Shown piece after piece: positions 1 to 43,549 of a stretch of 43,549 nucleotides of DNA. The position numbers were made by a program, and so were the translations under genes. The stretch is from a virus, in the IMG/VR virus record IMGVR_UViG_3300028901_000024, positions 1 to 43,549 of that record; one strand, given 5' to 3'. How positions within the stretch are numbered: position 1 is the first letter of the stretch; each line of letters opens with the position of its first letter. Below the pieces are notes generated by a model, which saw nothing but the letters and a program-made list of their open reading frames with translations, did not search any database and was not told the origin of the DNA.

Positions 1-141
1 CAGGTGCTCTCTGCTGGGCACACGCCGCAAGCAATATTAATGGTATAATAATCACATTTTTATTCATTGAGCCTTCTCCTATCTTGTTGGTTTAATGATC
101 TCCGCCTTGCGCCGGTAGATACGGTTGGTAGTTCTTGAATC
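1..141. repeat. Terminal redundancy copy 1 (identical to 43409-43549)
   Basis: Read directly: caggtgctctctgctggg...gttcttgaatc occurs at both ends. It lies inside coding DNA (lipoprotein gene 5' end and integrase 3' end). Confidence 0.98.
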
Positions 142-1158
142 CACGTGGGCAAGCAGCTGGCGTGCACGCTCCAAACTCTCAGCGTCGCTACCCACTTTCG
201 CTCGGATATCGTGCTCGGTGAAGCGCACCTTGACGCCTGTCTCTTCCATCACCCGGTCAAGCCAGTTCTGCCACATGCTGTTCCACCCGGCAGGGTCTGC
301 GGTGTTGTCGTCTTTAAAATAACACTCCCCCCGGCGGGTGCAGAACAGCCACGGCGACACGTCTACCGGCCTTGCTTCAAGCGCAAGCTTAAACGCTGTA
401 CGCAGCTCTTCAGTCCACTCATAAATGACGGCCTTACCGGTTTTGCGGATAGTGACCTCGAGTCCGCTTTCAGTAAAATCGGATACTCGCAAACGGAGCA
501 GATCGCCACGCCGTAGACCTGTGAGGAGTTTGAGTCGGAGATATCCGTGTACAGTGTGCACGCTTCCTCTTTTCCGCACTGATGGCAATGAAAGCGCGGC
601 GACCAGTTCTTCATCTTTAACATAACGGGTTCTTGGTTTTTCTCCTTCAATGCGCACCTCCCCTTTAAATGGATGTTTACTAATCAGTCCCCACTCAACC
701 GCTTTACTGAGGGCGTGGCTGAGTGTTGCTACTTCATGACGCGCGGCAGTCAGCCCACCGAGCAGGCGCCCCTTGCTGTCTTTCTTTTTCTTCCTGCGCT
801 CGGTGACGTACAGGTAGATGTGCCTCGGTTCAATCGCGGTAAGCCTTGCAGTGCCGAACACTTTAGTAAGCTTTGCTATGTGCCTCGCACGCTCGGCACG
901 CACCTTCGCAGGTTTGTATGGGAGCACCTCCCGGGCGTAGCGTGTAAGCAGCTCGCCGACATTTGTCACACGTGATACCTCGCCGACTTTCTCAGCCCAC
1001 TTCGCGTATGCTTCCGGTAATGTTCTGCCTAACCGGTACGTCTTCTTTCCTTCCCACTCGCTTTCACGTCCGGGTGGGACTTGGTAATAGTAGGCGTTCC
1101 TAACGAAGCGCCACCGAGCCGGTAGACCTTTGTTCTCTGTTTTCCGTGGTTTAGGCAT
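79..1158 (-). CDS. int: Tyrosine integrase, lambda-Int-like with N-terminal arm-binding domain
   Basis: 359-aa ORF with an ATG start. The N-terminus LPARWRFVRNAYYYQVP...LGR resembles the lambda Int arm-binding domain. Catalytic signatures are LLTGLRRGD (Arg), HDIRAK (H-x-x-R) and HVDSRTTNRIY (His/Tyr). It sits next to the attP region. Confidence 0.95.
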   Translation of the reverse strand: MPKPRKTENKGLPARWRFVRNAYYYQVPPGRESEWEGKKTYRLGRTLPEAYAKWAEKVGEVSRVTNVGELLTRYAREVLPYKPAKVRAERARHIAKLTKVFGTARLTAIEPRHIYLYVTERRKKKKDSKGRLLGGLTAARHEVATLSHALSKAVEWGLISKHPFKGEVRIEGEKPRTRYVKDEELVAALSLPSVRKRGSVHTVHGYLRLKLLTGLRRGDLLRLRVSDFTESGLEVTIRKTGKAVIYEWTEELRTAFKLALEARPVDVSPWLFCTRRGECYFKDDNTADPAGWNSMWQNWLDRVMEETGVKVRFTEHDIRAKVGSDAESLERARQLLAHVDSRTTNRIYRRKAEIIKPTR

Positions 1159-1164
1159 CCGCTA

Positions 1165-1180
1165 ATTATAGCAAATGCTT
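1165..1180 (-). promoter_or_regulatory. Copy 1 of the 16-nt promoter/operator element (AAGCATTTGCTATAAT on the minus strand), upstream of int
   Basis: Extended -10 consensus TGCTATAAT. The hexamer ends 6 nt before the int ATG and there is no Shine-Dalgarno between them. The element lies inside a 9-bp inverted repeat AATTATAGC(1164-1172)/GCTATAATT(1189-1197). Confidence 0.45.
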
Positions 1181-1195
1181 CAACGGAAGCTATAA

Positions 1196-1411
1196 TTATA
1201 TTAACGATTGGTCAATCTCAAACGCCTGATTAACCGATTGTTTTATACGGGTAACACCCATTATCTCTTCGACATGCTCCCTAAAGACCAGCACCTGACC
1301 GTCGGCTGGACGCTGCTTGGCGATGATGCCGAGCTCCCGTAGCGCACGCATCTGCGCGTCGCTACGGACGTAACCGGTAAGTGCAACAATCTCTTCGGGA
1401 GTAAGCAGCAT
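1196..1411 (-). CDS. DUF4224-like small protein, possible excisionase/recombination directionality factor
   Basis: The internal ATG at 1411 gives MLLTPEEIVALTGY..., the usual N-terminus of DUF4224 proteins found next to integrases (recollection). Its start overlaps the upstream stop (TAATG). Confidence 0.7.
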   Translation of the reverse strand: MLLTPEEIVALTGYVRSDAQMRALRELGIIAKQRPADGQVLVFREHVEEIMGVTRIKQSVNQAFEIDQSLI

Positions 1412-1677
1412 TAAGCCTCTAACGTATCGGCAACGAGTTTGGCGTAGCCGGCGATGTCGTCCCAAGAATCTTTGTAGTCGGGGTCACCGTTAAGGATGCG
1501 ACCTATCTTGTGCGCGATCATCTCTAAGGCTTCTTTCTGATTGTCTCTAAGCAACTTCCAACGTGGTGTGTGAACCATTGCGCCTTTTATGTTCTGCGTG
1601 ATCAATGCGTGCCCTCGGAAATCTCCATAACGTTTTCCGCGCTCGGTTATTAGGTTAGCAATATCTGTCATTCTCAT
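1411..1677 (-). CDS. Conserved phage protein (DUF6378-like by recollection)
   Basis: 88-aa ORF. Its ATG overlaps the SNF2 stop (ATGA at 1674-1677). The ERGKRYGDF motif is present. Confidence 0.75.
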   Translation of the reverse strand: MRMTDIANLITERGKRYGDFRGHALITQNIKGAMVHTPRWKLLRDNQKEALEMIAHKIGRILNGDPDYKDSWDDIAGYAKLVADTLEA

Positions 1678-3086
1678 TTTCTCCTTCGCTTCAATGCTTC
1701 GAGTAAAATATCCTGCACCTCGCGTTTGCTCTCCATGCGCTTCATCACGTCTTCTTCAATGGTGTCGCGGGCGACAATGTGGTGGATGAACACCGGGCGG
1801 TTGTGCCCGGACTGGGCTTGCCGTGTAGGCCCTATGCGTTCGATGATCTGCAGGTACTCTTCGAGGTTCCAGTTGTGCCCGAAGAAAGCAAGGATGTTGC
1901 CGCCGTCTTGGAGGTTGAGGCCGTGACCTGCGCTGACTGGATGTGCAAGCAATATTTGTATCTTTCCAGCGTTCCAGTCGCGCAAGGTAGTTGGGTTCTT
2001 ATCCAATGTTCTAGCGCCGGGGAAGGCCCGTAGTAACCGATCAAGGTCTGAGCGAAAATGGTATGCAACCAGTACTGGCATACCAGCAGCCTCCTCGATG
2101 ACATCTTCAAGGGCTTGAATCTTAACATCGTGTATCTCCTTCCATGCTCTGGCTTTGGGTGAACTATCATCAACTACTTCCGGGTCTACATAGGCCGCGC
2201 CGTTGGCAATCTGTAAACACTTCATGGTGCGGGCTGCTGCGTTGAACGCTTCCACCTCGTGGCCTTCCAGCTCCATGAACATGCGACGTTCCATATCTTG
2301 GTACAGCGCCCGGGCTTTCGGCGGCAGGTCTACATAGATCATGTTGACGATAGGCTCGGCGATATCAAAGTAGTCGGCTGCGTTGAGGGACAGGCATATA
2401 TCCCTGAGCTTGTCCTCGATCTGTTCCTGCGCGAACGGCAAGGGTTCGATCTTGAAGCCGTCAAAGCTTTTCTGAAACCACCGCTGACGGAAAGCGTCGA
2501 ACGTGCGGCCGAGGCGTTGACCGGCGTCAAGGAACCATGTCTGGCCCCACAAGTCCTGAAGCCCGTTCGGCGACGGCGTACCGGTAAGGTTCACCCAACG
2601 GTCGCACTGACTGTGGGCTATACGTGCGAGCGCCCGGGCGCGGACAGTGCCTTGCCGTAAGCGGAAACCTTTTAACTTGGTGGACTCGTCCGCAATGATC
2701 GGACCGAAAGGCCAAGGCCTCTCGCTCAGGAAATTCACTAGCCACGGCAGGTTCTCGTAGTTGATGGTGAACACAGCGGCGTTCTTGTTGCGCAGGGCAG
2801 TAGCCCGCTCAACGGAACTACCGACAATCGGCTGCACTTCCATACCGCTTAAGTGCTCCCACTTCGCCGCCTCGTCAGGCCATGTGTTTTGGGCAACGCG
2901 CAGGGGCGCCACCACCAATGCCGGCTTCGTGACATGCCCTGATATTTGTAACTTATCCAGACCGGTGAGCGTACTCACGGTCTTGCCAAGACCCATGCCA
3001 GCCCACACACCAGCACGCGGTGTGTCCAGCATGTGGTCTTCTATGTATCGCTGGTAAACGCGAGGAACGAAGGGTACGCGGGTCAT
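1674..3086 (-). CDS. SNF2/DEAD-like helicase
   Basis: Motif I is GMGLGKT, motif II is IIADESTKLK, and the C-terminal helicase block is HPVSAGHGLNLQ. The start is chosen at ATG 3086, which overlaps the stop of the upstream small ORF (ATGA). The track start at 3140 is a TTG. Confidence 0.9.
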   Translation of the reverse strand: MTRVPFVPRVYQRYIEDHMLDTPRAGVWAGMGLGKTVSTLTGLDKLQISGHVTKPALVVAPLRVAQNTWPDEAAKWEHLSGMEVQPIVGSSVERATALRNKNAAVFTINYENLPWLVNFLSERPWPFGPIIADESTKLKGFRLRQGTVRARALARIAHSQCDRWVNLTGTPSPNGLQDLWGQTWFLDAGQRLGRTFDAFRQRWFQKSFDGFKIEPLPFAQEQIEDKLRDICLSLNAADYFDIAEPIVNMIYVDLPPKARALYQDMERRMFMELEGHEVEAFNAAARTMKCLQIANGAAYVDPEVVDDSSPKARAWKEIHDVKIQALEDVIEEAAGMPVLVAYHFRSDLDRLLRAFPGARTLDKNPTTLRDWNAGKIQILLAHPVSAGHGLNLQDGGNILAFFGHNWNLEEYLQIIERIGPTRQAQSGHNRPVFIHHIVARDTIEEDVMKRMESKREVQDILLEALKRRRK

Positions 3087-3256
3087 GATCTGTACCAACG
3101 CCACAACAGAATAGCACGGTTCCATTGGTATCTGAACCAATAGAATCTCTCTTCAAAACGGGGCATATAGGGGACCAAAACCCGTTCTTTTCCTTTCTTG
3201 TATACTGACAGCAAAACAAAACCTTTCCGCCGGTCATGTGGGTATTTCAATGTCAT
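3083..3256 (-). CDS. Hypothetical small protein (57 aa)
   Basis: ATGA overlaps occur at both ends (3253-3256 with the upstream ORF, 3083-3086 with SNF2). It fills an otherwise non-coding gap. Confidence 0.5.
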   Translation of the reverse strand: MTLKYPHDRRKGFVLLSVYKKGKERVLVPYMPRFEERFYWFRYQWNRAILLWRWYRS

Positions 3257-3441
3257 ACCAAGTCCCACCCTTCTTCAGCTACCACCGGTAAAGTCGCGGT
3301 CCGTTCTGCGTATTGCTGCATTAGCTGGGCTTGCCACGCTTGCGGCATTTCTCCTCGGCCAACCATGAGCGTACTGAAAGAACCCGGATTATCGAGATTC
3401 TCAAAAGACACCATGTGAATTTTGTAGTTAGGACTGCGCAT
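3253..3441 (-). CDS. Hypothetical small protein (62 aa)
   Basis: ATG start overlapping the VRR-NUC stop by 14 nt. Same strand and packing as its neighbours. Confidence 0.5.
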   Translation of the reverse strand: MRSPNYKIHMVSFENLDNPGSFSTLMVGRGEMPQAWQAQLMQQYAERTATLPVVAEEGWDLV

Positions 3442-3703
3442 ACGTCAGGAACCAATCGACTTGGGAAATGCTGCTGATCTCGTAGACCTCAAAACCGGCA
3501 ACGCGCAGACGTTCGTGCTCACGCATCTGGGCTGGTGTCGCCTCTTTACCGGGGCGTTTTAGCTCTACAAAAGCATGGTACATGCGAAGCATGACCAACC
3601 GATCTGGCGCGTTGCGCCGGCCGACCCATTTGACCTTGCGCACTTCGCCGCCTAAATCTTCTACCCGTTTCTTCAGGTACCGTTCTACGTCGCGCTCGCG
3701 CAT
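3428..3703 (-). CDS. VRR-NUC domain nuclease
   Basis: PD-(D/E)XK-type signature APDRLVM...FVELKRPG. ATG 3703 is preceded by GAAGGA. The track start at 3724 is a TTG. Confidence 0.85.
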   Translation of the reverse strand: MRERDVERYLKKRVEDLGGEVRKVKWVGRRNAPDRLVMLRMYHAFVELKRPGKEATPAQMREHERLRVAGFEVYEISSISQVDWFLTYAQS

Positions 3704-3704
3704 A

Positions 3705-3962
3705 TCAGTTGTCCTTCTTGTCAACCGCTTCGCGCAATGATGCGAGCTTCAGGCTCAGGTCAACCAGCTCATCAGCTGCAAAGCGCCAACACGGACGGTC
3801 GACCATCATTGCCAACCCTCCCGGGTGTGGTACTTGCCGTATCTCGTCAGGGTTTATGCCGAGTTTCTGGCAGAAAATGCGAGCGGCTTTTTCGTAAGGC
3901 ACAAGATGCGCTTCGTCGAAACTGTTGGTGTTTGGCTTCTTTAGAATGATAGGTGTGTTCAT
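3705..3962 (-). CDS. Hypothetical protein (85 aa)
   Basis: ATG start 2 nt after the polymerase stop. It is tightly packed in the operon. Confidence 0.7.
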   Translation of the reverse strand: MNTPIILKKPNTNSFDEAHLVPYEKAARIFCQKLGINPDEIRQVPHPGGLAMMVDRPCWRFAADELVDLSLKLASLREAVDKKDN

Positions 3963-3964
3963 GC

Positions 3965-6100
3965 TTAATCCTTCTTGTATCTGTAGTTTTCAAAACCACC
4001 GGCGGCGAGTGGCAGGTCGGGCGCCCACTTGGGGTTGGTGGCGAGTAGTTTAGACAATATCCGAGAAGTGTGTGACGGGTACGGTGGGAGAGTCGGGTCT
4101 GTGTAGTACGTCATCGGCGCCTCGGTAATAAGTTCGTCATGTACGGAGAGGACAATCTCATACCCGGCTTCTTCAATCTTTGGCATGTTCGCCGCCATCA
4201 CATCACGCGCGACAGCTTGGCAAATATTCTCGAATAACTTGCCGCCGTAGGTAGTAATGCGTCTCCACTTCCGGCTGTAATTGTCCATACCCATGTAACT
4301 TATCTTGCCGTCTTCGCAGCGCGGGCTCGCGTAGCAGAGTGAGCGGCCAGAAGGCAGGATGATGCGCAGCCACGCGCCATCACGGCGGAAGGTGAGCTTG
4401 CGGCAGGTGCAGTCCACACCCGGGTTAGACAACGCGTACACGTAGGCAACCGACAACTCAGGCCAATAAGAGTTGATTTCGGGGTGGGCTTCGCGCCACA
4501 GGCGCTTCAGCGCGTCGCAAACCACGTAGGTCTTAGCTTCTAGTCCGAAAGTCTGTTTGCGTTTGGTCGCCCATTTCCACGCGCCTTCAGCTTCCGCAAG
4601 TGTATCGGCAGGTATAACGTCCCACGCCGCCTCGGCCATCTCGTCAAGGTCAATCCCGTACGTCGCGGCACCGGTGATGAACGCGCCTACGCCACCTTCA
4701 TATTGAAGCATGAGCTCCATCACTTTACCGATCTGGCGTTGCGGTCCTTTCTCTTCCCCGCCGTCTACTTCACTAGGGTCAATGTTGAACGCCTTTGCGT
4801 AGGCCAGCCGGTAGAGGTCTGTCCCTTCGCCAGCGTCATAGTTCCTGAAAGCCTCGAGCTTCCACTCCTCACCGGCAAGCCACGCTGCGGTACGCCCTTC
4901 GATGTTCGACAGGTCGGACACGACCAGCTTGCGCCCAGCGGGTGCAACAATGCAGCCACGTATAGCATTGCTAGTGAGTTCCATAACATTATCGTAGAGC
5001 AGATCAGCACATCCGGCTTTAAGGGCTTCGATTCCATCGTCGATCACTTTCTGTTTGAGGTTAGGTCTCGGTAAGTTCTGCGGCTGGAAGGTGCGGCCTG
5101 ACCAACGACCTGTACGGCTGGCGCCACAGAACTGCAGCGTGCCGCGCAGGCGGTTGTCGGGTGACACGGCATTGATCAGGGACTTGTATTTGCTCGTGCT
5201 GGTGGTGCTCGCCTGCAGCCGTATGCCGAGCAGGTTACGCAGTTCAATCGGCAGGTCGGGGTCGCTCATGCGCCGTTCCAGTGTGTCGGCCTGCAGGTCG
5301 GGCAACTCTACTCCGTAGGCTCCGAGTATAAATCGGAGAAGCTGGTCACGTTTGTTAGCGGAGCTAACGAGTCCAAGCGTGGCAGTGCTGGTGCGTGTTG
5401 CGAGACTGGACTGTGCGCGTTCAACTGCTGTAATAGCTGCTCGAGCCAGTTCCGTATCAACGCAGACCCCGCGATCATTGATGCGTTGGTCCAGACGCCA
5501 GAGTTCAAGCTCACCGTTACGGTAATTCCATGAAGGGAGCTTGTGATAGACTGCACGCATGGCTTCGACATCGAGTCTTGCGTATTCGACGAATTGTCGC
5601 CATTCCACGGGGTGAGTTTCACGGGTTGCCCTCCTCAGTTTTTGGTTTTTCGGTCGCGGTTTGCAGAACAAGTTGACCAGCTCACGTCCGCGTTTATCTT
5701 TCGCTTTATCAACTGGCACGCCCATGATCTCGCACAACGTCCCGAGCGAGCCGGGTAGCCCGTGCGCAAGGGCGCGTACCATCGTGTCGTGCACGCGCTC
5801 GACTGGTATCTCGACACCCAGCGCGTGGCGCAGGACAGTGCGGTCGAACATGCTGTTGTGTATGGCGATGGTGGTGTCGTAGTACATACAATCCGCAAAA
5901 AGACGCCCTTTCTTATCAGCTAGCGCCATGACCTCTGCGGCAGTGGCTTTAGCGTTGTGCGTGAAGTCGATCACTTCCACCGGTCCGTCATCAACCGCGA
6001 AGGCTACAAGCATAACTTCGGCCGCTTCGGCGTAGACGTACGTGCCGTTCTTAATCGGCACTTCGCTGTAAGTTTCTAGGTCGAGAAAGAGTATGGTCAC
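3965..6100 (-). CDS. Family-A DNA polymerase with 3'-5' exonuclease domain
   Basis: Exo I is LFLDLETYS, motif B-like is RQIGKVMELMLQYEGG and motif C is LSVHDELITE. The ORF is 711 aa. Confidence 0.95.
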   Translation of the reverse strand: MTILFLDLETYSEVPIKNGTYVYAEAAEVMLVAFAVDDGPVEVIDFTHNAKATAAEVMALADKKGRLFADCMYYDTTIAIHNSMFDRTVLRHALGVEIPVERVHDTMVRALAHGLPGSLGTLCEIMGVPVDKAKDKRGRELVNLFCKPRPKNQKLRRATRETHPVEWRQFVEYARLDVEAMRAVYHKLPSWNYRNGELELWRLDQRINDRGVCVDTELARAAITAVERAQSSLATRTSTATLGLVSSANKRDQLLRFILGAYGVELPDLQADTLERRMSDPDLPIELRNLLGIRLQASTTSTSKYKSLINAVSPDNRLRGTLQFCGASRTGRWSGRTFQPQNLPRPNLKQKVIDDGIEALKAGCADLLYDNVMELTSNAIRGCIVAPAGRKLVVSDLSNIEGRTAAWLAGEEWKLEAFRNYDAGEGTDLYRLAYAKAFNIDPSEVDGGEEKGPQRQIGKVMELMLQYEGGVGAFITGAATYGIDLDEMAEAAWDVIPADTLAEAEGAWKWATKRKQTFGLEAKTYVVCDALKRLWREAHPEINSYWPELSVAYVYALSNPGVDCTCRKLTFRRDGAWLRIILPSGRSLCYASPRCEDGKISYMGMDNYSRKWRRITTYGGKLFENICQAVARDVMAANMPKIEEAGYEIVLSVHDELITEAPMTYYTDPTLPPYPSHTSRILSKLLATNPKWAPDLPLAAGGFENYRYKKD

Positions 6101-6294
6101 GAAACTGCTCTCGCTTTCGCCGGTAGCGCCTCTACAAAATCCATGTCATGCTTAATCTGGAAACTCTCGCGTGCAGCGTCAAAGTCCTGTTCTTTGCGCT
6201 TGCTCGGACAACGGTAGTAGTCGTTTAGCATTTCCTGCAGTTTCTCTGCCTCACGCTGACGTTCAATCTGCACTGTAAAAGGTATCGTTGTCAT
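6097..6294 (-). CDS. Hypothetical protein (65 aa)
   Basis: ATGA overlap with the polymerase start. AGGGGA lies 6 nt upstream of its ATG. Confidence 0.65.
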   Translation of the reverse strand: MTTIPFTVQIERQREAEKLQEMLNDYYRCPSKRKEQDFDAARESFQIKHDMDFVEALPAKARAVS

Positions 6295-6311
6295 AAATCC
6301 CCTGTGTAGTT

Positions 6312-6435
6312 GCTCTTTGCGGTAGCGGGTGTCCTATTTGGTCTTAACGCTTTACCAAACCCAGAGCCGTCGATCTGGGAGTCGCTATCTTAGGGCTCCC
6401 GCTACCGCAAAGAGCCCGGGGTGTGTTAGCCCCGG
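6312..6435 (-). other. Structured intergenic element: ~24-bp helix closing two abutting hairpins, plus an adjacent GC hairpin
   Basis: A perfect 18-nt inverted repeat is GCTCTTTGCGGTAGCGGG (6312-6329) / CCCGCTACCGCAAAGAGC (6398-6415). It extends after one T.T mismatch by GTCCTA/TAGGGC. The inner hairpins are TTTGGT/ACCAAA (6337-6359) and CCCAGA/TCTGGG (6360-6379). CCGGGG/CCCCGG follows at 6416-6435. Confidence 0.6.
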
Positions 6436-6518
6436 CACTCTCGCTATCGTTGGGCTGTACCGATGACACGTATGTCCACCGCCTGCTCCTCGCGAAGTCA
6501 GGTACCCAACCATATTCC

Positions 6519-7061
6519 TTAAGCCAGTTCCTCCTCTGAAACGGCCAAGTCTTCAAACTCATCCGGGTTGGCAGGAGCGCCACCGGTGAAGGCGTCGCCG
6601 TCCTTATAGAACTGGACGCCACGCAGTGTGGCGTTCACGCGCTTGCCATAATTATTATCTTGTGCCCAGAGCTCAATGGAGGCAAACACGTAGCAGCCGG
6701 CGTAGGGTTTGCCGTCGGCGCGGCTGAGTTCCGTTTTGTCGCGGTCAACCACCAGCGGGCGCGTCTTGTTGCGGGCTGAGATGAACATGTTACCGGGGAA
6801 ACCTGCGTAGTTCTCTTTGAGGTCACCATCGTGTAAGCACACTTTGTCTTTCGCACGCATCTCTTTAATAACGCCAGCAGCTTTGGCGCCCCACTTTGCT
6901 TTGGCAATTTCGTCGATCGCAGCGTTGATCTCTTTTACCTGCGGGTCGTCCTTAGCCATGAGGAAGCTCGCCGAAAACGCCGGTTCGCCTTCACCATTTA
7001 CAGTCTTTGCCTCGAACAGTTCGGGAAAAGCCAGTCGTACATTTTTCAGTGTAATAATCAT
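6519..7061 (-). CDS. DUF2815-type ssDNA-binding-like protein
   Basis: MIITLKNVRLAFPELFE... is the usual N-terminus of this family (recollection). AAGGAA precedes ATG 7061. An alternative start at 7130 overlaps the upstream stop (ATGA). Confidence 0.8.
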   Translation of the reverse strand: MIITLKNVRLAFPELFEAKTVNGEGEPAFSASFLMAKDDPQVKEINAAIDEIAKAKWGAKAAGVIKEMRAKDKVCLHDGDLKENYAGFPGNMFISARNKTRPLVVDRDKTELSRADGKPYAGCYVFASIELWAQDNNYGKRVNATLRGVQFYKDGDAFTGGAPANPDEFEDLAVSEEELA

Positions 7062-7126
7062 TGCGTCAGTTCCTTTCTCTAAAAAATAGGGGTAGTCTTT
7101 AATGTTGATTGTTCTGCGCCGTTCGT

Positions 7127-8299
7127 TCATGCAAGCTCGTCTCCGACCACGGCGAAATCATCGGCAACGGGTTTAACGGCAAGCGCCGGTCGCTTGTCGG
7201 TTACCGGAGCGACGGACGGCTTGCCTTCGCTCTGGGTAATCAGCTCCTTCAACCGGCTCCACCGGCGAGGGGTGTCTTTGGTTAGCTTCTCTGCGGTTGC
7301 TGGCGTGATCAGTGTCATGTCGTACATTTCTTCAATCTTGAAACGCATTGACTTCAACGCTTCCTCTGCTTCCTTGGCATCCGCCCACTTGCGGTGGCCG
7401 CGTTTGCCTTCAACCAGTTTCCAATACTTAAGTTGCTCACCTGCAAAGAGCTTTGCTTCTATCTCCGCCCTCTTGGCCTTGATGAAACCCTCGAGAAGTT
7501 CCAAGGTTTCTGGGGTCGTCTCGCCGGTGAGGTCTTGAAAGTCGACAGCAGTTGCTTCTGAAGTTTTTTTTATAAGCGCGGGGCACGTGGCCTTAGCGCG
7601 GCAGAAGCGGCACTGTTTTTCGCCGGGTGAAAAATGATCGTAGGTCAGCTTTTGAGTTTGCGAGATCGAAACTTTAAGTAAAGCCTGATACGCTGCTTCT
7701 TTCGCTTCTTCACCAAAAGCTATCAACTCGTCCGCCGTGCAGTCCCACTCGCTCAGGTGCTTAATGCGTGGCTGGTGGATAACTAAACGTACGCGCTTGA
7801 AATCGCCTAACATGCCGAACTCGTTTAAAGCGCCGAGCGCATAAAGCATGAGCTGCTCGTTGTGCTCAGCGTCAACCTGCACACCCCGGCCGTATTTTAA
7901 ATCGTGGCATTGGATTTCGTCCGGGGTCAGTATCACTACGTCCGATGTGCCGAAGCTGTTGGCTACACCAATTCTGTCTGAGAAATCGACGCGCTGCTCG
8001 ACGAGCAGGATATGACCTTCAGCATACTCCATCACATTGTCCACGTACTGCTGAACTGCGTCACACATCTCGGCGTCAGCTGTATACCCGTTCGACAACA
8101 CTCGCCCTTCAAACTGCCATGTCTGCTTTGCTTGGCTGAGGAGTGTGAGCGCAGCCAGCTCGTGGGCGTCGGTGCCTTCATCTGCATATTTGCTGCTGGT
8201 GTTTGGTATCTTCTCCTCGAGCGCGAGCGAACCGGCGCAGCGCATCCAGCGGTGCGCGGAAGAAGGCGACAAGCGTGCGTGTGCTGATTGTTCGGTCAC
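7127..8299 (-). CDS. DUF2800 / PD-(D/E)XK (Cas4-like) nuclease
   Basis: N-terminus [23 protein letters not shown] motif and Cys cluster [11 protein letters not shown]. The GTG start overlaps the upstream stop (GTGA), with GAGG upstream. Confidence 0.85.
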
Positions 8300-8601
8300 G
8301 ATAACCTCATTGGAATGGTGTTGGGTTTAGGTTCGCCGATCATGCCGGTGCGTGGGTTGTAGTAGCGCACTAACCGGTTCACGACGTCTTCGAGCTTGGT
8401 ACCCTGCGGAGCCCACACCCCTATCTCTACGTTGCTGGTGCCGAGGAGAAGCAAGAACTGGTAGTCGGTGTGTTCTATGTTGACGGGGTTCCCGTCGGCA
8501 CCACGCTTCTGCGCGTCGATACGGATGTTAGAGTCGTCACGTTCGACCCAGTGACCGTCAGCGATACCACCAATGCACGTTCCTTTATAGCGGGCTGGCA
8601 T
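8296..8601 (-). CDS. Hypothetical protein (101 aa)
   Basis: ATG start. Overlaps both neighbours in the same operon. Confidence 0.7.
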
Positions 8602-8824
8602 CTTTAAAAACCGTCCTTCCCTTTACCGATATCTTCTTCCATCTTCTGTAAACACCACGTGTGGTTTCCGGGGCGTTCACGGCGTAAGAAACCATGACTG
8701 GCTGGCGTTTGCCGTTCACGAGTTTCATCACTTGCTGATCGTGCCACACAAGCCGACGATCAGGCTGGCCCTGCGTAACCAGCTTTGCCATCTTACGCAG
8801 GGCTTTTGCTTTGACTGCTCGCAC
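8585..8824 (-). CDS. Hypothetical basic protein (79 aa)
   Basis: GTG start with GAGGAG 8 nt upstream. The start overlaps the upstream stop. Confidence 0.65.
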   Translation of the reverse strand: MRAVKAKALRKMAKLVTQGQPDRRLVWHDQQVMKLVNGKRQPVMVSYAVNAPETTRGVYRRWKKISVKGRTVFKDASPL

Positions 8825-9270
8825 TAGGCCAGCTCCTCTTCGGTCTCGAGCTTGGCTTTCGCGGCCTCAACGTACTCAGCGTACTGTTCAGGCTTCAGCT
8901 GGTCAGCGCGTTCAACGCCGTACTCACCGAGAAGCGCGAGAGCTACTTCGCGTCCTTTTTCCTTAACAAGCTTCAACGTAAAATCTTTCACGGGCGCATA
9001 GTCGGAAACAGTGGCTGCTTTCGGAGCCGGTGCTTTTGTTTCCGTCTTTGGCGCTTCAGCTTTTACCGCCTTCGTCGCTTTTGCTTCAGCGGTCTTCGGG
9101 GCAGTTGCATCGACGACAGCGGTAGACGCTTTCTTGTTTTCAGCGGCTACTTCTTTTGCAGCTACTTCTCTCGCGACAAACGGTGGCACTTTGTTGTCGC
9201 CGGCGGACAGGAGAGCTGCAAGGTTCTTAACGGCTGCGGTGTTCTCAATGAGGGCTTGTTCTAATGACAT
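8824..9270 (-). CDS. First early-left gene: protein with an Ala/Lys/Pro/Thr-rich linker
   Basis: ATG 9270 is preceded by AAAGGAAAA. The central low-complexity segment is KTAEAKATKAVKAEAPKTETKAPAPKA. Confidence 0.7.
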   Translation of the reverse strand: MSLEQALIENTAAVKNLAALLSAGDNKVPPFVAREVAAKEVAAENKKASTAVVDATAPKTAEAKATKAVKAEAPKTETKAPAPKAATVSDYAPVKDFTLKLVKEKGREVALALLGEYGVERADQLKPEQYAEYVEAAKAKLETEEELA

Positions 9271-9307
9271 GTTGCGTTTTCCTTTCATCAGTTGTTACGC
9301 AACTCGA

Positions 9308-9337
9308 CTTATAGCAACTGCTTTACAAAACTGTCAA
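9308..9337 (-). promoter_or_regulatory. Early-left promoter: TTGACA, 18 nt, TATAAG, carrying copy 2 of the 16-nt element (AAGCAGTTGCTATAAG)
   Basis: The minus strand reads TTGACAgttttgtaaagcagttgcTATAAG. It lies 37 nt upstream of the first early-left gene. Confidence 0.6.
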
Positions 9338-9414
9338 CTATCTTTTTACAAAAAAGTATAAGATGGGGGCGCAGAAATTTACATACACGTATAAAAATAC
9401 GGCTGGGTGCGTTC

Positions 9415-9430
9415 TAGCAGTTGCTATTTA
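9415..9430 (+). promoter_or_regulatory. Copy 5 of the 16-nt element (TAGCAGTTGCTATTTA), plus-strand orientation at the repressor stop codon
   Basis: It has the same AGCAGTTGCTA core as copies 2 and 3 but points into the repressor gene in antisense. The -10-like part (TATTTA) is weak. Confidence 0.3.
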
Positions 9431-9930
9431 GCAAGTTTGAGTACGCGGTAGATAAAGGCTTTTTCAAGTGTCGCACCGTTGCGACTAGCATTCACCGCGT
9501 CACCATACGCGAACGCGAGCAGTTCCTCAAACTTCGCTACGGTGAGCTTCGTCAACGTCTCCTTCATGCACTCGACAACCATGTTGAACACAGTCTCGTA
9601 AAGCTGCAAGTCAACTTCCTTGTTCTCAATGTGGTTTACATAATCCGAGAAGCGAGGAGGCTCGTTAAACCCGACAACCGGCGCGGACGGCGGCACGCCG
9701 TTGCTGTGGTCAAAGTCCATCCAGCCGAGAGGGAGCAGGAGCTTCTCCTCTATCCCACGCGCAGCCTTCTCTGATATCGGCCGGCGGTTCGACAACCAGT
9801 GCGTGATGTAACTAGAGTTCTTGTGTCCTAGTTTCTTGGCGAGTTTAGTGGCGCTACCCACATCACGTATGAGTTGCCGCAAATTTTCGCGTCTAAGTTC
9901 GTCTATAAAACTGGGCATAGTCTGTGGCAT
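9424..9930 (-). CDS. CI-like HTH (XRE-type) repressor without a recognisable S24 peptidase domain
   Basis: The HTH is ATKLAKKLGHKNSSYITHWLSNRRPIS. The gene is divergent from a Cro-like gene. The C-terminal 90 aa lack the Ser/Lys S24 motifs. Confidence 0.8.
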   Translation of the reverse strand: MPQTMPSFIDELRRENLRQLIRDVGSATKLAKKLGHKNSSYITHWLSNRRPISEKAARGIEEKLLLPLGWMDFDHSNGVPPSAPVVGFNEPPRFSDYVNHIENKEVDLQLYETVFNMVVECMKETLTKLTVAKFEELLAFAYGDAVNASRNGATLEKAFIYRVLKLAK

Positions 9931-9946
9931 TTAGCACACATGTTGC

Positions 9947-9962
9947 ATTATAGCAACTGCTA
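9947..9962 (-). promoter_or_regulatory. Repressor promoter candidate: copy 3 of the 16-nt element (TAGCAGTTGCTATAAT)
   Basis: A perfect extended -10 (TGCTATAAT) sits 16 nt upstream of the repressor ATG. No good -35 and no Shine-Dalgarno are present. Confidence 0.5.
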
Positions 9963-10008
9963 AAGTTGCCTGTTGACAGAATATTATACACTATTGTAAA
10001 GGACGATA

Positions 10009-10024
10009 TAGCAATTGATATAAC
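10009..10024 (+). promoter_or_regulatory. Rightward early promoter candidate: copy 4 of the 16-nt element (TAGCAATTGATATAAC)
   Basis: An extended -10-like TGATATAAC sits 16 nt upstream of the Cro-like ATG. It lies back-to-back with copy 3, 66 bp away. Confidence 0.5.
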
Positions 10025-10040
10025 CCCGGGAGGACATTTC

Positions 10041-10316
10041 ATGATGAAAGAGTGGATGATAGCAGCTACGGCCGATGAGCAAGCGAAATTAGCAGAAACG
10101 GCCGGGACGTCCCGTGAGTACCTCTACCAATTAGCGAATAATGCCCGCACGGCGAGTGCCGATTTAGCGGGGCGCATAGAAGATGCAGCGGAAGAGCTCC
10201 GCAAAAAGAGCAAGGGGCGTTTGCCGCGTGTAACCCGCGCTGACCTTTGTCCTGCGTGCAACTCGTGCCCGCACGCACGTAAGTGCGGTATCACGCACGA
10301 GGAGCAGATCGCGTGA
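10041..10316 (+). CDS. Cro/YdaS-like HTH regulator
   Basis: GGGAGGA lies 7 nt upstream of ATG 10041. The HTH is AGTSREYLYQLANNARTAS and the C-terminal Cys motif is CPACNSCPHARKC. The upstream part of the track ORF (from 9966) begins at a TTG and covers the promoter region. Confidence 0.75.
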   Translation: MMKEWMIAATADEQAKLAETAGTSREYLYQLANNARTASADLAGRIEDAAEELRKKSKGRLPRVTRADLCPACNSCPHARKCGITHEEQIA

Positions 10317-10519
10317 AACCCACCGTCACTATTGATTTTGGCAATGGCGGCGTCGCCCAAGTGACATTGCCACAGCCACTCGCGCATAAGCAGACCATCG
10401 TACTCGAAGTGCATCACCCGGAGAATCCGTCAGAGGCGCAGGTTTTGTGTGGTGTCTACGAGTTCACTGCAAAACAAAAAACTACCGCAACGGAAACACA
10501 ACAAAAGAACGGCTTATGA
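10313..10519 (+). CDS. Hypothetical protein (68 aa)
   Basis: The GTG start overlaps the Cro-like stop (GTGA). GAGGAG lies 9 nt upstream. Confidence 0.6.
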   Translation: MKPTVTIDFGNGGVAQVTLPQPLAHKQTIVLEVHHPENPSEAQVLCGVYEFTAKQKTTATETQQKNGL

Positions 10520-10791
10520 AGCCGTCAAGCCTTGAAGGGCTGAAGCTAGAAGAACGGGATTTATTCATATCACAGGGGAGCAGCCACATGAAAAGACTCT
10601 ACACACTACACCACGACAACCGTGGTTATACTATCCGCCAACAAGAAGCGTTCCTTGCAAAAGAAAAAGAGAAGTTCCGTAAAAACGCACAGACCTGTGC
10701 GGTTGCCGTATTCACCGTAAGTGTGGCACTCTTAATAGTGTTTGTCGCTTACATCACTTTTGAAGCGTTATTCCTGCATTTCTGCAAGTAA
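10516..10791 (+). CDS. Hypothetical protein with a C-terminal transmembrane helix (91 aa)
   Basis: ATGA overlap with the upstream gene. The hydrophobic segment is CAVAVFTVSVALLIVFVAYITF. An alternative start is ATG 10588 after GGGGAG. Confidence 0.6.
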   Translation: MKPSSLEGLKLEERDLFISQGSSHMKRLYTLHHDNRGYTIRQQEAFLAKEKEKFRKNAQTCAVAVFTVSVALLIVFVAYITFEALFLHFCK

Positions 10792-10797
10792 GTCGCC

Positions 10798-12933
10798 GTG
10801 TCGGAACGTTTCGGCGCGACCCCCGAGGACTGGGCGCAATTTGATGTAATGCTGGGCTTAACGGCCGATCTGTTGCCGGTGGTGTCGAACCCCGGCGCTG
10901 TGATCTCACCTAACAGTAAGATGAAGGCGCTCGGCAAGACGCCGAGTGTTTACAACAAGCAGCGCAAGGTGGCGGGTTTTCCTTCATGGACAGAACACAA
11001 AGCGACCGGCGCCAATATCACGGAGTGGTCGGCGGAACCTGACTACGGCATCTGCATACAGACGCGTGAAGTGCGCGCGCTCGATGTGGACGTTGAAGAC
11101 AAGGAGAAAGCAGCTGCTATTGGTGAGTTCATTGGTGGTCACCTGAACGCGCTCGGTTTACCGGAGCGTTATCGCGAGGGTTCAGGAAAGTTCCTGCTCG
11201 CGTTCCGTCTGCAAGGTGTCTTCGCTAAGCGCATATTGAAAGTGGAAGGCGGCATTATCGAGTTCCTTGCCAACGGTCAGCAGTTCATTGCAGCTGGCAC
11301 CCACACCAGCGGCGTGCGCTACGAATGGGAATGGTGGGGTCATGACAACTTCCCGTTATTGAGTGAAGAAGAGTTCGAGTTGCTCTGGGCTGCGTTGGTG
11401 AAGGAGTTTGGTGTAGCTCAGCCGAGCGAGGGCGCGGTCAGGAAATGCGCAGAGACGGTTGATTTGTTCGACCCCACGCTTGAACACCTCGATATACTGA
11501 GCTGGGGCAAAGACGGCCAAGCCTTCATCACCTGCCCGTTCGAGACTGAACATACGATGGACAGTGGCGAGACGCAGACCGCTTACTTCCCACGCGGCAC
11601 GCGCGGCTACGAGCAAGGCCATTTCGTCTGCCTCCACGCGCATTGCGCAGAGCGCACTGATGCAGACTTCCTCGACGCTCTCGGTATCAGGATGAAAGAT
11701 TTTGAAGTGATCGAGGAAGAAAGCAAAGAAGTAGCAAAGCCTTTGCCTTCCTTGGAGCGCGACAAGCTTGGAAGGATACTGGCGACGATACCTAACCTTG
11801 AAAAAATATTGCAGCGCCCGGACGTATGCCGCAACCACATCCGTTTCGACACGTTCCGTGACGAGATCGTCTTTTCCGATATAGATAGCCCCGGCGAGTG
11901 GCAACCGTTCCGTGACGTCGATTACACGAGGCTGCGTGGTGAGCTCGAACTTAAAGGGTTCCGTCCTGTCAGCAAAGAGATGATGCGCGACGTGGTGCAC
12001 CGTGTCGCTGGGCTCAACCCGTTCGATACTGCTACGGTGTGGTTAGAGGGGCTTAAATGGGACGGTGTGGAGCGTGTAGCAAGTTTCCTACGCGATTATT
12101 TCGGCGCTGAAGATAGCGACTATACGCGCGATGTTTCCATCTACATGTGGACTGCGCTTGCTGGCCGTGTGCTGGTGCCGGGTGTCAAAGCAGATATGGT
12201 GCCGGTGTTGATCGGCAACCAAGGTGTGGGCAAGAGCTACGGCGTGTCTGAGCTTGTGCCGTCGTTCGAGTTCACCGAAACAATCAATCTCCTCGACCGT
12301 GACGCTGACCTCGCGCGACGTATGCGCGGCAAATTGGTAATCGAGTTCGGCGAGCTGCGCGGTCTTCACACACGGGATATGGAGAGTATCAAGGAGTTCA
12401 TCACGCGCACCTACGAGAGCTGGGTGCCAAAATATCAGGAATTTGCACAGAAATACCCAAGGCGCTGCGTCTTCATCGGCACCACGAATCAAGAAGAGTT
12501 TTTGGCAGATACAACCGGTAACCGCCGCTGGTTGCCGGTGAGGTGCGGCAAGGTGGATGTAAATTCAATCCGTACTGACCGTCTGCAGCTGTGGGCGGAA
12601 GCACGCGAACTCTTCAGGCTGATCGGCGGTGTTGCGTGGAGCGGTGCGCAGGAGGCTGCAACCGAGGTGCACGATGAACACCGTATGTCTGACGTGTGGG
12701 CTGATGAAATCGCGCGTTGGTTGTGTACGGTTGATGATGCAGACGGTACTGCGCCCGCAAATCGGAAGTGCATTTTGATGACCGATGTGCTGCGTGACGC
12801 ACTCCATTTTGACCTTCGCAACGTGAAAAGGGGTGACGAGCTCAGGGTGGCGTCAATCCTGCGCGAGCAAAAATTTACACGTAAAATTTTACGAGTTGAT
12901 GGTGTGTTGAGAAGAGTTTGGGTCAAAAGCTGA
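10798..12933 (+). CDS. Bifunctional primase-polymerase / VirE (D5-like) P-loop helicase
   Basis: The prim-pol catalytic block is RALDVDVED, the Zn motif is CPFETEH...CLHAHC and the Walker A is GNQGVGKS. The ORF is 711 aa with a GTG start. Confidence 0.9.
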   Translation: MSERFGATPEDWAQFDVMLGLTADLLPVVSNPGAVISPNSKMKALGKTPSVYNKQRKVAGFPSWTEHKATGANITEWSAEPDYGICIQTREVRALDVDVEDKEKAAAIGEFIGGHLNALGLPERYREGSGKFLLAFRLQGVFAKRILKVEGGIIEFLANGQQFIAAGTHTSGVRYEWEWWGHDNFPLLSEEEFELLWAALVKEFGVAQPSEGAVRKCAETVDLFDPTLEHLDILSWGKDGQAFITCPFETEHTMDSGETQTAYFPRGTRGYEQGHFVCLHAHCAERTDADFLDALGIRMKDFEVIEEESKEVAKPLPSLERDKLGRILATIPNLEKILQRPDVCRNHIRFDTFRDEIVFSDIDSPGEWQPFRDVDYTRLRGELELKGFRPVSKEMMRDVVHRVAGLNPFDTATVWLEGLKWDGVERVASFLRDYFGAEDSDYTRDVSIYMWTALAGRVLVPGVKADMVPVLIGNQGVGKSYGVSELVPSFEFTETINLLDRDADLARRMRGKLVIEFGELRGLHTRDMESIKEFITRTYESWVPKYQEFAQKYPRRCVFIGTTNQEEFLADTTGNRRWLPVRCGKVDVNSIRTDRLQLWAEARELFRLIGGVAWSGAQEAATEVHDEHRMSDVWADEIARWLCTVDDADGTAPANRKCILMTDVLRDALHFDLRNVKRGDELRVASILREQKFTRKILRVDGVLRRVWVKS

Positions 12934-12934
12934 A

Positions 12935-13067
12935 GTGTTACTCTCTGTTACTCTACTTTCCTCAACCTTTTGCCAGAGAAAAGTTAATAAATATAGGGGA
13001 CAGAACCCCATATATCTCTGGCAAAAGGTTATAGAGAAAAGGGTATCAAAAGGTAACAGAGTAACAC
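12935..13067. repeat. Nested inverted repeat with four TGTTAC(T/C)CT iteron-like units around an AT-rich centre
   Basis: TGTTACTCT occurs at 12936-12944 and 12946-12954, and inverted copies at 13051-13058 and 13058-13066. A perfect 14-bp inverted repeat is CCTTTTGCCAGAGA (12966-12979) / TCTCTGGCAAAAGG (13015-13028). The centre reads aaaagttaataaatatagggg. Confidence 0.75.
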
Positions 13068-13101
13068 GTAAAAAATTACAAGTTAAGGCAGGGAGTCTAA
13101 A

Positions 13102-13413
13102 ATGAAAAAGATAATTTACGGTGTGACTGATCGCGGCATAAGAGTCGGTGAACACCACCAACACGCGAAATTGTCTAACGAGCAGGTCGATTATATTCGT
13201 GGGTTGTATGAAGAGGGTTTGTTCGGTTACCGGTCATTAGTGCGCGTGTGCAAAGACCTTTGGGGCATTGAAGTGTCACGCGACACGGTGAAGGACATTG
13301 TGAAATACCGTAGGCGTTCAGCCACGCCTGAGCGTTATAAAACGGTTGTGATTGACGAGAATAACGCAGTGCGCGTCGGCAAGGATTTATCGCGAGGGCA
13401 CGATCTCGTCTGA
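13102..13413 (+). CDS. Putative HTH DNA-binding protein (103 aa)
   Basis: GGGAG lies upstream of the ATG. The motif GEHHQHAKLSNEQVDYIRGLYEEG...VSRDTVKDIVKYRRR is typical of small phage DNA-binding proteins (recollection). Confidence 0.7.
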   Translation: MKKIIYGVTDRGIRVGEHHQHAKLSNEQVDYIRGLYEEGLFGYRSLVRVCKDLWGIEVSRDTVKDIVKYRRRSATPERYKTVVIDENNAVRVGKDLSRGHDLV

Positions 13414-13420
13414 CGGTGTG

Positions 13421-13459
13421 CATACCAGAGGCTAGCAATTGCTAGGATTTCTGGGTATG
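13421..13459. promoter_or_regulatory. Palindrome at the terS start containing copy 6 of the 16-nt element (TAGCAATTGCTAGGAT, 13433-13448)
   Basis: The sequence is CATACCAGA-g-CTAGCAATTGCTAG-gat-TCTGGGTATG. The central 14 bp form a perfect palindrome. The right arm ends in the terS ATG (13457-13459). Confidence 0.5.
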
Positions 13460-13969
13460 GCAAAGACTGGCAGACCTACAACTTTCACAAAAGAAATCGC
13501 CGATGAGATATGTGCACGTTTAGCACAGGCTGAATCGTTGCGTTCAATTTGTCGCGACGAGCACATGCCTAATCGGAGTACGGTAACTGACTGGGTTATC
13601 AAGGATACTCAAGGCTTTGCCAGCCAGTATGCACGCGCGAAAGAAATACAAGCCGACGTCATTTTTGAAGAGCTCTTTGATATTGCAGACGACGGCTCGA
13701 ACGATTGGATGACGCGCGAAACCGAACGCGGGAACATTGTAGAAGTAGCGAATCACGAGCACATATCGCGGTCTAAACTGCGCATTGACACACGCCGGTG
13801 GGCCCTTTCAAAGATGCTCCCGAAGAAGTACGGCGACAAGATCATCAACGAGATCACCAACCCTGACGGCAGCCTTGCGCCAATCACAAAAGAACAACGC
13901 CTTGCTAAGTTGGAAATCCTACGCAAAGAAGCAGCGCGACGCGCCCAAGACGGCAGCGATTTAGTATGA
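13457..13969 (+). CDS. terS: Terminase small subunit
   Basis: The N-terminus MAKTGRPTTFTKEIADEICARLAQAESLRSIC is the HTH typical of this TerS type. The gene lies directly upstream of and overlapping terL (ATGA). An alternative TTG start is at 13439. Confidence 0.8.
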   Translation: MAKTGRPTTFTKEIADEICARLAQAESLRSICRDEHMPNRSTVTDWVIKDTQGFASQYARAKEIQADVIFEELFDIADDGSNDWMTRETERGNIVEVANHEHISRSKLRIDTRRWALSKMLPKKYGDKIINEITNPDGSLAPITKEQRLAKLEILRKEAARRAQDGSDLV

Positions 13970-15618
13970 ACACCGGCGGTTGGACGCCAGAACTCTACGA
14001 TGCGCTCACGCCTGCAGAGCGTGCATTTGTCGACGAAACACTCACGATGTACAATGAAATCTGGGAACCACACCCGGATAATCTGCCCCAGCAGATGGCG
14101 TTTGACTGCGACGCGGATATCCTTGGCTACGGTGGCGCTGCTGGTGGTGGCAAGACAGATTTAGGCATCGGCAAAGCACTCAGGAAACACCGCAAGATTG
14201 CAATCTTCCGTCGTGAAGCAACGCAGCTCATGGGTATTATCGACCGGCTCACCGAGATACTGGGCAGTCGCGACGGCTATAACGGCCAAGAGAAAGTGTG
14301 GCGTGAAGCTGGGCCACGCAAAGTGCAAATTGAATTAGGCTCTGCACCACACGCAGGTGACGAAACGAAGCACCAAGGACGCCCGAAAGACCTGTTGGTT
14401 ATCGAAGAGGCTGCAAATTTCCTAGCGTCGCAAGTGCGCTTTCTCATGGGTTGGGTGCGTACCACCACACCCGGCCAACGTTGCCAAACGTTACTCACAT
14501 TCAACCCACCCACCAACACAGAAGGCCAATGGATTATTGATTTCTTCGCTCCGTGGCTCGACCCGAAACACCCAAAACCTGCAGTACCCGGCGAAGTGCG
14601 CTGGGCAGCAAGTTTGCCAGCGACAGAGCAACACCCCAACGGGCGCGATATATGGCTCGATGACGGGCGACCTTTTGTGCTGGTGGGTGACGAACCTGTA
14701 TTTGATTTCGACCCGGCGCAATTCGCTCGTGAAGACATCATCACACCCAAAACACGTACGTTCATTTCAGCGCGTGTGAGCGACAACCCTTACCTTATGG
14801 GAACTGGCTATATGTCCACACTCCAAGCGTTACCTGAACCATTGCGTTCACAGATGTTAAAAGGCGATTTCCGCGCCGGTATGCAAGACGACCCGTGGCA
14901 GCTCTGCCCGACATCGTGGGTGGAAGAAGCAATGGCGCGTTGGAAAGAGCTATCGCCAAAACCTGAGATGGATTCGCTCGGCATGGACGTTGCACGCGGC
15001 GGGCGCGACAACACGATCTTACTACCACGCCACGGCATGTGGTTCGACAGACCACAAGTGCACCCCGGCAGCGAAACACCAGACGGGCCGAGAGCTGCTG
15101 GGCTCGCTTTGGCTGCTGCGCGTGATGGCGCCGTTGTGCACGTGGACGTTATCGGCGTCGGCGCAGCGGTATATGATCACATGAACGCGATACCGAACTA
15201 TCCAGTCATCGGTGTTGATGTGCGCGTAACCGCGACACGCAAAGATAAATCCGGGTTGCTATCGTTCTTCAACATGCGATCACAACTCGGCTGGCTGTTC
15301 CGTGAATTGCTAGACCCAGCCAATAACACCGGCATTGCGATACCACCCGACGCACGTCTCAAAGCGGATTTATGCAGTATCCGCTGGGGCGTATCGGGCC
15401 GTACGATCAAGGTGGAATCGCGTGATGATATTATCGACCGGCTTGGCCGCAGCCCGGACTGGGCGAGTGCCATATTCCTTGCTGCAATGGACACGCCCAA
15501 ACTGACATTTAACAAGGGTCGCGAGAACACGAAGCAGCAAGAGTACGACCCCTACGCCTTCCTTGGTGTGCATACCCAACCGCGCAAAACTTACAATCCG
15601 TATGACGATTTACGCTAA
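13966..15618 (+). CDS. terL: Terminase large subunit
   Basis: 550 aa. The Walker A is GYGGAAGGGKTD, followed by a nuclease domain. It sits between terS and the portal. Confidence 0.95.
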   Translation: MNTGGWTPELYDALTPAERAFVDETLTMYNEIWEPHPDNLPQQMAFDCDADILGYGGAAGGGKTDLGIGKALRKHRKIAIFRREATQLMGIIDRLTEILGSRDGYNGQEKVWREAGPRKVQIELGSAPHAGDETKHQGRPKDLLVIEEAANFLASQVRFLMGWVRTTTPGQRCQTLLTFNPPTNTEGQWIIDFFAPWLDPKHPKPAVPGEVRWAASLPATEQHPNGRDIWLDDGRPFVLVGDEPVFDFDPAQFAREDIITPKTRTFISARVSDNPYLMGTGYMSTLQALPEPLRSQMLKGDFRAGMQDDPWQLCPTSWVEEAMARWKELSPKPEMDSLGMDVARGGRDNTILLPRHGMWFDRPQVHPGSETPDGPRAAGLALAAARDGAVVHVDVIGVGAAVYDHMNAIPNYPVIGVDVRVTATRKDKSGLLSFFNMRSQLGWLFRELLDPANNTGIAIPPDARLKADLCSIRWGVSGRTIKVESRDDIIDRLGRSPDWASAIFLAAMDTPKLTFNKGRENTKQQEYDPYAFLGVHTQPRKTYNPYDDLR

Positions 15619-15632
15619 GAGGAGCTTTGCAC

Positions 15633-15944
15633 ATGTGCGACCCCATAACCATTGCTGTCGGAGGGGCGATTCTAGGCGCAGCCGGCAGTGCATACACCGG
15701 TATGCAACAAGCCAGAGCCACCCGTAGGGCATCTGCGCAAGCTACTGCAGCAAGCGAAAAACAAGCGAAAGCTGCTGAAGAAGACACGAACCGCCGTAAC
15801 GCGAAACAACCGAACACTGCAGCGTTGCTCGCATCCAACCAGCAAGCCGGCCAGTCAGGCCAATCAGGCACGATGCTCACCGGTCCCGCTGGTATCGACC
15901 CCTCAATGCTCTTGCTGGGTAAAAACACTTTACTCGGAGTTTAG
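15633..15944 (+). CDS. Small Gly/Ala/Gln-rich virion-associated protein starting MCD
   Basis: AGAGGAG lies 8 nt upstream of ATG 15633. The hydrophobic N-terminus is MCDPITIAVGGAILGAAGSAY, followed by a Gln/Ala-rich tail. Confidence 0.65.
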   Translation: MCDPITIAVGGAILGAAGSAYTGMQQARATRRASAQATAASEKQAKAAEEDTNRRNAKQPNTAALLASNQQAGQSGQSGTMLTGPAGIDPSMLLLGKNTLLGV

Positions 15945-15946
15945 AC

Positions 15947-17629
15947 ATGGCACCAGCCGGCTCTGGGTACACCGATCTGCAGTTGCTCAGGCGGCGATAT
16001 TCTGCATTGGATGTCGAGTTCAGCAGCTGGCGTAACCACGGCCGCGATCTCAGCCAGTTTATCTTGCCGCGTTCTGGACGTTTCCTCACGTCTGACCGCA
16101 ATAAAGGCGACCGCCGTCATAACCTGATTTACGACAACACCGGCACGCGTGCACTGCGTGTGCTTGGTGCTGGCCTCATGGGCGGGGCTACATCCCCAGC
16201 TCGCCCGTGGTTCCGGTTGGCGACACCAGACCCAGACCTCATGCGCTCACCCAACGTCAAGTTGTGGTTGAACGATGTCACGCGCAACATGCTGTATATT
16301 TTCCAACGGTCGAACACGTACCGCACGTTGCACATGATGTACGAGGAACTCGGTTGCTTCGGCACTGCAGCCTCGATTGTCATGGACGACTTCAGCGACG
16401 TGATCAAACATTATCCGCTCACCTTCGGTGAGTTCAGGCTTGCGACCGACTACGGCGGTTCTGTCAACACGCTGGCACGTGAGTTTGACAAGCAGGTTGG
16501 TGGCCTAGTCGCTGAGTTTGGCTACAACAACTGCAGTCAGACCGTAAAGAATCTTTATGACCGTGGCGATCTCGATGTGTGGGTGACCATCGTGCACATG
16601 ATCGAACCACGCACCAGCCGCGACCCAAGCAAACGCGACCCGCTCAACATGGCGTGGAAGTCTTGCTATTTCGAGTCAGGAAGCAACGAAGATAAATACC
16701 TGCGTGAATCAGGAATGAAGCAGTTTAGGGCTATCGCTCCGCGCTGGTCGCTGTCCGGTGGTGACATCTACGCGACTTCGTGCCCCGGTATGGAAGCCCT
16801 CGGCGACATCAAACAGTTGCAGCACGAGCAGCTACGCAAGGCAGAAGGCATCGACTACCAGACCAAGCCTCCGTTGCAGGTACCACTGAGCTTGAAGAAC
16901 CGCGACGTAGATCGTCTACCCGGGGGTGTGTCTTATGTCGACATGACCGGTCCGTCCTCCGGCGTGCGCTCCATGTTCGAGGTAAACCTCAACCTGCAAC
17001 ATTTGCTTGAAGATATCCGCGACGTGCGCGAGCGCATCAACGGCGCGTTCTACACAGACCTGTTCCTGATGTTATCTAACATCGACCACACCGGCATCAC
17101 AGCAACAGAAGTCGCAGAGCGTCACGAAGAGAAATTACTCATGCTCGGCCCCGTGCTCGAGCGTCTGCACAACGAAGCCCTCGACCCGCTGATCAGCCTG
17201 ACATTCAACCGTATGGTCGAGACTGGCATCACGCCACCACCACCGCAAGAGCTGCAAGGCCAAGACCTCAATGTCGAGTTCGTCTCCATGCTGGCACAAG
17301 CGCAACGGGCAATCAGCACTAACAGTGTCGATCGTTATGTCGTTCGCCTTGGGGAAGTTGCGACCTTCAAACCGGGCGTGCTCGACAAGTTCAACGAAGA
17401 CGAGTGGGCAGATCGCTACGCAGACATGCTCGGCATCGACCCTGAGCTCGTGAACGCCGGCGAGAAGCTCGCCCTTATCCGTAAGGCCAAGGCCGACGCG
17501 ATGGCTAAACAGCAACAGATGATGGCAACAGAAAGCGCGGCGAACACCGCGAAAGCACTTGCCAGCGCACCCACCGACTCGAAGAACGCGCTCACCGACG
17601 TGACCCGTGCGTTCTCCGGTTACACATGA
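15947..17629 (+). CDS. Portal (T7-type head-tail connector)
   Basis: 560 aa, located after terL. The N-terminal pattern YSALDVEFSSWRNHGRDLSQFILPRSGRF is typical of podovirus connector proteins (recollection). Confidence 0.9.
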   Translation: MAPAGSGYTDLQLLRRRYSALDVEFSSWRNHGRDLSQFILPRSGRFLTSDRNKGDRRHNLIYDNTGTRALRVLGAGLMGGATSPARPWFRLATPDPDLMRSPNVKLWLNDVTRNMLYIFQRSNTYRTLHMMYEELGCFGTAASIVMDDFSDVIKHYPLTFGEFRLATDYGGSVNTLAREFDKQVGGLVAEFGYNNCSQTVKNLYDRGDLDVWVTIVHMIEPRTSRDPSKRDPLNMAWKSCYFESGSNEDKYLRESGMKQFRAIAPRWSLSGGDIYATSCPGMEALGDIKQLQHEQLRKAEGIDYQTKPPLQVPLSLKNRDVDRLPGGVSYVDMTGPSSGVRSMFEVNLNLQHLLEDIRDVRERINGAFYTDLFLMLSNIDHTGITATEVAERHEEKLLMLGPVLERLHNEALDPLISLTFNRMVETGITPPPPQELQGQDLNVEFVSMLAQAQRAISTNSVDRYVVRLGEVATFKPGVLDKFNEDEWADRYADMLGIDPELVNAGEKLALIRKAKADAMAKQQQMMATESAANTAKALASAPTDSKNALTDVTRAFSGYT

Positions 17630-17640
17630 GGAGATGGTAC

Positions 17641-17952
17641 ATGAAACTTGCAAGCCTTAAAACTGACGACTCTGGCATGTGCGAACCGTGTCCACCAAAC
17701 CCGTACGGATACGGCACGTGCATATCGCTCAATGATGACCAGTGCGAAGCCCTTGGTATCACAACGCCAATCCCTGCTGGAACAGTGGTGAGCATACAGG
17801 CCGTAGCCGTTGTCGAGAGTGTCACGGAGAGCGTTGAGCGCGACGGGGATGACACTGGCAACGATGTAAGTATGCGTCTGCAATTAACCGATATGGGTAT
17901 TTCGCCAATGAAGTCGACAATCGACCCGGCTGAAATGCTCTACAGCAAATAG
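17641..17952 (+). CDS. Hypothetical head-module protein (103 aa)
   Basis: GAGGAG lies 7 nt upstream of ATG 17641. An alternative ATG at 17626 overlaps the portal stop. Confidence 0.65.
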   Translation: MKLASLKTDDSGMCEPCPPNPYGYGTCISLNDDQCEALGITTPIPAGTVVSIQAVAVVESVTESVERDGDDTGNDVSMRLQLTDMGISPMKSTIDPAEMLYSK

Positions 17953-17961
17953 GAGATTAAT

Positions 17962-18318
17962 ATGGATAACTACGTTGAAGTTAAAGACCTCGCACCCAAA
18001 GGTGACACAGGGCAGCGCATAAAACAGTGGGAAGGACTCACGCTCACCGAGAGTGTAGGCACGCCAGTCAAGTCGGAAAACTACACTCACCTTTCGATTC
18101 AGGTGGAAGGCGCTTTCGGCGAGAAAGGCCGACTCGTGTTTGAAGGCACCAACGATAATGAGAACTTCCACACGCTTAGTGATCGTCACGGCGCCAAGCT
18201 GGCCTTCAGCAAACCCGGCCTTTACACCGTCGAGCCGTCTTTCGTCGCTGCGCAGCCGCGCGTCGCGGACGGTGACGACGACACCAAACTCACCGTAACA
18301 CTGGTGATGAAACCGTAA
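17962..18318 (+). CDS. Hypothetical protein (118 aa)
   Basis: AGGAGA RBS. Same strand and tight packing as its neighbours. Confidence 0.7.
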   Translation: MDNYVEVKDLAPKGDTGQRIKQWEGLTLTESVGTPVKSENYTHLSIQVEGAFGEKGRLVFEGTNDNENFHTLSDRHGAKLAFSKPGLYTVEPSFVAAQPRVADGDDDTKLTVTLVMKP

Positions 18319-18335
18319 GAACAGGAGCAGACATC

Positions 18336-18821
18336 ATGGCAAATAAACTCAAAGATACCGTAGCTGACGTCAAGACGTTCGGCCGGCTTTTTCAATCCGT
18401 TGTCGACCTCGCGCAAGCGGTAGATGACGTCGGCAGCATCGAACAGCTGGAAGCTGAGGCACGCAAACGCGCAGCACTTGCGAAGAAGGAAGAAGAGAAG
18501 GCGCAGCAAGAGCTGGACGCCACCAAAGCTGAACTTGCTTCTGCAAAAGCAGATGTTGCAAAGGCAAAAGACGAAGCGGCACTTACCCGCGCGAAGGCTG
18601 TTGAAGACGTGGCGAAAAGCAAAGACGAGGCAGCGAAACGAGTCAACGAGCTGATCGACCAAGCCAATGCCTCGGTGAAGAAAGTCAACGATGACATTAA
18701 AGCGAAACAGGCCAGAGCTAAGAGCCTCGACGCAGACATCGAAGAACGTGAGGCCACGCTGAAAGCCCTCAACGACGAGATCGACTCTATCAAGGCAAAG
18801 GCGAGCGCGATTGCTTCGTAA
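18336..18821 (+). CDS. Coiled-coil Ala/Lys/Glu-rich protein (161 aa)
   Basis: AGGAG RBS. A heptad-like charged sequence runs throughout. The long antisense ORFs here are compositional artefacts. Confidence 0.7.
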   Translation: MANKLKDTVADVKTFGRLFQSVVDLAQAVDDVGSIEQLEAEARKRAALAKKEEEKAQQELDATKAELASAKADVAKAKDEAALTRAKAVEDVAKSKDEAAKRVNELIDQANASVKKVNDDIKAKQARAKSLDADIEEREATLKALNDEIDSIKAKASAIAS

Positions 18822-18827
18822 AGAGAC

Positions 18828-19193
18828 ATGGGCAAACAGACACCGGGCGGGCAAGAAGTAGCGCACACTATCGTCTCCGGCCAGTTCACAGGGACCGGCC
18901 GGTCAGGAAATGCTACGCGCGGTACACAATCTGGCAGCGGTTCTGTCCCCCCGGTGTTTAAAGACCTTTTCAACGCCGCTTTGTGGGGCACGTTTGTTGG
19001 CACGGTGAAACTCGAGAAGTCTTTTGACGGCGGTACCACGTGGCTACCTGTCTCTAAAGACATTGCAGGTAACGAGGCAGCGTACACGGCGCCGGTCAAC
19101 TTGGGTATCTACGAACCGGAGCCGAACATACTTTATAGCTGGAATTGTACCAGTTACGTGAGCGGGACGATAAACTACAGGCTATCTCAATGA
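18828..19193 (+). CDS. Hypothetical protein (121 aa), probable beta-rich virion protein
   Basis: ATG start. The stop overlaps the next gene (ATGA). The motif VKLEKSFDGGTTWLPV is present. Confidence 0.7.
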   Translation: MGKQTPGGQEVAHTIVSGQFTGTGRSGNATRGTQSGSGSVPPVFKDLFNAALWGTFVGTVKLEKSFDGGTTWLPVSKDIAGNEAAYTAPVNLGIYEPEPNILYSWNCTSYVSGTINYRLSQ

Positions 19194-20092
19194 GTGTTTT
19201 GTTCACATTGATACGTCAGGCCGCTGAGAAACTGACTACTGCTGACATCTTGGCACTTCTAGGAATTGTGCCCATAGAGCATGGTGGTACAAGCGCAGAT
19301 AACGCAGATGGCGCGGTAGCCAATTTAATTGGGGGGCTAACCTCTGATGGCGCAGTTGACGCGGCAGCGACATCATCAATTTATGCTTATTATGATAACA
19401 ACAAAAGCTCGGCAAAGTATGTATCCGGGGCCGATCTTGCGGATAAGATTATTGCTTCTGGAAATTTTGGTGCGCTCGCATTTCAAGGCTCGGTTGATCT
19501 CACAACTCAAGTCACAGGCGACCTGCCATTTAGCAATATAGCCCAAATCGCTACCGCACAATTCCTAGGGCGCAATACATCCGGCACGGGTGATATTGAA
19601 CAACTAAGCATGACCACGGCTAAAACCATGCTCGGCTACGAGTTCGGAGTTGCGGCATCGGAAACTACTATATCGCAATCAGTAAGCGCATCGTCCACCT
19701 ACACACAGAATATTGCCCTTAATGCAAGCGATTGGACGAACGGATGCATGATTGTGCGGGATACCACATCGGGGAATTATGGTACGGGTGCGCTTATACA
19801 TTTTGGCACGTCAACCAGTGAATCATCAGGGGTTAGCGGGGCTATAACATACATAGGCGCTTCATATAGCGGCACATTCCAATCACGGTTGAATGTTGGC
19901 GATGGCTTCGTCACCGCAGCGTCCTTCTTGGGCGTTGGCAGAGGCACAGTCGGAGAATTCCGCATTGATTCAGTGAGAATCAGCGGAACAAACTTAGAAG
20001 TAATCTGGCGCAACTTGGCCGCAGGAACACGTACCATCACCGCACGGCAGCGGTATTATTTATGGCGCGGTGATAAGGATACCACGCCATGA
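19190..20092 (+). CDS. Fibre-like protein (300 aa) with an S/T/G-rich C-terminal half
   Basis: ATGA-coupled start. It carries the motifs LLGIVPIEHGGTSADNADGAVANL and IAQIATAQFLGRNTSGTGDIEQLSMTTAKTMLG, of the kind seen in phage fibres (recollection). Confidence 0.7.
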   Translation: MSVLFTLIRQAAEKLTTADILALLGIVPIEHGGTSADNADGAVANLIGGLTSDGAVDAAATSSIYAYYDNNKSSAKYVSGADLADKIIASGNFGALAFQGSVDLTTQVTGDLPFSNIAQIATAQFLGRNTSGTGDIEQLSMTTAKTMLGYEFGVAASETTISQSVSASSTYTQNIALNASDWTNGCMIVRDTTSGNYGTGALIHFGTSTSESSGVSGAITYIGASYSGTFQSRLNVGDGFVTAASFLGVGRGTVGEFRIDSVRISGTNLEVIWRNLAAGTRTITARQRYYLWRGDKDTTP

Positions 20093-21243
20093 GGGTACTT
20101 CACATCTGCATCAACGACCCTGATTATCCTACTGGCGGCCTTGGCGTTGCGGTTAAAGGTATCACCGAGGCGCAGAAGAAAATCGGTGTCATTCCTTATG
20201 TGCTTTGTTTTGACGACAACCACCCGGAAGGCCGAAAAGAGGGCAATATCCTCTCCGTCAATATCGAGGGCGATACACCGCGCTTTGCTGACATGGGCTA
20301 CCACCGCTTGATCTGGCAGCGCATGGCGACACATCTATGCCATTACTGGAAGAACGAGCCGATAGACATCATTCACCTGCACGATTCATGGTTGTGGCCT
20401 GTAGCTGAGGTTGCGCAAGCCCTTTATGGTTGCCAGATAATTTACACAAACCATTTGTCATTTGCTGTCGAAAACATTGGCTGGCCTAAGTGGAACAAAG
20501 TATCGAGCGAAGAAGCACACCTTGAAATCAAATGTCTGACGCAAGCCTATAACACCTATGTTTCGCTACCCTATGCCCAGAAGATAATTGCGCAATACCA
20601 GCTTGACGATCTAATGCCAAACCGCCCGGCTGCGGTTATTCATAATGGCGTAAGCCCATTGGATGAAAGCGAGCAAATAAAACTTGAGGGCAAGAATGTG
20701 TATTTTTGCGGTCGGGCTGTTCCAACCAAAGGCATCAAGCTGGTGGTCGAAGCAGCGGAAAGACTGCCCGGTTACAACTTCCATGTGTTTGCTGCGGTAA
20801 GCAATGACCATAAGGGATTCGCTGAAACAGGCCGCTATCTTGAGTCGGCAGACATCTTGCTAGATAACTTCCACTGGCACAACGTACACACCGAAGCCCA
20901 GAAATGCGCGTATCTTCGGGCGTGTGATGTCGCCCTAGTTCCAAGCATCAACGCCGCACCGTTTGAAATCACCGGGCTTGAGGCCATGATTGCCGGAACG
21001 CCTCTAATCACTACGGCCATGTGCGGGATGCGCGACTATTGCAATGACGACAATTGCACGATTATTGAGCCAACCACAGACGCGCTGGTAGAAGCCATAG
21101 CAAACCATGTGCGCGACCAAGATAAAATACGCAAAGCCTACGACACGGCCAAAGCTTTTACTTGGGACGCTGCCGCCAGCAAATACAAACAATTCTATGA
21201 GAGGGTGCATGGGTTTAATTTACCAGCTAGACACGCCGCTTGA
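20089..21243 (+). CDS. GT-B fold glycosyltransferase (GT4-like)
   Basis: N-terminus RVLHICINDPDYPTGGLGV, and C-terminus VALVPSINAAPFEITGLEAMIAGTPLITT (E..E sugar-donor motif region). The start is ATGA-coupled. Confidence 0.85.
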   Translation: MRVLHICINDPDYPTGGLGVAVKGITEAQKKIGVIPYVLCFDDNHPEGRKEGNILSVNIEGDTPRFADMGYHRLIWQRMATHLCHYWKNEPIDIIHLHDSWLWPVAEVAQALYGCQIIYTNHLSFAVENIGWPKWNKVSSEEAHLEIKCLTQAYNTYVSLPYAQKIIAQYQLDDLMPNRPAAVIHNGVSPLDESEQIKLEGKNVYFCGRAVPTKGIKLVVEAAERLPGYNFHVFAAVSNDHKGFAETGRYLESADILLDNFHWHNVHTEAQKCAYLRACDVALVPSINAAPFEITGLEAMIAGTPLITTAMCGMRDYCNDDNCTIIEPTTDALVEAIANHVRDQDKIRKAYDTAKAFTWDAAASKYKQFYERVHGFNLPARHAA

Positions 21244-21568
21244 ATCGCCGGAAGGCGTTACGGTCACACATCTAAACATCTTCCGCAATGATTCGGAAAC
21301 CTACCGCCCGAATCCGCCGGATATGGTTGGTGTGCTGTTCGTTCCAAAGACCGACATTTATTTTGCCGCTTGCAATCCTGATGGCAGCGAAGTCACACAC
21401 CCAGACGCGCAAGGAAGGGATTTGCCAGTGCTTTCAACACTCAGGCGTTTTAAGTTTGGCGACCTCAACCAAGCACAGAAAGACGCGCATAAAGCTTTGC
21501 TTCGCGCTCATTATGAGTTCATGCAGGAAATGGGAGAACTACCGCCGGGGAGCATTATTGATGTTTGA
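21209..21568 (+). CDS. Hypothetical protein (119 aa)
   Basis: ATG after GAGAGGG. It overlaps the glycosyltransferase end by 35 nt and the methyltransferase start by 8 nt. Confidence 0.55.
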   Translation: MGLIYQLDTPLESPEGVTVTHLNIFRNDSETYRPNPPDMVGVLFVPKTDIYFAACNPDGSEVTHPDAQGRDLPVLSTLRRFKFGDLNQAQKDAHKALLRAHYEFMQEMGELPPGSIIDV

Positions 21569-22205
21569 AGTACGCGGTCAGAAGATAGCCCTGCAAAGTG
21601 GCAAGTCATTCGCCCAGATACTTGAGGAGATCAGGCTGGATGTGTACGACTTTGACCGCGTGGATATTAAAGACGGTGATGTCATTGTAGACATCGGCGC
21701 ACATATCGGCATTTTTGCTTGTTATGCCGCCGCTAAATATCCTAACGCCAAAGTATACGCTTTCGAGCCAGCCAAGGAAACCTTTGAAGATTTAAAAAAG
21801 AACGCTGCCGCGTACCCAAATATTACCGCCTTTAACTTTGGGGTATCGGATAAGCCAGAGATTGAAATCCAATATCTGCCCCACATGAATTACTCCACCT
21901 CTGGGTATTACAGTAAAGACGTAAACGGGGCGGTAAAAGAAAAAGTAAAATGCATGTCGTTAGACGAGATCATCGACATGGTGGGAAATATACGCTTCCT
22001 GAAAGTAGATTGCGAAGGTGCGGAATGGGACATTATCCCCAAATGCAAGCAATTAGATCGCGTTGAGTATCTAAGCTGTGAACTCCATACCGGGCTTCCA
22101 AACACCGATATGACGGCCTTTAAGCAGGCAATTAAACCACATTTTACGACAAAGAACTTTCGTGGTCATCGCGTTGAGAAAGAAGCCGCAGAAGGTTTAA
22201 CCTAA
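21561..22205 (+). CDS. FkbM-family SAM-dependent methyltransferase
   Basis: The motifs are VIVDIGAHIGIFACYAA, VYAFEP and FLKVDCEGAEWDI. The upstream part of the track ORF (21288-21560) overlaps the previous gene and is not needed. Confidence 0.85.
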   Translation: MFEVRGQKIALQSGKSFAQILEEIRLDVYDFDRVDIKDGDVIVDIGAHIGIFACYAAAKYPNAKVYAFEPAKETFEDLKKNAAAYPNITAFNFGVSDKPEIEIQYLPHMNYSTSGYYSKDVNGAVKEKVKCMSLDEIIDMVGNIRFLKVDCEGAEWDIIPKCKQLDRVEYLSCELHTGLPNTDMTAFKQAIKPHFTTKNFRGHRVEKEAAEGLT

Positions 22206-22261
22206 AATCAATCCGGGTCTTGGTGTGCGTACCAGACTGGAAGCTCGTTAGAGTTTTCAGC

Positions 22262-22603
22262 ATGAACCACTATGACCCAACGGATACTAGGGCGCAGGAC
22301 AAGACGAAAGCTGAACTCGATGAGGAAGCACGTCGACTCTCCCGTCAAGAGACCGATGATTTCAAGTGGCTCATGAGTGATAAGCGCGGCCGTCGCATAG
22401 TGTGGGGGCTGCTTGAACGAACAGGGATATATCGGTCGAGCTTCACGGGTAACTCCGAGACGTTCTTCCGCGAAGGGGCGCGTAACGTTGGGCTGGTCTA
22501 CCTCGACCTCCTCAACACCTACACCCCTGAAAAATATAACCTCATGGTAACGGAGCAACGTCACAATGACCGACAACGCAACGACAACGACCGACGCAAA
22601 TAA
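22262..22603 (+). CDS. Conserved head-module protein (Bbp19-like by recollection)
   Basis: MNHYDPTD...RRIVWGLLERTGIYRSSFTGNSETFFREGARNVG. It lies directly upstream of the scaffold and capsid genes. Confidence 0.65.
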   Translation: MNHYDPTDTRAQDKTKAELDEEARRLSRQETDDFKWLMSDKRGRRIVWGLLERTGIYRSSFTGNSETFFREGARNVGLVYLDLLNTYTPEKYNLMVTEQRHNDRQRNDNDRRK

Positions 22604-23270
22604 CACTGAAGCCGGTGCGACGTCACAGGAAACCGTTAATGCTGAAGTAAAAACGGAAGCACAAACGGATTCTAGCACCAAGCAGGCTGAAGGCGAAAGC
22701 GACACCGCTAAAGAAAGCGACAAGCAAGACGCCGATAAGACTGACGAGAAGAAAGACACCAAAGAGAAATCTACGGTGCCTGAGAAATACGCGGATTTTG
22801 CTTTAGTCGAAGGGGTTTCTGTAAATCCCGAAACTATGGAGAAGTTCACGGCTCTCGCCAAGAAACACGGTCTCAGCCAAGAAGCAGCGCAAGAGTTTGC
22901 AACATTAGGCAGCGAGGTTGCGAATGGTGTCGCAATGAAGCCAGCCACCTTGTTGCAAGAGCTTACGGACAAATGGGGCAAGGAAGTGGTGAACGACAAA
23001 GAACTCGGCGGCGATAAGCTCGGCGAGAACCTGTCGGTTGCCAAGAAAGCCTTAGATGCGTTCGGCACCGATAAACTGAAATCACTGCTTGGGAAGTTCG
23101 ACGCGAAAGATAACCCGAACGGTACGGGGCTGGGCAACCACCCCGAGATCATCCGGTTTTTCTACAGCCTCGGCAAAGCAATTAGCGAAGACAACAAAGT
23201 CGTTACCCGGGACACCAGCGGCACTGCTGCTAAAGACCCGGCCGAAGTGTTGTACGGCAAAAAGAATTAG
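22566..23270 (+). CDS. Scaffolding protein
   Basis: It has an acidic low-complexity N-terminus, then PEKYADFALVEGVSV...AKKHGLSQEAAQEF. The gene lies immediately before the capsid gene. Confidence 0.8.
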   Translation: MTDNATTTTDANNTEAGATSQETVNAEVKTEAQTDSSTKQAEGESDTAKESDKQDADKTDEKKDTKEKSTVPEKYADFALVEGVSVNPETMEKFTALAKKHGLSQEAAQEFATLGSEVANGVAMKPATLLQELTDKWGKEVVNDKELGGDKLGENLSVAKKALDAFGTDKLKSLLGKFDAKDNPNGTGLGNHPEIIRFFYSLGKAISEDNKVVTRDTSGTAAKDPAEVLYGKKN

Positions 23271-23300
23271 TGAGTTTTAACAAGTTAAGGAGTCCATGAG

Positions 23301-24341
23301 ATGGCAACATTACCTAAAGCTGGCGCAGTCACTCTGCTTGATATCGCCAAGTCCTTAGACCCAGACGGCAAAACGGCGACTGTCGTTGAGCTGCTTAATC
23401 AAACTAACGAAATCTTGACTGACATGAAGTGGATTGAGAGCAATCTCGCCACCGGTCACCAGACCACTATCCGCACCGGTTTACCGACGGCTATCTGGCG
23501 CCAACTTTATCAAGGCGTTCCTCCCAGCAAATCGCAACGTGCTCAGGTAACTGACGCAGTTGGTATGTTGGAAACGCGCTCTGAAGTTGACAAAGATGCT
23601 GTAGAGTTGAACGGCAACACCGAACAGTTCCGTCTCTCCGAAGCGCAAGCTTTCTTGGAAGGCATGAACCAGACGATGGCGTCGACACTCTTCTACGGCG
23701 ACAGCGTGCTCAACCCGGAACGTTTCACCGGTCTTTCTCCCCGTTACTCTTCGCTCTCCGCAGGTAACGCGCAGAACATCATCGACGCCGGTGGTTCTGG
23801 TTCGGACAACACCTCGGTGTGGCTGATCGTCTGGGGTGCAAACACCATCAGCGGCCTGTACCCGAAAGGTTCAAAAGCTGGTCTTATCCACGAAGACCTC
23901 GGTCTGCTTGATGCTTTCGACAGCAGCAACGCACGCTACCGCGCGTACGCTGACCACTGGCAGTGGAAATGCGGCATCACGGTTCGTGACTGGCGCTATG
24001 CTGTGCGTATCTGCAACGTCGACATTTCCGACTTGCTCGCGCAAACCGGCACCCAAGCGTCTACCGCTGCAACGGCATTGATGAAAGTCATGCTGAAAGC
24101 AATGGCTCGTATCCCTGCAATGGGTATGGGTACGCCAGTGTTTTACGCGAACCGCACGGTGAAAGAGATGCTCTCTATCGCTGCGCTCGACAAGTCGAAC
24201 ACGGCACTCGCAATCGAACCTTCAACCAACCAGTTCGGCAACGTTTCGCCGGGTAGCGTTGGTAACGGAACGCTAAGATTCTTTGGCGTACCGGTTCGCA
24301 CCTGCGATGCACTGCTCAGCGCAGAGACCCGCGTAACCTAA
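23301..24341 (+). CDS. Major capsid protein (HK97-type, BPP-1/epsilon15-like)
   Basis: 346 aa with AAGGAG 8 nt upstream. It follows the scaffold and precedes the cement protein, and a hairpin lies downstream. Confidence 0.9.
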   Translation: MATLPKAGAVTLLDIAKSLDPDGKTATVVELLNQTNEILTDMKWIESNLATGHQTTIRTGLPTAIWRQLYQGVPPSKSQRAQVTDAVGMLETRSEVDKDAVELNGNTEQFRLSEAQAFLEGMNQTMASTLFYGDSVLNPERFTGLSPRYSSLSAGNAQNIIDAGGSGSDNTSVWLIVWGANTISGLYPKGSKAGLIHEDLGLLDAFDSSNARYRAYADHWQWKCGITVRDWRYAVRICNVDISDLLAQTGTQASTAATALMKVMLKAMARIPAMGMGTPVFYANRTVKEMLSIAALDKSNTALAIEPSTNQFGNVSPGSVGNGTLRFFGVPVRTCDALLSAETRVT

Positions 24342-24355
24342 TAGCTCCTGAGTGA

Positions 24356-24381
24356 TGTGGCCCGTGTAACAACGGGTCACA
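24356..24381 (+). terminator. Post-capsid hairpin (attenuator/partial terminator candidate)
   Basis: A 10-bp stem TGTGGCCCGT/ACGGGTCACA (one G.U) with a 6-nt loop. No immediate U-tract follows. Confidence 0.4.
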
Positions 24382-24413
24382 GCTTGGCTAATTAATTTTA
24401 AGGGAGATATTCC

Positions 24414-24872
24414 ATGATACTTGATACACAAAATGTTTTTTCTGACGCACAGGCGGTGACCTCGACGGCTATCAGCGCCAACGTCACTGACCTCAACCCT
24501 TCTGGCGGTGCTAACGCCACACAGGACATCGGTAACGGTGAACCGATCTGGTTAGTTATCTCTACCCAGACGACCTGCACCGATACCGGCTCTGACGCGA
24601 CTGTCACTTTCACGCTCGAATCTGACACCGCTGCTGGTCTTGGTTCTTCTCCGGTGGTTCACTTCAGCACTGGTGCACTAGCTTTCGCTACTTATGCGAC
24701 CGCCGGTACCATCGTAGCTGCGGTATTACTGCCGTCGGCAACGTACAAACGCTTCCTCGGTGTGCGTTACACCGTAGCGAGCGGTCCGCTGACTGCTGGT
24801 GCTTTCGATGCGTTCCTCACGCACGACATCCAGAAGTACGTGAACTACGCTAACGGCTTCACTGTAGGCTAA
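24414..24872 (+). CDS. Capsid cement/decoration protein (Bbp16-like by recollection)
   Basis: 152 aa with an AGGGAGA RBS. The N-terminus FSDAQAVTSTAISANVTDL and the position right after the capsid gene support the call. Confidence 0.75.
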   Translation: MILDTQNVFSDAQAVTSTAISANVTDLNPSGGANATQDIGNGEPIWLVISTQTTCTDTGSDATVTFTLESDTAAGLGSSPVVHFSTGALAFATYATAGTIVAAVLLPSATYKRFLGVRYTVASGPLTAGAFDAFLTHDIQKYVNYANGFTVG

Positions 24873-24880
24873 TAAGACAA

Positions 24881-24915
24881 ATGGGTGAGCTCTTTCGGGG
24901 GCTCGCCCATTTTTA
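24881..24915 (+). terminator. Rho-independent terminator
   Basis: A 12-bp stem ATGGGTGAGCTC/GGGCTCGCCCAT (two G.U) with a 6-nt loop, followed by TTTTT. Confidence 0.8.
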
Positions 24916-24936
24916 CTTGGAAAGGATGACATCAAA

Positions 24937-25209
24937 ATGAAAGTTATTGCGACAGCAAAAGGTTACGACAACAAGGCAGTTCGCGAACCCGGCGAAGTAT
25001 TTGACATGCCGGAGGGCGCAAAAGGCAGTTGGTTCAGACCTTACGTTGGAGAAAAAGCAGCTCCTGCAGAAGCGGTAGCCAGCAAGGAACCCACCTACGA
25101 CGAATTGCTCGAGAAAGCAAAAGGCTTAGGCATCCAGTTCAACGGGCGTCCGAAGAAAGCTGACCTGATCGCTGCGTTGGAAGACGCGGAGAAGGAATCG
25201 CTCGCATAA
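24937..25209 (+). CDS. Small protein with a C-terminal HeH/SAP (Rho-N-like) motif
   Basis: GAAAGGA RBS. The C-terminus is YDELLEKAKGLGIQFNGRPKKADLIAALEDA. Confidence 0.7.
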   Translation: MKVIATAKGYDNKAVREPGEVFDMPEGAKGSWFRPYVGEKAAPAEAVASKEPTYDELLEKAKGLGIQFNGRPKKADLIAALEDAEKESLA

Positions 25210-25225
25210 CTTTTAGGTGGTAGCT

Positions 25226-25253
25226 GAGGGAGATTTTCCACTCCCTCTTTTTT
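25226..25253 (+). terminator. Rho-independent terminator
   Basis: A perfect 7-bp stem GAGGGAG/CTCCCTC with an 8-nt loop, followed by TTTTTT. Confidence 0.85.
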
Positions 25254-25266
25254 GGAAAAACGGTAC

Positions 25267-25941
25267 ATGGCAAGTGAAGTCGACATTGCGAATTTAGCTC
25301 TTGCCCACCTCGGCGACGACGCCACGGTGTCCAGTTTCGACCCCCCGGAAGGCAGCGAACAAGCCGAGCATTGCGCCCGGTTCTATCCTATTGCACGTGA
25401 CGCGTTGCTCGAGAAGCACCCGTGGCGTTTTGCTACACGACGCACAACACTTGCAAGCCTGACATCCGGGTCAACGCAGTGGGATTACTCCTACGCGCGA
25501 CCGAACAATGCGCTGGTCGTCTTCGCGGTACTACCCCCGGGAGCGAGTGACGACTACAGCGCCCCCTCTGCAGCTGACTACACCGATTACACCGGTGTGA
25601 ATTTCAGCTACGCGCCTTCGGTCTACCAGACCGAGCCGTTCTCTTCTGAAACGGATGAAGATGGCAACGACCTTATTCTAACAGACGTCGAAGACGCCGA
25701 AGCGCGTTGGATTGCACGCGTCACGGATTCAGATAAATTTTCACCTCTTTTCACGCTTGCGCTTGCACGTCTGCTGGCCCATTTCCTCGCGGGTCCTGTA
25801 CTCAAAGGTGAAATAGGCATGGCGGTGGCGTCCGCTCAGCTAAAGATTTTTGAAAGAGAATTTGCAGAGGCAGCGAAATCTGATGCTGGTCAGGCAAAGA
25901 CCGAGGTGACCCACAGCGTCCCTTGGATTGCTGCGAGGTAG
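25267..25941 (+). CDS. Head-tail adaptor / tubular tail protein A-like
   Basis: MASEVDIANLALAHLGDDATVSSF...ARFYPIARDALLEKHPWRFA is the typical N-terminus of podovirus gp11-like proteins (recollection). The track start at 25252 lies inside the terminator. Confidence 0.7.
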   Translation: MASEVDIANLALAHLGDDATVSSFDPPEGSEQAEHCARFYPIARDALLEKHPWRFATRRTTLASLTSGSTQWDYSYARPNNALVVFAVLPPGASDDYSAPSAADYTDYTGVNFSYAPSVYQTEPFSSETDEDGNDLILTDVEDAEARWIARVTDSDKFSPLFTLALARLLAHFLAGPVLKGEIGMAVASAQLKIFEREFAEAAKSDAGQAKTEVTHSVPWIAAR

Positions 25942-25944
25942 AAC

Positions 25945-28386
25945 ATGCCTAACATTCGCTCGCTCGCTCGCTCATTTGCTGGTGGCGAAGTAACACCAGA
26001 GTTCTACGGTCAGATTGCCGATGCGAAGTTCCAGACAGGGCTCGCGCTTGCACGCAACGGCGTTATATTGCCCCACGGCCCGTGGGCTAATCGCGCTGGC
26101 CTAAGCTTCGTGCGAGAAGTAAAGGACTCGACCAAACGCACGCGCGTTATGCCTTTCTCCTATTCCACCAGCCAAACGTTTTCGCTGGAAATGGGCAATA
26201 CGTATTTCAGGTATCACACCAACGGCGCAACTCTCCTTGCCGGCTCGCCGGCGGCGTGGTCGAACGTCACGGCTTATGTTGTCGGCGATCTGGTATCTTA
26301 CCTTGGCACAAACTACTATTGCATCCTAGGACACACCAACCAAGTCCCACCCAACGCCACGTATTGGTATCCCTTACCAAGCGCGGCGTACGAGATACCG
26401 ACGCCGTTTGTCGAAGCTGATCTTTATGACATCCACTACGTGCAATCTGCTGACGTGCTTACGTTAGTGCATCCGAACTACAGCCCGCGCGAACTCCGGC
26501 GTTTAGGCGCTACGAAATGGACGCTGGTTGCCATATCGTTTGCTTCTGACCTTGCAGCACCGGGAAGTGTCGTGGCAACTCCAAGCGCAGTCGATACGAC
26601 GACCACTTACCGCTACGTGGTCACTGCGGTAGGTGATACCGGCATCGAAGAGTCGCTTGCCTCGAGCTCCGCAAGCTGCACGAACAACCTGCTCACCACC
26701 GGCCGCTACAACGACATCACTTGGGCGTCGGTAACTGGCGCGTCGCGCTACAATGTTTATAAACAGTCTAACGGCCTGTACGGCTATATCGGACAGACCG
26801 ACGCGCTCACGTTCCGCGACGACAACATCACAGCGGATATCAGCAAGACGCCGCCTATCCCTAACAATCCGTTCAGTGGCGCCGGTAACTACCCGGGCGC
26901 AGTCAGTTATTTTGAACAACGCAGGGGCTTTGCCGGCACCACCAACAAACCACAAAACCTGTGGCTGACACGCTCCGGCACTGAGTCGAACCTTGCTTAC
27001 TCCATCCCAACGCGCGACGACGACGCGATCAGCTTCCGTGTTGCTGCGCGTGAGGCAAACACCATCCGGCACATTGTACCGTTGCGTGAGCTTCTGTTGC
27101 TCACATCAAGTGCAGAGTGGCTAGTGACATCGGTAAACTCTGACGCGATTACTCCGACATCGGTTGCGGTGAAGCCCCAGTCGTACGTAGGTGCATCCAA
27201 TGTGCAGCTCGTTATTGTGAATAATAACGCAATTTATGTTGCCGCTCGTGGCGGGCACATACGCGAACTTGGTTATGACGCGCTCCGTTCGGGCGGGTAT
27301 GTGTCAGGCGACTTGTCGCTTCGTGCGCCACACCTCTTTGACGGCTACGACATCCTAGACATGTCTTACGCGAAAAGCCCGTATCCGATTATATGGGCGA
27401 CCAGCAGCAGCGGCGATCTGCTCGGTCTGACTTACGTGCCAGAACAACAGATCGGCGCGTGGCACCACCACGACAGTTACACGCTCGCTGGCAAAAGCTA
27501 CTTCGAGTCGTGCTGCGTTGTGGCAGAAGGTAGCGAAGATGCGCTCTATGTGGTGGTCAAACGCGTCATTAATGGTGCCACCAAACGTTATATTGAACGG
27601 TTGCACACACGCGTCTTTGCAACGTTGCAGGATGCGTATTTTGTTGACTCAGGCGCGACGTACGACGACCCAAAAACAATAAGCGGAGCCACGAAAGCGA
27701 ACCCTGTGGTCGTGACTTGTAACGCCCACGGCTTTAGCAACGGCGATAAGATCGACATTCTGGAAGTCGCTGGCATGACGCAGCTCAACGGGCTTCGGTA
27801 CAGAATTGCTAACGTGACGGCCAATACCTTCGAGTTACAGTCGGATGATGACACACCAGTAAACATCGACGGCACCAGCTTCTCGACGTACACGAGCGGA
27901 GGCAAAGCACGCAAGGCCGTTACCACCATTTCGTCGGGTATCAGCCATCTAGAAGGCGAGACGGTGAGTATCCTTGCAAACGGCGCAGTTTACCCGCAGC
28001 AGACAGTAACGGGCGGTGCTATCACGCTCGACCCTGCAGCCAGTGTCGTGCATGTAGGTCTTCCTATAACGGCCGATATGCAGACTCTGCCGCTTGCTTT
28101 CGAGGCCGAAGCGTTCGGGCAAGGCAGGGTAAAGAACGTGAATCAAGTGTGGTTACGCGTCTATCGGTCCAGCGGCATTTTTGCAGGTCCATCTTTCGAT
28201 AAACTGAAAGAAGCGAAACAGCGCACCACCGAACCGTACGGCACACCACCGTCGCTTAAGAGCGAAGAAATACCAATCGTGCTCACGCCGAACTGGGGAG
28301 ATACCGGTGCCGTGTGCGTACGGCAGTCAGACCCACTACCGCTCACCATCACGTCTATGACAGTAGAGGTTGCAATTGGCGCTTAA
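25945..28386 (+). CDS. Tail nozzle / tubular tail protein B-like, with CBM5/12-like and SH3-like insertions
   Basis: 813 aa, located after the adaptor. The insertions are AWSNVTAYVVGDLVSYLGTNYYCILGHTNQVPPNATYWYPL (26254-26376) and KANPVVVTCNAHGFSNGDKIDILEVAGMTQLNGLRYRI (27694-27840). Confidence 0.8.
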   Translation: MPNIRSLARSFAGGEVTPEFYGQIADAKFQTGLALARNGVILPHGPWANRAGLSFVREVKDSTKRTRVMPFSYSTSQTFSLEMGNTYFRYHTNGATLLAGSPAAWSNVTAYVVGDLVSYLGTNYYCILGHTNQVPPNATYWYPLPSAAYEIPTPFVEADLYDIHYVQSADVLTLVHPNYSPRELRRLGATKWTLVAISFASDLAAPGSVVATPSAVDTTTTYRYVVTAVGDTGIEESLASSSASCTNNLLTTGRYNDITWASVTGASRYNVYKQSNGLYGYIGQTDALTFRDDNITADISKTPPIPNNPFSGAGNYPGAVSYFEQRRGFAGTTNKPQNLWLTRSGTESNLAYSIPTRDDDAISFRVAAREANTIRHIVPLRELLLLTSSAEWLVTSVNSDAITPTSVAVKPQSYVGASNVQLVIVNNNAIYVAARGGHIRELGYDALRSGGYVSGDLSLRAPHLFDGYDILDMSYAKSPYPIIWATSSSGDLLGLTYVPEQQIGAWHHHDSYTLAGKSYFESCCVVAEGSEDALYVVVKRVINGATKRYIERLHTRVFATLQDAYFVDSGATYDDPKTISGATKANPVVVTCNAHGFSNGDKIDILEVAGMTQLNGLRYRIANVTANTFELQSDDDTPVNIDGTSFSTYTSGGKARKAVTTISSGISHLEGETVSILANGAVYPQQTVTGGAITLDPAASVVHVGLPITADMQTLPLAFEAEAFGQGRVKNVNQVWLRVYRSSGIFAGPSFDKLKEAKQRTTEPYGTPPSLKSEEIPIVLTPNWGDTGAVCVRQSDPLPLTITSMTVEVAIGA

Positions 28387-28831
28387 AATTAGACCAGTCA
28401 CTACCCACGACACAGATGCTGTCCTGATTATGGCAGAAGCCATGCATGCCGAGAGTCCACGATTCAGAAACAAGAATTTTCTGCCCGAGAAGACGATCAA
28501 TATTGTTGCGCACCTCGCGTCTAACGGCGGTGGGTTCGTGGCCGAACTTGATGGCGAACTGGTTGGCATGATCGGCGGTGTTCTTGTGCCCCATTTTTTC
28601 AGCGATTTTAAATACGCCTGTGACCTCGTTGTTTTTGTAAAGCCAGACCACAGAGGTTCTACCGTGGCGATACGACTGGTTAAGACATTCGAGAAATGGG
28701 CTTTTGAAAATGGCGCAGAAGAAGTGGTACTGGGCGTTAGCACTGGAGTAAGCCAAGAGCGCACGGTGTGCGTATATCAACACCTTGGGTATACACTTGC
28801 AAGCTATAGTCTTGTAAAATCAAAGGTATAG
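28370..28831 (+). CDS. GNAT-family N-acetyltransferase
   Basis: The acetyl-CoA motif A region is DLVVFVKPDHRGSTVAIRLVKTFEKWA, and IRPVTTHDTDAV lies near the N-terminus. A TTG start follows AGAGG. The gene overlaps the nozzle gene by 17 nt. Confidence 0.85.
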   Translation: MQLALKIRPVTTHDTDAVLIMAEAMHAESPRFRNKNFLPEKTINIVAHLASNGGGFVAELDGELVGMIGGVLVPHFFSDFKYACDLVVFVKPDHRGSTVAIRLVKTFEKWAFENGAEEVVLGVSTGVSQERTVCVYQHLGYTLASYSLVKSKV

Positions 28832-28833
28832 CA

Positions 28834-29376
28834 ATGTGCGACGCAAGTACGCTAGCCACAGCGTCTATCGGCGGTCAATCGGCTGGCGCTGCGGTTTCGA
28901 CGGTAGGGGCTTATTATGGCGCGAAATCGTCCAAGATCGCTCTTAATGCTCAGGCCAACATTGCAGACATCAACGCCCGTATCAGCGAGCTCAGCGCACA
29001 AAGCGAGCTCGAAGCTGGGCAACGCAAAGAGCAAGCTTCGCGATTGACTACCGCTAAAGTGAAAAGTTCGCAAAAAGCTGCTATGGCCGCTAACGGCATT
29101 GACCTTGGCAGCGACACGGCGGTCAACATCCAGACCACTACGGACGTGCTGGGTGAAGTAGACGCTAACACTATTGCAGCGAACGCAGCACGCAGTGCTT
29201 GGGGCTACCGCACACAAGGCGTCAACTTCAAGAACGACGCGCTTTTCAAACGCGCTTCAGCTGGGGCTATCAATCCTTGGATGGCCGCTGGGGGTACTTT
29301 ACTCACAAACGCCAGCAGCGTAGCCACTAACTGGTATCTGTTGAAGAAAGCCGGGGTGTGGGGCAATGCCAGCTAG
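28834..29376 (+). CDS. Internal virion/ejection protein (180 aa) starting MCD
   Basis: It has a Gly/Ala-rich hydrophobic N-terminus and then a coiled-coil segment. It is the first of three consecutive ejection-protein genes. Confidence 0.7.
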   Translation: MCDASTLATASIGGQSAGAAVSTVGAYYGAKSSKIALNAQANIADINARISELSAQSELEAGQRKEQASRLTTAKVKSSQKAAMAANGIDLGSDTAVNIQTTTDVLGEVDANTIAANAARSAWGYRTQGVNFKNDALFKRASAGAINPWMAAGGTLLTNASSVATNWYLLKKAGVWGNAS

Positions 29377-31606
29377 AGTTCCGACGTACGACAACTTTCA
29401 AGTAGCGCCTACCACGCTTCCTAACGTGCAAGTGAACGGCGCACCCAGCGTAGAGCAAGCGTCTTACACAGGCCGGCAGATGGAAGAAGCTGGACAGAAA
29501 CTTGTTTCGGGCGGGAGCCAGCTGGCTAAAATCCAGCTCGACGCCCAGCAACAAGCTAACCAGCTTCGTATCGCTGATGCGTTGAATCAAGCGAAAGAAA
29601 TGGAGTTCAAGCTCCGGTATGACAAAGACACAGGCTACGAAGCCGTAAAAGGCGTTGACGCGCTGCAGAGGCCAGAAGGCAAGCCACTCGCTGACGAGTA
29701 CGCCGATAAATACAAGCAATCTATCGAGAGCATTGCTAGCAAACTCGGGAATGACGAGCAACGCCGCGAGTTCATGCTCAGGGCGAACAACTCGCTGGTT
29801 GATTTTCACGGTCAGGCTATGGCCTACGAAGGAGCGCAGTTTAAAGAATATGCGCTTTCGGTGCATGAAGGCACGATTAAAAACTCAATGAACGATATCG
29901 GTCTTAACTACAACAACCCGGATGTAGTGAGTAAGAATATTGATTCTATCAAGGCGTCGGCGTACGAAGCAGCGAAGATGCAGGGTAAGTCCGCTACGTG
30001 GGCGGAGGCGCAGGCACGCCAGATGACCAGCGCAGCGCACCTGACCGCAGTCTCAGCAGCGTTGCAGAAAAACGACCCGGCTTTTGCAGATGATTACCTG
30101 AAGAAGTTTGCAAAGGACATGACAGCCGACGACATCCTGAAAGCCCGTGGCGCAACAACTAAAGAGCTGAACAATAAGCTCGCGATGAATACGGCCGCTA
30201 CCGTGGTTAATAAAGCAGTCCCTCGCATAGTTACAAGCGACAGCGAACGAGCGTTCAACATTGCTATAGGTTCAGAATCTTCTGGTAAACAGTTCGGAGG
30301 ACCGGGGAGTGTCGCAAAGCCGAACGAACCCACCACGTCGCCGAAAGGAGCAATCGGCATTGCGCAAGTCATGCCGGGGACTGCACCGGAGGCAGCGAAG
30401 CTTGCTGGTTTGGAGTGGGACGAAAAACGCTACCGCGAGGACCCAGAGTACAATCGTGCTCTCGGCAAAGCCTACTTCGATAAGCAACTCAAAGATTTTA
30501 ACGGTAACTTGCCGATGGCCTATGCTGCGTATAACGCAGGACCGGGTGCACTGCGTGAAGCGATTGAGAAAGCCAAGACCGACGGTGCTTACAAAGAAGT
30601 CACAAACCCCGACGGCTCGGTTAGCGGCGGGCGCACCGGTACTGGAAACTGGCTGGCGCATTTGCCTAAAGAGACGCAAGACTACGTTGAAAAAAACATG
30701 AAGGCTTTTGGCAATGGCTCAGGCCAGTACGCAAAACCGACGCTATACGAGCTGCAGCAGGAAGTACGCAAGACTGTTGGGTCTAACAATCCGGAAGGGC
30801 TGAAACTGGCTCTGGACGAAACCGAACGCCAGTACAACGACCTCATGAAGAGTGTCAAGATGCAGGAAGAAGAAGCCGTGGCGACCGCGATGCGTGCAGT
30901 GCAATCGAACGGCGGACGATTTACTGATCTCCCAGCGGACATACGCGGTGCAATACCGGCAGGAGAGGTCACGAAAGTGATGGACTTCGCCAGTCGGATT
31001 TCTAAAGGCGACGACACCACGAACTTGTGGCTTTACAATAAACTGGCGAGTAATCCTTCTGAACTGCAGAACTTGTCTGATGATCAATTCTTTGCGCTTC
31101 GAGCCGAACTGTCTGCGGGTGATTTCAAGCATTTTGCCGACACACGTGCAGAGCTGCTCAGCGGTGGGACAAACTCTCCCGGGACGCTCAATACGCAGAT
31201 GGTTAAGCTGGTGCTTGACGACCGGTTGCGCACAATGGGTATCGACCCCACACCGGCAGATGCAAGCTCTGAAGCACAACGTGTAGGTGCAATCCGTAAA
31301 TTCATTAACGACAGTATACTCGCTTCCCAGAGCGTTACCGGCAAGAAGATGAACGACGCGGAAGTATCACAGTTCGTTGATTCCATGTTTGCGAAGACCT
31401 CGGTCTATGATGGCTACATCTGGAATAGCAACGGGCCTATGCTGAAGATGAAAGCCGGCGACATACCGGGTGACGTTAAAGATAAGATCAAAGACGCTTT
31501 CAAAGCACGGGGCGTTGAAGATCCAACCGATGCTGACATCCTGAATGTATACTGGCGCCAGCTGACGCTTAAACCTACCCGCCGGCAGACGGCAGGAGTT
31601 TATTAA
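29366..31606 (+). CDS. Internal virion protein with a soluble lytic transglycosylase (SLT) domain
   Basis: The SLT signature is IGSESSGKQF (candidate catalytic Glu304, nt 30275)...GIAQVMPGTA...AYAAYNAGPGAL, spanning about 30260-30580. Confidence 0.9.
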   Translation: MPARVPTYDNFQVAPTTLPNVQVNGAPSVEQASYTGRQMEEAGQKLVSGGSQLAKIQLDAQQQANQLRIADALNQAKEMEFKLRYDKDTGYEAVKGVDALQRPEGKPLADEYADKYKQSIESIASKLGNDEQRREFMLRANNSLVDFHGQAMAYEGAQFKEYALSVHEGTIKNSMNDIGLNYNNPDVVSKNIDSIKASAYEAAKMQGKSATWAEAQARQMTSAAHLTAVSAALQKNDPAFADDYLKKFAKDMTADDILKARGATTKELNNKLAMNTAATVVNKAVPRIVTSDSERAFNIAIGSESSGKQFGGPGSVAKPNEPTTSPKGAIGIAQVMPGTAPEAAKLAGLEWDEKRYREDPEYNRALGKAYFDKQLKDFNGNLPMAYAAYNAGPGALREAIEKAKTDGAYKEVTNPDGSVSGGRTGTGNWLAHLPKETQDYVEKNMKAFGNGSGQYAKPTLYELQQEVRKTVGSNNPEGLKLALDETERQYNDLMKSVKMQEEEAVATAMRAVQSNGGRFTDLPADIRGAIPAGEVTKVMDFASRISKGDDTTNLWLYNKLASNPSELQNLSDDQFFALRAELSAGDFKHFADTRAELLSGGTNSPGTLNTQMVKLVLDDRLRTMGIDPTPADASSEAQRVGAIRKFINDSILASQSVTGKKMNDAEVSQFVDSMFAKTSVYDGYIWNSNGPMLKMKAGDIPGDVKDKIKDAFKARGVEDPTDADILNVYWRQLTLKPTRRQTAGVY

Positions 31607-34600
31607 TGGCTGACGATTTCGACCTCAACACAGCCGTTGATTCATACCTAAGCACTAAAGCACCCGGAGAACCGTTGGCGCAGGACAGTATGCGCTCAAG
31701 CTTGTCCGTAGCAGTGAAAACAAACCCTGACGCCCAAGCAGAAGCCCAACGCGTAGCAAGACGCACCGGCGTGCCGGTCGATACGGTGCTGGCTCAACCT
31801 GACGAGATGAAGAAGAAAGCGTTGCTTGGCGACATTGATTTCGATGCGTACGCCAAAGCCTACCCGGCGAGCGCCGACTTGTTATCTGATGTCGACTTTG
31901 CAAAGTTCGCCCACGACGATATCGACAACATGGGACAGATCGAAGGGGCGTTTGGTACGCTCAAAGCAGCGCACGGCCCTAAACCAAGCACAGGCTCGAC
32001 TGCCTATGGGCTCTTTTCTGCGCTCGGCACAGGCGCCGAGCTTACCAAGCAAGGTATCCGTGCCCAGTTTGCAGACGCCCTAGGTTGGAGCAGCCTATCT
32101 GCAGATGCCCAGCTCATGGCAGAACGGGCACGCTTTCGTCAGTTTCTTGTTGACCCAGCTTTCGAGTCATCGACGGCGCAAGGCCTATACAGTGGTGGTC
32201 GCAGCTTTGTGCAGATGCTTCCCGGTCTGGTGGGCTCTATCGCAACGCGCAAGCCTAACGTGGCTTTGGTTGCAGCCGGTCTTCAGACTGAAACGGATTC
32301 CTACACTAAGTACCGTGCGCGAGGCGCGTCGCCAGAAGAAGCAGTGATCGGTTCACTCGGTGAAGGTGCTATCGAGGTTGCTACTGAAAAACTGCCTATG
32401 GGTTTTCTTGTTGATAAACTCGGCAAAGTAGGTGCGGGCGAGTTTATCAAGGGGTTCTTAGGCCGTGAGCTCGCTGGTGAGGAACTGGCTACGGTAATGC
32501 AGGACGCTATCGACACAGCCGTTGCGAACCCCGACAAGACGTGGGGCGAGTATTTTGCCGAGCGTCCAGAAGCAGCCTACCAGACGGCACTTGCAACGCT
32601 TGTGCCTTCTGCACTCTTTGGTGGAGCAAACGAACTCGTTTACCGGCTGAACGGTGAATATGAGAAAGCAGCACGTGCAGACGCGAACGCGAAAGCCTTT
32701 GAGCAACTGAACCAGTTGGCTGCTGCGTCTAAGATAAAACAGCGCGACCCCGAAAACTTCAAAAGGTTCATAGATGCCGCCAACGAGAACGGCGTTGTGC
32801 AGGATGTTTACATAGACTTAAACGAACTTTCGCAATCGGGAATTGATATCAACGCACTGGCTCAGGCCTCCCCGAGCGCGGCGTTACAGATACCGAACGC
32901 GCTGACGTCAGGTACTGACGTTCGCATCCCGGTTTCAGAGTTTGCCACAGCTCTTGCCGGCACTGAACTTGGGCAGTCCCTTGTCGACCATTTGCGGACT
33001 GACCCGGAGGGGATGTCTCGTAAACAGGCAGCCGAGTTCTTGCAGACACAGGGCGACCAACTGCAGAGTGAAGTTGAAAAGGTACTCGCAGATAAGCAAG
33101 GTGATGACACTTTCAAAGCGTCGCGCGACAAGGTGTACGACAACGTGCTTGGGCAGCTAGGCGAAGCAAATCGCTTTACGGCAGACGTCAACGCGCCTTA
33201 CGCGTCACTTATGGCGAACTTCTACTCGGTACAGGCAGCTCGCCTCGGTATGACGCCCGAAGAGCTGTTCATTCAACACCCTGTGAAAATTCAAGCCGAA
33301 GCGACGACAGGTCCGCAACTCGACCAATCCGTGTTCCACGGCTCGCCTTATAAGTTCAGCAAATTCACACTGGACCATATCGGCAAAGGTGAAGGTGCTC
33401 AAGCCTATGGCTGGGGGCTGTACTTCACAACGAACAAGGATATTGCCGAGTTTTATCGTCAGTCCACCACGCAGAAGGGTATAGACACGGAGCTGTTGCG
33501 CTCTTCACTGGGCCAGTCGCTCGCGCCGGTTGCCCAGTCCGACCCGGCACGTGCAATTAAAGAATTGGAGTCGTACCTTGCCCGCGAGGACTTAGACCCC
33601 GCCGAGCGCGAGAACGCGGAGTACGACCTCGGCGTTATTGATCAGGCCGACACCGGTGCTGGGCAGGTCTACCAAGTAGAAATCCCTAATGACGATGTGC
33701 TGTTGCAATGGGATAAACCACTGGCCGATCAACCCCAGTCCGTGAAAGACGCGCTCGGTGTTGCCGAGACGTCGAGTAAAACCATTGTAGGGGGTCAGTA
33801 TTACCGGCAGTTGCAAAACGCACTGGGGTCCCCCGAGAAAGCGTCGCGGTATCTCAATTCCCTTGGCATACGCGGCCTTAAATATCCTGCGGATATGCAG
33901 AAAGGAAAGCGCGGCGAGAACGGCTATAATTTCGTTATTTTCGACGACAGTGCAGTAGATGTGCTCAGCACGTTCTACCAATCGCCGACAGAGAACAAAC
34001 CGGAGTTCTACAGCGCCCTGCAACGTAACCTCGAGAGTTTAAATCAGCCGAAAGGCTCGCCGGAACAGTGGGCCGGTATCATCAAGAACCTTACAAACAA
34101 AGGCGTAAAGCAGGAAGAGATTGACTGGACGGGTGTGCTGGACTGGCTGAAAGAGCAGAAAGGCAGTGTCACTAAGGAACAGGTACTCGACTATTTGCGG
34201 GCAACCGCAATCAGAGTCGAGGAGGTATTAAAACAACCTCAAATATCGCAGGAAGACGAAGACCTATTGGCAGAACTTGAAGATCGACCAGCGGACGTTA
34301 TGGGACCGCTTGCTGCTGGCGGTGAAACCAAGTTCGAGAAGTACACCCTACCCGGCGGTGAGAATTACCGCGAGCTGCTGATGACGTTGCCAGAGAATAC
34401 AAACGGGAGACCACGCGCAACAGCGCGAGAGTTGGCTGAATTGGCTGGTGACAACTGGGAAGAACTTGGCCCTAACGCAAGACAGCGTTACGAAGACCAG
34501 TCTAAGGCACGAGGCACAACCGGCAACTACAAGTCTGCCCACTACGACGAGCCCAACATTCTTGCGCACATCCGCTTCAACGAACGTAGAGACGCCGACG

Positions 34601-37600
34601 GTAAGCGGGTCATGTTTATCGAGGAAGTGCAAAGCGACTGGCACCAAGCGGGACGGGATAAGGGGTATAAAGTTGAAGGGGCTAGAAGCGTAAATGATGT
34701 TCAGCGAGAAATAGACGCTCTCTTGACGGAGTTTCGCTCGCGCCCCGGTGTGGACTACGCGCCGACGGAGGAGCAATGGAACGCAAACCCTGACATTAAA
34801 GCCCGTTTTGAAGATTTAGCAAAGCAACGTCAACAGGCTATTAATCTCTCGGGCGTACCCGACGCCCCTTTCAAAACGTCATGGCCTGAGCTTGCTTTCA
34901 AGCGTGCGCTGATGTGGGCGGTAGAAAATAACTTCGACCGCGTGGCGTGGACGACCGGCGAGCAGCAGGCCGAGCGTTATGATTTGTCGAAACACATTAA
35001 TTCTATCGGGTACCAGAAACGTGGCGAACTCTATAATGTCACCGTATGGGATAAGCAGGACGCCAAGGTATTAAGTAACCAATCAGCCGACAAGCAATGG
35101 CTGGTGGATAACATCGGCAAAGAGATGGCCGATAAGATTGAGCAGGGTACAGGCCGCAAAGACGGACAGTTCACCTATCTCGAAGACTTGGATCTTAAAG
35201 TCGGCGGCGAAGGCATGAAGGGCTTTTACGATAAGATGTTGCCCTCGATGGTTAACAAGCTGGTAAAGAAGTGGGGCGGGAAAGTTGGTCAAACCAAGAT
35301 ACGTAGCGGTTACGGAGTGGAAGAGGAAATCCGCGCTCGCATTGATGTAGACGGTGAGGTTACCGTCGAATGGGGCAGCAATGAGCGCCATTTCAAGACA
35401 GAAGCCGAAGCAGATGCGTTCATCAAAGAACTCAAAAGTGCTGTACCGGTCCACTCTCTCGACATCACACCGGCGATGCGCGACTCTATCCAGCAGGGCT
35501 TGCCACTATTCCAAGGCACCGGCGACATGCGCGGCAGCTTCAACCCCAGCTCGAGCACCATTACCCTACTTAGAGCGGCCGATCTATCTACCTTCTTGCA
35601 CGAATCCGGCCACTTCTTCCTCGAGACCATGAACAAGATCGCTTTGCAGGAAAACGCACCACCGGAGATTAAAGCCGACATGGAAACGGTATTTAACTGG
35701 TTCGGCGTCAAAGACCTTGCTGCATGGAACGCGCTGACGCTCGAACAACAACGACCATTCCATGAACAATTTGCACGGGGGTTTGAGGCGTATCTTTTTG
35801 AGGGCAACGCCCCAAGTATTGAGATGCGCGGCGTATTCCAACGTTTCCGGGCATGGCTGCTTAATGTCTACCAGTCCATGAAGAACTTGAACGTGAAGCT
35901 GAACGACGATGTACGCGGCGTGTTCGACCGGATGCTCGCGAGCTCCGAGCAGATCAAAGAAACCGAACAGCTCAGACGCTTCGAGCAGATGTTCAAGGAC
36001 GCAAAAGAAGCTGGAATGAACGAAGCTGAGTGGAAAGAGTATCAGGCGCTCGCAAACCAAGCGACGCAAGATGCTATCTCAAACCTCGAAACCCGCTCGC
36101 TGCGTGACATGAAGTGGCTGAGCAACAAACGCAGCCGTGTGCTGCGTGACCTGCAACGCGATGCCCGCACCAAACGCAAAGCGGTACGGAAAGAAGTCTC
36201 AGACCAAGTGATGCAGGAGCCGGTATATCAGGCAAAGAATTTCCTTAAACGCCGCAAAGTAGTCGGCGAAGAGGCTGACGCTGTGGCCGAGATGTTCGGC
36301 TTCACATCCGGCGACCATCTGAACAAGGCGCTGGCTGAAGCCGAGAACATGAACGATAAGATCGAGGCGCTCACCGATCAACGCATGTTGGAACGTTACG
36401 GCGACCTCACCGACCCGACAACTATCGCCCGGGCTGCTGACGCGGCCGTACACAACGAAGCCCGCACACGGTTTATCGCAACCGAAATGAACGCGTTGCA
36501 GAAGGCCGTTGGTGGTCGTAAAATCCTTGCGTCGGCTGCTAAGGAGTACGCCCAGATCATCGTCAACCGTCTGCGTATCCGCGACCTCAAACCCACGCAA
36601 TACACCGCTGCGGAAGTAAGAGCGGCAAAAGCTTCTGAAAAGGCACGCGCTGAAGGCGACTTGCAGCGGGCAGCGGTCGAGAAGCGTAACCAGCTGATAC
36701 AGAACTACGCGACACGCGCGGCGTATGACGCACAAGCTGACATTGAGAAGGGTCTGCGTTACCTGCAGAAGTTCAGCAGCGAGAGCCGGCGTAAAAGTAT
36801 TGATACCGATTACCTCGACCAGATCGACGCGCTGCTCGACCGTTTCGACCTGCGCAAGAACGTTTCGCTTAAAGCGATCGACAAACGCAAATCGCTCGCT
36901 GCATGGGTCGCAGACCAAGAAGCTATGGGTTTAGAGCCGGAGATCGACCCGGCTATTCTCGACGAAGCCAACCGCAAACACTACAAGGATATGACGGTTG
37001 AAGAGATGCGCGGGCTACTCGATACTGTTCGCCAGATCGAGCACCTCGGCCGGTTGAAGAACAAACTGCTGACCGCTAAAGATAACCGGGATTTCGCAAC
37101 GACCGTTGAGCGTTTGGTTCAGTCCATCGAAGCTGAAGCCGGGGGTAAGGTCGCCAACAACCAGACCCGGGCGAATAACACTGATCGAGCTATCCGATTG
37201 TTCAAAGGTTTCCTTGCTTCCCACCGGAAGGTGTCAAGCCTCGTGCGCGAGCTGGATGGTTTCAAAGACGGCGGGCCAATGTGGGAAACCTTCGTGCGCA
37301 CCATGAATGAAGCGGGCGACCGCGAAGCGTCCATGCGCGAGGAAGCAACCAAGAACCTAGCCGGTATCGTCACACCGGTTGTTAAGGCCGGTAAAATGGG
37401 TGGGAAGGGAATTTACTTCGACACTATTGGTCGCAGTTTGAACCGCGAGGAACGTATCGGCATAGCCCTCAACATGGGTAACCTCGGTAACTACCAGCGC
37501 CTGTTAGACGGCGAAGGTTGGACGCCGCAACAGATCGCACCGGTGCTTGATAGCCTGACAAAAGAGGACTGGGATTTTGCACAAAAGGTCTGGGATTTCT

Positions 37601-39120
37601 TTGAGACATATCGGCCGCAGATTGCAGCAAAAGAAAAAAGAATTTACGGCAAAGAGCCGAACTGGGTCGAGCCTCACCCTGTCACCACTAAGTTTGGCGA
37701 ATACCGAGGAGGTTACTATCCTATCAAGTACGATAGCCGTCGTAGTGCTGCAGCAGAGCAGTTCAATGATGCCGAGACAGCAAAACAGCAGCTACGTGGC
37801 GCTTTCACCAGCTCGACCACACGTCGCAGCTTTACCAAGGCGCGTGCCGACGAGGTAAAGAATCGTCCGTTGCTTTACTCGCTCGATGGCCTTTTCCAAG
37901 GTGTCAACGAGGTTATCCACGATTTATCGTGGCATGAGTGGTTGATCGACGCTAACCGCCTGATGCGCAGCCGTTCGCTCGACAACGCCATCCGGTCACG
38001 TTACGGCGCCGAGGTTGTCGGTCAGTTCAAGTCCGCGATCACCGATATCGCAGCCGGTGAGATGCCCGCCAACGACGCGTTGGAGAAAGTGCTTGGCTCT
38101 TTGCGTACAGGCTCGATGGTTGCGAGCATGGGCTTTAACATCATGAACTCCATCATCAACACCACCGGCGTCACGCAGTCTATGGTGCGTATCGGTCCGA
38201 AGTGGGTCGCGATGGGGGTTGGTGAATGGGCGCGTAACCCGCGTGCGTTAGCACGAACGATACACGAGAAATCAGAATTTATGCGCTTGCGTTCGCAGAC
38301 TCAGCTGCGCGAGATAAACGAAATACGAAGCAGGGTGCAAGGCAAGACCGAGACGCGTGCTGCAGTTGACCGTGCCATGTTCTTCCCGTTAGCACTCACC
38401 CAGCTCGCAGTCGACACCCCAACATGGTGGGGTGCTTACCAGAAGGCGCTTGTCGATGGTAACGAAGACGCGCGTGCTGTGGCTCTGGCAGACCAAGCGG
38501 TGTTGGACTCACAAAGCGGCGGGCAGATCAAAGACCTCGCAGCTATCCAGCGCGGCGGTCCCGTTCGCAAACTGCTCACCACCTTCTATGGTTACTTCTC
38601 GTCCACGTACAACCTGTCGGTCGAAGCTGCAAAAAAGACAGACTTCAAAGACCCTCTGTCCGTGATGCGTTTAGGTGGCGATTACCTGTTGCTTTACAGC
38701 ATACCGGCTGCGCTGGGCACGCTCCTTAAAGCTGCGCTTACCGGTGGGGATGACTGGGACGACCCGGAAAAGTTGGCAAAGAAACTGGCTAACGATCAGA
38801 TAAGCTACATGCTCGGTACGGTGGTGGGGCTTCGTGAAGTGACCGGTGCGGTACAAAAAGCTGTTGGCGTCCAGCAGTTCGACTCTGCATACGGAGGCCC
38901 CGCCGGGTTGCGGTTCTTCCAAGAAATAGACAAGCTCGGCCAGCAGGTAGGCCAAGGTGAGCTCGACAGGGCGTTGATGCGTTCTGTCATCAACGTTGCC
39001 GGCGTCACCATGCACCTGCCATCAACGCAGATTAACCGCACAATAGACGGTATCGCCGCGCTCTCGGACGGTCGCACAAACAACCCACTCACACTGCTTA
39101 CCGGAGCTCCGCCGAAATAG
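31606..39120 (+). CDS. Giant (2504 aa) internal virion/ejection polyvalent protein with an ART-like block and an HExxH zincin motif
   Basis: One uninterrupted ORF whose start overlaps the upstream stop (TAATG). VFHGSPYKFSKFTLDHIGKGEGAQAYGWGLYFT...YNFVIFDDSAVDVL covers aa 576-787. FLHESGHFFLE is the HExxH motif (aa 1332-1336, nt 35599-35613). Hydrophobic helices lie near the C-terminus. Confidence 0.9.
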   Translation: MADDFDLNTAVDSYLSTKAPGEPLAQDSMRSSLSVAVKTNPDAQAEAQRVARRTGVPVDTVLAQPDEMKKKALLGDIDFDAYAKAYPASADLLSDVDFAKFAHDDIDNMGQIEGAFGTLKAAHGPKPSTGSTAYGLFSALGTGAELTKQGIRAQFADALGWSSLSADAQLMAERARFRQFLVDPAFESSTAQGLYSGGRSFVQMLPGLVGSIATRKPNVALVAAGLQTETDSYTKYRARGASPEEAVIGSLGEGAIEVATEKLPMGFLVDKLGKVGAGEFIKGFLGRELAGEELATVMQDAIDTAVANPDKTWGEYFAERPEAAYQTALATLVPSALFGGANELVYRLNGEYEKAARADANAKAFEQLNQLAAASKIKQRDPENFKRFIDAANENGVVQDVYIDLNELSQSGIDINALAQASPSAALQIPNALTSGTDVRIPVSEFATALAGTELGQSLVDHLRTDPEGMSRKQAAEFLQTQGDQLQSEVEKVLADKQGDDTFKASRDKVYDNVLGQLGEANRFTADVNAPYASLMANFYSVQAARLGMTPEELFIQHPVKIQAEATTGPQLDQSVFHGSPYKFSKFTLDHIGKGEGAQAYGWGLYFTTNKDIAEFYRQSTTQKGIDTELLRSSLGQSLAPVAQSDPARAIKELESYLAREDLDPAERENAEYDLGVIDQADTGAGQVYQVEIPNDDVLLQWDKPLADQPQSVKDALGVAETSSKTIVGGQYYRQLQNALGSPEKASRYLNSLGIRGLKYPADMQKGKRGENGYNFVIFDDSAVDVLSTFYQSPTENKPEFYSALQRNLESLNQPKGSPEQWAGIIKNLTNKGVKQEEIDWTGVLDWLKEQKGSVTKEQVLDYLRATAIRVEEVLKQPQISQEDEDLLAELEDRPADVMGPLAAGGETKFEKYTLPGGENYRELLMTLPENTNGRPRATARELAELAGDNWEELGPNARQRYEDQSKARGTTGNYKSAHYDEPNILAHIRFNERRDADGKRVMFIEEVQSDWHQAGRDKGYKVEGARSVNDVQREIDALLTEFRSRPGVDYAPTEEQWNANPDIKARFEDLAKQRQQAINLSGVPDAPFKTSWPELAFKRALMWAVENNFDRVAWTTGEQQAERYDLSKHINSIGYQKRGELYNVTVWDKQDAKVLSNQSADKQWLVDNIGKEMADKIEQGTGRKDGQFTYLEDLDLKVGGEGMKGFYDKMLPSMVNKLVKKWGGKVGQTKIRSGYGVEEEIRARIDVDGEVTVEWGSNERHFKTEAEADAFIKELKSAVPVHSLDITPAMRDSIQQGLPLFQGTGDMRGSFNPSSSTITLLRAADLSTFLHESGHFFLETMNKIALQENAPPEIKADMETVFNWFGVKDLAAWNALTLEQQRPFHEQFARGFEAYLFEGNAPSIEMRGVFQRFRAWLLNVYQSMKNLNVKLNDDVRGVFDRMLASSEQIKETEQLRRFEQMFKDAKEAGMNEAEWKEYQALANQATQDAISNLETRSLRDMKWLSNKRSRVLRDLQRDARTKRKAVRKEVSDQVMQEPVYQAKNFLKRRKVVGEEADAVAEMFGFTSGDHLNKALAEAENMNDKIEALTDQRMLERYGDLTDPTTIARAADAAVHNEARTRFIATEMNALQKAVGGRKILASAAKEYAQIIVNRLRIRDLKPTQYTAAEVRAAKASEKARAEGDLQRAAVEKRNQLIQNYATRAAYDAQADIEKGLRYLQKFSSESRRKSIDTDYLDQIDALLDRFDLRKNVSLKAIDKRKSLAAWVADQEAMGLEPEIDPAILDEANRKHYKDMTVEEMRGLLDTVRQIEHLGRLKNKLLTAKDNRDFATTVERLVQSIEAEAGGKVANNQTRANNTDRAIRLFKGFLASHRKVSSLVRELDGFKDGGPMWETFVRTMNEAGDREASMREEATKNLAGIVTPVVKAGKMGGKGIYFDTIGRSLNREERIGIALNMGNLGNYQRLLDGEGWTPQQIAPVLDSLTKEDWDFAQKVWDFFETYRPQIAAKEKRIYGKEPNWVEPHPVTTKFGEYRGGYYPIKYDSRRSAAAEQFNDAETAKQQLRGAFTSSTTRRSFTKARADEVKNRPLLYSLDGLFQGVNEVIHDLSWHEWLIDANRLMRSRSLDNAIRSRYGAEVVGQFKSAITDIAAGEMPANDALEKVLGSLRTGSMVASMGFNIMNSIINTTGVTQSMVRIGPKWVAMGVGEWARNPRALARTIHEKSEFMRLRSQTQLREINEIRSRVQGKTETRAAVDRAMFFPLALTQLAVDTPTWWGAYQKALVDGNEDARAVALADQAVLDSQSGGQIKDLAAIQRGGPVRKLLTTFYGYFSSTYNLSVEAAKKTDFKDPLSVMRLGGDYLLLYSIPAALGTLLKAALTGGDDWDDPEKLAKKLANDQISYMLGTVVGLREVTGAVQKAVGVQQFDSAYGGPAGLRFFQEIDKLGQQVGQGELDRALMRSVINVAGVTMHLPSTQINRTIDGIAALSDGRTNNPLTLLTGAPPK

Positions 39121-39179
39121 TTTCGGGTGTGCGTACTCTGTGAGCTTTCGGTCATGATTGCTTACACGAGGGACTCCGC

Positions 39180-40982
39180 ATGACCATTAACACCGATAAC
39201 CGTTTAGCAGGGCCGTTCAACGGAAACGGGGTTCAGACCGTATTTCCGTTCACGTTCAAGGCTTTTGCCGACACCGACTTCGACGGTAAAGTCGTGCTCA
39301 AAGACGCGAGCGGCGTCGAGACCATACAGACCCGCACCTCGCAGTACACGATAGCCCTTAACGCTGACCAGAACGTATCCCCCGGCGGCAACCTCACAAT
39401 GGTCACTGCGCCCCCGACCGGTACAACACTCACCTTCACGACCAACGTACCGAACACGCAGAAAACAAACATCACCAACACCGGTGGGTTCTTCGCGCAG
39501 GTTGTAACCACTGCGCTTGACAAGTTGACAATCCTTATTCAGCAGCTCGCAGGTCGGGTAGACCGCTCGATCAAGATACCGCTCTCAGATGGCACCAGCG
39601 TAACTACAGAACTCCCAACCAAGACCGCACGTGCCAACTCTACGTTGGGCTTCGATGCGAACGGCGATCTAATCGTAGGTGCAGTATCAACGGCAAACGT
39701 AAGTACAGCGATGCAACCTGTACTGGCCGCTTCCACCCTATCTCTCGCACGTGCGGCACTGGGTGCGACGTCTGTCGGAGACAGCCTGTTTACAGCGGCA
39801 AGCGCGAGCACTGCATTGACGTTACTTGGGTTCTCGGCTTTTACACAGACGCTCGCACCGGCTGCTAATGCTGCGGCGTTCCGTTCACTCATCGGGGCGC
39901 AGGCGGCGGGTAGCTACGCCGCGTCTGGCGCTAACGGTGACATCACCTCCATGACGGCGCTTGCTTCCATGAACGGGGGGCAGCTGGCAGGTTTCCGCAA
40001 CTTTATCATCAACGGCGGATTCGACGTATGGCAACGCGGCACCACTTACTCCCTCGCAACGAGCGCGGTGGTAGGGTCTGCCGATAGATGGGCGGTACAA
40101 GGTGGTGCAGCCGCCGGCATATTTAACAGAGACACCTCTGTCAGCGCAGGTAGCGGATTCACCTACAACGCAAAGATGGGGCGCAATAACGGTTCTTCGT
40201 CCACCACTCAGATATTGGCGCTACAGGCTTTAGAAACCATAAACTCAGTGCCGCTTGCGGGTAAAACGGTAACGCTATCTTTCCTTGCGAAACGTGGCGC
40301 CAACTTCTCTGGTGCAAGCAACAACCTTAACGTTACACTTTATGTCGGTACTGGCGCGGACCAGTCTGCGCAAAATGCCATTAACGGTTCTTGGACGGGG
40401 CAGTCCTTGGTCATCAGCTCAACCGCAGCACTCACTACATCTTTCCAGCAATTCACGTACACAGCAACGGTGCCTTCTAACACCACGCAGCTCGCGGTGC
40501 AGTTAGGTTATACACCTTCCGGTACCGCTGGCGCTGACGATAACGTCTACTTCACTGGCGTACAACTAGAGATCGGTTCAGTAGCAACGCCGTTTGAAAA
40601 TATAGGTTTTGACAATACTCTGAAGCGTTGCGAACGCTACTATGAGAAAGGCTTTGATTATGCGACTGCACCCGCCGACGGGTCGGCCAGTTTTTGGAAC
40701 GGTGGTTCCAACGGCGTGTTAGCTTATGTCGCGAATAACCTACGTACACCTGCAGTGCAGTTTAGAACAAAGAAACGCGCTACACCGACAATTACACTGT
40801 ATCGCCCGGGAACTACTGCCACGGCTGGCGCTTTAGCTTTTTACAACGGTTCTTGGACAGCCATGACCGGCGCTTCAATTTCTACAAACCAAGATACATT
40901 CACGGTTTATTCTACAGCAACTTCCACAGCAAATCAGGTCTATATGTTTGATGGTGGTTGGGCTGCATCAGCGGAGTTGTGA
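39180..40982 (+). CDS. Tail fibre / receptor-binding protein
   Basis: The N-terminus is [21 protein letters not shown]. The C-terminal jelly-roll-type motifs are [27 protein letters not shown] and [11 protein letters not shown] (recollection of fibre families). Confidence 0.85.
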
Positions 40983-40984
40983 CC

Positions 40985-41128
40985 ATGTACAGGCTAACTA
41001 GCAACCCAGACTGCATATTGCGCTTAAACGATAACGCGTTCATTCCGGCAGACGAAGCAAACACCGATTACAAAAAATACCTAGAATGGCTCGCGGAAGG
41101 CAACACACCGGAGCCGGCGGATGCTTAG
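40985..41128 (+). CDS. Small conserved protein (47 aa), not in the ORF track
   Basis: My translation is [47 protein letters not shown]. The IP.D..N.DY..Y..W...GN.P.P motif recurs downstream of fibre genes (recollection). The ATG lies 2 nt after the fibre stop. Confidence 0.55.
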
Positions 41129-41618
41129 GCGTTGTCTCTTATCTTTCCTGATTTTCGCGTTGGTATGTGTACCGGCGATCATCGTCTCAGTTCCCGTTGT
41201 CTCGGTGCTGCTGCTAACCCGCTGGGACGGTCGCAGCACTATTTTTGGGAACGCGAAATGGGGTAGGGCAAATAATCATTTCGCGTACCCCACAAAGGGA
41301 TACTGGCAGGAATGGCTGTGGCTTGTGTGGCGCAACCCGGTCAATAACCTGCACACGAAGTACCTCGCCGTGGGGGCGTTACCTTACGTTATTAGCGGGG
41401 ACGAAGATATCGGAGATAAAATCGCCGGTGGGTTTTACGAAGTTCTACGCCTGAAACGTCCGCGTTTTTGGGAATACTATTGGATTAAACCTTACACGGT
41501 GTTCGGCTCTCGCCGTTGTATTCGTGTGCGCATCGGTTGGAAGATACATAAAAGCGCCGAAGACAAGGCCGCGTTTGTATTTACGGTAAACCCTTTCAAA
41601 CTATACTCAGGAACTTAA
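41121..41618 (+). CDS. Membrane-anchored protein of unknown function (165 aa)
   Basis: The N-terminal hydrophobic region is [27 protein letters not shown], followed by a Trp-rich domain. Its start overlaps the 47-aa ORF by 8 nt. Confidence 0.7.
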
Positions 41619-41622
41619 CACC

Positions 41623-41865
41623 ATGCGGAAGAGGAAGACCACCGAGCCTTGGCACATATCTCGTTCGGTGCCGATTGTTTTTATCCTTGCCGTTATCATG
41701 CAGACCTCGGCGATTATCTGGGGCGCGGCAAAACTCGATACGCGCGTACAGTCAATAGAGGACTGGATTAAGAACAACTCGCAGACGCAGGTCAACCTCG
41801 CACGGCACGAGCAGGCAGTACAGGCTCTTGATGTGCGCCTGAGCCGTGTTGAGCTTAGGAAATGA
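41623..41865 (+). CDS. Holin/antiholin candidate (1 TM plus coiled coil)
   Basis: It has a basic N-terminus, the TM segment SVPIVFILAVIMQTSAIIWGAA, and an ATGA overlap with the endolysin gene. Confidence 0.55.
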   Translation: MRKRKTTEPWHISRSVPIVFILAVIMQTSAIIWGAAKLDTRVQSIEDWIKNNSQTQVNLARHEQAVQALDVRLSRVELRK

Positions 41866-42323
41866 TCAGCGCCAACCTCAAAGCGTTTCTGGATATGATC
41901 GCTTCCAGCGAGATAGGGCCAGATTTATTGGCCGTTTCCGATAACGGCTATAATGTGCTGGTGGGCTCTACTCCTTCAAAACCGCTTTTATTCACAAGCT
42001 ACGCCGATCACCCAAGAGTCTACAATAAAGCGATGAAGTCCACTGCCGCAGGCCGGTATCAGCTTTTAAAACGGTACTACGATGCGTACAAGAAACAACT
42101 CAACCTACCTGACTTCTCGCCAGCGTCGCAGGATGCGATAGCGATACAGCAGATCAGGGAGCGCAACGCGATTCCCGACATCGAAGCCGGTATGTTCGAC
42201 CAAGCTGTCTTACGGTGCAAAAACATCTGGGCAAGCTTTCCCGGTGCAGGCTATGGGCAACATGAAAACAATATAGAACGTCTGCGCGAAGCATACCTGC
42301 AAGCAGGAGGCACTATCGTATGA
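41862..42323 (+). CDS. Endolysin, lambda R-like lytic transglycosylase (GH104)
   Basis: It aligns by eye with lambda R: KAFLDMIASSE (catalytic Glu), AGRYQLLKRYYDAYKKQLNLPDFSPASQDAIAIQQIRERNA and NIWASFPGAGYGQ. Confidence 0.92.
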   Translation: MISANLKAFLDMIASSEIGPDLLAVSDNGYNVLVGSTPSKPLLFTSYADHPRVYNKAMKSTAAGRYQLLKRYYDAYKKQLNLPDFSPASQDAIAIQQIRERNAIPDIEAGMFDQAVLRCKNIWASFPGAGYGQHENNIERLREAYLQAGGTIV

Positions 42324-42562
42324 TCACCCTCGGCAAATACCAAGTGTGCGTACTCGATCTTCTTACAGATGAAAAGAGCGGTCGTTTGTCTGCAACTAAA
42401 ATCTGGATGCACGTATCGAACGCCGTGATGACAAAGGTCGTACTCACCCACCCCAGCCTGAGCTGGGATTTATTTACTGCTTACGGCGCTATCGTCGGTA
42501 GCAGTCACGTAGCAATCTATTGGCTGAAGAGGAAGTATGCCGATTCTAAGCCTGTTGATTAA
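42320..42562 (+). CDS. Holin candidate (two hydrophobic segments)
   Basis: ATGA overlap with the endolysin gene. The hydrophobic segment is WDLFTAYGAIVGSSHVAIYWL, with a basic C-terminus. Confidence 0.55.
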   Translation: MITLGKYQVCVLDLLTDEKSGRLSATKIWMHVSNAVMTKVVLTHPSLSWDLFTAYGAIVGSSHVAIYWLKRKYADSKPVD

Positions 42563-42995
42563 ATACTGGCAGCCGATTCTAGCGGCAATTGTTACAGCAC
42601 TACTTGCGTTGGGCGCTCATAAACTAGACGTCTATCGCATCAATGAGCTGCACAAATCGGCGCTCAAAGCGCAGGCTGAGGCTCTAATCGAACAGTGCGA
42701 GAAAGACAAGAAACTCACAACGGAGGTATCCCGTGACTACCAGAACAACATTGCTAACCTTAATCGTAAGCTCGCTGATGCTAAGCGGATGCGAGCCAGC
42801 GCCGAAACTTGCGTGTCAATTACCGGAACCACCGGCGGACGTGATGCAGCCAAGGAAGACACCGGACTTCGTGGAACGCATGGGGTTGCTGCTGAATCTC
42901 TCTTCGACTTCTCAGGCGACGCCGAGCAGGTAGGATTGCAGCTCGATGCGTGCCAAGCTTTCATAAAGAAAACGTGGGCCGCGCGCGGGCGATAA
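42537..42995 (+). CDS. i-spanin (Rz-like)
   Basis: The N-terminal TM is YWQPILAAIVTALLALGA, followed by a coiled-coil periplasmic domain. It contains the embedded o-spanin ORF. Confidence 0.8.
   Translation: MPILSLLIKYWQPILAAIVTALLALGAHKLDVYRINELHKSALKAQAEALIEQCEKDKKLTTEVSRDYQNNIANLNRKLADAKRMRASAETCVSITGTTGGRDAAKEDTGLRGTHGVAAESLFDFSGDAEQVGLQLDACQAFIKKTWAARGR
42733..42933 (+). CDS. o-spanin (Rz1-like lipoprotein) embedded in the +1 frame of the i-spanin gene
   Basis: The GTG start lies 6 nt after GGAGG. It has the lipobox LMLSGC and a Pro-rich mature part. It lies entirely within 42537-42995. Confidence 0.8.
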   Translation: MTTRTTLLTLIVSSLMLSGCEPAPKLACQLPEPPADVMQPRKTPDFVERMGLLLNLSSTSQATPSR

Positions 42996-43008
42996 GTGTA
43001 CTATTGAG
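42996..43008 (+). promoter_or_regulatory. Arm-type integrase site candidate (GTGTACTATTGAG)
   Basis: One of four GTGTACTAT copies flanking the tRNA-fragment core. Confidence 0.5.
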
Positions 43009-43057
43009 AAAAACGAAACCCGCAGAAAACCTTGTGTTTCCGGTTGGTGCTCAAAAA

Positions 43058-43070
43058 TTCTATAGTACAC
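43058..43070 (-). promoter_or_regulatory. Arm-type integrase site candidate (GTGTACTATAGAA, inverted)
   Basis: The plus strand reads TTCTATAGTACAC, the exact reverse complement of 43206-43218. Confidence 0.5.
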
Positions 43071-43132
43071 CCTACACCGGTTAACATCCTGAGCTGTCTG
43101 ACATTTAGCAGTAAAGCCAACCACACTGGGGG

Positions 43133-43170
<38 letters not shown>

Positions 43171-43205
43171 CTCAGAGCCAGTTTCCGAAGGCTCGAAAAG
43201 TTTGA

Positions 43206-43218
43206 GTGTACTATAGAA
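43206..43218 (+). promoter_or_regulatory. Arm-type integrase site candidate (GTGTACTATAGAA)
   Basis: A direct copy lying 36 nt right of the core. Confidence 0.5.
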
Positions 43219-43224
43219 CTGAAA

Positions 43225-43236
43225 GTGTACTATTAG
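43225..43236 (+). promoter_or_regulatory. Arm-type integrase site candidate (GTGTACTATTAG)
   Basis: A direct copy 7 nt after the previous one. It overlaps the lipoprotein stop codon. Confidence 0.5.
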
Positions 43237-43475
43237 CGAGTTGCTTTCACGCAGTCGTAGGACAGTTGGAAATCTGTCACTTTCCCGACGTAACGGGCTT
43301 TCTTCCCGTACTGTTTGCAGTAATTGTCGGCGACACCCAGCGCACCTTTCACGCTATCCGCCCGAGCCCAACTGACGACAACGCCCTCGGCGTTACCCTC
43401 GATCACTTCAGGTGCTCTCTGCTGGGCACACGCCGCAAGCAATATTAATGGTATAATAATCACATTTTTATTCAT
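43233..43475 (-). CDS. Small lipoprotein (80 aa) between int and attP
   Basis: The signal peptide plus lipobox is MNKNVIIIPLILLAAC. AGGAGAAGG lies upstream. The gene starts 11 nt after the int stop. It spans the circular junction, and its 5' end equals window positions 1-67. Confidence 0.75.
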   Translation of the reverse strand: MNKNVIIIPLILLAACAQQRAPEVIEGNAEGVVVSWARADSVKGALGVADNYCKQYGKKARYVGKVTDFQLSYDCVKATR

Positions 43476-43549
43476 TGAGCCTTCTCCTATCTTGTTGGTT
43501 TAATGATCTCCGCCTTGCGCCGGTAGATACGGTTGGTAGTTCTTGAATC
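43409..43549. repeat. Terminal redundancy copy 2 (identical to 1-141)
   Basis: Read directly. It contains the lipoprotein gene 5' end and a duplicate of the integrase 3' end (43487-43549 equals 79-141). Confidence 0.98.

Follow-up and report, generated by a model that had tools for sequence, protein, structure and literature searches.

Chlorovirus PBCV-1 glycosylates its capsid through enzymes such as A064R, which combines two rhamnosyltransferase domains with a methyltransferase domain, and in Mimivirus it is the fibrils that are glycosylated. In the GtfA/GtfB system, a soluble GT4 protein O-GlcNAc transferase and its non-catalytic partner glycosylate a serine-rich-repeat (SRR) adhesin in the cytoplasm. 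Temperate phages of Gram-negative bacteria also carry sugar-modifying genes, the gtrABC and oac lysogenic-conversion modules, which encode membrane proteins expressed in the lysogen and lie next to att, the integrase or the tailspike. In mycobacteriophages Che8, Corndog and Myrna, glycosyltransferase (GT) genes adjoin an O-methyltransferase gene (Freeman et al., 2023, via PMC11600133 and PMC12619734), and the GTs are reported to modify capsid and tail-tube proteins in the cytoplasm before assembly (PMC11600133; PMC12619734).

Comparable enzymes are found in the 43,549-nucleotide stretch of DNA analysed here (the window), which derives from a temperate podophage with an integrase gene at 79-1158. 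Four core ORFs lie inside the head-gene operon, between portal/bbp20 and a Bbp19-like gene, and resemble the mycobacteriophage systems in associating a phage GT with a methyltransferase (MT), here a GT4 and an FkbM enzyme within one translationally coupled block. In the mycobacteriophage systems, tandem GTs are reported to modify the major capsid and tail-tube subunits at their C-termini, whereas the window has a single GT4 tied to a knob-bearing fibre and a small protein, X. The window GT shows no detectable sequence relationship to the Che8, Corndog and Myrna enzymes (tblastn of GenBank phage records, E<=1e-10), and the carriers of the locus are metagenomic phages and alphaproteobacterial metagenome-assembled genomes (MAGs) rather than actinophages. 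By description, PBCV-1 and Mimivirus share with it a viral cytoplasmic GT and a sugar methyltransferase, with methylated sugars placed on a surface protein or fibril independently of the host; they are, however, giant eukaryotic viruses with other enzyme families, large gene sets and no portable unit of acceptor plus enzymes. A soluble GT4, a Ser/Thr-rich surface fibre and a co-encoded partner subunit recall GtfA/GtfB, in which the partner may offer an analogy for X, but X has only 119 aa and an unrelated predicted fold, the proposed acceptor is a compact β domain rather than long SRR repeats, and GtfA and GtfB are absent from the PDB sequence matches of the window GT family. Sugar-modifying genes on a temperate phage are likewise the point of resemblance to gtrABC/oac, from which the window proteins differ in being soluble, late and coupled to morphogenesis.

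The gene order in Bordetella phage BPP-1 is portal-bbp20-bbp19-bbp18-bbp17, and relative to it the window carries a seven-gene insertion of ~4.3 kb at 17953-22261 (Table 1). A previous sequence-only reading had put the insert at ~4.6 kb, counted from the end of the portal gene; this figure is corrected here because the ORF directly after the portal is a backbone bbp20 homologue (40% identity to BPP-1 bbp20 by tblastn). The product of the gene at the right edge is 52% identical to BPP-1 bbp19. The four core ORFs and their junctions are as that reading gave them, with overlaps of 4 (ATGA), 4 (ATGA), 35 and 8 nt. The starts of X and MT are backed by N-terminal conservation among homologues.

Table 1. 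Genes of the insertion and the backbone genes at its edges, in window coordinates.
Feature	Position	Strand	Remarks
bbp20 homologue (Gp10-like), backbone	17626..17952	+	PF21628 E=7.7e-11; phrog_825; left insertion edge
118-aa accessory protein	17962..18318	+	extended 7-gene module
161-aa predicted coiled-coil protein	18336..18821	+	extended module
121-aa accessory protein	18828..19193	+	stop overlaps fibre start (ATGA)
Fibre-like protein, 300 aa	19190..20092	+	first cassette gene
GT4 (GT-B, retaining type) glycosyltransferase, 384 aa	20089..21243	+	PF00534, PF13692, PF13439 above cut-offs
Protein X, 119 aa	21209..21568	+	cassette-specific family
FkbM-family SAM-dependent methyltransferase (MT), 214 aa	21561..22205	+	TIGR01444, PF05050; final cassette gene
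Bbp19-like gene, backbone	22262..22603	+	PF25181 E=1.7e-13; phrog_528; right insertion edge

The same unit recurs elsewhere in two forms. Type I cassettes are organised as in the window, with a variable N-terminus fused to the knob, followed by GT4, X and FkbM, while type II, found in lambda-like phages, is a minimal two-gene form (knob-only protein and GT4) from which X and MT are absent. A knob ORF lies directly 5′ of the GT gene, usually overlapping it, in all 25 GT-clade loci with upstream DNA (23 found by HMM scan and two by look-up), among unrelated phages and bacteria. At least seven unrelated phage backbones carry the cassette, including BPP-1-like, another podovirus, P22-like and HK97-like siphovirus types, and its site varies: after portal/bbp20 in the window, upstream of TerL in podophage contig L005, after the tail genes in L017, between portal and scaffold in P22-like L027, after the portal in L029, after a head-tail connector gene and before the head-closure and tail genes in HK97-like L032, and between portal and protease in lambda-like L035/L044. 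By this comparison of genomes, the four-gene unit is horizontally mobile. Three alphaproteobacterial MAGs also carry the cassette, fibre included, at a single syntenic site on the chromosome, next to ugd and galU, with no other phage genes nearby and no capsid gene within 10 kb; the sequence-only reading had not anticipated this. Because it is a stable locus there, the module is not strictly a podovirus virion feature, and a full set of virion genes is not required for it to work, or at any rate to be retained. A tblastn search of 50,697 GenBank phage records found nothing for GT (at E<=1e-10), knob or X, and no phage in culture has the cassette.

Base composition sets the core apart. The four core genes have a GC content of 0.45-0.50 and a GC3 of 0.46-0.55, with the minimum of the block in the MT gene (GC 0.45), compared with 0.52-0.57 and 0.58-0.70 in the flanks; the three upstream inserted genes are backbone-like in GC. 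The AT-richness previously noted by eye is thus real in the four core genes, but it is modest and does not include the upstream genes. The earlier view that the block was inserted by acquisition into the late head operon is supported. Across phage backbones of 0.44 to 0.54 the cassette keeps a GC of ~0.48-0.49, and this steadiness against a varying backbone points to acquisition as a unit. A scan of 13000-26000, with expectations from shuffled sequence, found 9 promoter-like sites (8.7 expected) and 13 terminator-like sites (14.7 expected), neither above the shuffled background, in agreement with the impression that no promoter or terminator surrounds the block; the clearest terminator-like site, a stem with a T-run, lies downstream at 25226.

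The fibre-like protein has three parts. The N-terminus, residues 1-~95, is specific to the lineage. It is followed, at residues ~95-148, by a repeated fibre motif of wide distribution (VTGDLPFSNIAQI..LGR..G.GDIE.L) that occurs, often in several copies per protein, in hundreds of large fibre-like proteins; it also matches many viral contigs and accounts for most of the 252 matches obtained with the protein at E<=1e-3. Residues ~150-300 constitute a novel β "knob" domain (FIBC) of ~150 aa, ending in RYYLWRGDKDTTP, which is present in just ~10 clusters of 1.84 billion representatives and has no sequence match in Pfam, PHROG, NCBIfam or PDB. The AF2 model of the fibre is poor overall (pLDDT 45), with β strands at 154-206 and 257-292 (pLDDT ~55-84), and Foldseek gives weak jelly-roll-type matches to Ena fibres, the Kp9 tail fibre and T4 gp9. 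Because the model is of low confidence, the predicted β-sandwich fold of the knob is uncertain. The C-terminal half, singled out by the sequence-only reading as rich in Ser, Thr and Gly, does have such a composition: Ser+Thr make up 26% of it and Ser+Thr+Gly 39%, against 10-18% Ser+Thr in the majority of the other late proteins. No Ser or Thr is invariant in the knob alignment, and the S/T-containing C-terminal tail is absent from type II and some type I proteins. The N-terminus ranges from 0 to ~300 residues among loci and is collagen-like in L032, where the homologue matches tail-fibre PHROGs as well as collagen. Its repeat motif and structural-module context mark the 300-aa protein as a putative fibre.

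Both proposed enzyme assignments are borne out. N-terminal (PF13439/PF13579) and C-terminal (PF00534/PF13692) GT4 models score above their gathering thresholds in the 384-aa protein (PF00534, 65.1 bits vs 26.4; PF13692, 53.3 vs 27; PF13439, 46.7 vs 28.5), and the family profile matches MshA (PDB 3c4q) over residues 14-389 at E=3e-18, as well as GlgM, GlgA, PimA and WaaG in the PDB. The motifs GGLGV, DxIHxHD, GRxVxxKG and PFEIT(G/A)LEAM are invariant across the clade, over identities of 29% to 90%. Type II GTs have a canonical E-x7-E, which is only partly canonical in type I, the window included, because the first Glu is displaced (N-x-A-P-F-E-I-T-G-L-E); the second Glu (LEAM) is invariant. This conservation of nucleotide-sugar-binding and catalytic motifs argues for retained GT activity. 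The 214-aa protein is an FkbM-type methyltransferase (TIGR01444, 99.1 bits vs 37.7; PF05050, 53.2 vs 22.7; phrog_8156, E=1e-21) with a glycine-rich SAM-binding motif, VIVDIGAHIGIF, read at residues 41-52; it shares 87% identity with the MT of L005, and MT travels with GT in all type I cassettes. X, too, is found in all type I cassettes, where its gene overlaps that of GT by a conserved 13-38 nt (35 nt in the window), and has homologues in just eight clusters among 5.8 billion sequences. Its AF2 model (pLDDT 89.5) comprises a β sheet and a C-terminal helix and matches no solved fold (best PDB Foldseek E-value 0.34), suggesting a new fold; a role as partner or adaptor of the GT is proposed for X. 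None of the seven inserted proteins contains a membrane segment (maximum Kyte-Doolittle 19-residue mean <=1.49), and GT and MT look active and cytoplasmic.

Three further genes of the insertion lie upstream of the fibre. The 118-aa protein has no Pfam, PHROG or NCBIfam match; in viral contig L017, in which the module follows the tail genes, a homologue (32% identity) is found at the equivalent position. The 161-aa protein has only weak coiled-coil matches in Pfam and is 25% identical (E=2e-4) to a 161-aa ORF at the corresponding position in L017; possibly it is a shaft or anchor. In L031 and L029, the fibre gene is preceded by one for a helical or coiled-coil protein of 174-175 aa. Homologues of the 121-aa protein, which has no family match in Pfam, PHROG or NCBIfam, lie directly 5′ of the fibre gene in L017 (72% identity) and 164 nt before the fibre start in L005 (31% identity).

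The invariable company of knob and GT (25/25 loci) favours a role in which the fibre knob is either the target of the enzymes or their working partner. The chances are about even that 19190-22205 is a self-contained, mobile "glyco-fibre" cassette, whose enzymes act on the knob of a fibre that joins the virion. Gene 1 would be a virion fibre or appendage whose variable N-terminus fits it to the virion in question, with the conserved β-sandwich knob serving as the functional partner of the enzymes. Late in infection, the soluble GT4 would glycosylate the knob in the cytoplasm with a nucleotide sugar as donor, probably with the help of X, a subunit co-translated through the conserved long gene overlap that would present the substrate; the FkbM enzyme would then O-methylate the knob-borne sugar, and the modified fibre would enter the particle. 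In the window phage, the 118-aa, 161-aa coiled-coil and 121-aa proteins probably help to incorporate the fibre. We infer virion glycosylation from gene linkage, and the knob as acceptor, the role of X, the sugar as methyl acceptor and entry into the virion are put forward at the same level. Such a function is favoured by the persistence of the knob-GT pair while the N-terminus, the presence of X and MT and the genomic site change, and by cassette genes that are late, co-translated and devoid of a promoter signal of their own. It is disfavoured by the lack of an invariant Ser/Thr in the knob, by a C-terminal S/T tail that is not universal, by the nearest characterised GT4s (MshA, PimA, WaaG, GlgA/GlgM), which glycosylate small molecules, lipids or glucans rather than proteins, and by chromosomal copies that stand apart from other phage genes. 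The linkage favours the initial proposal of virion modification insofar as the enzymes are tied to the adjacent fibre; the capsid target that the proposal also envisaged has no specific support.

It is unlikely, but would fit several of these observations, that another structural protein of the virion (capsid, Bbp16-like cement, tail or coiled-coil) is glycosylated, and that the knob either serves the GT as a targeting or adaptor subunit or binds the glycan as a lectin-like fibre. Most cassettes lie within head-gene blocks directly after the portal, capsid and tail tube are the reported targets in the mycobacteriophage precedent, and the knob offers no conserved Ser or Thr. However, the capsid, portal and tail proteins of the carriers are wholly different (T7/BPP-1-like, P22-like, HK97-like, lambda-like), the knob is the sole structural component to travel with the GT in every locus, and the bacterial loci have no nearby capsid to modify.

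Quite improbably, the modified molecule could be a surface glycan of the host (receptor masking, superinfection exclusion or lysogenic conversion), with the knob recognising the altered LPS or capsule intermediate and travelling with the enzymes for that purpose, which would also explain their linkage. The phage is temperate, FkbM relatives include the O-antigen-modifying RfbT of V. cholerae (PF05575, 24.9 bits, below cut-off), WaaG and PimA are among the nearest GT4 relatives, and the bacterial copies adjoin ugd and galU. Nevertheless, translation of the genes is coupled to that of late morphogenesis genes, and they show no promoter signal and are accompanied by no flippase, GtrA/B/C, Wzx/Wzy or membrane segment; the cassette is always in structural modules and never beside att or an integrase, being 18 kb from that of the window, and expression so late would allow scant time for changing a cell surface already in place. 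Lysogenic conversion, against which the sequence-only reading had already argued, is disfavoured on these same grounds.

The gene directly 3′ of a fibre gene is classically that of its assembly chaperone. GT4, X or both might accordingly have been co-opted chiefly as folding or trimerisation aids for the knob, with sugar transfer absent or incidental, and the position of GT immediately 3′ of the fibre gene with a stop/start overlap, like tail-fibre chaperone layouts, together with a small, cassette-specific X that matches no fold, would suit this role; it is nonetheless very unlikely, given GT nucleotide-sugar-binding and catalytic motifs that stay invariant at 29-90% identity and a SAM methyltransferase in all type I cassettes. 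Least credible of all is a function unrelated to the virion (DNA hypermodification or a conflict/anti-defence GT) with a coincidental fibre linkage: PF20706, "GT4 in conflict systems", reaches 25.6 bits against a cut-off of 26 and scores more strongly in distant clade members, but the early genes identified by Pfam (PolA, SNF2 helicase, ssDNA-binding protein, PD-(D/E)XK nuclease, primase) include no hydroxymethylase and the window no base-modifying gene, the cassette is found in structural rather than replication modules, and the 25/25 knob linkage is hard to ascribe to chance.

It is possible, though doubtful, that substrate and enzymes form a portable unit in which the knob brings its own glycosylation and methylation machinery and fits into any virion by exchange of the N-terminal adaptor, that the methylated glycan is the functional surface and that the whole has been domesticated at a fixed site on the chromosome in one lineage of Alphaproteobacteria. 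The glycan would then serve adhesion or shielding from recognition by host or predator, the alphaproteobacterial fibre gene would undergo allelic replacement while the enzymes stay constant, and bacterial use of a glycosylated phage fibre would be suggested, for example on a GTA-like or tailocin-like particle encoded elsewhere.

A further structural gene accompanies some cassettes. The L-shaped tail fibre of phage T5 and its collar/assembly protein (phrog_3304, PF23926 LtfC-like) form a system that has no associated GT or MT, and the window 118- and 121-aa proteins show no detectable similarity to the phrog_3304/LtfC-like family. The bacterial and L032 cassettes, however, are preceded by a small β-sandwich protein resembling the T5 one, of the phrog_1084/phrog_3304 "L-shaped tail fiber assembly" type, which matches a structural protein in the PDB at 3e-8 and suggests, with the fibre, a docking-protein-plus-fibre pair.

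The temperate podophage represented by the window, a 43.5-kb metagenomic contig present as Logan SRR10823761 and in JGI data, is kin to Bordetella phage BPP-1 (Rauchvirus), and its terminase and portal share ~67% DNA identity with those of BPP-1 and likewise with those of Limnohabitans phage DC33. Its early region encodes an integrase, PolA, an SNF2 helicase and a primase. The late operon begins with TerS-TerL-portal and continues, beyond a set of inserted genes, with a Bbp19-like gene, scaffold/protease (phrog_458), major capsid (GP7), a Bbp16-like cement gene, and tail and internal virion protein genes. In BPP-1, the order is portal-bbp20-bbp19-bbp18-bbp17, and the bbp20/bbp19 gap holds no gene. 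The sequence-only reading had recognized extra genes after the portal, and an insertion is indeed present there, but its extent is ~4.3 kb rather than ~4.6 kb because the first post-portal ORF is a bbp20 homologue (see the table).

The four 3′ genes of this insertion, which encode a fibre, a glycosyltransferase (GT), a small protein (X) and a methyltransferase (MT), were all found as described earlier, chained by overlaps of -4, -4, -35 and -8 nt. A scan for promoters and terminators around them stayed at background level, in keeping with the earlier observation that none was visible, and a GC check bore out the impression of an AT-rich block (0.49 in the four genes versus 0.54 in the remaining window). 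GC3 is 0.46-0.55 in these genes versus 0.58-0.70 in flanking genes, and among the inserted genes the distinct base composition is limited to these four. The clearest intrinsic-terminator-like hairpin of the head region, judged by stem and T-run, consists of a 7-bp stem with 5 GC pairs followed by TTTTTT. As this hairpin lies beyond the cement gene, the genes from portal to cement, including the cassette, would form a single transcription unit.

Features of the window and of related loci
Feature	Sequence	Position (strand)	Description
bbp20 homologue	window	17626-17952	directly 3′ of portal
Insertion relative to BPP-1	window	17953-22261	~4.3 kb; seven genes
Four-gene cassette	window	19190-22205	fibre (300 aa), GT (384 aa), X (119 aa), MT (214 aa)
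Terminator-like hairpin	window	25226-25247 (+)	3′ of 90-aa ORF downstream of Bbp16-like gene
Tail protein gene	window	25945-28386 (+)	813 aa
GNAT acetyltransferase gene	window	28370-28831 (+)	between 813-aa tail protein and T7 gp14-like internal virion protein genes
Long ORF	window	31606-39120 (+)	2504 aa
Ser/Thr-rich protein	window	39180-40982	600 aa; next after the 2504-aa ORF
Cassette	L005, different podophage		upstream of TerL
Cassette	L017, IMG/VR contig		after 1638-aa and 669-aa tail/injection genes
Cassette	L027, P22-like phage		between portal and scaffold/coat
Cassette	L029, contig with SU10-type adaptor		after portal
Cassette	L031, unassigned phage contig		upstream of lysozyme genes
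Cassette	L032, HK97-like siphovirus		3′ of head-tail connector gene, 5′ of head-closure and tail genes
Extended cassette	L032	9546-14647	includes genes beyond the first MT
Knob-only protein	L053, unassigned		177 aa
Divergent block	L010, bacterial	8885-9935	~1.05 kb; columns ~285-1335 of DNA alignment with L012
queF, ugd, galU-like genes	L007, bacterial	12176-14876	directly 3′ of cassette
queF, ugd, galU-like genes	L010, bacterial	12180-14880	directly 3′ of cassette

Both enzyme assignments of the sequence-only reading held. The 384-aa protein carries Pfam domains of a GT4/GT-B glycosyltransferase over cut-offs; its family profile has MshA as the best PDB match (3e-18), followed by GlgM, GlgA, PimA and WaaG, and the nucleotide-sugar-binding and catalytic motifs are unchanged across all relatives. 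The 214-aa protein falls into the FkbM methyltransferase family (TIGR01444, 99 bits), whose usual substrates for O-methylation are sugars or polyketide hydroxyls. None of the seven inserted proteins contains a membrane-spanning segment. Protein X belongs to no known family and has homologues in only 8 clusters among 5.8 billion sequences. Its AF2 model, a beta sheet with a C-terminal helix, is confident (pLDDT 89.5), and a Foldseek search of this model against the PDB returned no meaningful fold neighbour (best E-value 0.34). The GT/X gene overlap is kept at 13-38 nt, a conservation that suggests that GT and X are co-translated partner subunits.

The fibre, whose C-terminal half is Ser/Thr/Gly-rich as had been noted, consists of three parts: a lineage-specific N-terminus, a motif at residues ~95-148, and a C-terminal "knob" domain, FIBC, of ~150 aa (residues ~150-300). 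The motif occurs in large fibre-like proteins, often in several copies each, and accounts for the majority of the 252 matches (E<=1e-3) in an exhaustive search with the fibre. FIBC, by comparison, is found in only ~10 clusters (50% identity) among 1.84 billion representatives, and sequence searches of Pfam, PHROG, NCBIfam and the PDB found no match to it. The AF2 model of the fibre, built on a 5-sequence alignment, is weak (pLDDT 45) and predicts a beta sandwich for FIBC; its Foldseek neighbours (E ~0.02-0.05) include Ena fibres, the Kp9 tail fibre, T4 gp9 and viral jelly rolls, which is only a hint that the domain may be a jelly-roll-like sandwich. Elsewhere in the insertion, phmmer matched the 121-aa protein weakly with Fap1 (E=0.009), which was taken as compositional.

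All of the closest GT relatives reside in the same arrangement, in which a protein ending in FIBC is followed by GT4, X and FkbM genes that overlap or abut, and the neighbourhoods of these cassettes are otherwise unrelated to one another. In L017, genes homologous to the 118-, 161- and 121-aa genes of the window accompany the cassette, and in the siphovirus L032 the N-terminus of the fibre is collagen-like. More distant GTs (29-33% identity) occur in lambda-like phages in a minimal form, where a 165-aa protein comprising FIBC alone overlaps the GT start and the pair lies between portal and head protease; at these loci, X and MT are not detectable by HMM. An ORF encoding FIBC is immediately 5′ of the GT in all 25 of the loci with upstream sequence.

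Cassette GC is 0.476-0.494 in the window, L005, L017, L027, L029 and L031, versus 0.44-0.54 for the phage backbones. Nearest relatives also differ by gene within the cassette, the MT of the window being closest to that of L005 (87% amino acid identity) and its X to that of L027 (83%), which indicates recombination inside the module. Because GC stays steady across differing backbones and the genes are internally mosaic, the cassette is a mobile module rather than a feature of one lineage. A nucleotide search of the insertion and tblastn searches with GT, FIBC and X gave no match in GenBank phages (50,697 records), and so there is no cultured carrier to hand. In L032, the first MT is followed by five genes encoding proteins of unknown function (191-279 aa) and then by genes for another FkbM methyltransferase and for a protein of 272 aa, with the head-closure and tail genes coming after these. 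The extension may permit a more elaborate glycan.

Three alphaproteobacterial MAGs (JANRJW01, JAJTHB01 and CANHDY01), two labelled Rickettsiales and one Alphaproteobacteria, also contain the cassette, arranged as a 118-aa protein, a fibre of 266-307 aa, GT, X and MT. All three copies occupy one chromosomal site, flanked by an ABC-F ATPase gene on one side and by queF/ugd/galU on the other, with no further phage genes within 10 kb. The bacterial 118-aa protein is clearly phage-type: its matches are to phrog_1084 (7e-30), to phrog_3304, annotated as "L-shaped tail fiber protein assembly" (3e-10), and to a "structural protein" in the PDB (3e-8). In L032, too, the fibre is preceded by a member of this family. 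The window's own 118- and 121-aa proteins were rejected as homologues of this small beta-sandwich (p132-like) protein, with hhalign probabilities <1%.

Between L007 and L010, identity is mostly 81-93% for flanking housekeeping proteins, whereas it is 53-74% for cassette proteins. L010 and L012 are a much closer pair: identity is 94-100% for most flanking proteins, 94% for both GT and X and 90% for MT, but only 55-56% for the fibre. The DNA alignment of this pair contains a sharply bounded divergent block that starts in the middle of the p132-like gene and ends ~70 nt short of the stop codon of the fibre gene, nearly all of which it thus spans. Divergence of this block alongside conserved enzymes appears to indicate that an exposed protein has undergone allelic replacement or diversifying selection, and would imply that the bacterial locus is functional in cells. 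It is only a speculation that the locus provides a fibre for a gene transfer agent or tailocin; no PDB sequence match to gene transfer agent components was found for its proteins. Downstream of queF, ugd (UDP-glucose 6-dehydrogenase) and a galU-like NTP transferase gene lie on the opposite strand, which may be a coincidence or may hint at UDP-Glc or UDP-GlcA as donor.

Among loci of the GT clade, capsids, portals, tails, the fibre N-terminus, X and MT are all variable or lost. Since the knob is the sole constant companion of the GT, the simplest reading is that the two belong together as substrate and enzyme, or as obligate partners. That the knob sits on a virion appendage is suggested by the fibre motifs, the p132-like docking protein and the collagen-like variant. 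In the model that we favour, to which we give about an even chance and in which function is read solely from gene linkage, GT4 would glycosylate the knob in the cytoplasm with X assisting, FkbM would then methylate the knob-bound sugar, and the modified fibre would afterwards be built onto the virion.

No invariant Ser or Thr was found when the knob alignment was searched for a candidate acceptor site. Another virion protein might be the acceptor, with the knob acting as an adaptor or lectin, although we consider this unlikely. Somewhat less probable is that the enzymes modify a host surface glycan recognized by the knob, for receptor masking or lysogenic conversion; the predicted late, coupled expression, the soluble enzymes and the structural-module context argue against it. 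Conservation of the GT catalytic motifs makes a mainly chaperone role improbable. DNA glycosylation was rejected, as no base-modification genes were found in the window, and a DNA-modification or conflict system with no tie to the virion is highly improbable.

To our knowledge, mycobacteriophages are the only phages in which virion glycosylation by phage-encoded enzymes has been demonstrated to date. Secondary summaries of that system (PMC11600133, PMC12619734) describe capsid and tail-tube proteins modified by glycosyltransferases that adjoin an O-methyltransferase gene. The general concept thus has precedent already, and this is functionally the closest known system to the cassette. The cassette differs, however, in having enzymes with no detectable match in GenBank phages, an architecture of a single GT4, X and FkbM, a dedicated, co-mobile, acceptor-like knob domain, and a spread over diverse phage backbones and bacterial chromosomes. 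The knob and X are newly defined, previously unannotated families without Pfam, PHROG or PDB counterpart. If the favoured glycosylation model is correct, virion glycosylation would extend to phages of other bacteria, with backbones like those of podo- and siphophages infecting Gram-negative hosts, and would be able to pass from one phage to an unrelated one as a compact plug-in module that brings its own acceptor domain. The comparative signal is strong and the cassette compact enough for heterologous testing. Under the same model, its four genes would provide a defined system with which to engineer phage particles that bear glycans and to study the role of virion glycans in adsorption, immune or defence shielding, and stability. 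The alphaproteobacterial copies are an unexpected case of cells keeping a phage fibre module long-term.

Other genes of the late region merit mention. The 600-aa protein has no Pfam match and is likely the regular tail fibre, so the cassette fibre would be supernumerary; the product of the adjacent 2504-aa ORF is presumably an internal virion or injection protein. The 813-aa tail protein contains a CBM_5_12 carbohydrate-binding module and an E1_FCCH-like domain, the latter also matched in the corresponding gene of L005. The GNAT acetyltransferase is possibly a further virion- or host-modifying enzyme; in BPP-1, a GNAT gene, bbp24, is sited elsewhere, between TerL and portal.

Follow-up and report, generated by a model that had tools for sequence, protein, structure and literature searches.

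A giant, probably IVP-D-class ejection protein from a BPP-1-like podovirus, a likely carrier of exchangeable effector domains

Introduction

Podovirus ejection proteins are usually regarded as conduit builders. T7 gp16, a protein of 1318 residues, carries an SLT domain itself, and the database entry for Bbp10 of Bordetella phage BPP-1 (NP_958679) is annotated as a 'crystallin beta/gamma motif-containing protein'.

Bbp10 has been listed as an IVP-D, a homologue of T7 gp16, in a study that linked the IVP-D subgroups through HMM-HMM joins, described IVP-D proteins as hosts of cytoplasm-destined domains, and described an acetyltransferase family that includes T7 IVP-A (Hardies 2016, PMC4819975). 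Among the polyvalent proteins, ART is the commonest protein-modifying domain and MPTase a hub domain, and the metallopeptidases have been proposed to release or activate cargo (Iyer, Burroughs, Anand, de Souza, Aravind 2017, PMC5512222). Residues 700-1000 of Bbp10 are a seed of the putative zincin family CLCA_X, which was defined by profile comparison only, without biochemistry (Lenart et al. 2013, PMC3650047).

Here we analysed a 43,549-nucleotide stretch of viral DNA, referred to as the window, in which one ORF encodes a protein of 2504 residues. This protein probably belongs to the gp16/IVP-D class of ejection proteins, comes from a temperate podovirus of the BPP-1 type and would serve to carry enzymes into the host. 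A first-pass annotation had read it as a polyvalent ejection protein; each main element of that reading survived testing, with the caveats given below.

Results

A giant ORF closes the internal-virion gene block

The genes around the giant ORF are as follows.

25945-28386: nozzle gene (tubular tail B)
28370..28831, plus strand: GNAT acetyltransferase in the IVP-A position (Pfam Acetyltransf_1, E 8e-14)
28834..29376, plus strand: gp14-like internal virion protein, 180 aa (PHROG 418 'internal virion protein', E 2.3e-29)
29366..31606, plus strand: 746-aa protein with an SLT lytic transglycosylase domain, in the IVP-C position (Pfam SLT, E 7e-17; PHROG 10475)
31606..39120, plus strand: the giant ORF, an IVP-D/gp16-class polyvalent ejection protein by Bbp10 orthology
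39180-40982: tail fibre gene, after the giant ORF

The giant ORF is the last in the series GNAT, gp14-like, SLT and giant protein downstream of the nozzle gene, the synteny of an IVP-D: the last large gene of the internal-virion-protein block, 3' of the nozzle. With the SLT gene before it and the tail fibre gene behind it, its genomic context is virion-associated. Gene order, Pfam and PHROG bear out its description as the third and largest gene after those for the 180-aa and SLT proteins; for the 180-aa protein, the match to Pfam T7_gp14 (E 1.6e-4, 22.1 bits) lies below the 27-bit cutoff. No reverse transcriptase was found among the window ORFs scanned, and no DGR of the BPP-1 kind was seen.

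By the ORF listing and translation of the window, 31606..39120 is one ATG ORF of 2504 codons plus stop, as first annotated. Its start overlaps the stop of the SLT gene (TAATG), and AGGAG lies 8 nt upstream. All ten peptides quoted in the first-pass annotation were found where it had placed them, among them VFHGSPYKF... (aa 576-608, nt 33331-33429), NGYNFVIFDDSAVDVL (aa 772-787, ending at nt 33966), EEVQSDWHQ (aa 1006), WTTGEQQAERYDL (aa 1115), GGEGMKGFYDKMLP (aa 1200) and STFLHESGHFFLE (aa 1328-1340), which contains the protein's only HExxH (aa 1332-1336). The identical 2504-aa protein is also carried by a 43.4-kb Logan contig. Among 50,697 phage records, a near-DNA search with the ORF gave no match, and phmmer with the whole protein found nothing in the PDB. 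Literature searches returned no experiment on the protein or a close relative, be it mass spectrometry of virions, a cleavage or an enzymatic assay.

Over its N and C parts, the giant protein shares 47-51% identity with BPP-1 Bbp10, the middle being unaligned. By BLASTP, the N part shows 38% identity, and aa 1301-2497, including STFLHESGHFFLE and HEQFARGFEAYLFEG, 51%. When phmmer and the family profile were run against PDB sequences, which may lack a gp16 chain, only a mannosidase (E 0.67) and a spurious Q-rich Sec62 were returned. No sequence similarity to T7 gp16 was detected; the link to gp16 rests on the listing of Bbp10 by Hardies 2016. With good confidence, we take the protein to be an ejected internal virion protein, the largest that this BPP-1-like temperate podovirus of the epsilon15 group encodes.

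A conserved scaffold encloses a hypervariable slot

The protein has two conserved parts, N (aa 1-570) and C (aa 1305-2504), separated by a hypervariable slot (aa 572-1303), with the following elements.

31606..33315, plus strand: conserved N-terminal scaffold, aa 1-570, from family detection
31702..31968, plus strand: LPD22, aa 33-121 (Pfam PF18834, E 2.5e-21, 76.1 bits against a cutoff of 28.6)
33325..33981, plus strand: cargo 1, divergent ART-PolyVal-like domain, aa 574-792, with putative triad H578/Y606/D780 (Pfam, hhalign)
33994..35514, plus strand: cargo 2, the module named MID, aa 797-1303 (homologues, AF2 model)
35524..36015, plus strand: zincin-like HExxH domain, named ZN, aa 1307-1470, which opens the conserved C part (family conservation, CLCA_X literature)
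35599..35613, plus strand: HExxH (HESGH), aa 1332-1336, followed by E1340 (HExxHxxxE)
35761..35793, plus strand: second conserved acidic helix HEQFARGFEAY, aa 1386-1396, a motif found in 150/158 domains
35986..39117, plus strand: conserved C-terminal body (IVP-D core), aa 1461-2504 (PHROG 9880, Bbp10 identity)
38686..38742, plus strand: clearly hydrophobic segment, aa 2361-2379 (LLLYSIPAALGTLLKAALT), Kyte-Doolittle 1.52

Of the approximately 154 family proteins scanned, 137 matched aa 300-570 of the N scaffold and 109 matched aa 1-300; prophage relatives have the scaffold as well. LPD22 is common to Bbp10 and the Caulobacter phage BL94 protein gp037c by Pfam. Together, the LPD22 score and the identity to an IVP-D protein bear out the polyvalent ejection identity, and LPD22, the ART-PolyVal-like domain and HExxH give it the two or more effector-type or LPD domains that mark a polyvalent protein. 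In the C part, PHROG 9880 matches aa 1554-2494 with 1590 bits. The distance from ZN to the C-terminus is constant across the family at about 1267 aa, and the start of ZN varies from residue 280 to residue 2728.

The last ~350 aa had been described as containing several hydrophobic helices, as expected of a channel-forming protein. With a Kyte-Doolittle scale and a 19-residue window, one clear stretch stood (aa 2361-2379), but the description is overstated, because the other two stretches are weak (aa 2162-2189, ~0.95; aa 2252-2270, 1.0). A membrane role has this single clearly hydrophobic segment in its favour, a point that was counted against the best explanation.

A search with the ZN profile returned 11,544 cluster representatives at 50% identity. 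The slot is cassette-like, its content differing even among close relatives. By Pfam, Bbp10 carries PBECR1 (aa 643-729) and BL94 carries ART-PolyVal (E 6e-22). The slots of prophage relatives contain MuF_C; ART-PolyVal with PBECR5; LPD3 with ART-PolyVal; ASCH; ART-PolyVal; PBECR5; PBECR3 with ART-PolyVal; or PBECR3; two further slots hold no recognisable domain, and one relative has no slot. In P0264 and P0293, the N region is joined directly to ZN. The slot is thus dispensable for a structural role, since relatives carry nuclease or ART effector domains there, or nothing.

The first cargo is a divergent ART-PolyVal-like domain

The block at aa 574-792 had been read as ADP-ribosyltransferase-like, and the profile comparisons agree. 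Pfam ART-PolyVal (PF18760) matches at E 1.7e-5 over model positions 9-48 of 140 with 26.1 bits, less than the gathering threshold (31.2 bits). Close homologues range from 25.6 to 31.5 bits, and PF18760 is present in most of 97 homologues. By hhalign, the alignment of the block matched canonical ART-PolyVal with a probability of 96.2% (E 2.4e-9) over 46 columns, confined to the N half. The H-Y-D active-site configuration of PF18760 (strands 1, 2 and 5) has its counterpart in H578 (24/24), Y606 (24/24) and D780 (22/26). These residues lie in HGS, GLYFT and VIFDD, similar to the canonical YHGT, YFT and VVFDP, the assignment of D780 being a motif correspondence without significant alignment there. 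The H/Y/E candidates of the first-pass annotation therefore give way to an H-Y-D triad. Against PDB sequences, the ART profile found nothing credible, only tankyrase-2 at E 9.4. These comparisons support aa 574-792 as a divergent member of the ART-PolyVal-like domains and a predicted ADP-ribosyltransferase.

A ~100-aa insert separates the Y motif from a WDKPL motif, whose D703 is present in 26/26 of the subfamily; WDKPL is absent from canonical ART-PolyVal. This insert and the invariant motif would suit an enzyme with a target other than protein: an NAD+ glycohydrolase, a nucleic-acid modifier of the DarT or RNA-targeting kind, or a counter to NAD+-based defence. The superfamily does include NADases and DNA- and RNA-modifying enzymes (PMC9503650). 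Iyer 2017, however, classes ART-PolyVal as protein-modifying, by inference only, and we consider a non-protein target unlikely.

The second cargo, MID, is a widespread module

MID, which we regard as the most original element of the protein, is a module of ~500 aa that contains EEVQSDWHQ, WTTGEQQAERYDL and GGEGMKGFYD. The 'further conserved-looking blocks' of the first-pass annotation are parts of this one discrete module. MID has at least 3765 homologues. In T7-like contigs, it is a separate gene of 600-800 aa between the gp15-like and gp16-like genes, and thousands of podovirus contigs have it as a gene of its own. It also recurs in other polyvalent proteins, and one jumbo-phage polyvalent protein has two copies with an ART domain adjoining. 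Within the giant-protein family, about 11 of 147 representatives carry it. The carriers are mostly uncultured aquatic podoviruses, in which MID is either an internal virion protein of its own or cargo of the IVP-D slot.

In the MID alignment, 36 columns are invariant and about 65 nearly so; the invariant ones are mostly polar or aromatic, and E, D, H, R, Q, N, K and glycine-loop motifs abound. The AF2 model (pLDDT 87, pTM 0.82) predicts a mixed alpha/beta globular fold. Foldseek found no significant fold match for the model in the PDB; in BFVD it gave 27 matches, all to uncharacterised phage proteins. MID had no match in Pfam, PHROG or NCBIfam, and none in the PDB by sequence profile.

A GNAT identity was considered and rejected. 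The best PDB matches by Foldseek were of the SSAT, HAT1 and Eis type (E 0.05-0.6, probability at most 0.51, TM at most 0.30), and the claim is without Pfam support, 0/55 MID proteins matching a GNAT Pfam family at E<=1. The resemblance is weak but consistent in two Foldseek libraries, and we treat it as a lead only. The loop between a beta-strand and a helix, GGEGMxGFYD, recalls CoA- or nucleotide-binding loops. PD-(D/E)xK and ASKHA, considered from the motifs, were dropped, with no tool result in their favour.

MID could instead be a structural segment of the ejectosome, an additional IVP-C/IVP-D-like piece that was fused, and not an enzyme. Its occurrence as a separate gene between gp15-like and gp16-like genes is in line with this, as is the lack of a significant enzyme-fold match or Pfam family. 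However, the density of invariant polar and glycine-loop positions is typical of active sites, the modelled globular alpha/beta fold would be unlike the mostly helical internal virion proteins, the module occurs twice beside an ART domain in the jumbo-phage protein, and few members of the giant-protein family carry it. We find a structural role for MID rather improbable and favour its reading as an enzyme-like second cargo.

The zincin-like HExxH domain is a scaffold element

HExxH is kept in 157/158 family domains, and the residue four positions after it is acidic in 154/157 (E in 143, D in 11). It is not a chance occurrence, because the composition of the protein predicts 0.018 such motifs and the homologous domains retain it. 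E1387 and E1394, on a predicted helix with pLDDT >90, are invariant in the ZN alignment. A candidate third acidic zinc ligand is thus present, either E1340 or E1387/E1394 on the following helix. The domain lies inside the 51%-identity BLASTP segment that aligns with Bbp10 from its aa 766 onward (aa 1301-1460 of the giant protein), which indicates homology to the CLCA_X seed.

Of a model of aa 790-1480 (model 1), only aa ~799-879 and ~1319-1479 can be used, the MSA being misaligned over aa 1022-1303, where MID homologues were placed under the ZN region. In this model, the chain is helical from aa 1317, HExxH lies inside a predicted helix (aa 1327-1347, pLDDT >90), and the segment upstream, RGSF..TITLL, has pLDDT <50. 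With this contaminated MSA, none of the Foldseek matches reached E<=1e-3, and the top 50 included no zincin. None of the Pfam zincin families matched ZN, the nearest being Peptidase_M78 at E 0.063 in 2 members, and the ZN profile found nothing credible among PDB sequences. Across the ART, ZN, MID and whole-family profiles, the PDB hits other than tankyrase and Sec62 were to gp41 and to designed helical proteins, all with E >0.1. The zincin signature of the first-pass annotation therefore stands as a motif conserved in orthologues, but the zincin fold was found by no structure or Pfam search.

The HExxH domain is part of the invariant scaffold and not of the variable cargo. It occurs in essentially every member whatever the cargo, and most likely acts on its own polyprotein. 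Immediately upstream, an RG-containing segment is present in 156/157 members. We tried '[LF][FY]Q' as a universal junction motif and dropped it, as it is present in only 71/157 members. It is conceivable, although we hold this tentatively and rather doubt it, that MID is a new injected-enzyme family and that the HExxH domain also cleaves a '...[LF][FY]Q x(2-8) RG...' junction after ejection, freeing ART and MID.

The domain might instead serve a maturation cleavage that precedes or accompanies packaging, as proposed for P1 DdrB, or be a host-directed effector protease. All of these options are listed by Iyer 2017, the N4 vRNAP is packaged unprocessed despite its MPTase region, and the 'hhQ' part of the junction is restricted as just described. 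Its invariable place directly downstream of the slot, with the nearly universal RG segment before it, argues for a cargo-releasing self-protease, and one would expect an effector aimed at the host to differ between members, like other cargo. We thus see these other roles as possible, though on the doubtful side.

Discussion

Our preferred reading is that of an ejection protein with enzymatic cargo. The capsid core would package the giant protein with the gp14-like and SLT proteins, and at infection it would be ejected through the tail, the C-terminal body helping to form a trans-envelope conduit. The cargo may then enter the cytoplasm before or alongside the DNA, where the ART domain would carry out an NAD+-dependent modification of a host macromolecule and MID a second reaction. 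The HExxH domain would most likely act on the polyprotein itself, releasing or activating the cargo. Judged from sequence, injection and an effector role would fit the variable effector cargo in the slot of relatives. What the analysis itself establishes are the domain boundaries, the homologies, the conservation of residues and the variability of the slot; packaging, ejection, catalysis, substrates and self-cleavage are deduced from these.

A purely structural protein, in which the ART-like domain, MID and HExxH are catalytically dead relics that only make the ejectosome or core bulkier or longer, would account for the conduit-type scaffold common to all family members and for stand-alone MID genes among the internal-virion-protein genes. 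It would also agree with the lack of a fold-level ART or zincin match and with the sub-threshold Pfam score of the ART domain. Against it, catalytic-type residues are almost invariant in very divergent members, and relatives fill the slot with nuclease or ART effector domains or lack it altogether. We consider this explanation very unlikely and retain the carrier reading.

The principle is not new, as IVP-D proteins with cytoplasm-destined domains and polyvalent proteins were published in 2016-2017; the window adds one further member and one unusual cargo combination, ART with MID. The 11,544 representatives suggest, at the level of profile matches and on a very large scale, that the largest ejection protein also acts as a delivery vehicle. 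Cassette-style swapping of the payload among close relatives is the mark of an arms race with host defence systems. ART is the commonest of these payloads, and MID is widespread. BPP-1, which shares the scaffold, can be cultivated and manipulated genetically, and this puts the proposed roles within reach of direct tests.

Comparison with known systems

T4 Alt offers a functional analogy as a virion-packaged ART injected with the DNA (PMC9503650); it differs in belonging to the Alt/VIP2 clade of R-S-E type, in being a separate small protein and in coming from a myovirus. Like T7 gp16, the giant protein is encoded at the end of the run of internal-virion-protein genes that follows the nozzle gene and is the largest product of that run; in both phages the set includes an SLT domain, and a role in the DNA ejectosome is presumed. 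SLT lies within gp16 in T7, but in the preceding gene here.

Coliphage N4 virion RNA polymerase gp50 is of like design: according to Hardies 2016 it is a homologue of IVP-D in which an enzyme bound for the cytoplasm is embedded, and Iyer 2017 places an HExxH MPTase region after this cargo. The cargo of gp50, however, is an RNA polymerase. Neither HMM searches nor jackhmmer detected similarity between gp50 and the giant-protein family. By hhalign, the HExxH region aligned weakly with the N4-type MPTase region (probability 36.4%, E 3.7e-4, 106 columns), with HExxH on HExxH.

With the polyvalent proteins of Iyer 2017, the giant protein shares large size, virion association and the combination of ART-PolyVal, LPD and HExxH. 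Unlike in those proteins, where HExxH is one movable module among many, the motif is fixed here in the IVP-D scaffold, and MID matches no LPD Pfam model derived from that work. The likeness to CLCA_X lies in the alignment from aa 1301 onward with the seed region of Bbp10 (aa 766 onward); the CLCA_X consensus is HExxHxxxD, whereas HExxHxxxE occurs here and in 143/157 family domains.

The Rauchvirus proteins of the BL94 and Jess A gp037c type share the scaffold and an ART domain in the slot. The BL94 ART is canonical, compact and covers the full model, whereas that of the window is divergent, has the ~100-aa insert and matches only the first ~50 model positions; BL94 is also without MID. Bbp10 itself, an IVP-D of the epsilon15 subgroup, corresponds in its locus, with the SLT gene preceding and the tail fibre gene following, and in its N-terminal LPD22. 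It is shorter, at 2052 aa, has a PBECR1 RNase-like domain in the slot in place of ART plus MID, and comes from a phage with a DGR cassette, none having been seen in the window.

Genome context of the giant ORF

The window is a complete genome of the podovirus type, about 43.5 kb long. The left arm, which lies mainly on the minus strand, has genes for an integrase, SNF2 helicase, family A DNA polymerase, DUF2800 nuclease and primase-VapE protein, and the structural module occupies the plus strand. The tyrosine integrase indicates a temperate phage. Upstream of the giant ORF lie, in order, genes encoding tubular tail A, the nozzle, a GNAT protein, a gp14-like protein and an SLT-domain protein, with a tail-fibre gene on the 3' side.

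Selected features of the window
79-1158, minus strand: tyrosine integrase (Phage_integrase, E 3.8e-9)
25945-28386, plus strand: nozzle/tubular-tail-B protein, 813 aa
28370-28831, plus strand: GNAT acetyltransferase, between the nozzle and gp14-like genes
5' of the SLT protein, plus strand: gp14-like protein, 180 aa (PHROG 418, 'internal virion protein')
Directly 5' of the giant ORF, plus strand: SLT-domain protein, 746 aa
31606-39120, plus strand: giant ORF, 2504 aa

By gene order, the giant ORF is the third and largest internal-virion gene, following those of the 180-aa and SLT proteins, as the first-pass annotation had described. The GNAT gene is accounted for by the acetyltransferase family of Hardies et al. 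2016 (PMC4819975), which includes T7 IVP-A. Between the portal and major-capsid genes, a GT4-family glycosyltransferase (20089-21243, plus strand; Glycos_transf_1, E 7.5e-18) is paired with an FkbM-type methyltransferase (21288-22205, plus strand; Methyltransf_21, E 1.1e-13). The two look like a moron-type insert within the structural module, which might serve to modify surface polysaccharides or the virion. The nozzle protein has Pfam matches to E1_FCCH at aa 586-656 (E 4e-11) and to the carbohydrate-binding module CBM_5_12 at aa 104-134 (E 1e-6), unusual decorations for such a protein.

The giant ORF is a single ATG ORF whose start codon overlaps the stop of the upstream gene, with AGGAG 8 nt upstream. 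All peptides quoted in the first-pass annotation were recovered at their coordinates. Several hydrophobic helices had been proposed for the C terminus; there, only one stretch was clearly hydrophobic (aa 2361-2379, Kyte-Doolittle 1.52), with two more at about 1.0.

A conserved scaffold with a variable slot

A near-DNA search of 50,697 phage records gave no match to the giant ORF. By tblastn, 64 records matched, each covering about 70% of the query; the best were the Bordetella phages BPP-1, BMP-1 and BIP-1 at 47%, with Caulobacter Rauchvirus phages at 42%. A 43.4-kb contig from the assembly of run SRR10823761 encodes an identical protein, and related prophages were found in Rhodospirillaceae, Limnohabitans, Propionivibrio, Rhodocyclaceae, Thauera and other Proteobacteria. 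The BPP-1 homologue, Bbp10 (2052 aa), has the same genomic position as the giant ORF, with the SLT protein Bbp11 on one side and the tail fibre Bbp9 on the other; within the epsilon15 subgroup it is listed as the homologue of IVP-D, the T7 gp16 protein (Hardies et al. 2016, PMC4819975). In BLASTP, the N terminus of Bbp10 aligned with the query beginning at aa 28 (38% identity) and Bbp10 aa 766-2044 with query aa 1301-2497 (51%), leaving the middle unaligned. Unlike BPP-1, which has a reverse transcriptase/DGR cassette, the window showed none among the ORFs scanned downstream of the tail fibre. At 2504 aa the protein is mid-sized for its class, in which family and polyvalent relatives extend to 4012 aa in Microcystis phage Mel-JY33 (L006:460-12498; with MID fragments and ZN) and to 4947 aa in gp31 of Pseudomonas phage USP_18 (locus L013; with ART-PolyVal).

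Segment searches used local HMMs from checked alignments and covered three sets: the best 147 representatives of the family, relatives among sequenced phages, and 15 from prophages. A framework N1-N2-[variable]-ZN-C1-C2, in which ZN is the HExxH domain (aa 1307-1470), was common to all sets. The start of ZN ranged from residue 280 to 2728, while its distance to the C terminus held steady near 1267 aa, and in proteins P0264 and P0293 and at locus L033 the N region joined ZN directly, with cargo absent. The N terminus matched LPD22 (76.1 bits against a Pfam cutoff of 28.6), one of the domains of polyvalent proteins (Iyer et al. 2017, PMC5512222). The scaffold family is very large: with clusters drawn at 50% identity, the ZN profile matched 11,544 representatives at E<=1e-3, of which 6,476 reached E<=1e-30, and the best 150 were nearly all 1,800-3,300 aa long. 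In one 2496-aa representative (P0304) the HExxH domain is matched by four separate stretches, at least two with identical upstream sequence, which suggests a recent internal duplication.

Slot contents in relatives of the giant ORF, by Pfam (L numbers are relative loci)
Bbp10: PBECR1
BL94: canonical ART-PolyVal
L016 (72% identical in the C part): MuF_C
L017: ART-PolyVal + PBECR5
L018: LPD3 + ART-PolyVal
L020: ASCH
L021: ART-PolyVal
L026: PBECR5
L027: PBECR3 + ART-PolyVal
L031: PBECR3
L019, L022: nothing recognisable by Pfam

The domains found in the slots are the effector repertoire of polyvalent proteins described by Iyer et al. 2017 (PMC5512222).

The HExxH domain

The giant ORF contains exactly one HExxH, at aa 1332-1336 as first annotated, against a chance expectation of 0.018 from protein composition. 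A word-indexed search returned 86 ZN homologues, some fused to PBECR3, LPD3 or ART-PolyVal, and clean alignments gave the consensus RG-x-f...TI-x-LL-x-x-ADLSTFLHESGHFFLE ... HE-x-FARGFEAYL-x-EGKAPS ... F-x-RFRAWL. The HExxH is conserved in 157/158 domains; at the position four beyond its second His, 143 domains have E and 11 have D, and a second acidic motif occurs in 150/158. ZN is part of the invariant scaffold and directly follows the cargo, whichever one a protein has.

At the motif level, the case for the zincin signature proposed by the first-pass annotation is strong, but searches at the fold level gave no zincin: Pfam returned only Peptidase_M78 at E 0.063 in two members, a PDB sequence search with the ZN profile had no match, and Foldseek found none with a model built from a partly misaligned MSA. 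In that model, aa 1319-1479 are helical with pLDDT above 90, and HExxH and HEQFARGFEAY are each predicted on a long helix. A weak profile match (36%, E 3.7e-4) linked ZN to the HExxH region of N4-like vRNAPs. The case for the fold itself comes from the literature. Bbp10 residues 700-1000 served as a seed of the 'CLCA_X' family, for which FFAS and HHalign gave a link to CLCA_N metalloproteases and whose consensus is HExxHxxxD (Lenart et al. 2013, PMC3650047); in a widespread phage-type MPTase, HExxH is followed at a short distance by an acidic residue, and the superfamily has a second C-terminal helix with a conserved Glu (Iyer et al. 2017, PMC5512222).

The ART-like block

The ART-like block (aa 574-792) matched Pfam ART-PolyVal at E 1.7e-5, over model positions 9-48 only and with 26.1 bits, below the gathering score of 31.2. 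Its 97 homologues, which match over the whole block, are mostly stand-alone proteins of about 300 aa, and most have a precomputed PF18760 match; ten that were rescanned scored 25.6-31.5 bits, mainly in the N half, with side matches to the ART-clan families DUF3990 and Exotox-A_cataly. A canonical ART-PolyVal alignment was assembled from seven phages, BL94 among them; of the other six, three are family relatives with the domain in the same slot. Against it, hhalign gave 96.2% probability (E 2.4e-9) over 46 columns containing the HGS and GxYF(T/A) motifs. The C half gave no significant hhalign alignment. Motifs of the C half correspond in order to those of canonical domains (LYxVxxP/VMPVYL, GIxGxKY/GYDGVI, NFVIFD/YVVFDP), which places the H-Y-D triad of ART-PolyVal (Iyer 2017, PMC5512222) at the putative positions H578, Y606 and D780. 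Among ART domains of this subtype in giant proteins, these residues are kept in 24/24, 24/24 and 22/26, respectively. The subfamily also has an insert of about 100 aa and an extra invariant WDKPL motif. On these sequence comparisons, the block appears to be a divergent relative of ART-PolyVal whose catalytic-type triad is intact, though formally no Pfam member by score.

MID, a widespread module

The further conserved-looking blocks of the first-pass annotation all belong to one unit, MID (aa 797-1303). It has at least 3765 homologues; the best 120 (E 1e-77 to 1e-100) are nearly all 530-890 aa long and without a Pfam domain. Stand-alone homologues align to aa 797-1303 and end 12-35 residues past the equivalent of PLFQ(1303). 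Because MID matched nothing in Pfam, NCBIfam or PDB sequences, it is an undescribed polyvalent-protein module. Of the 147 IVP-D family representatives, about 11 contain it and about 25 the ART subtype; in cultured phages MID is rare (5/50,697 records).

In a freshwater T7-like JGI metagenome contig (3300002835; L004:10001-12250), MID is a separate 749-aa gene, located after the nozzle, 164-aa and 537-aa genes and before a 951-aa gene; this position is the internal-virion-protein block, so some podoviruses would have at least four consecutive internal-virion-protein genes. In the Dolichospermum jumbo phage Dfl-JY45, a 2387-aa protein (L043:3871-11034, XAI97106.1) has a tandem pair of MID copies (aa 712-1222 and 1654-2155) behind a canonical ART-PolyVal, and lacks an HExxH domain of the ZN type. 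The succession of ART and then MID is therefore also found outside podoviruses.

The verified alignment A6 has 36 invariant MID columns, including E923, H988, R990, N992, R994, E1006, E1007, Q1009, S1010, D1011, H1013, Q1014, R1100, T1116, Q1121, R1124, K1172, Y1208 and D1209, a conservation pattern that suggests an enzyme. The AlphaFold2 model is a confident mixed alpha/beta structure (pLDDT 87, pTM 0.82). Foldseek against the PDB gave nothing at E<=1e-3, the top matches being consistently GNAT acetyltransferases (E 0.05-0.6). BFVD gave 27 significant matches, every one to an uncharacterised protein from uncultured Caudovirales; some of these carry the label ART-PolyVal-like, LPD-containing or LT_GEWL-containing.

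Cargo junctions and a carrier-and-cargo reading

Both cargo modules of the giant ORF end in [LF][FY]Q: FYQ at 33973-33981 (aa 790-792) and LFQ at 35506-35514 (aa 1301-1303). Across the family (alignments A2 and A7), whatever the upstream domain, RG precedes the HExxH helix in 156/157 members, and in 71/157 a hydrophobic-aromatic-Gln tripeptide stands ahead of the RG, separated from it by 2-8 residues. The [LF][FY]Q/RG junction could be a processing site. It may also simply be the N-terminal strand region or edge of the ZN domain; PLF(Q) likewise marks the ends of stand-alone MID proteins, 12-35 aa before the stop.

The best-supported reading of the giant ORF is a carrier-and-cargo ejection protein. 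Following the T7/IVP-D paradigm (PMC4819975), it would be packaged with the other internal virion proteins and ejected at infection, with the conserved C body forming a conduit. Since the slot domains are ARTs and RNases, the cargo would act in the cytoplasm, and the invariant metallopeptidase may process the polyprotein itself, as in Iyer's proposal (PMC5512222).

The principle of cargo-bearing IVP-D/polyvalent proteins was already published in 2016-2017, the scaffold family is already in PHROGs (9880, function unknown), and the zincin motif of the Bbp10 orthologue was described in 2013. To these the window adds a member with an unusual cargo pair. New here are the definition of MID as a widespread, unannotated module and the documentation of cassette-like slot turnover between close relatives.
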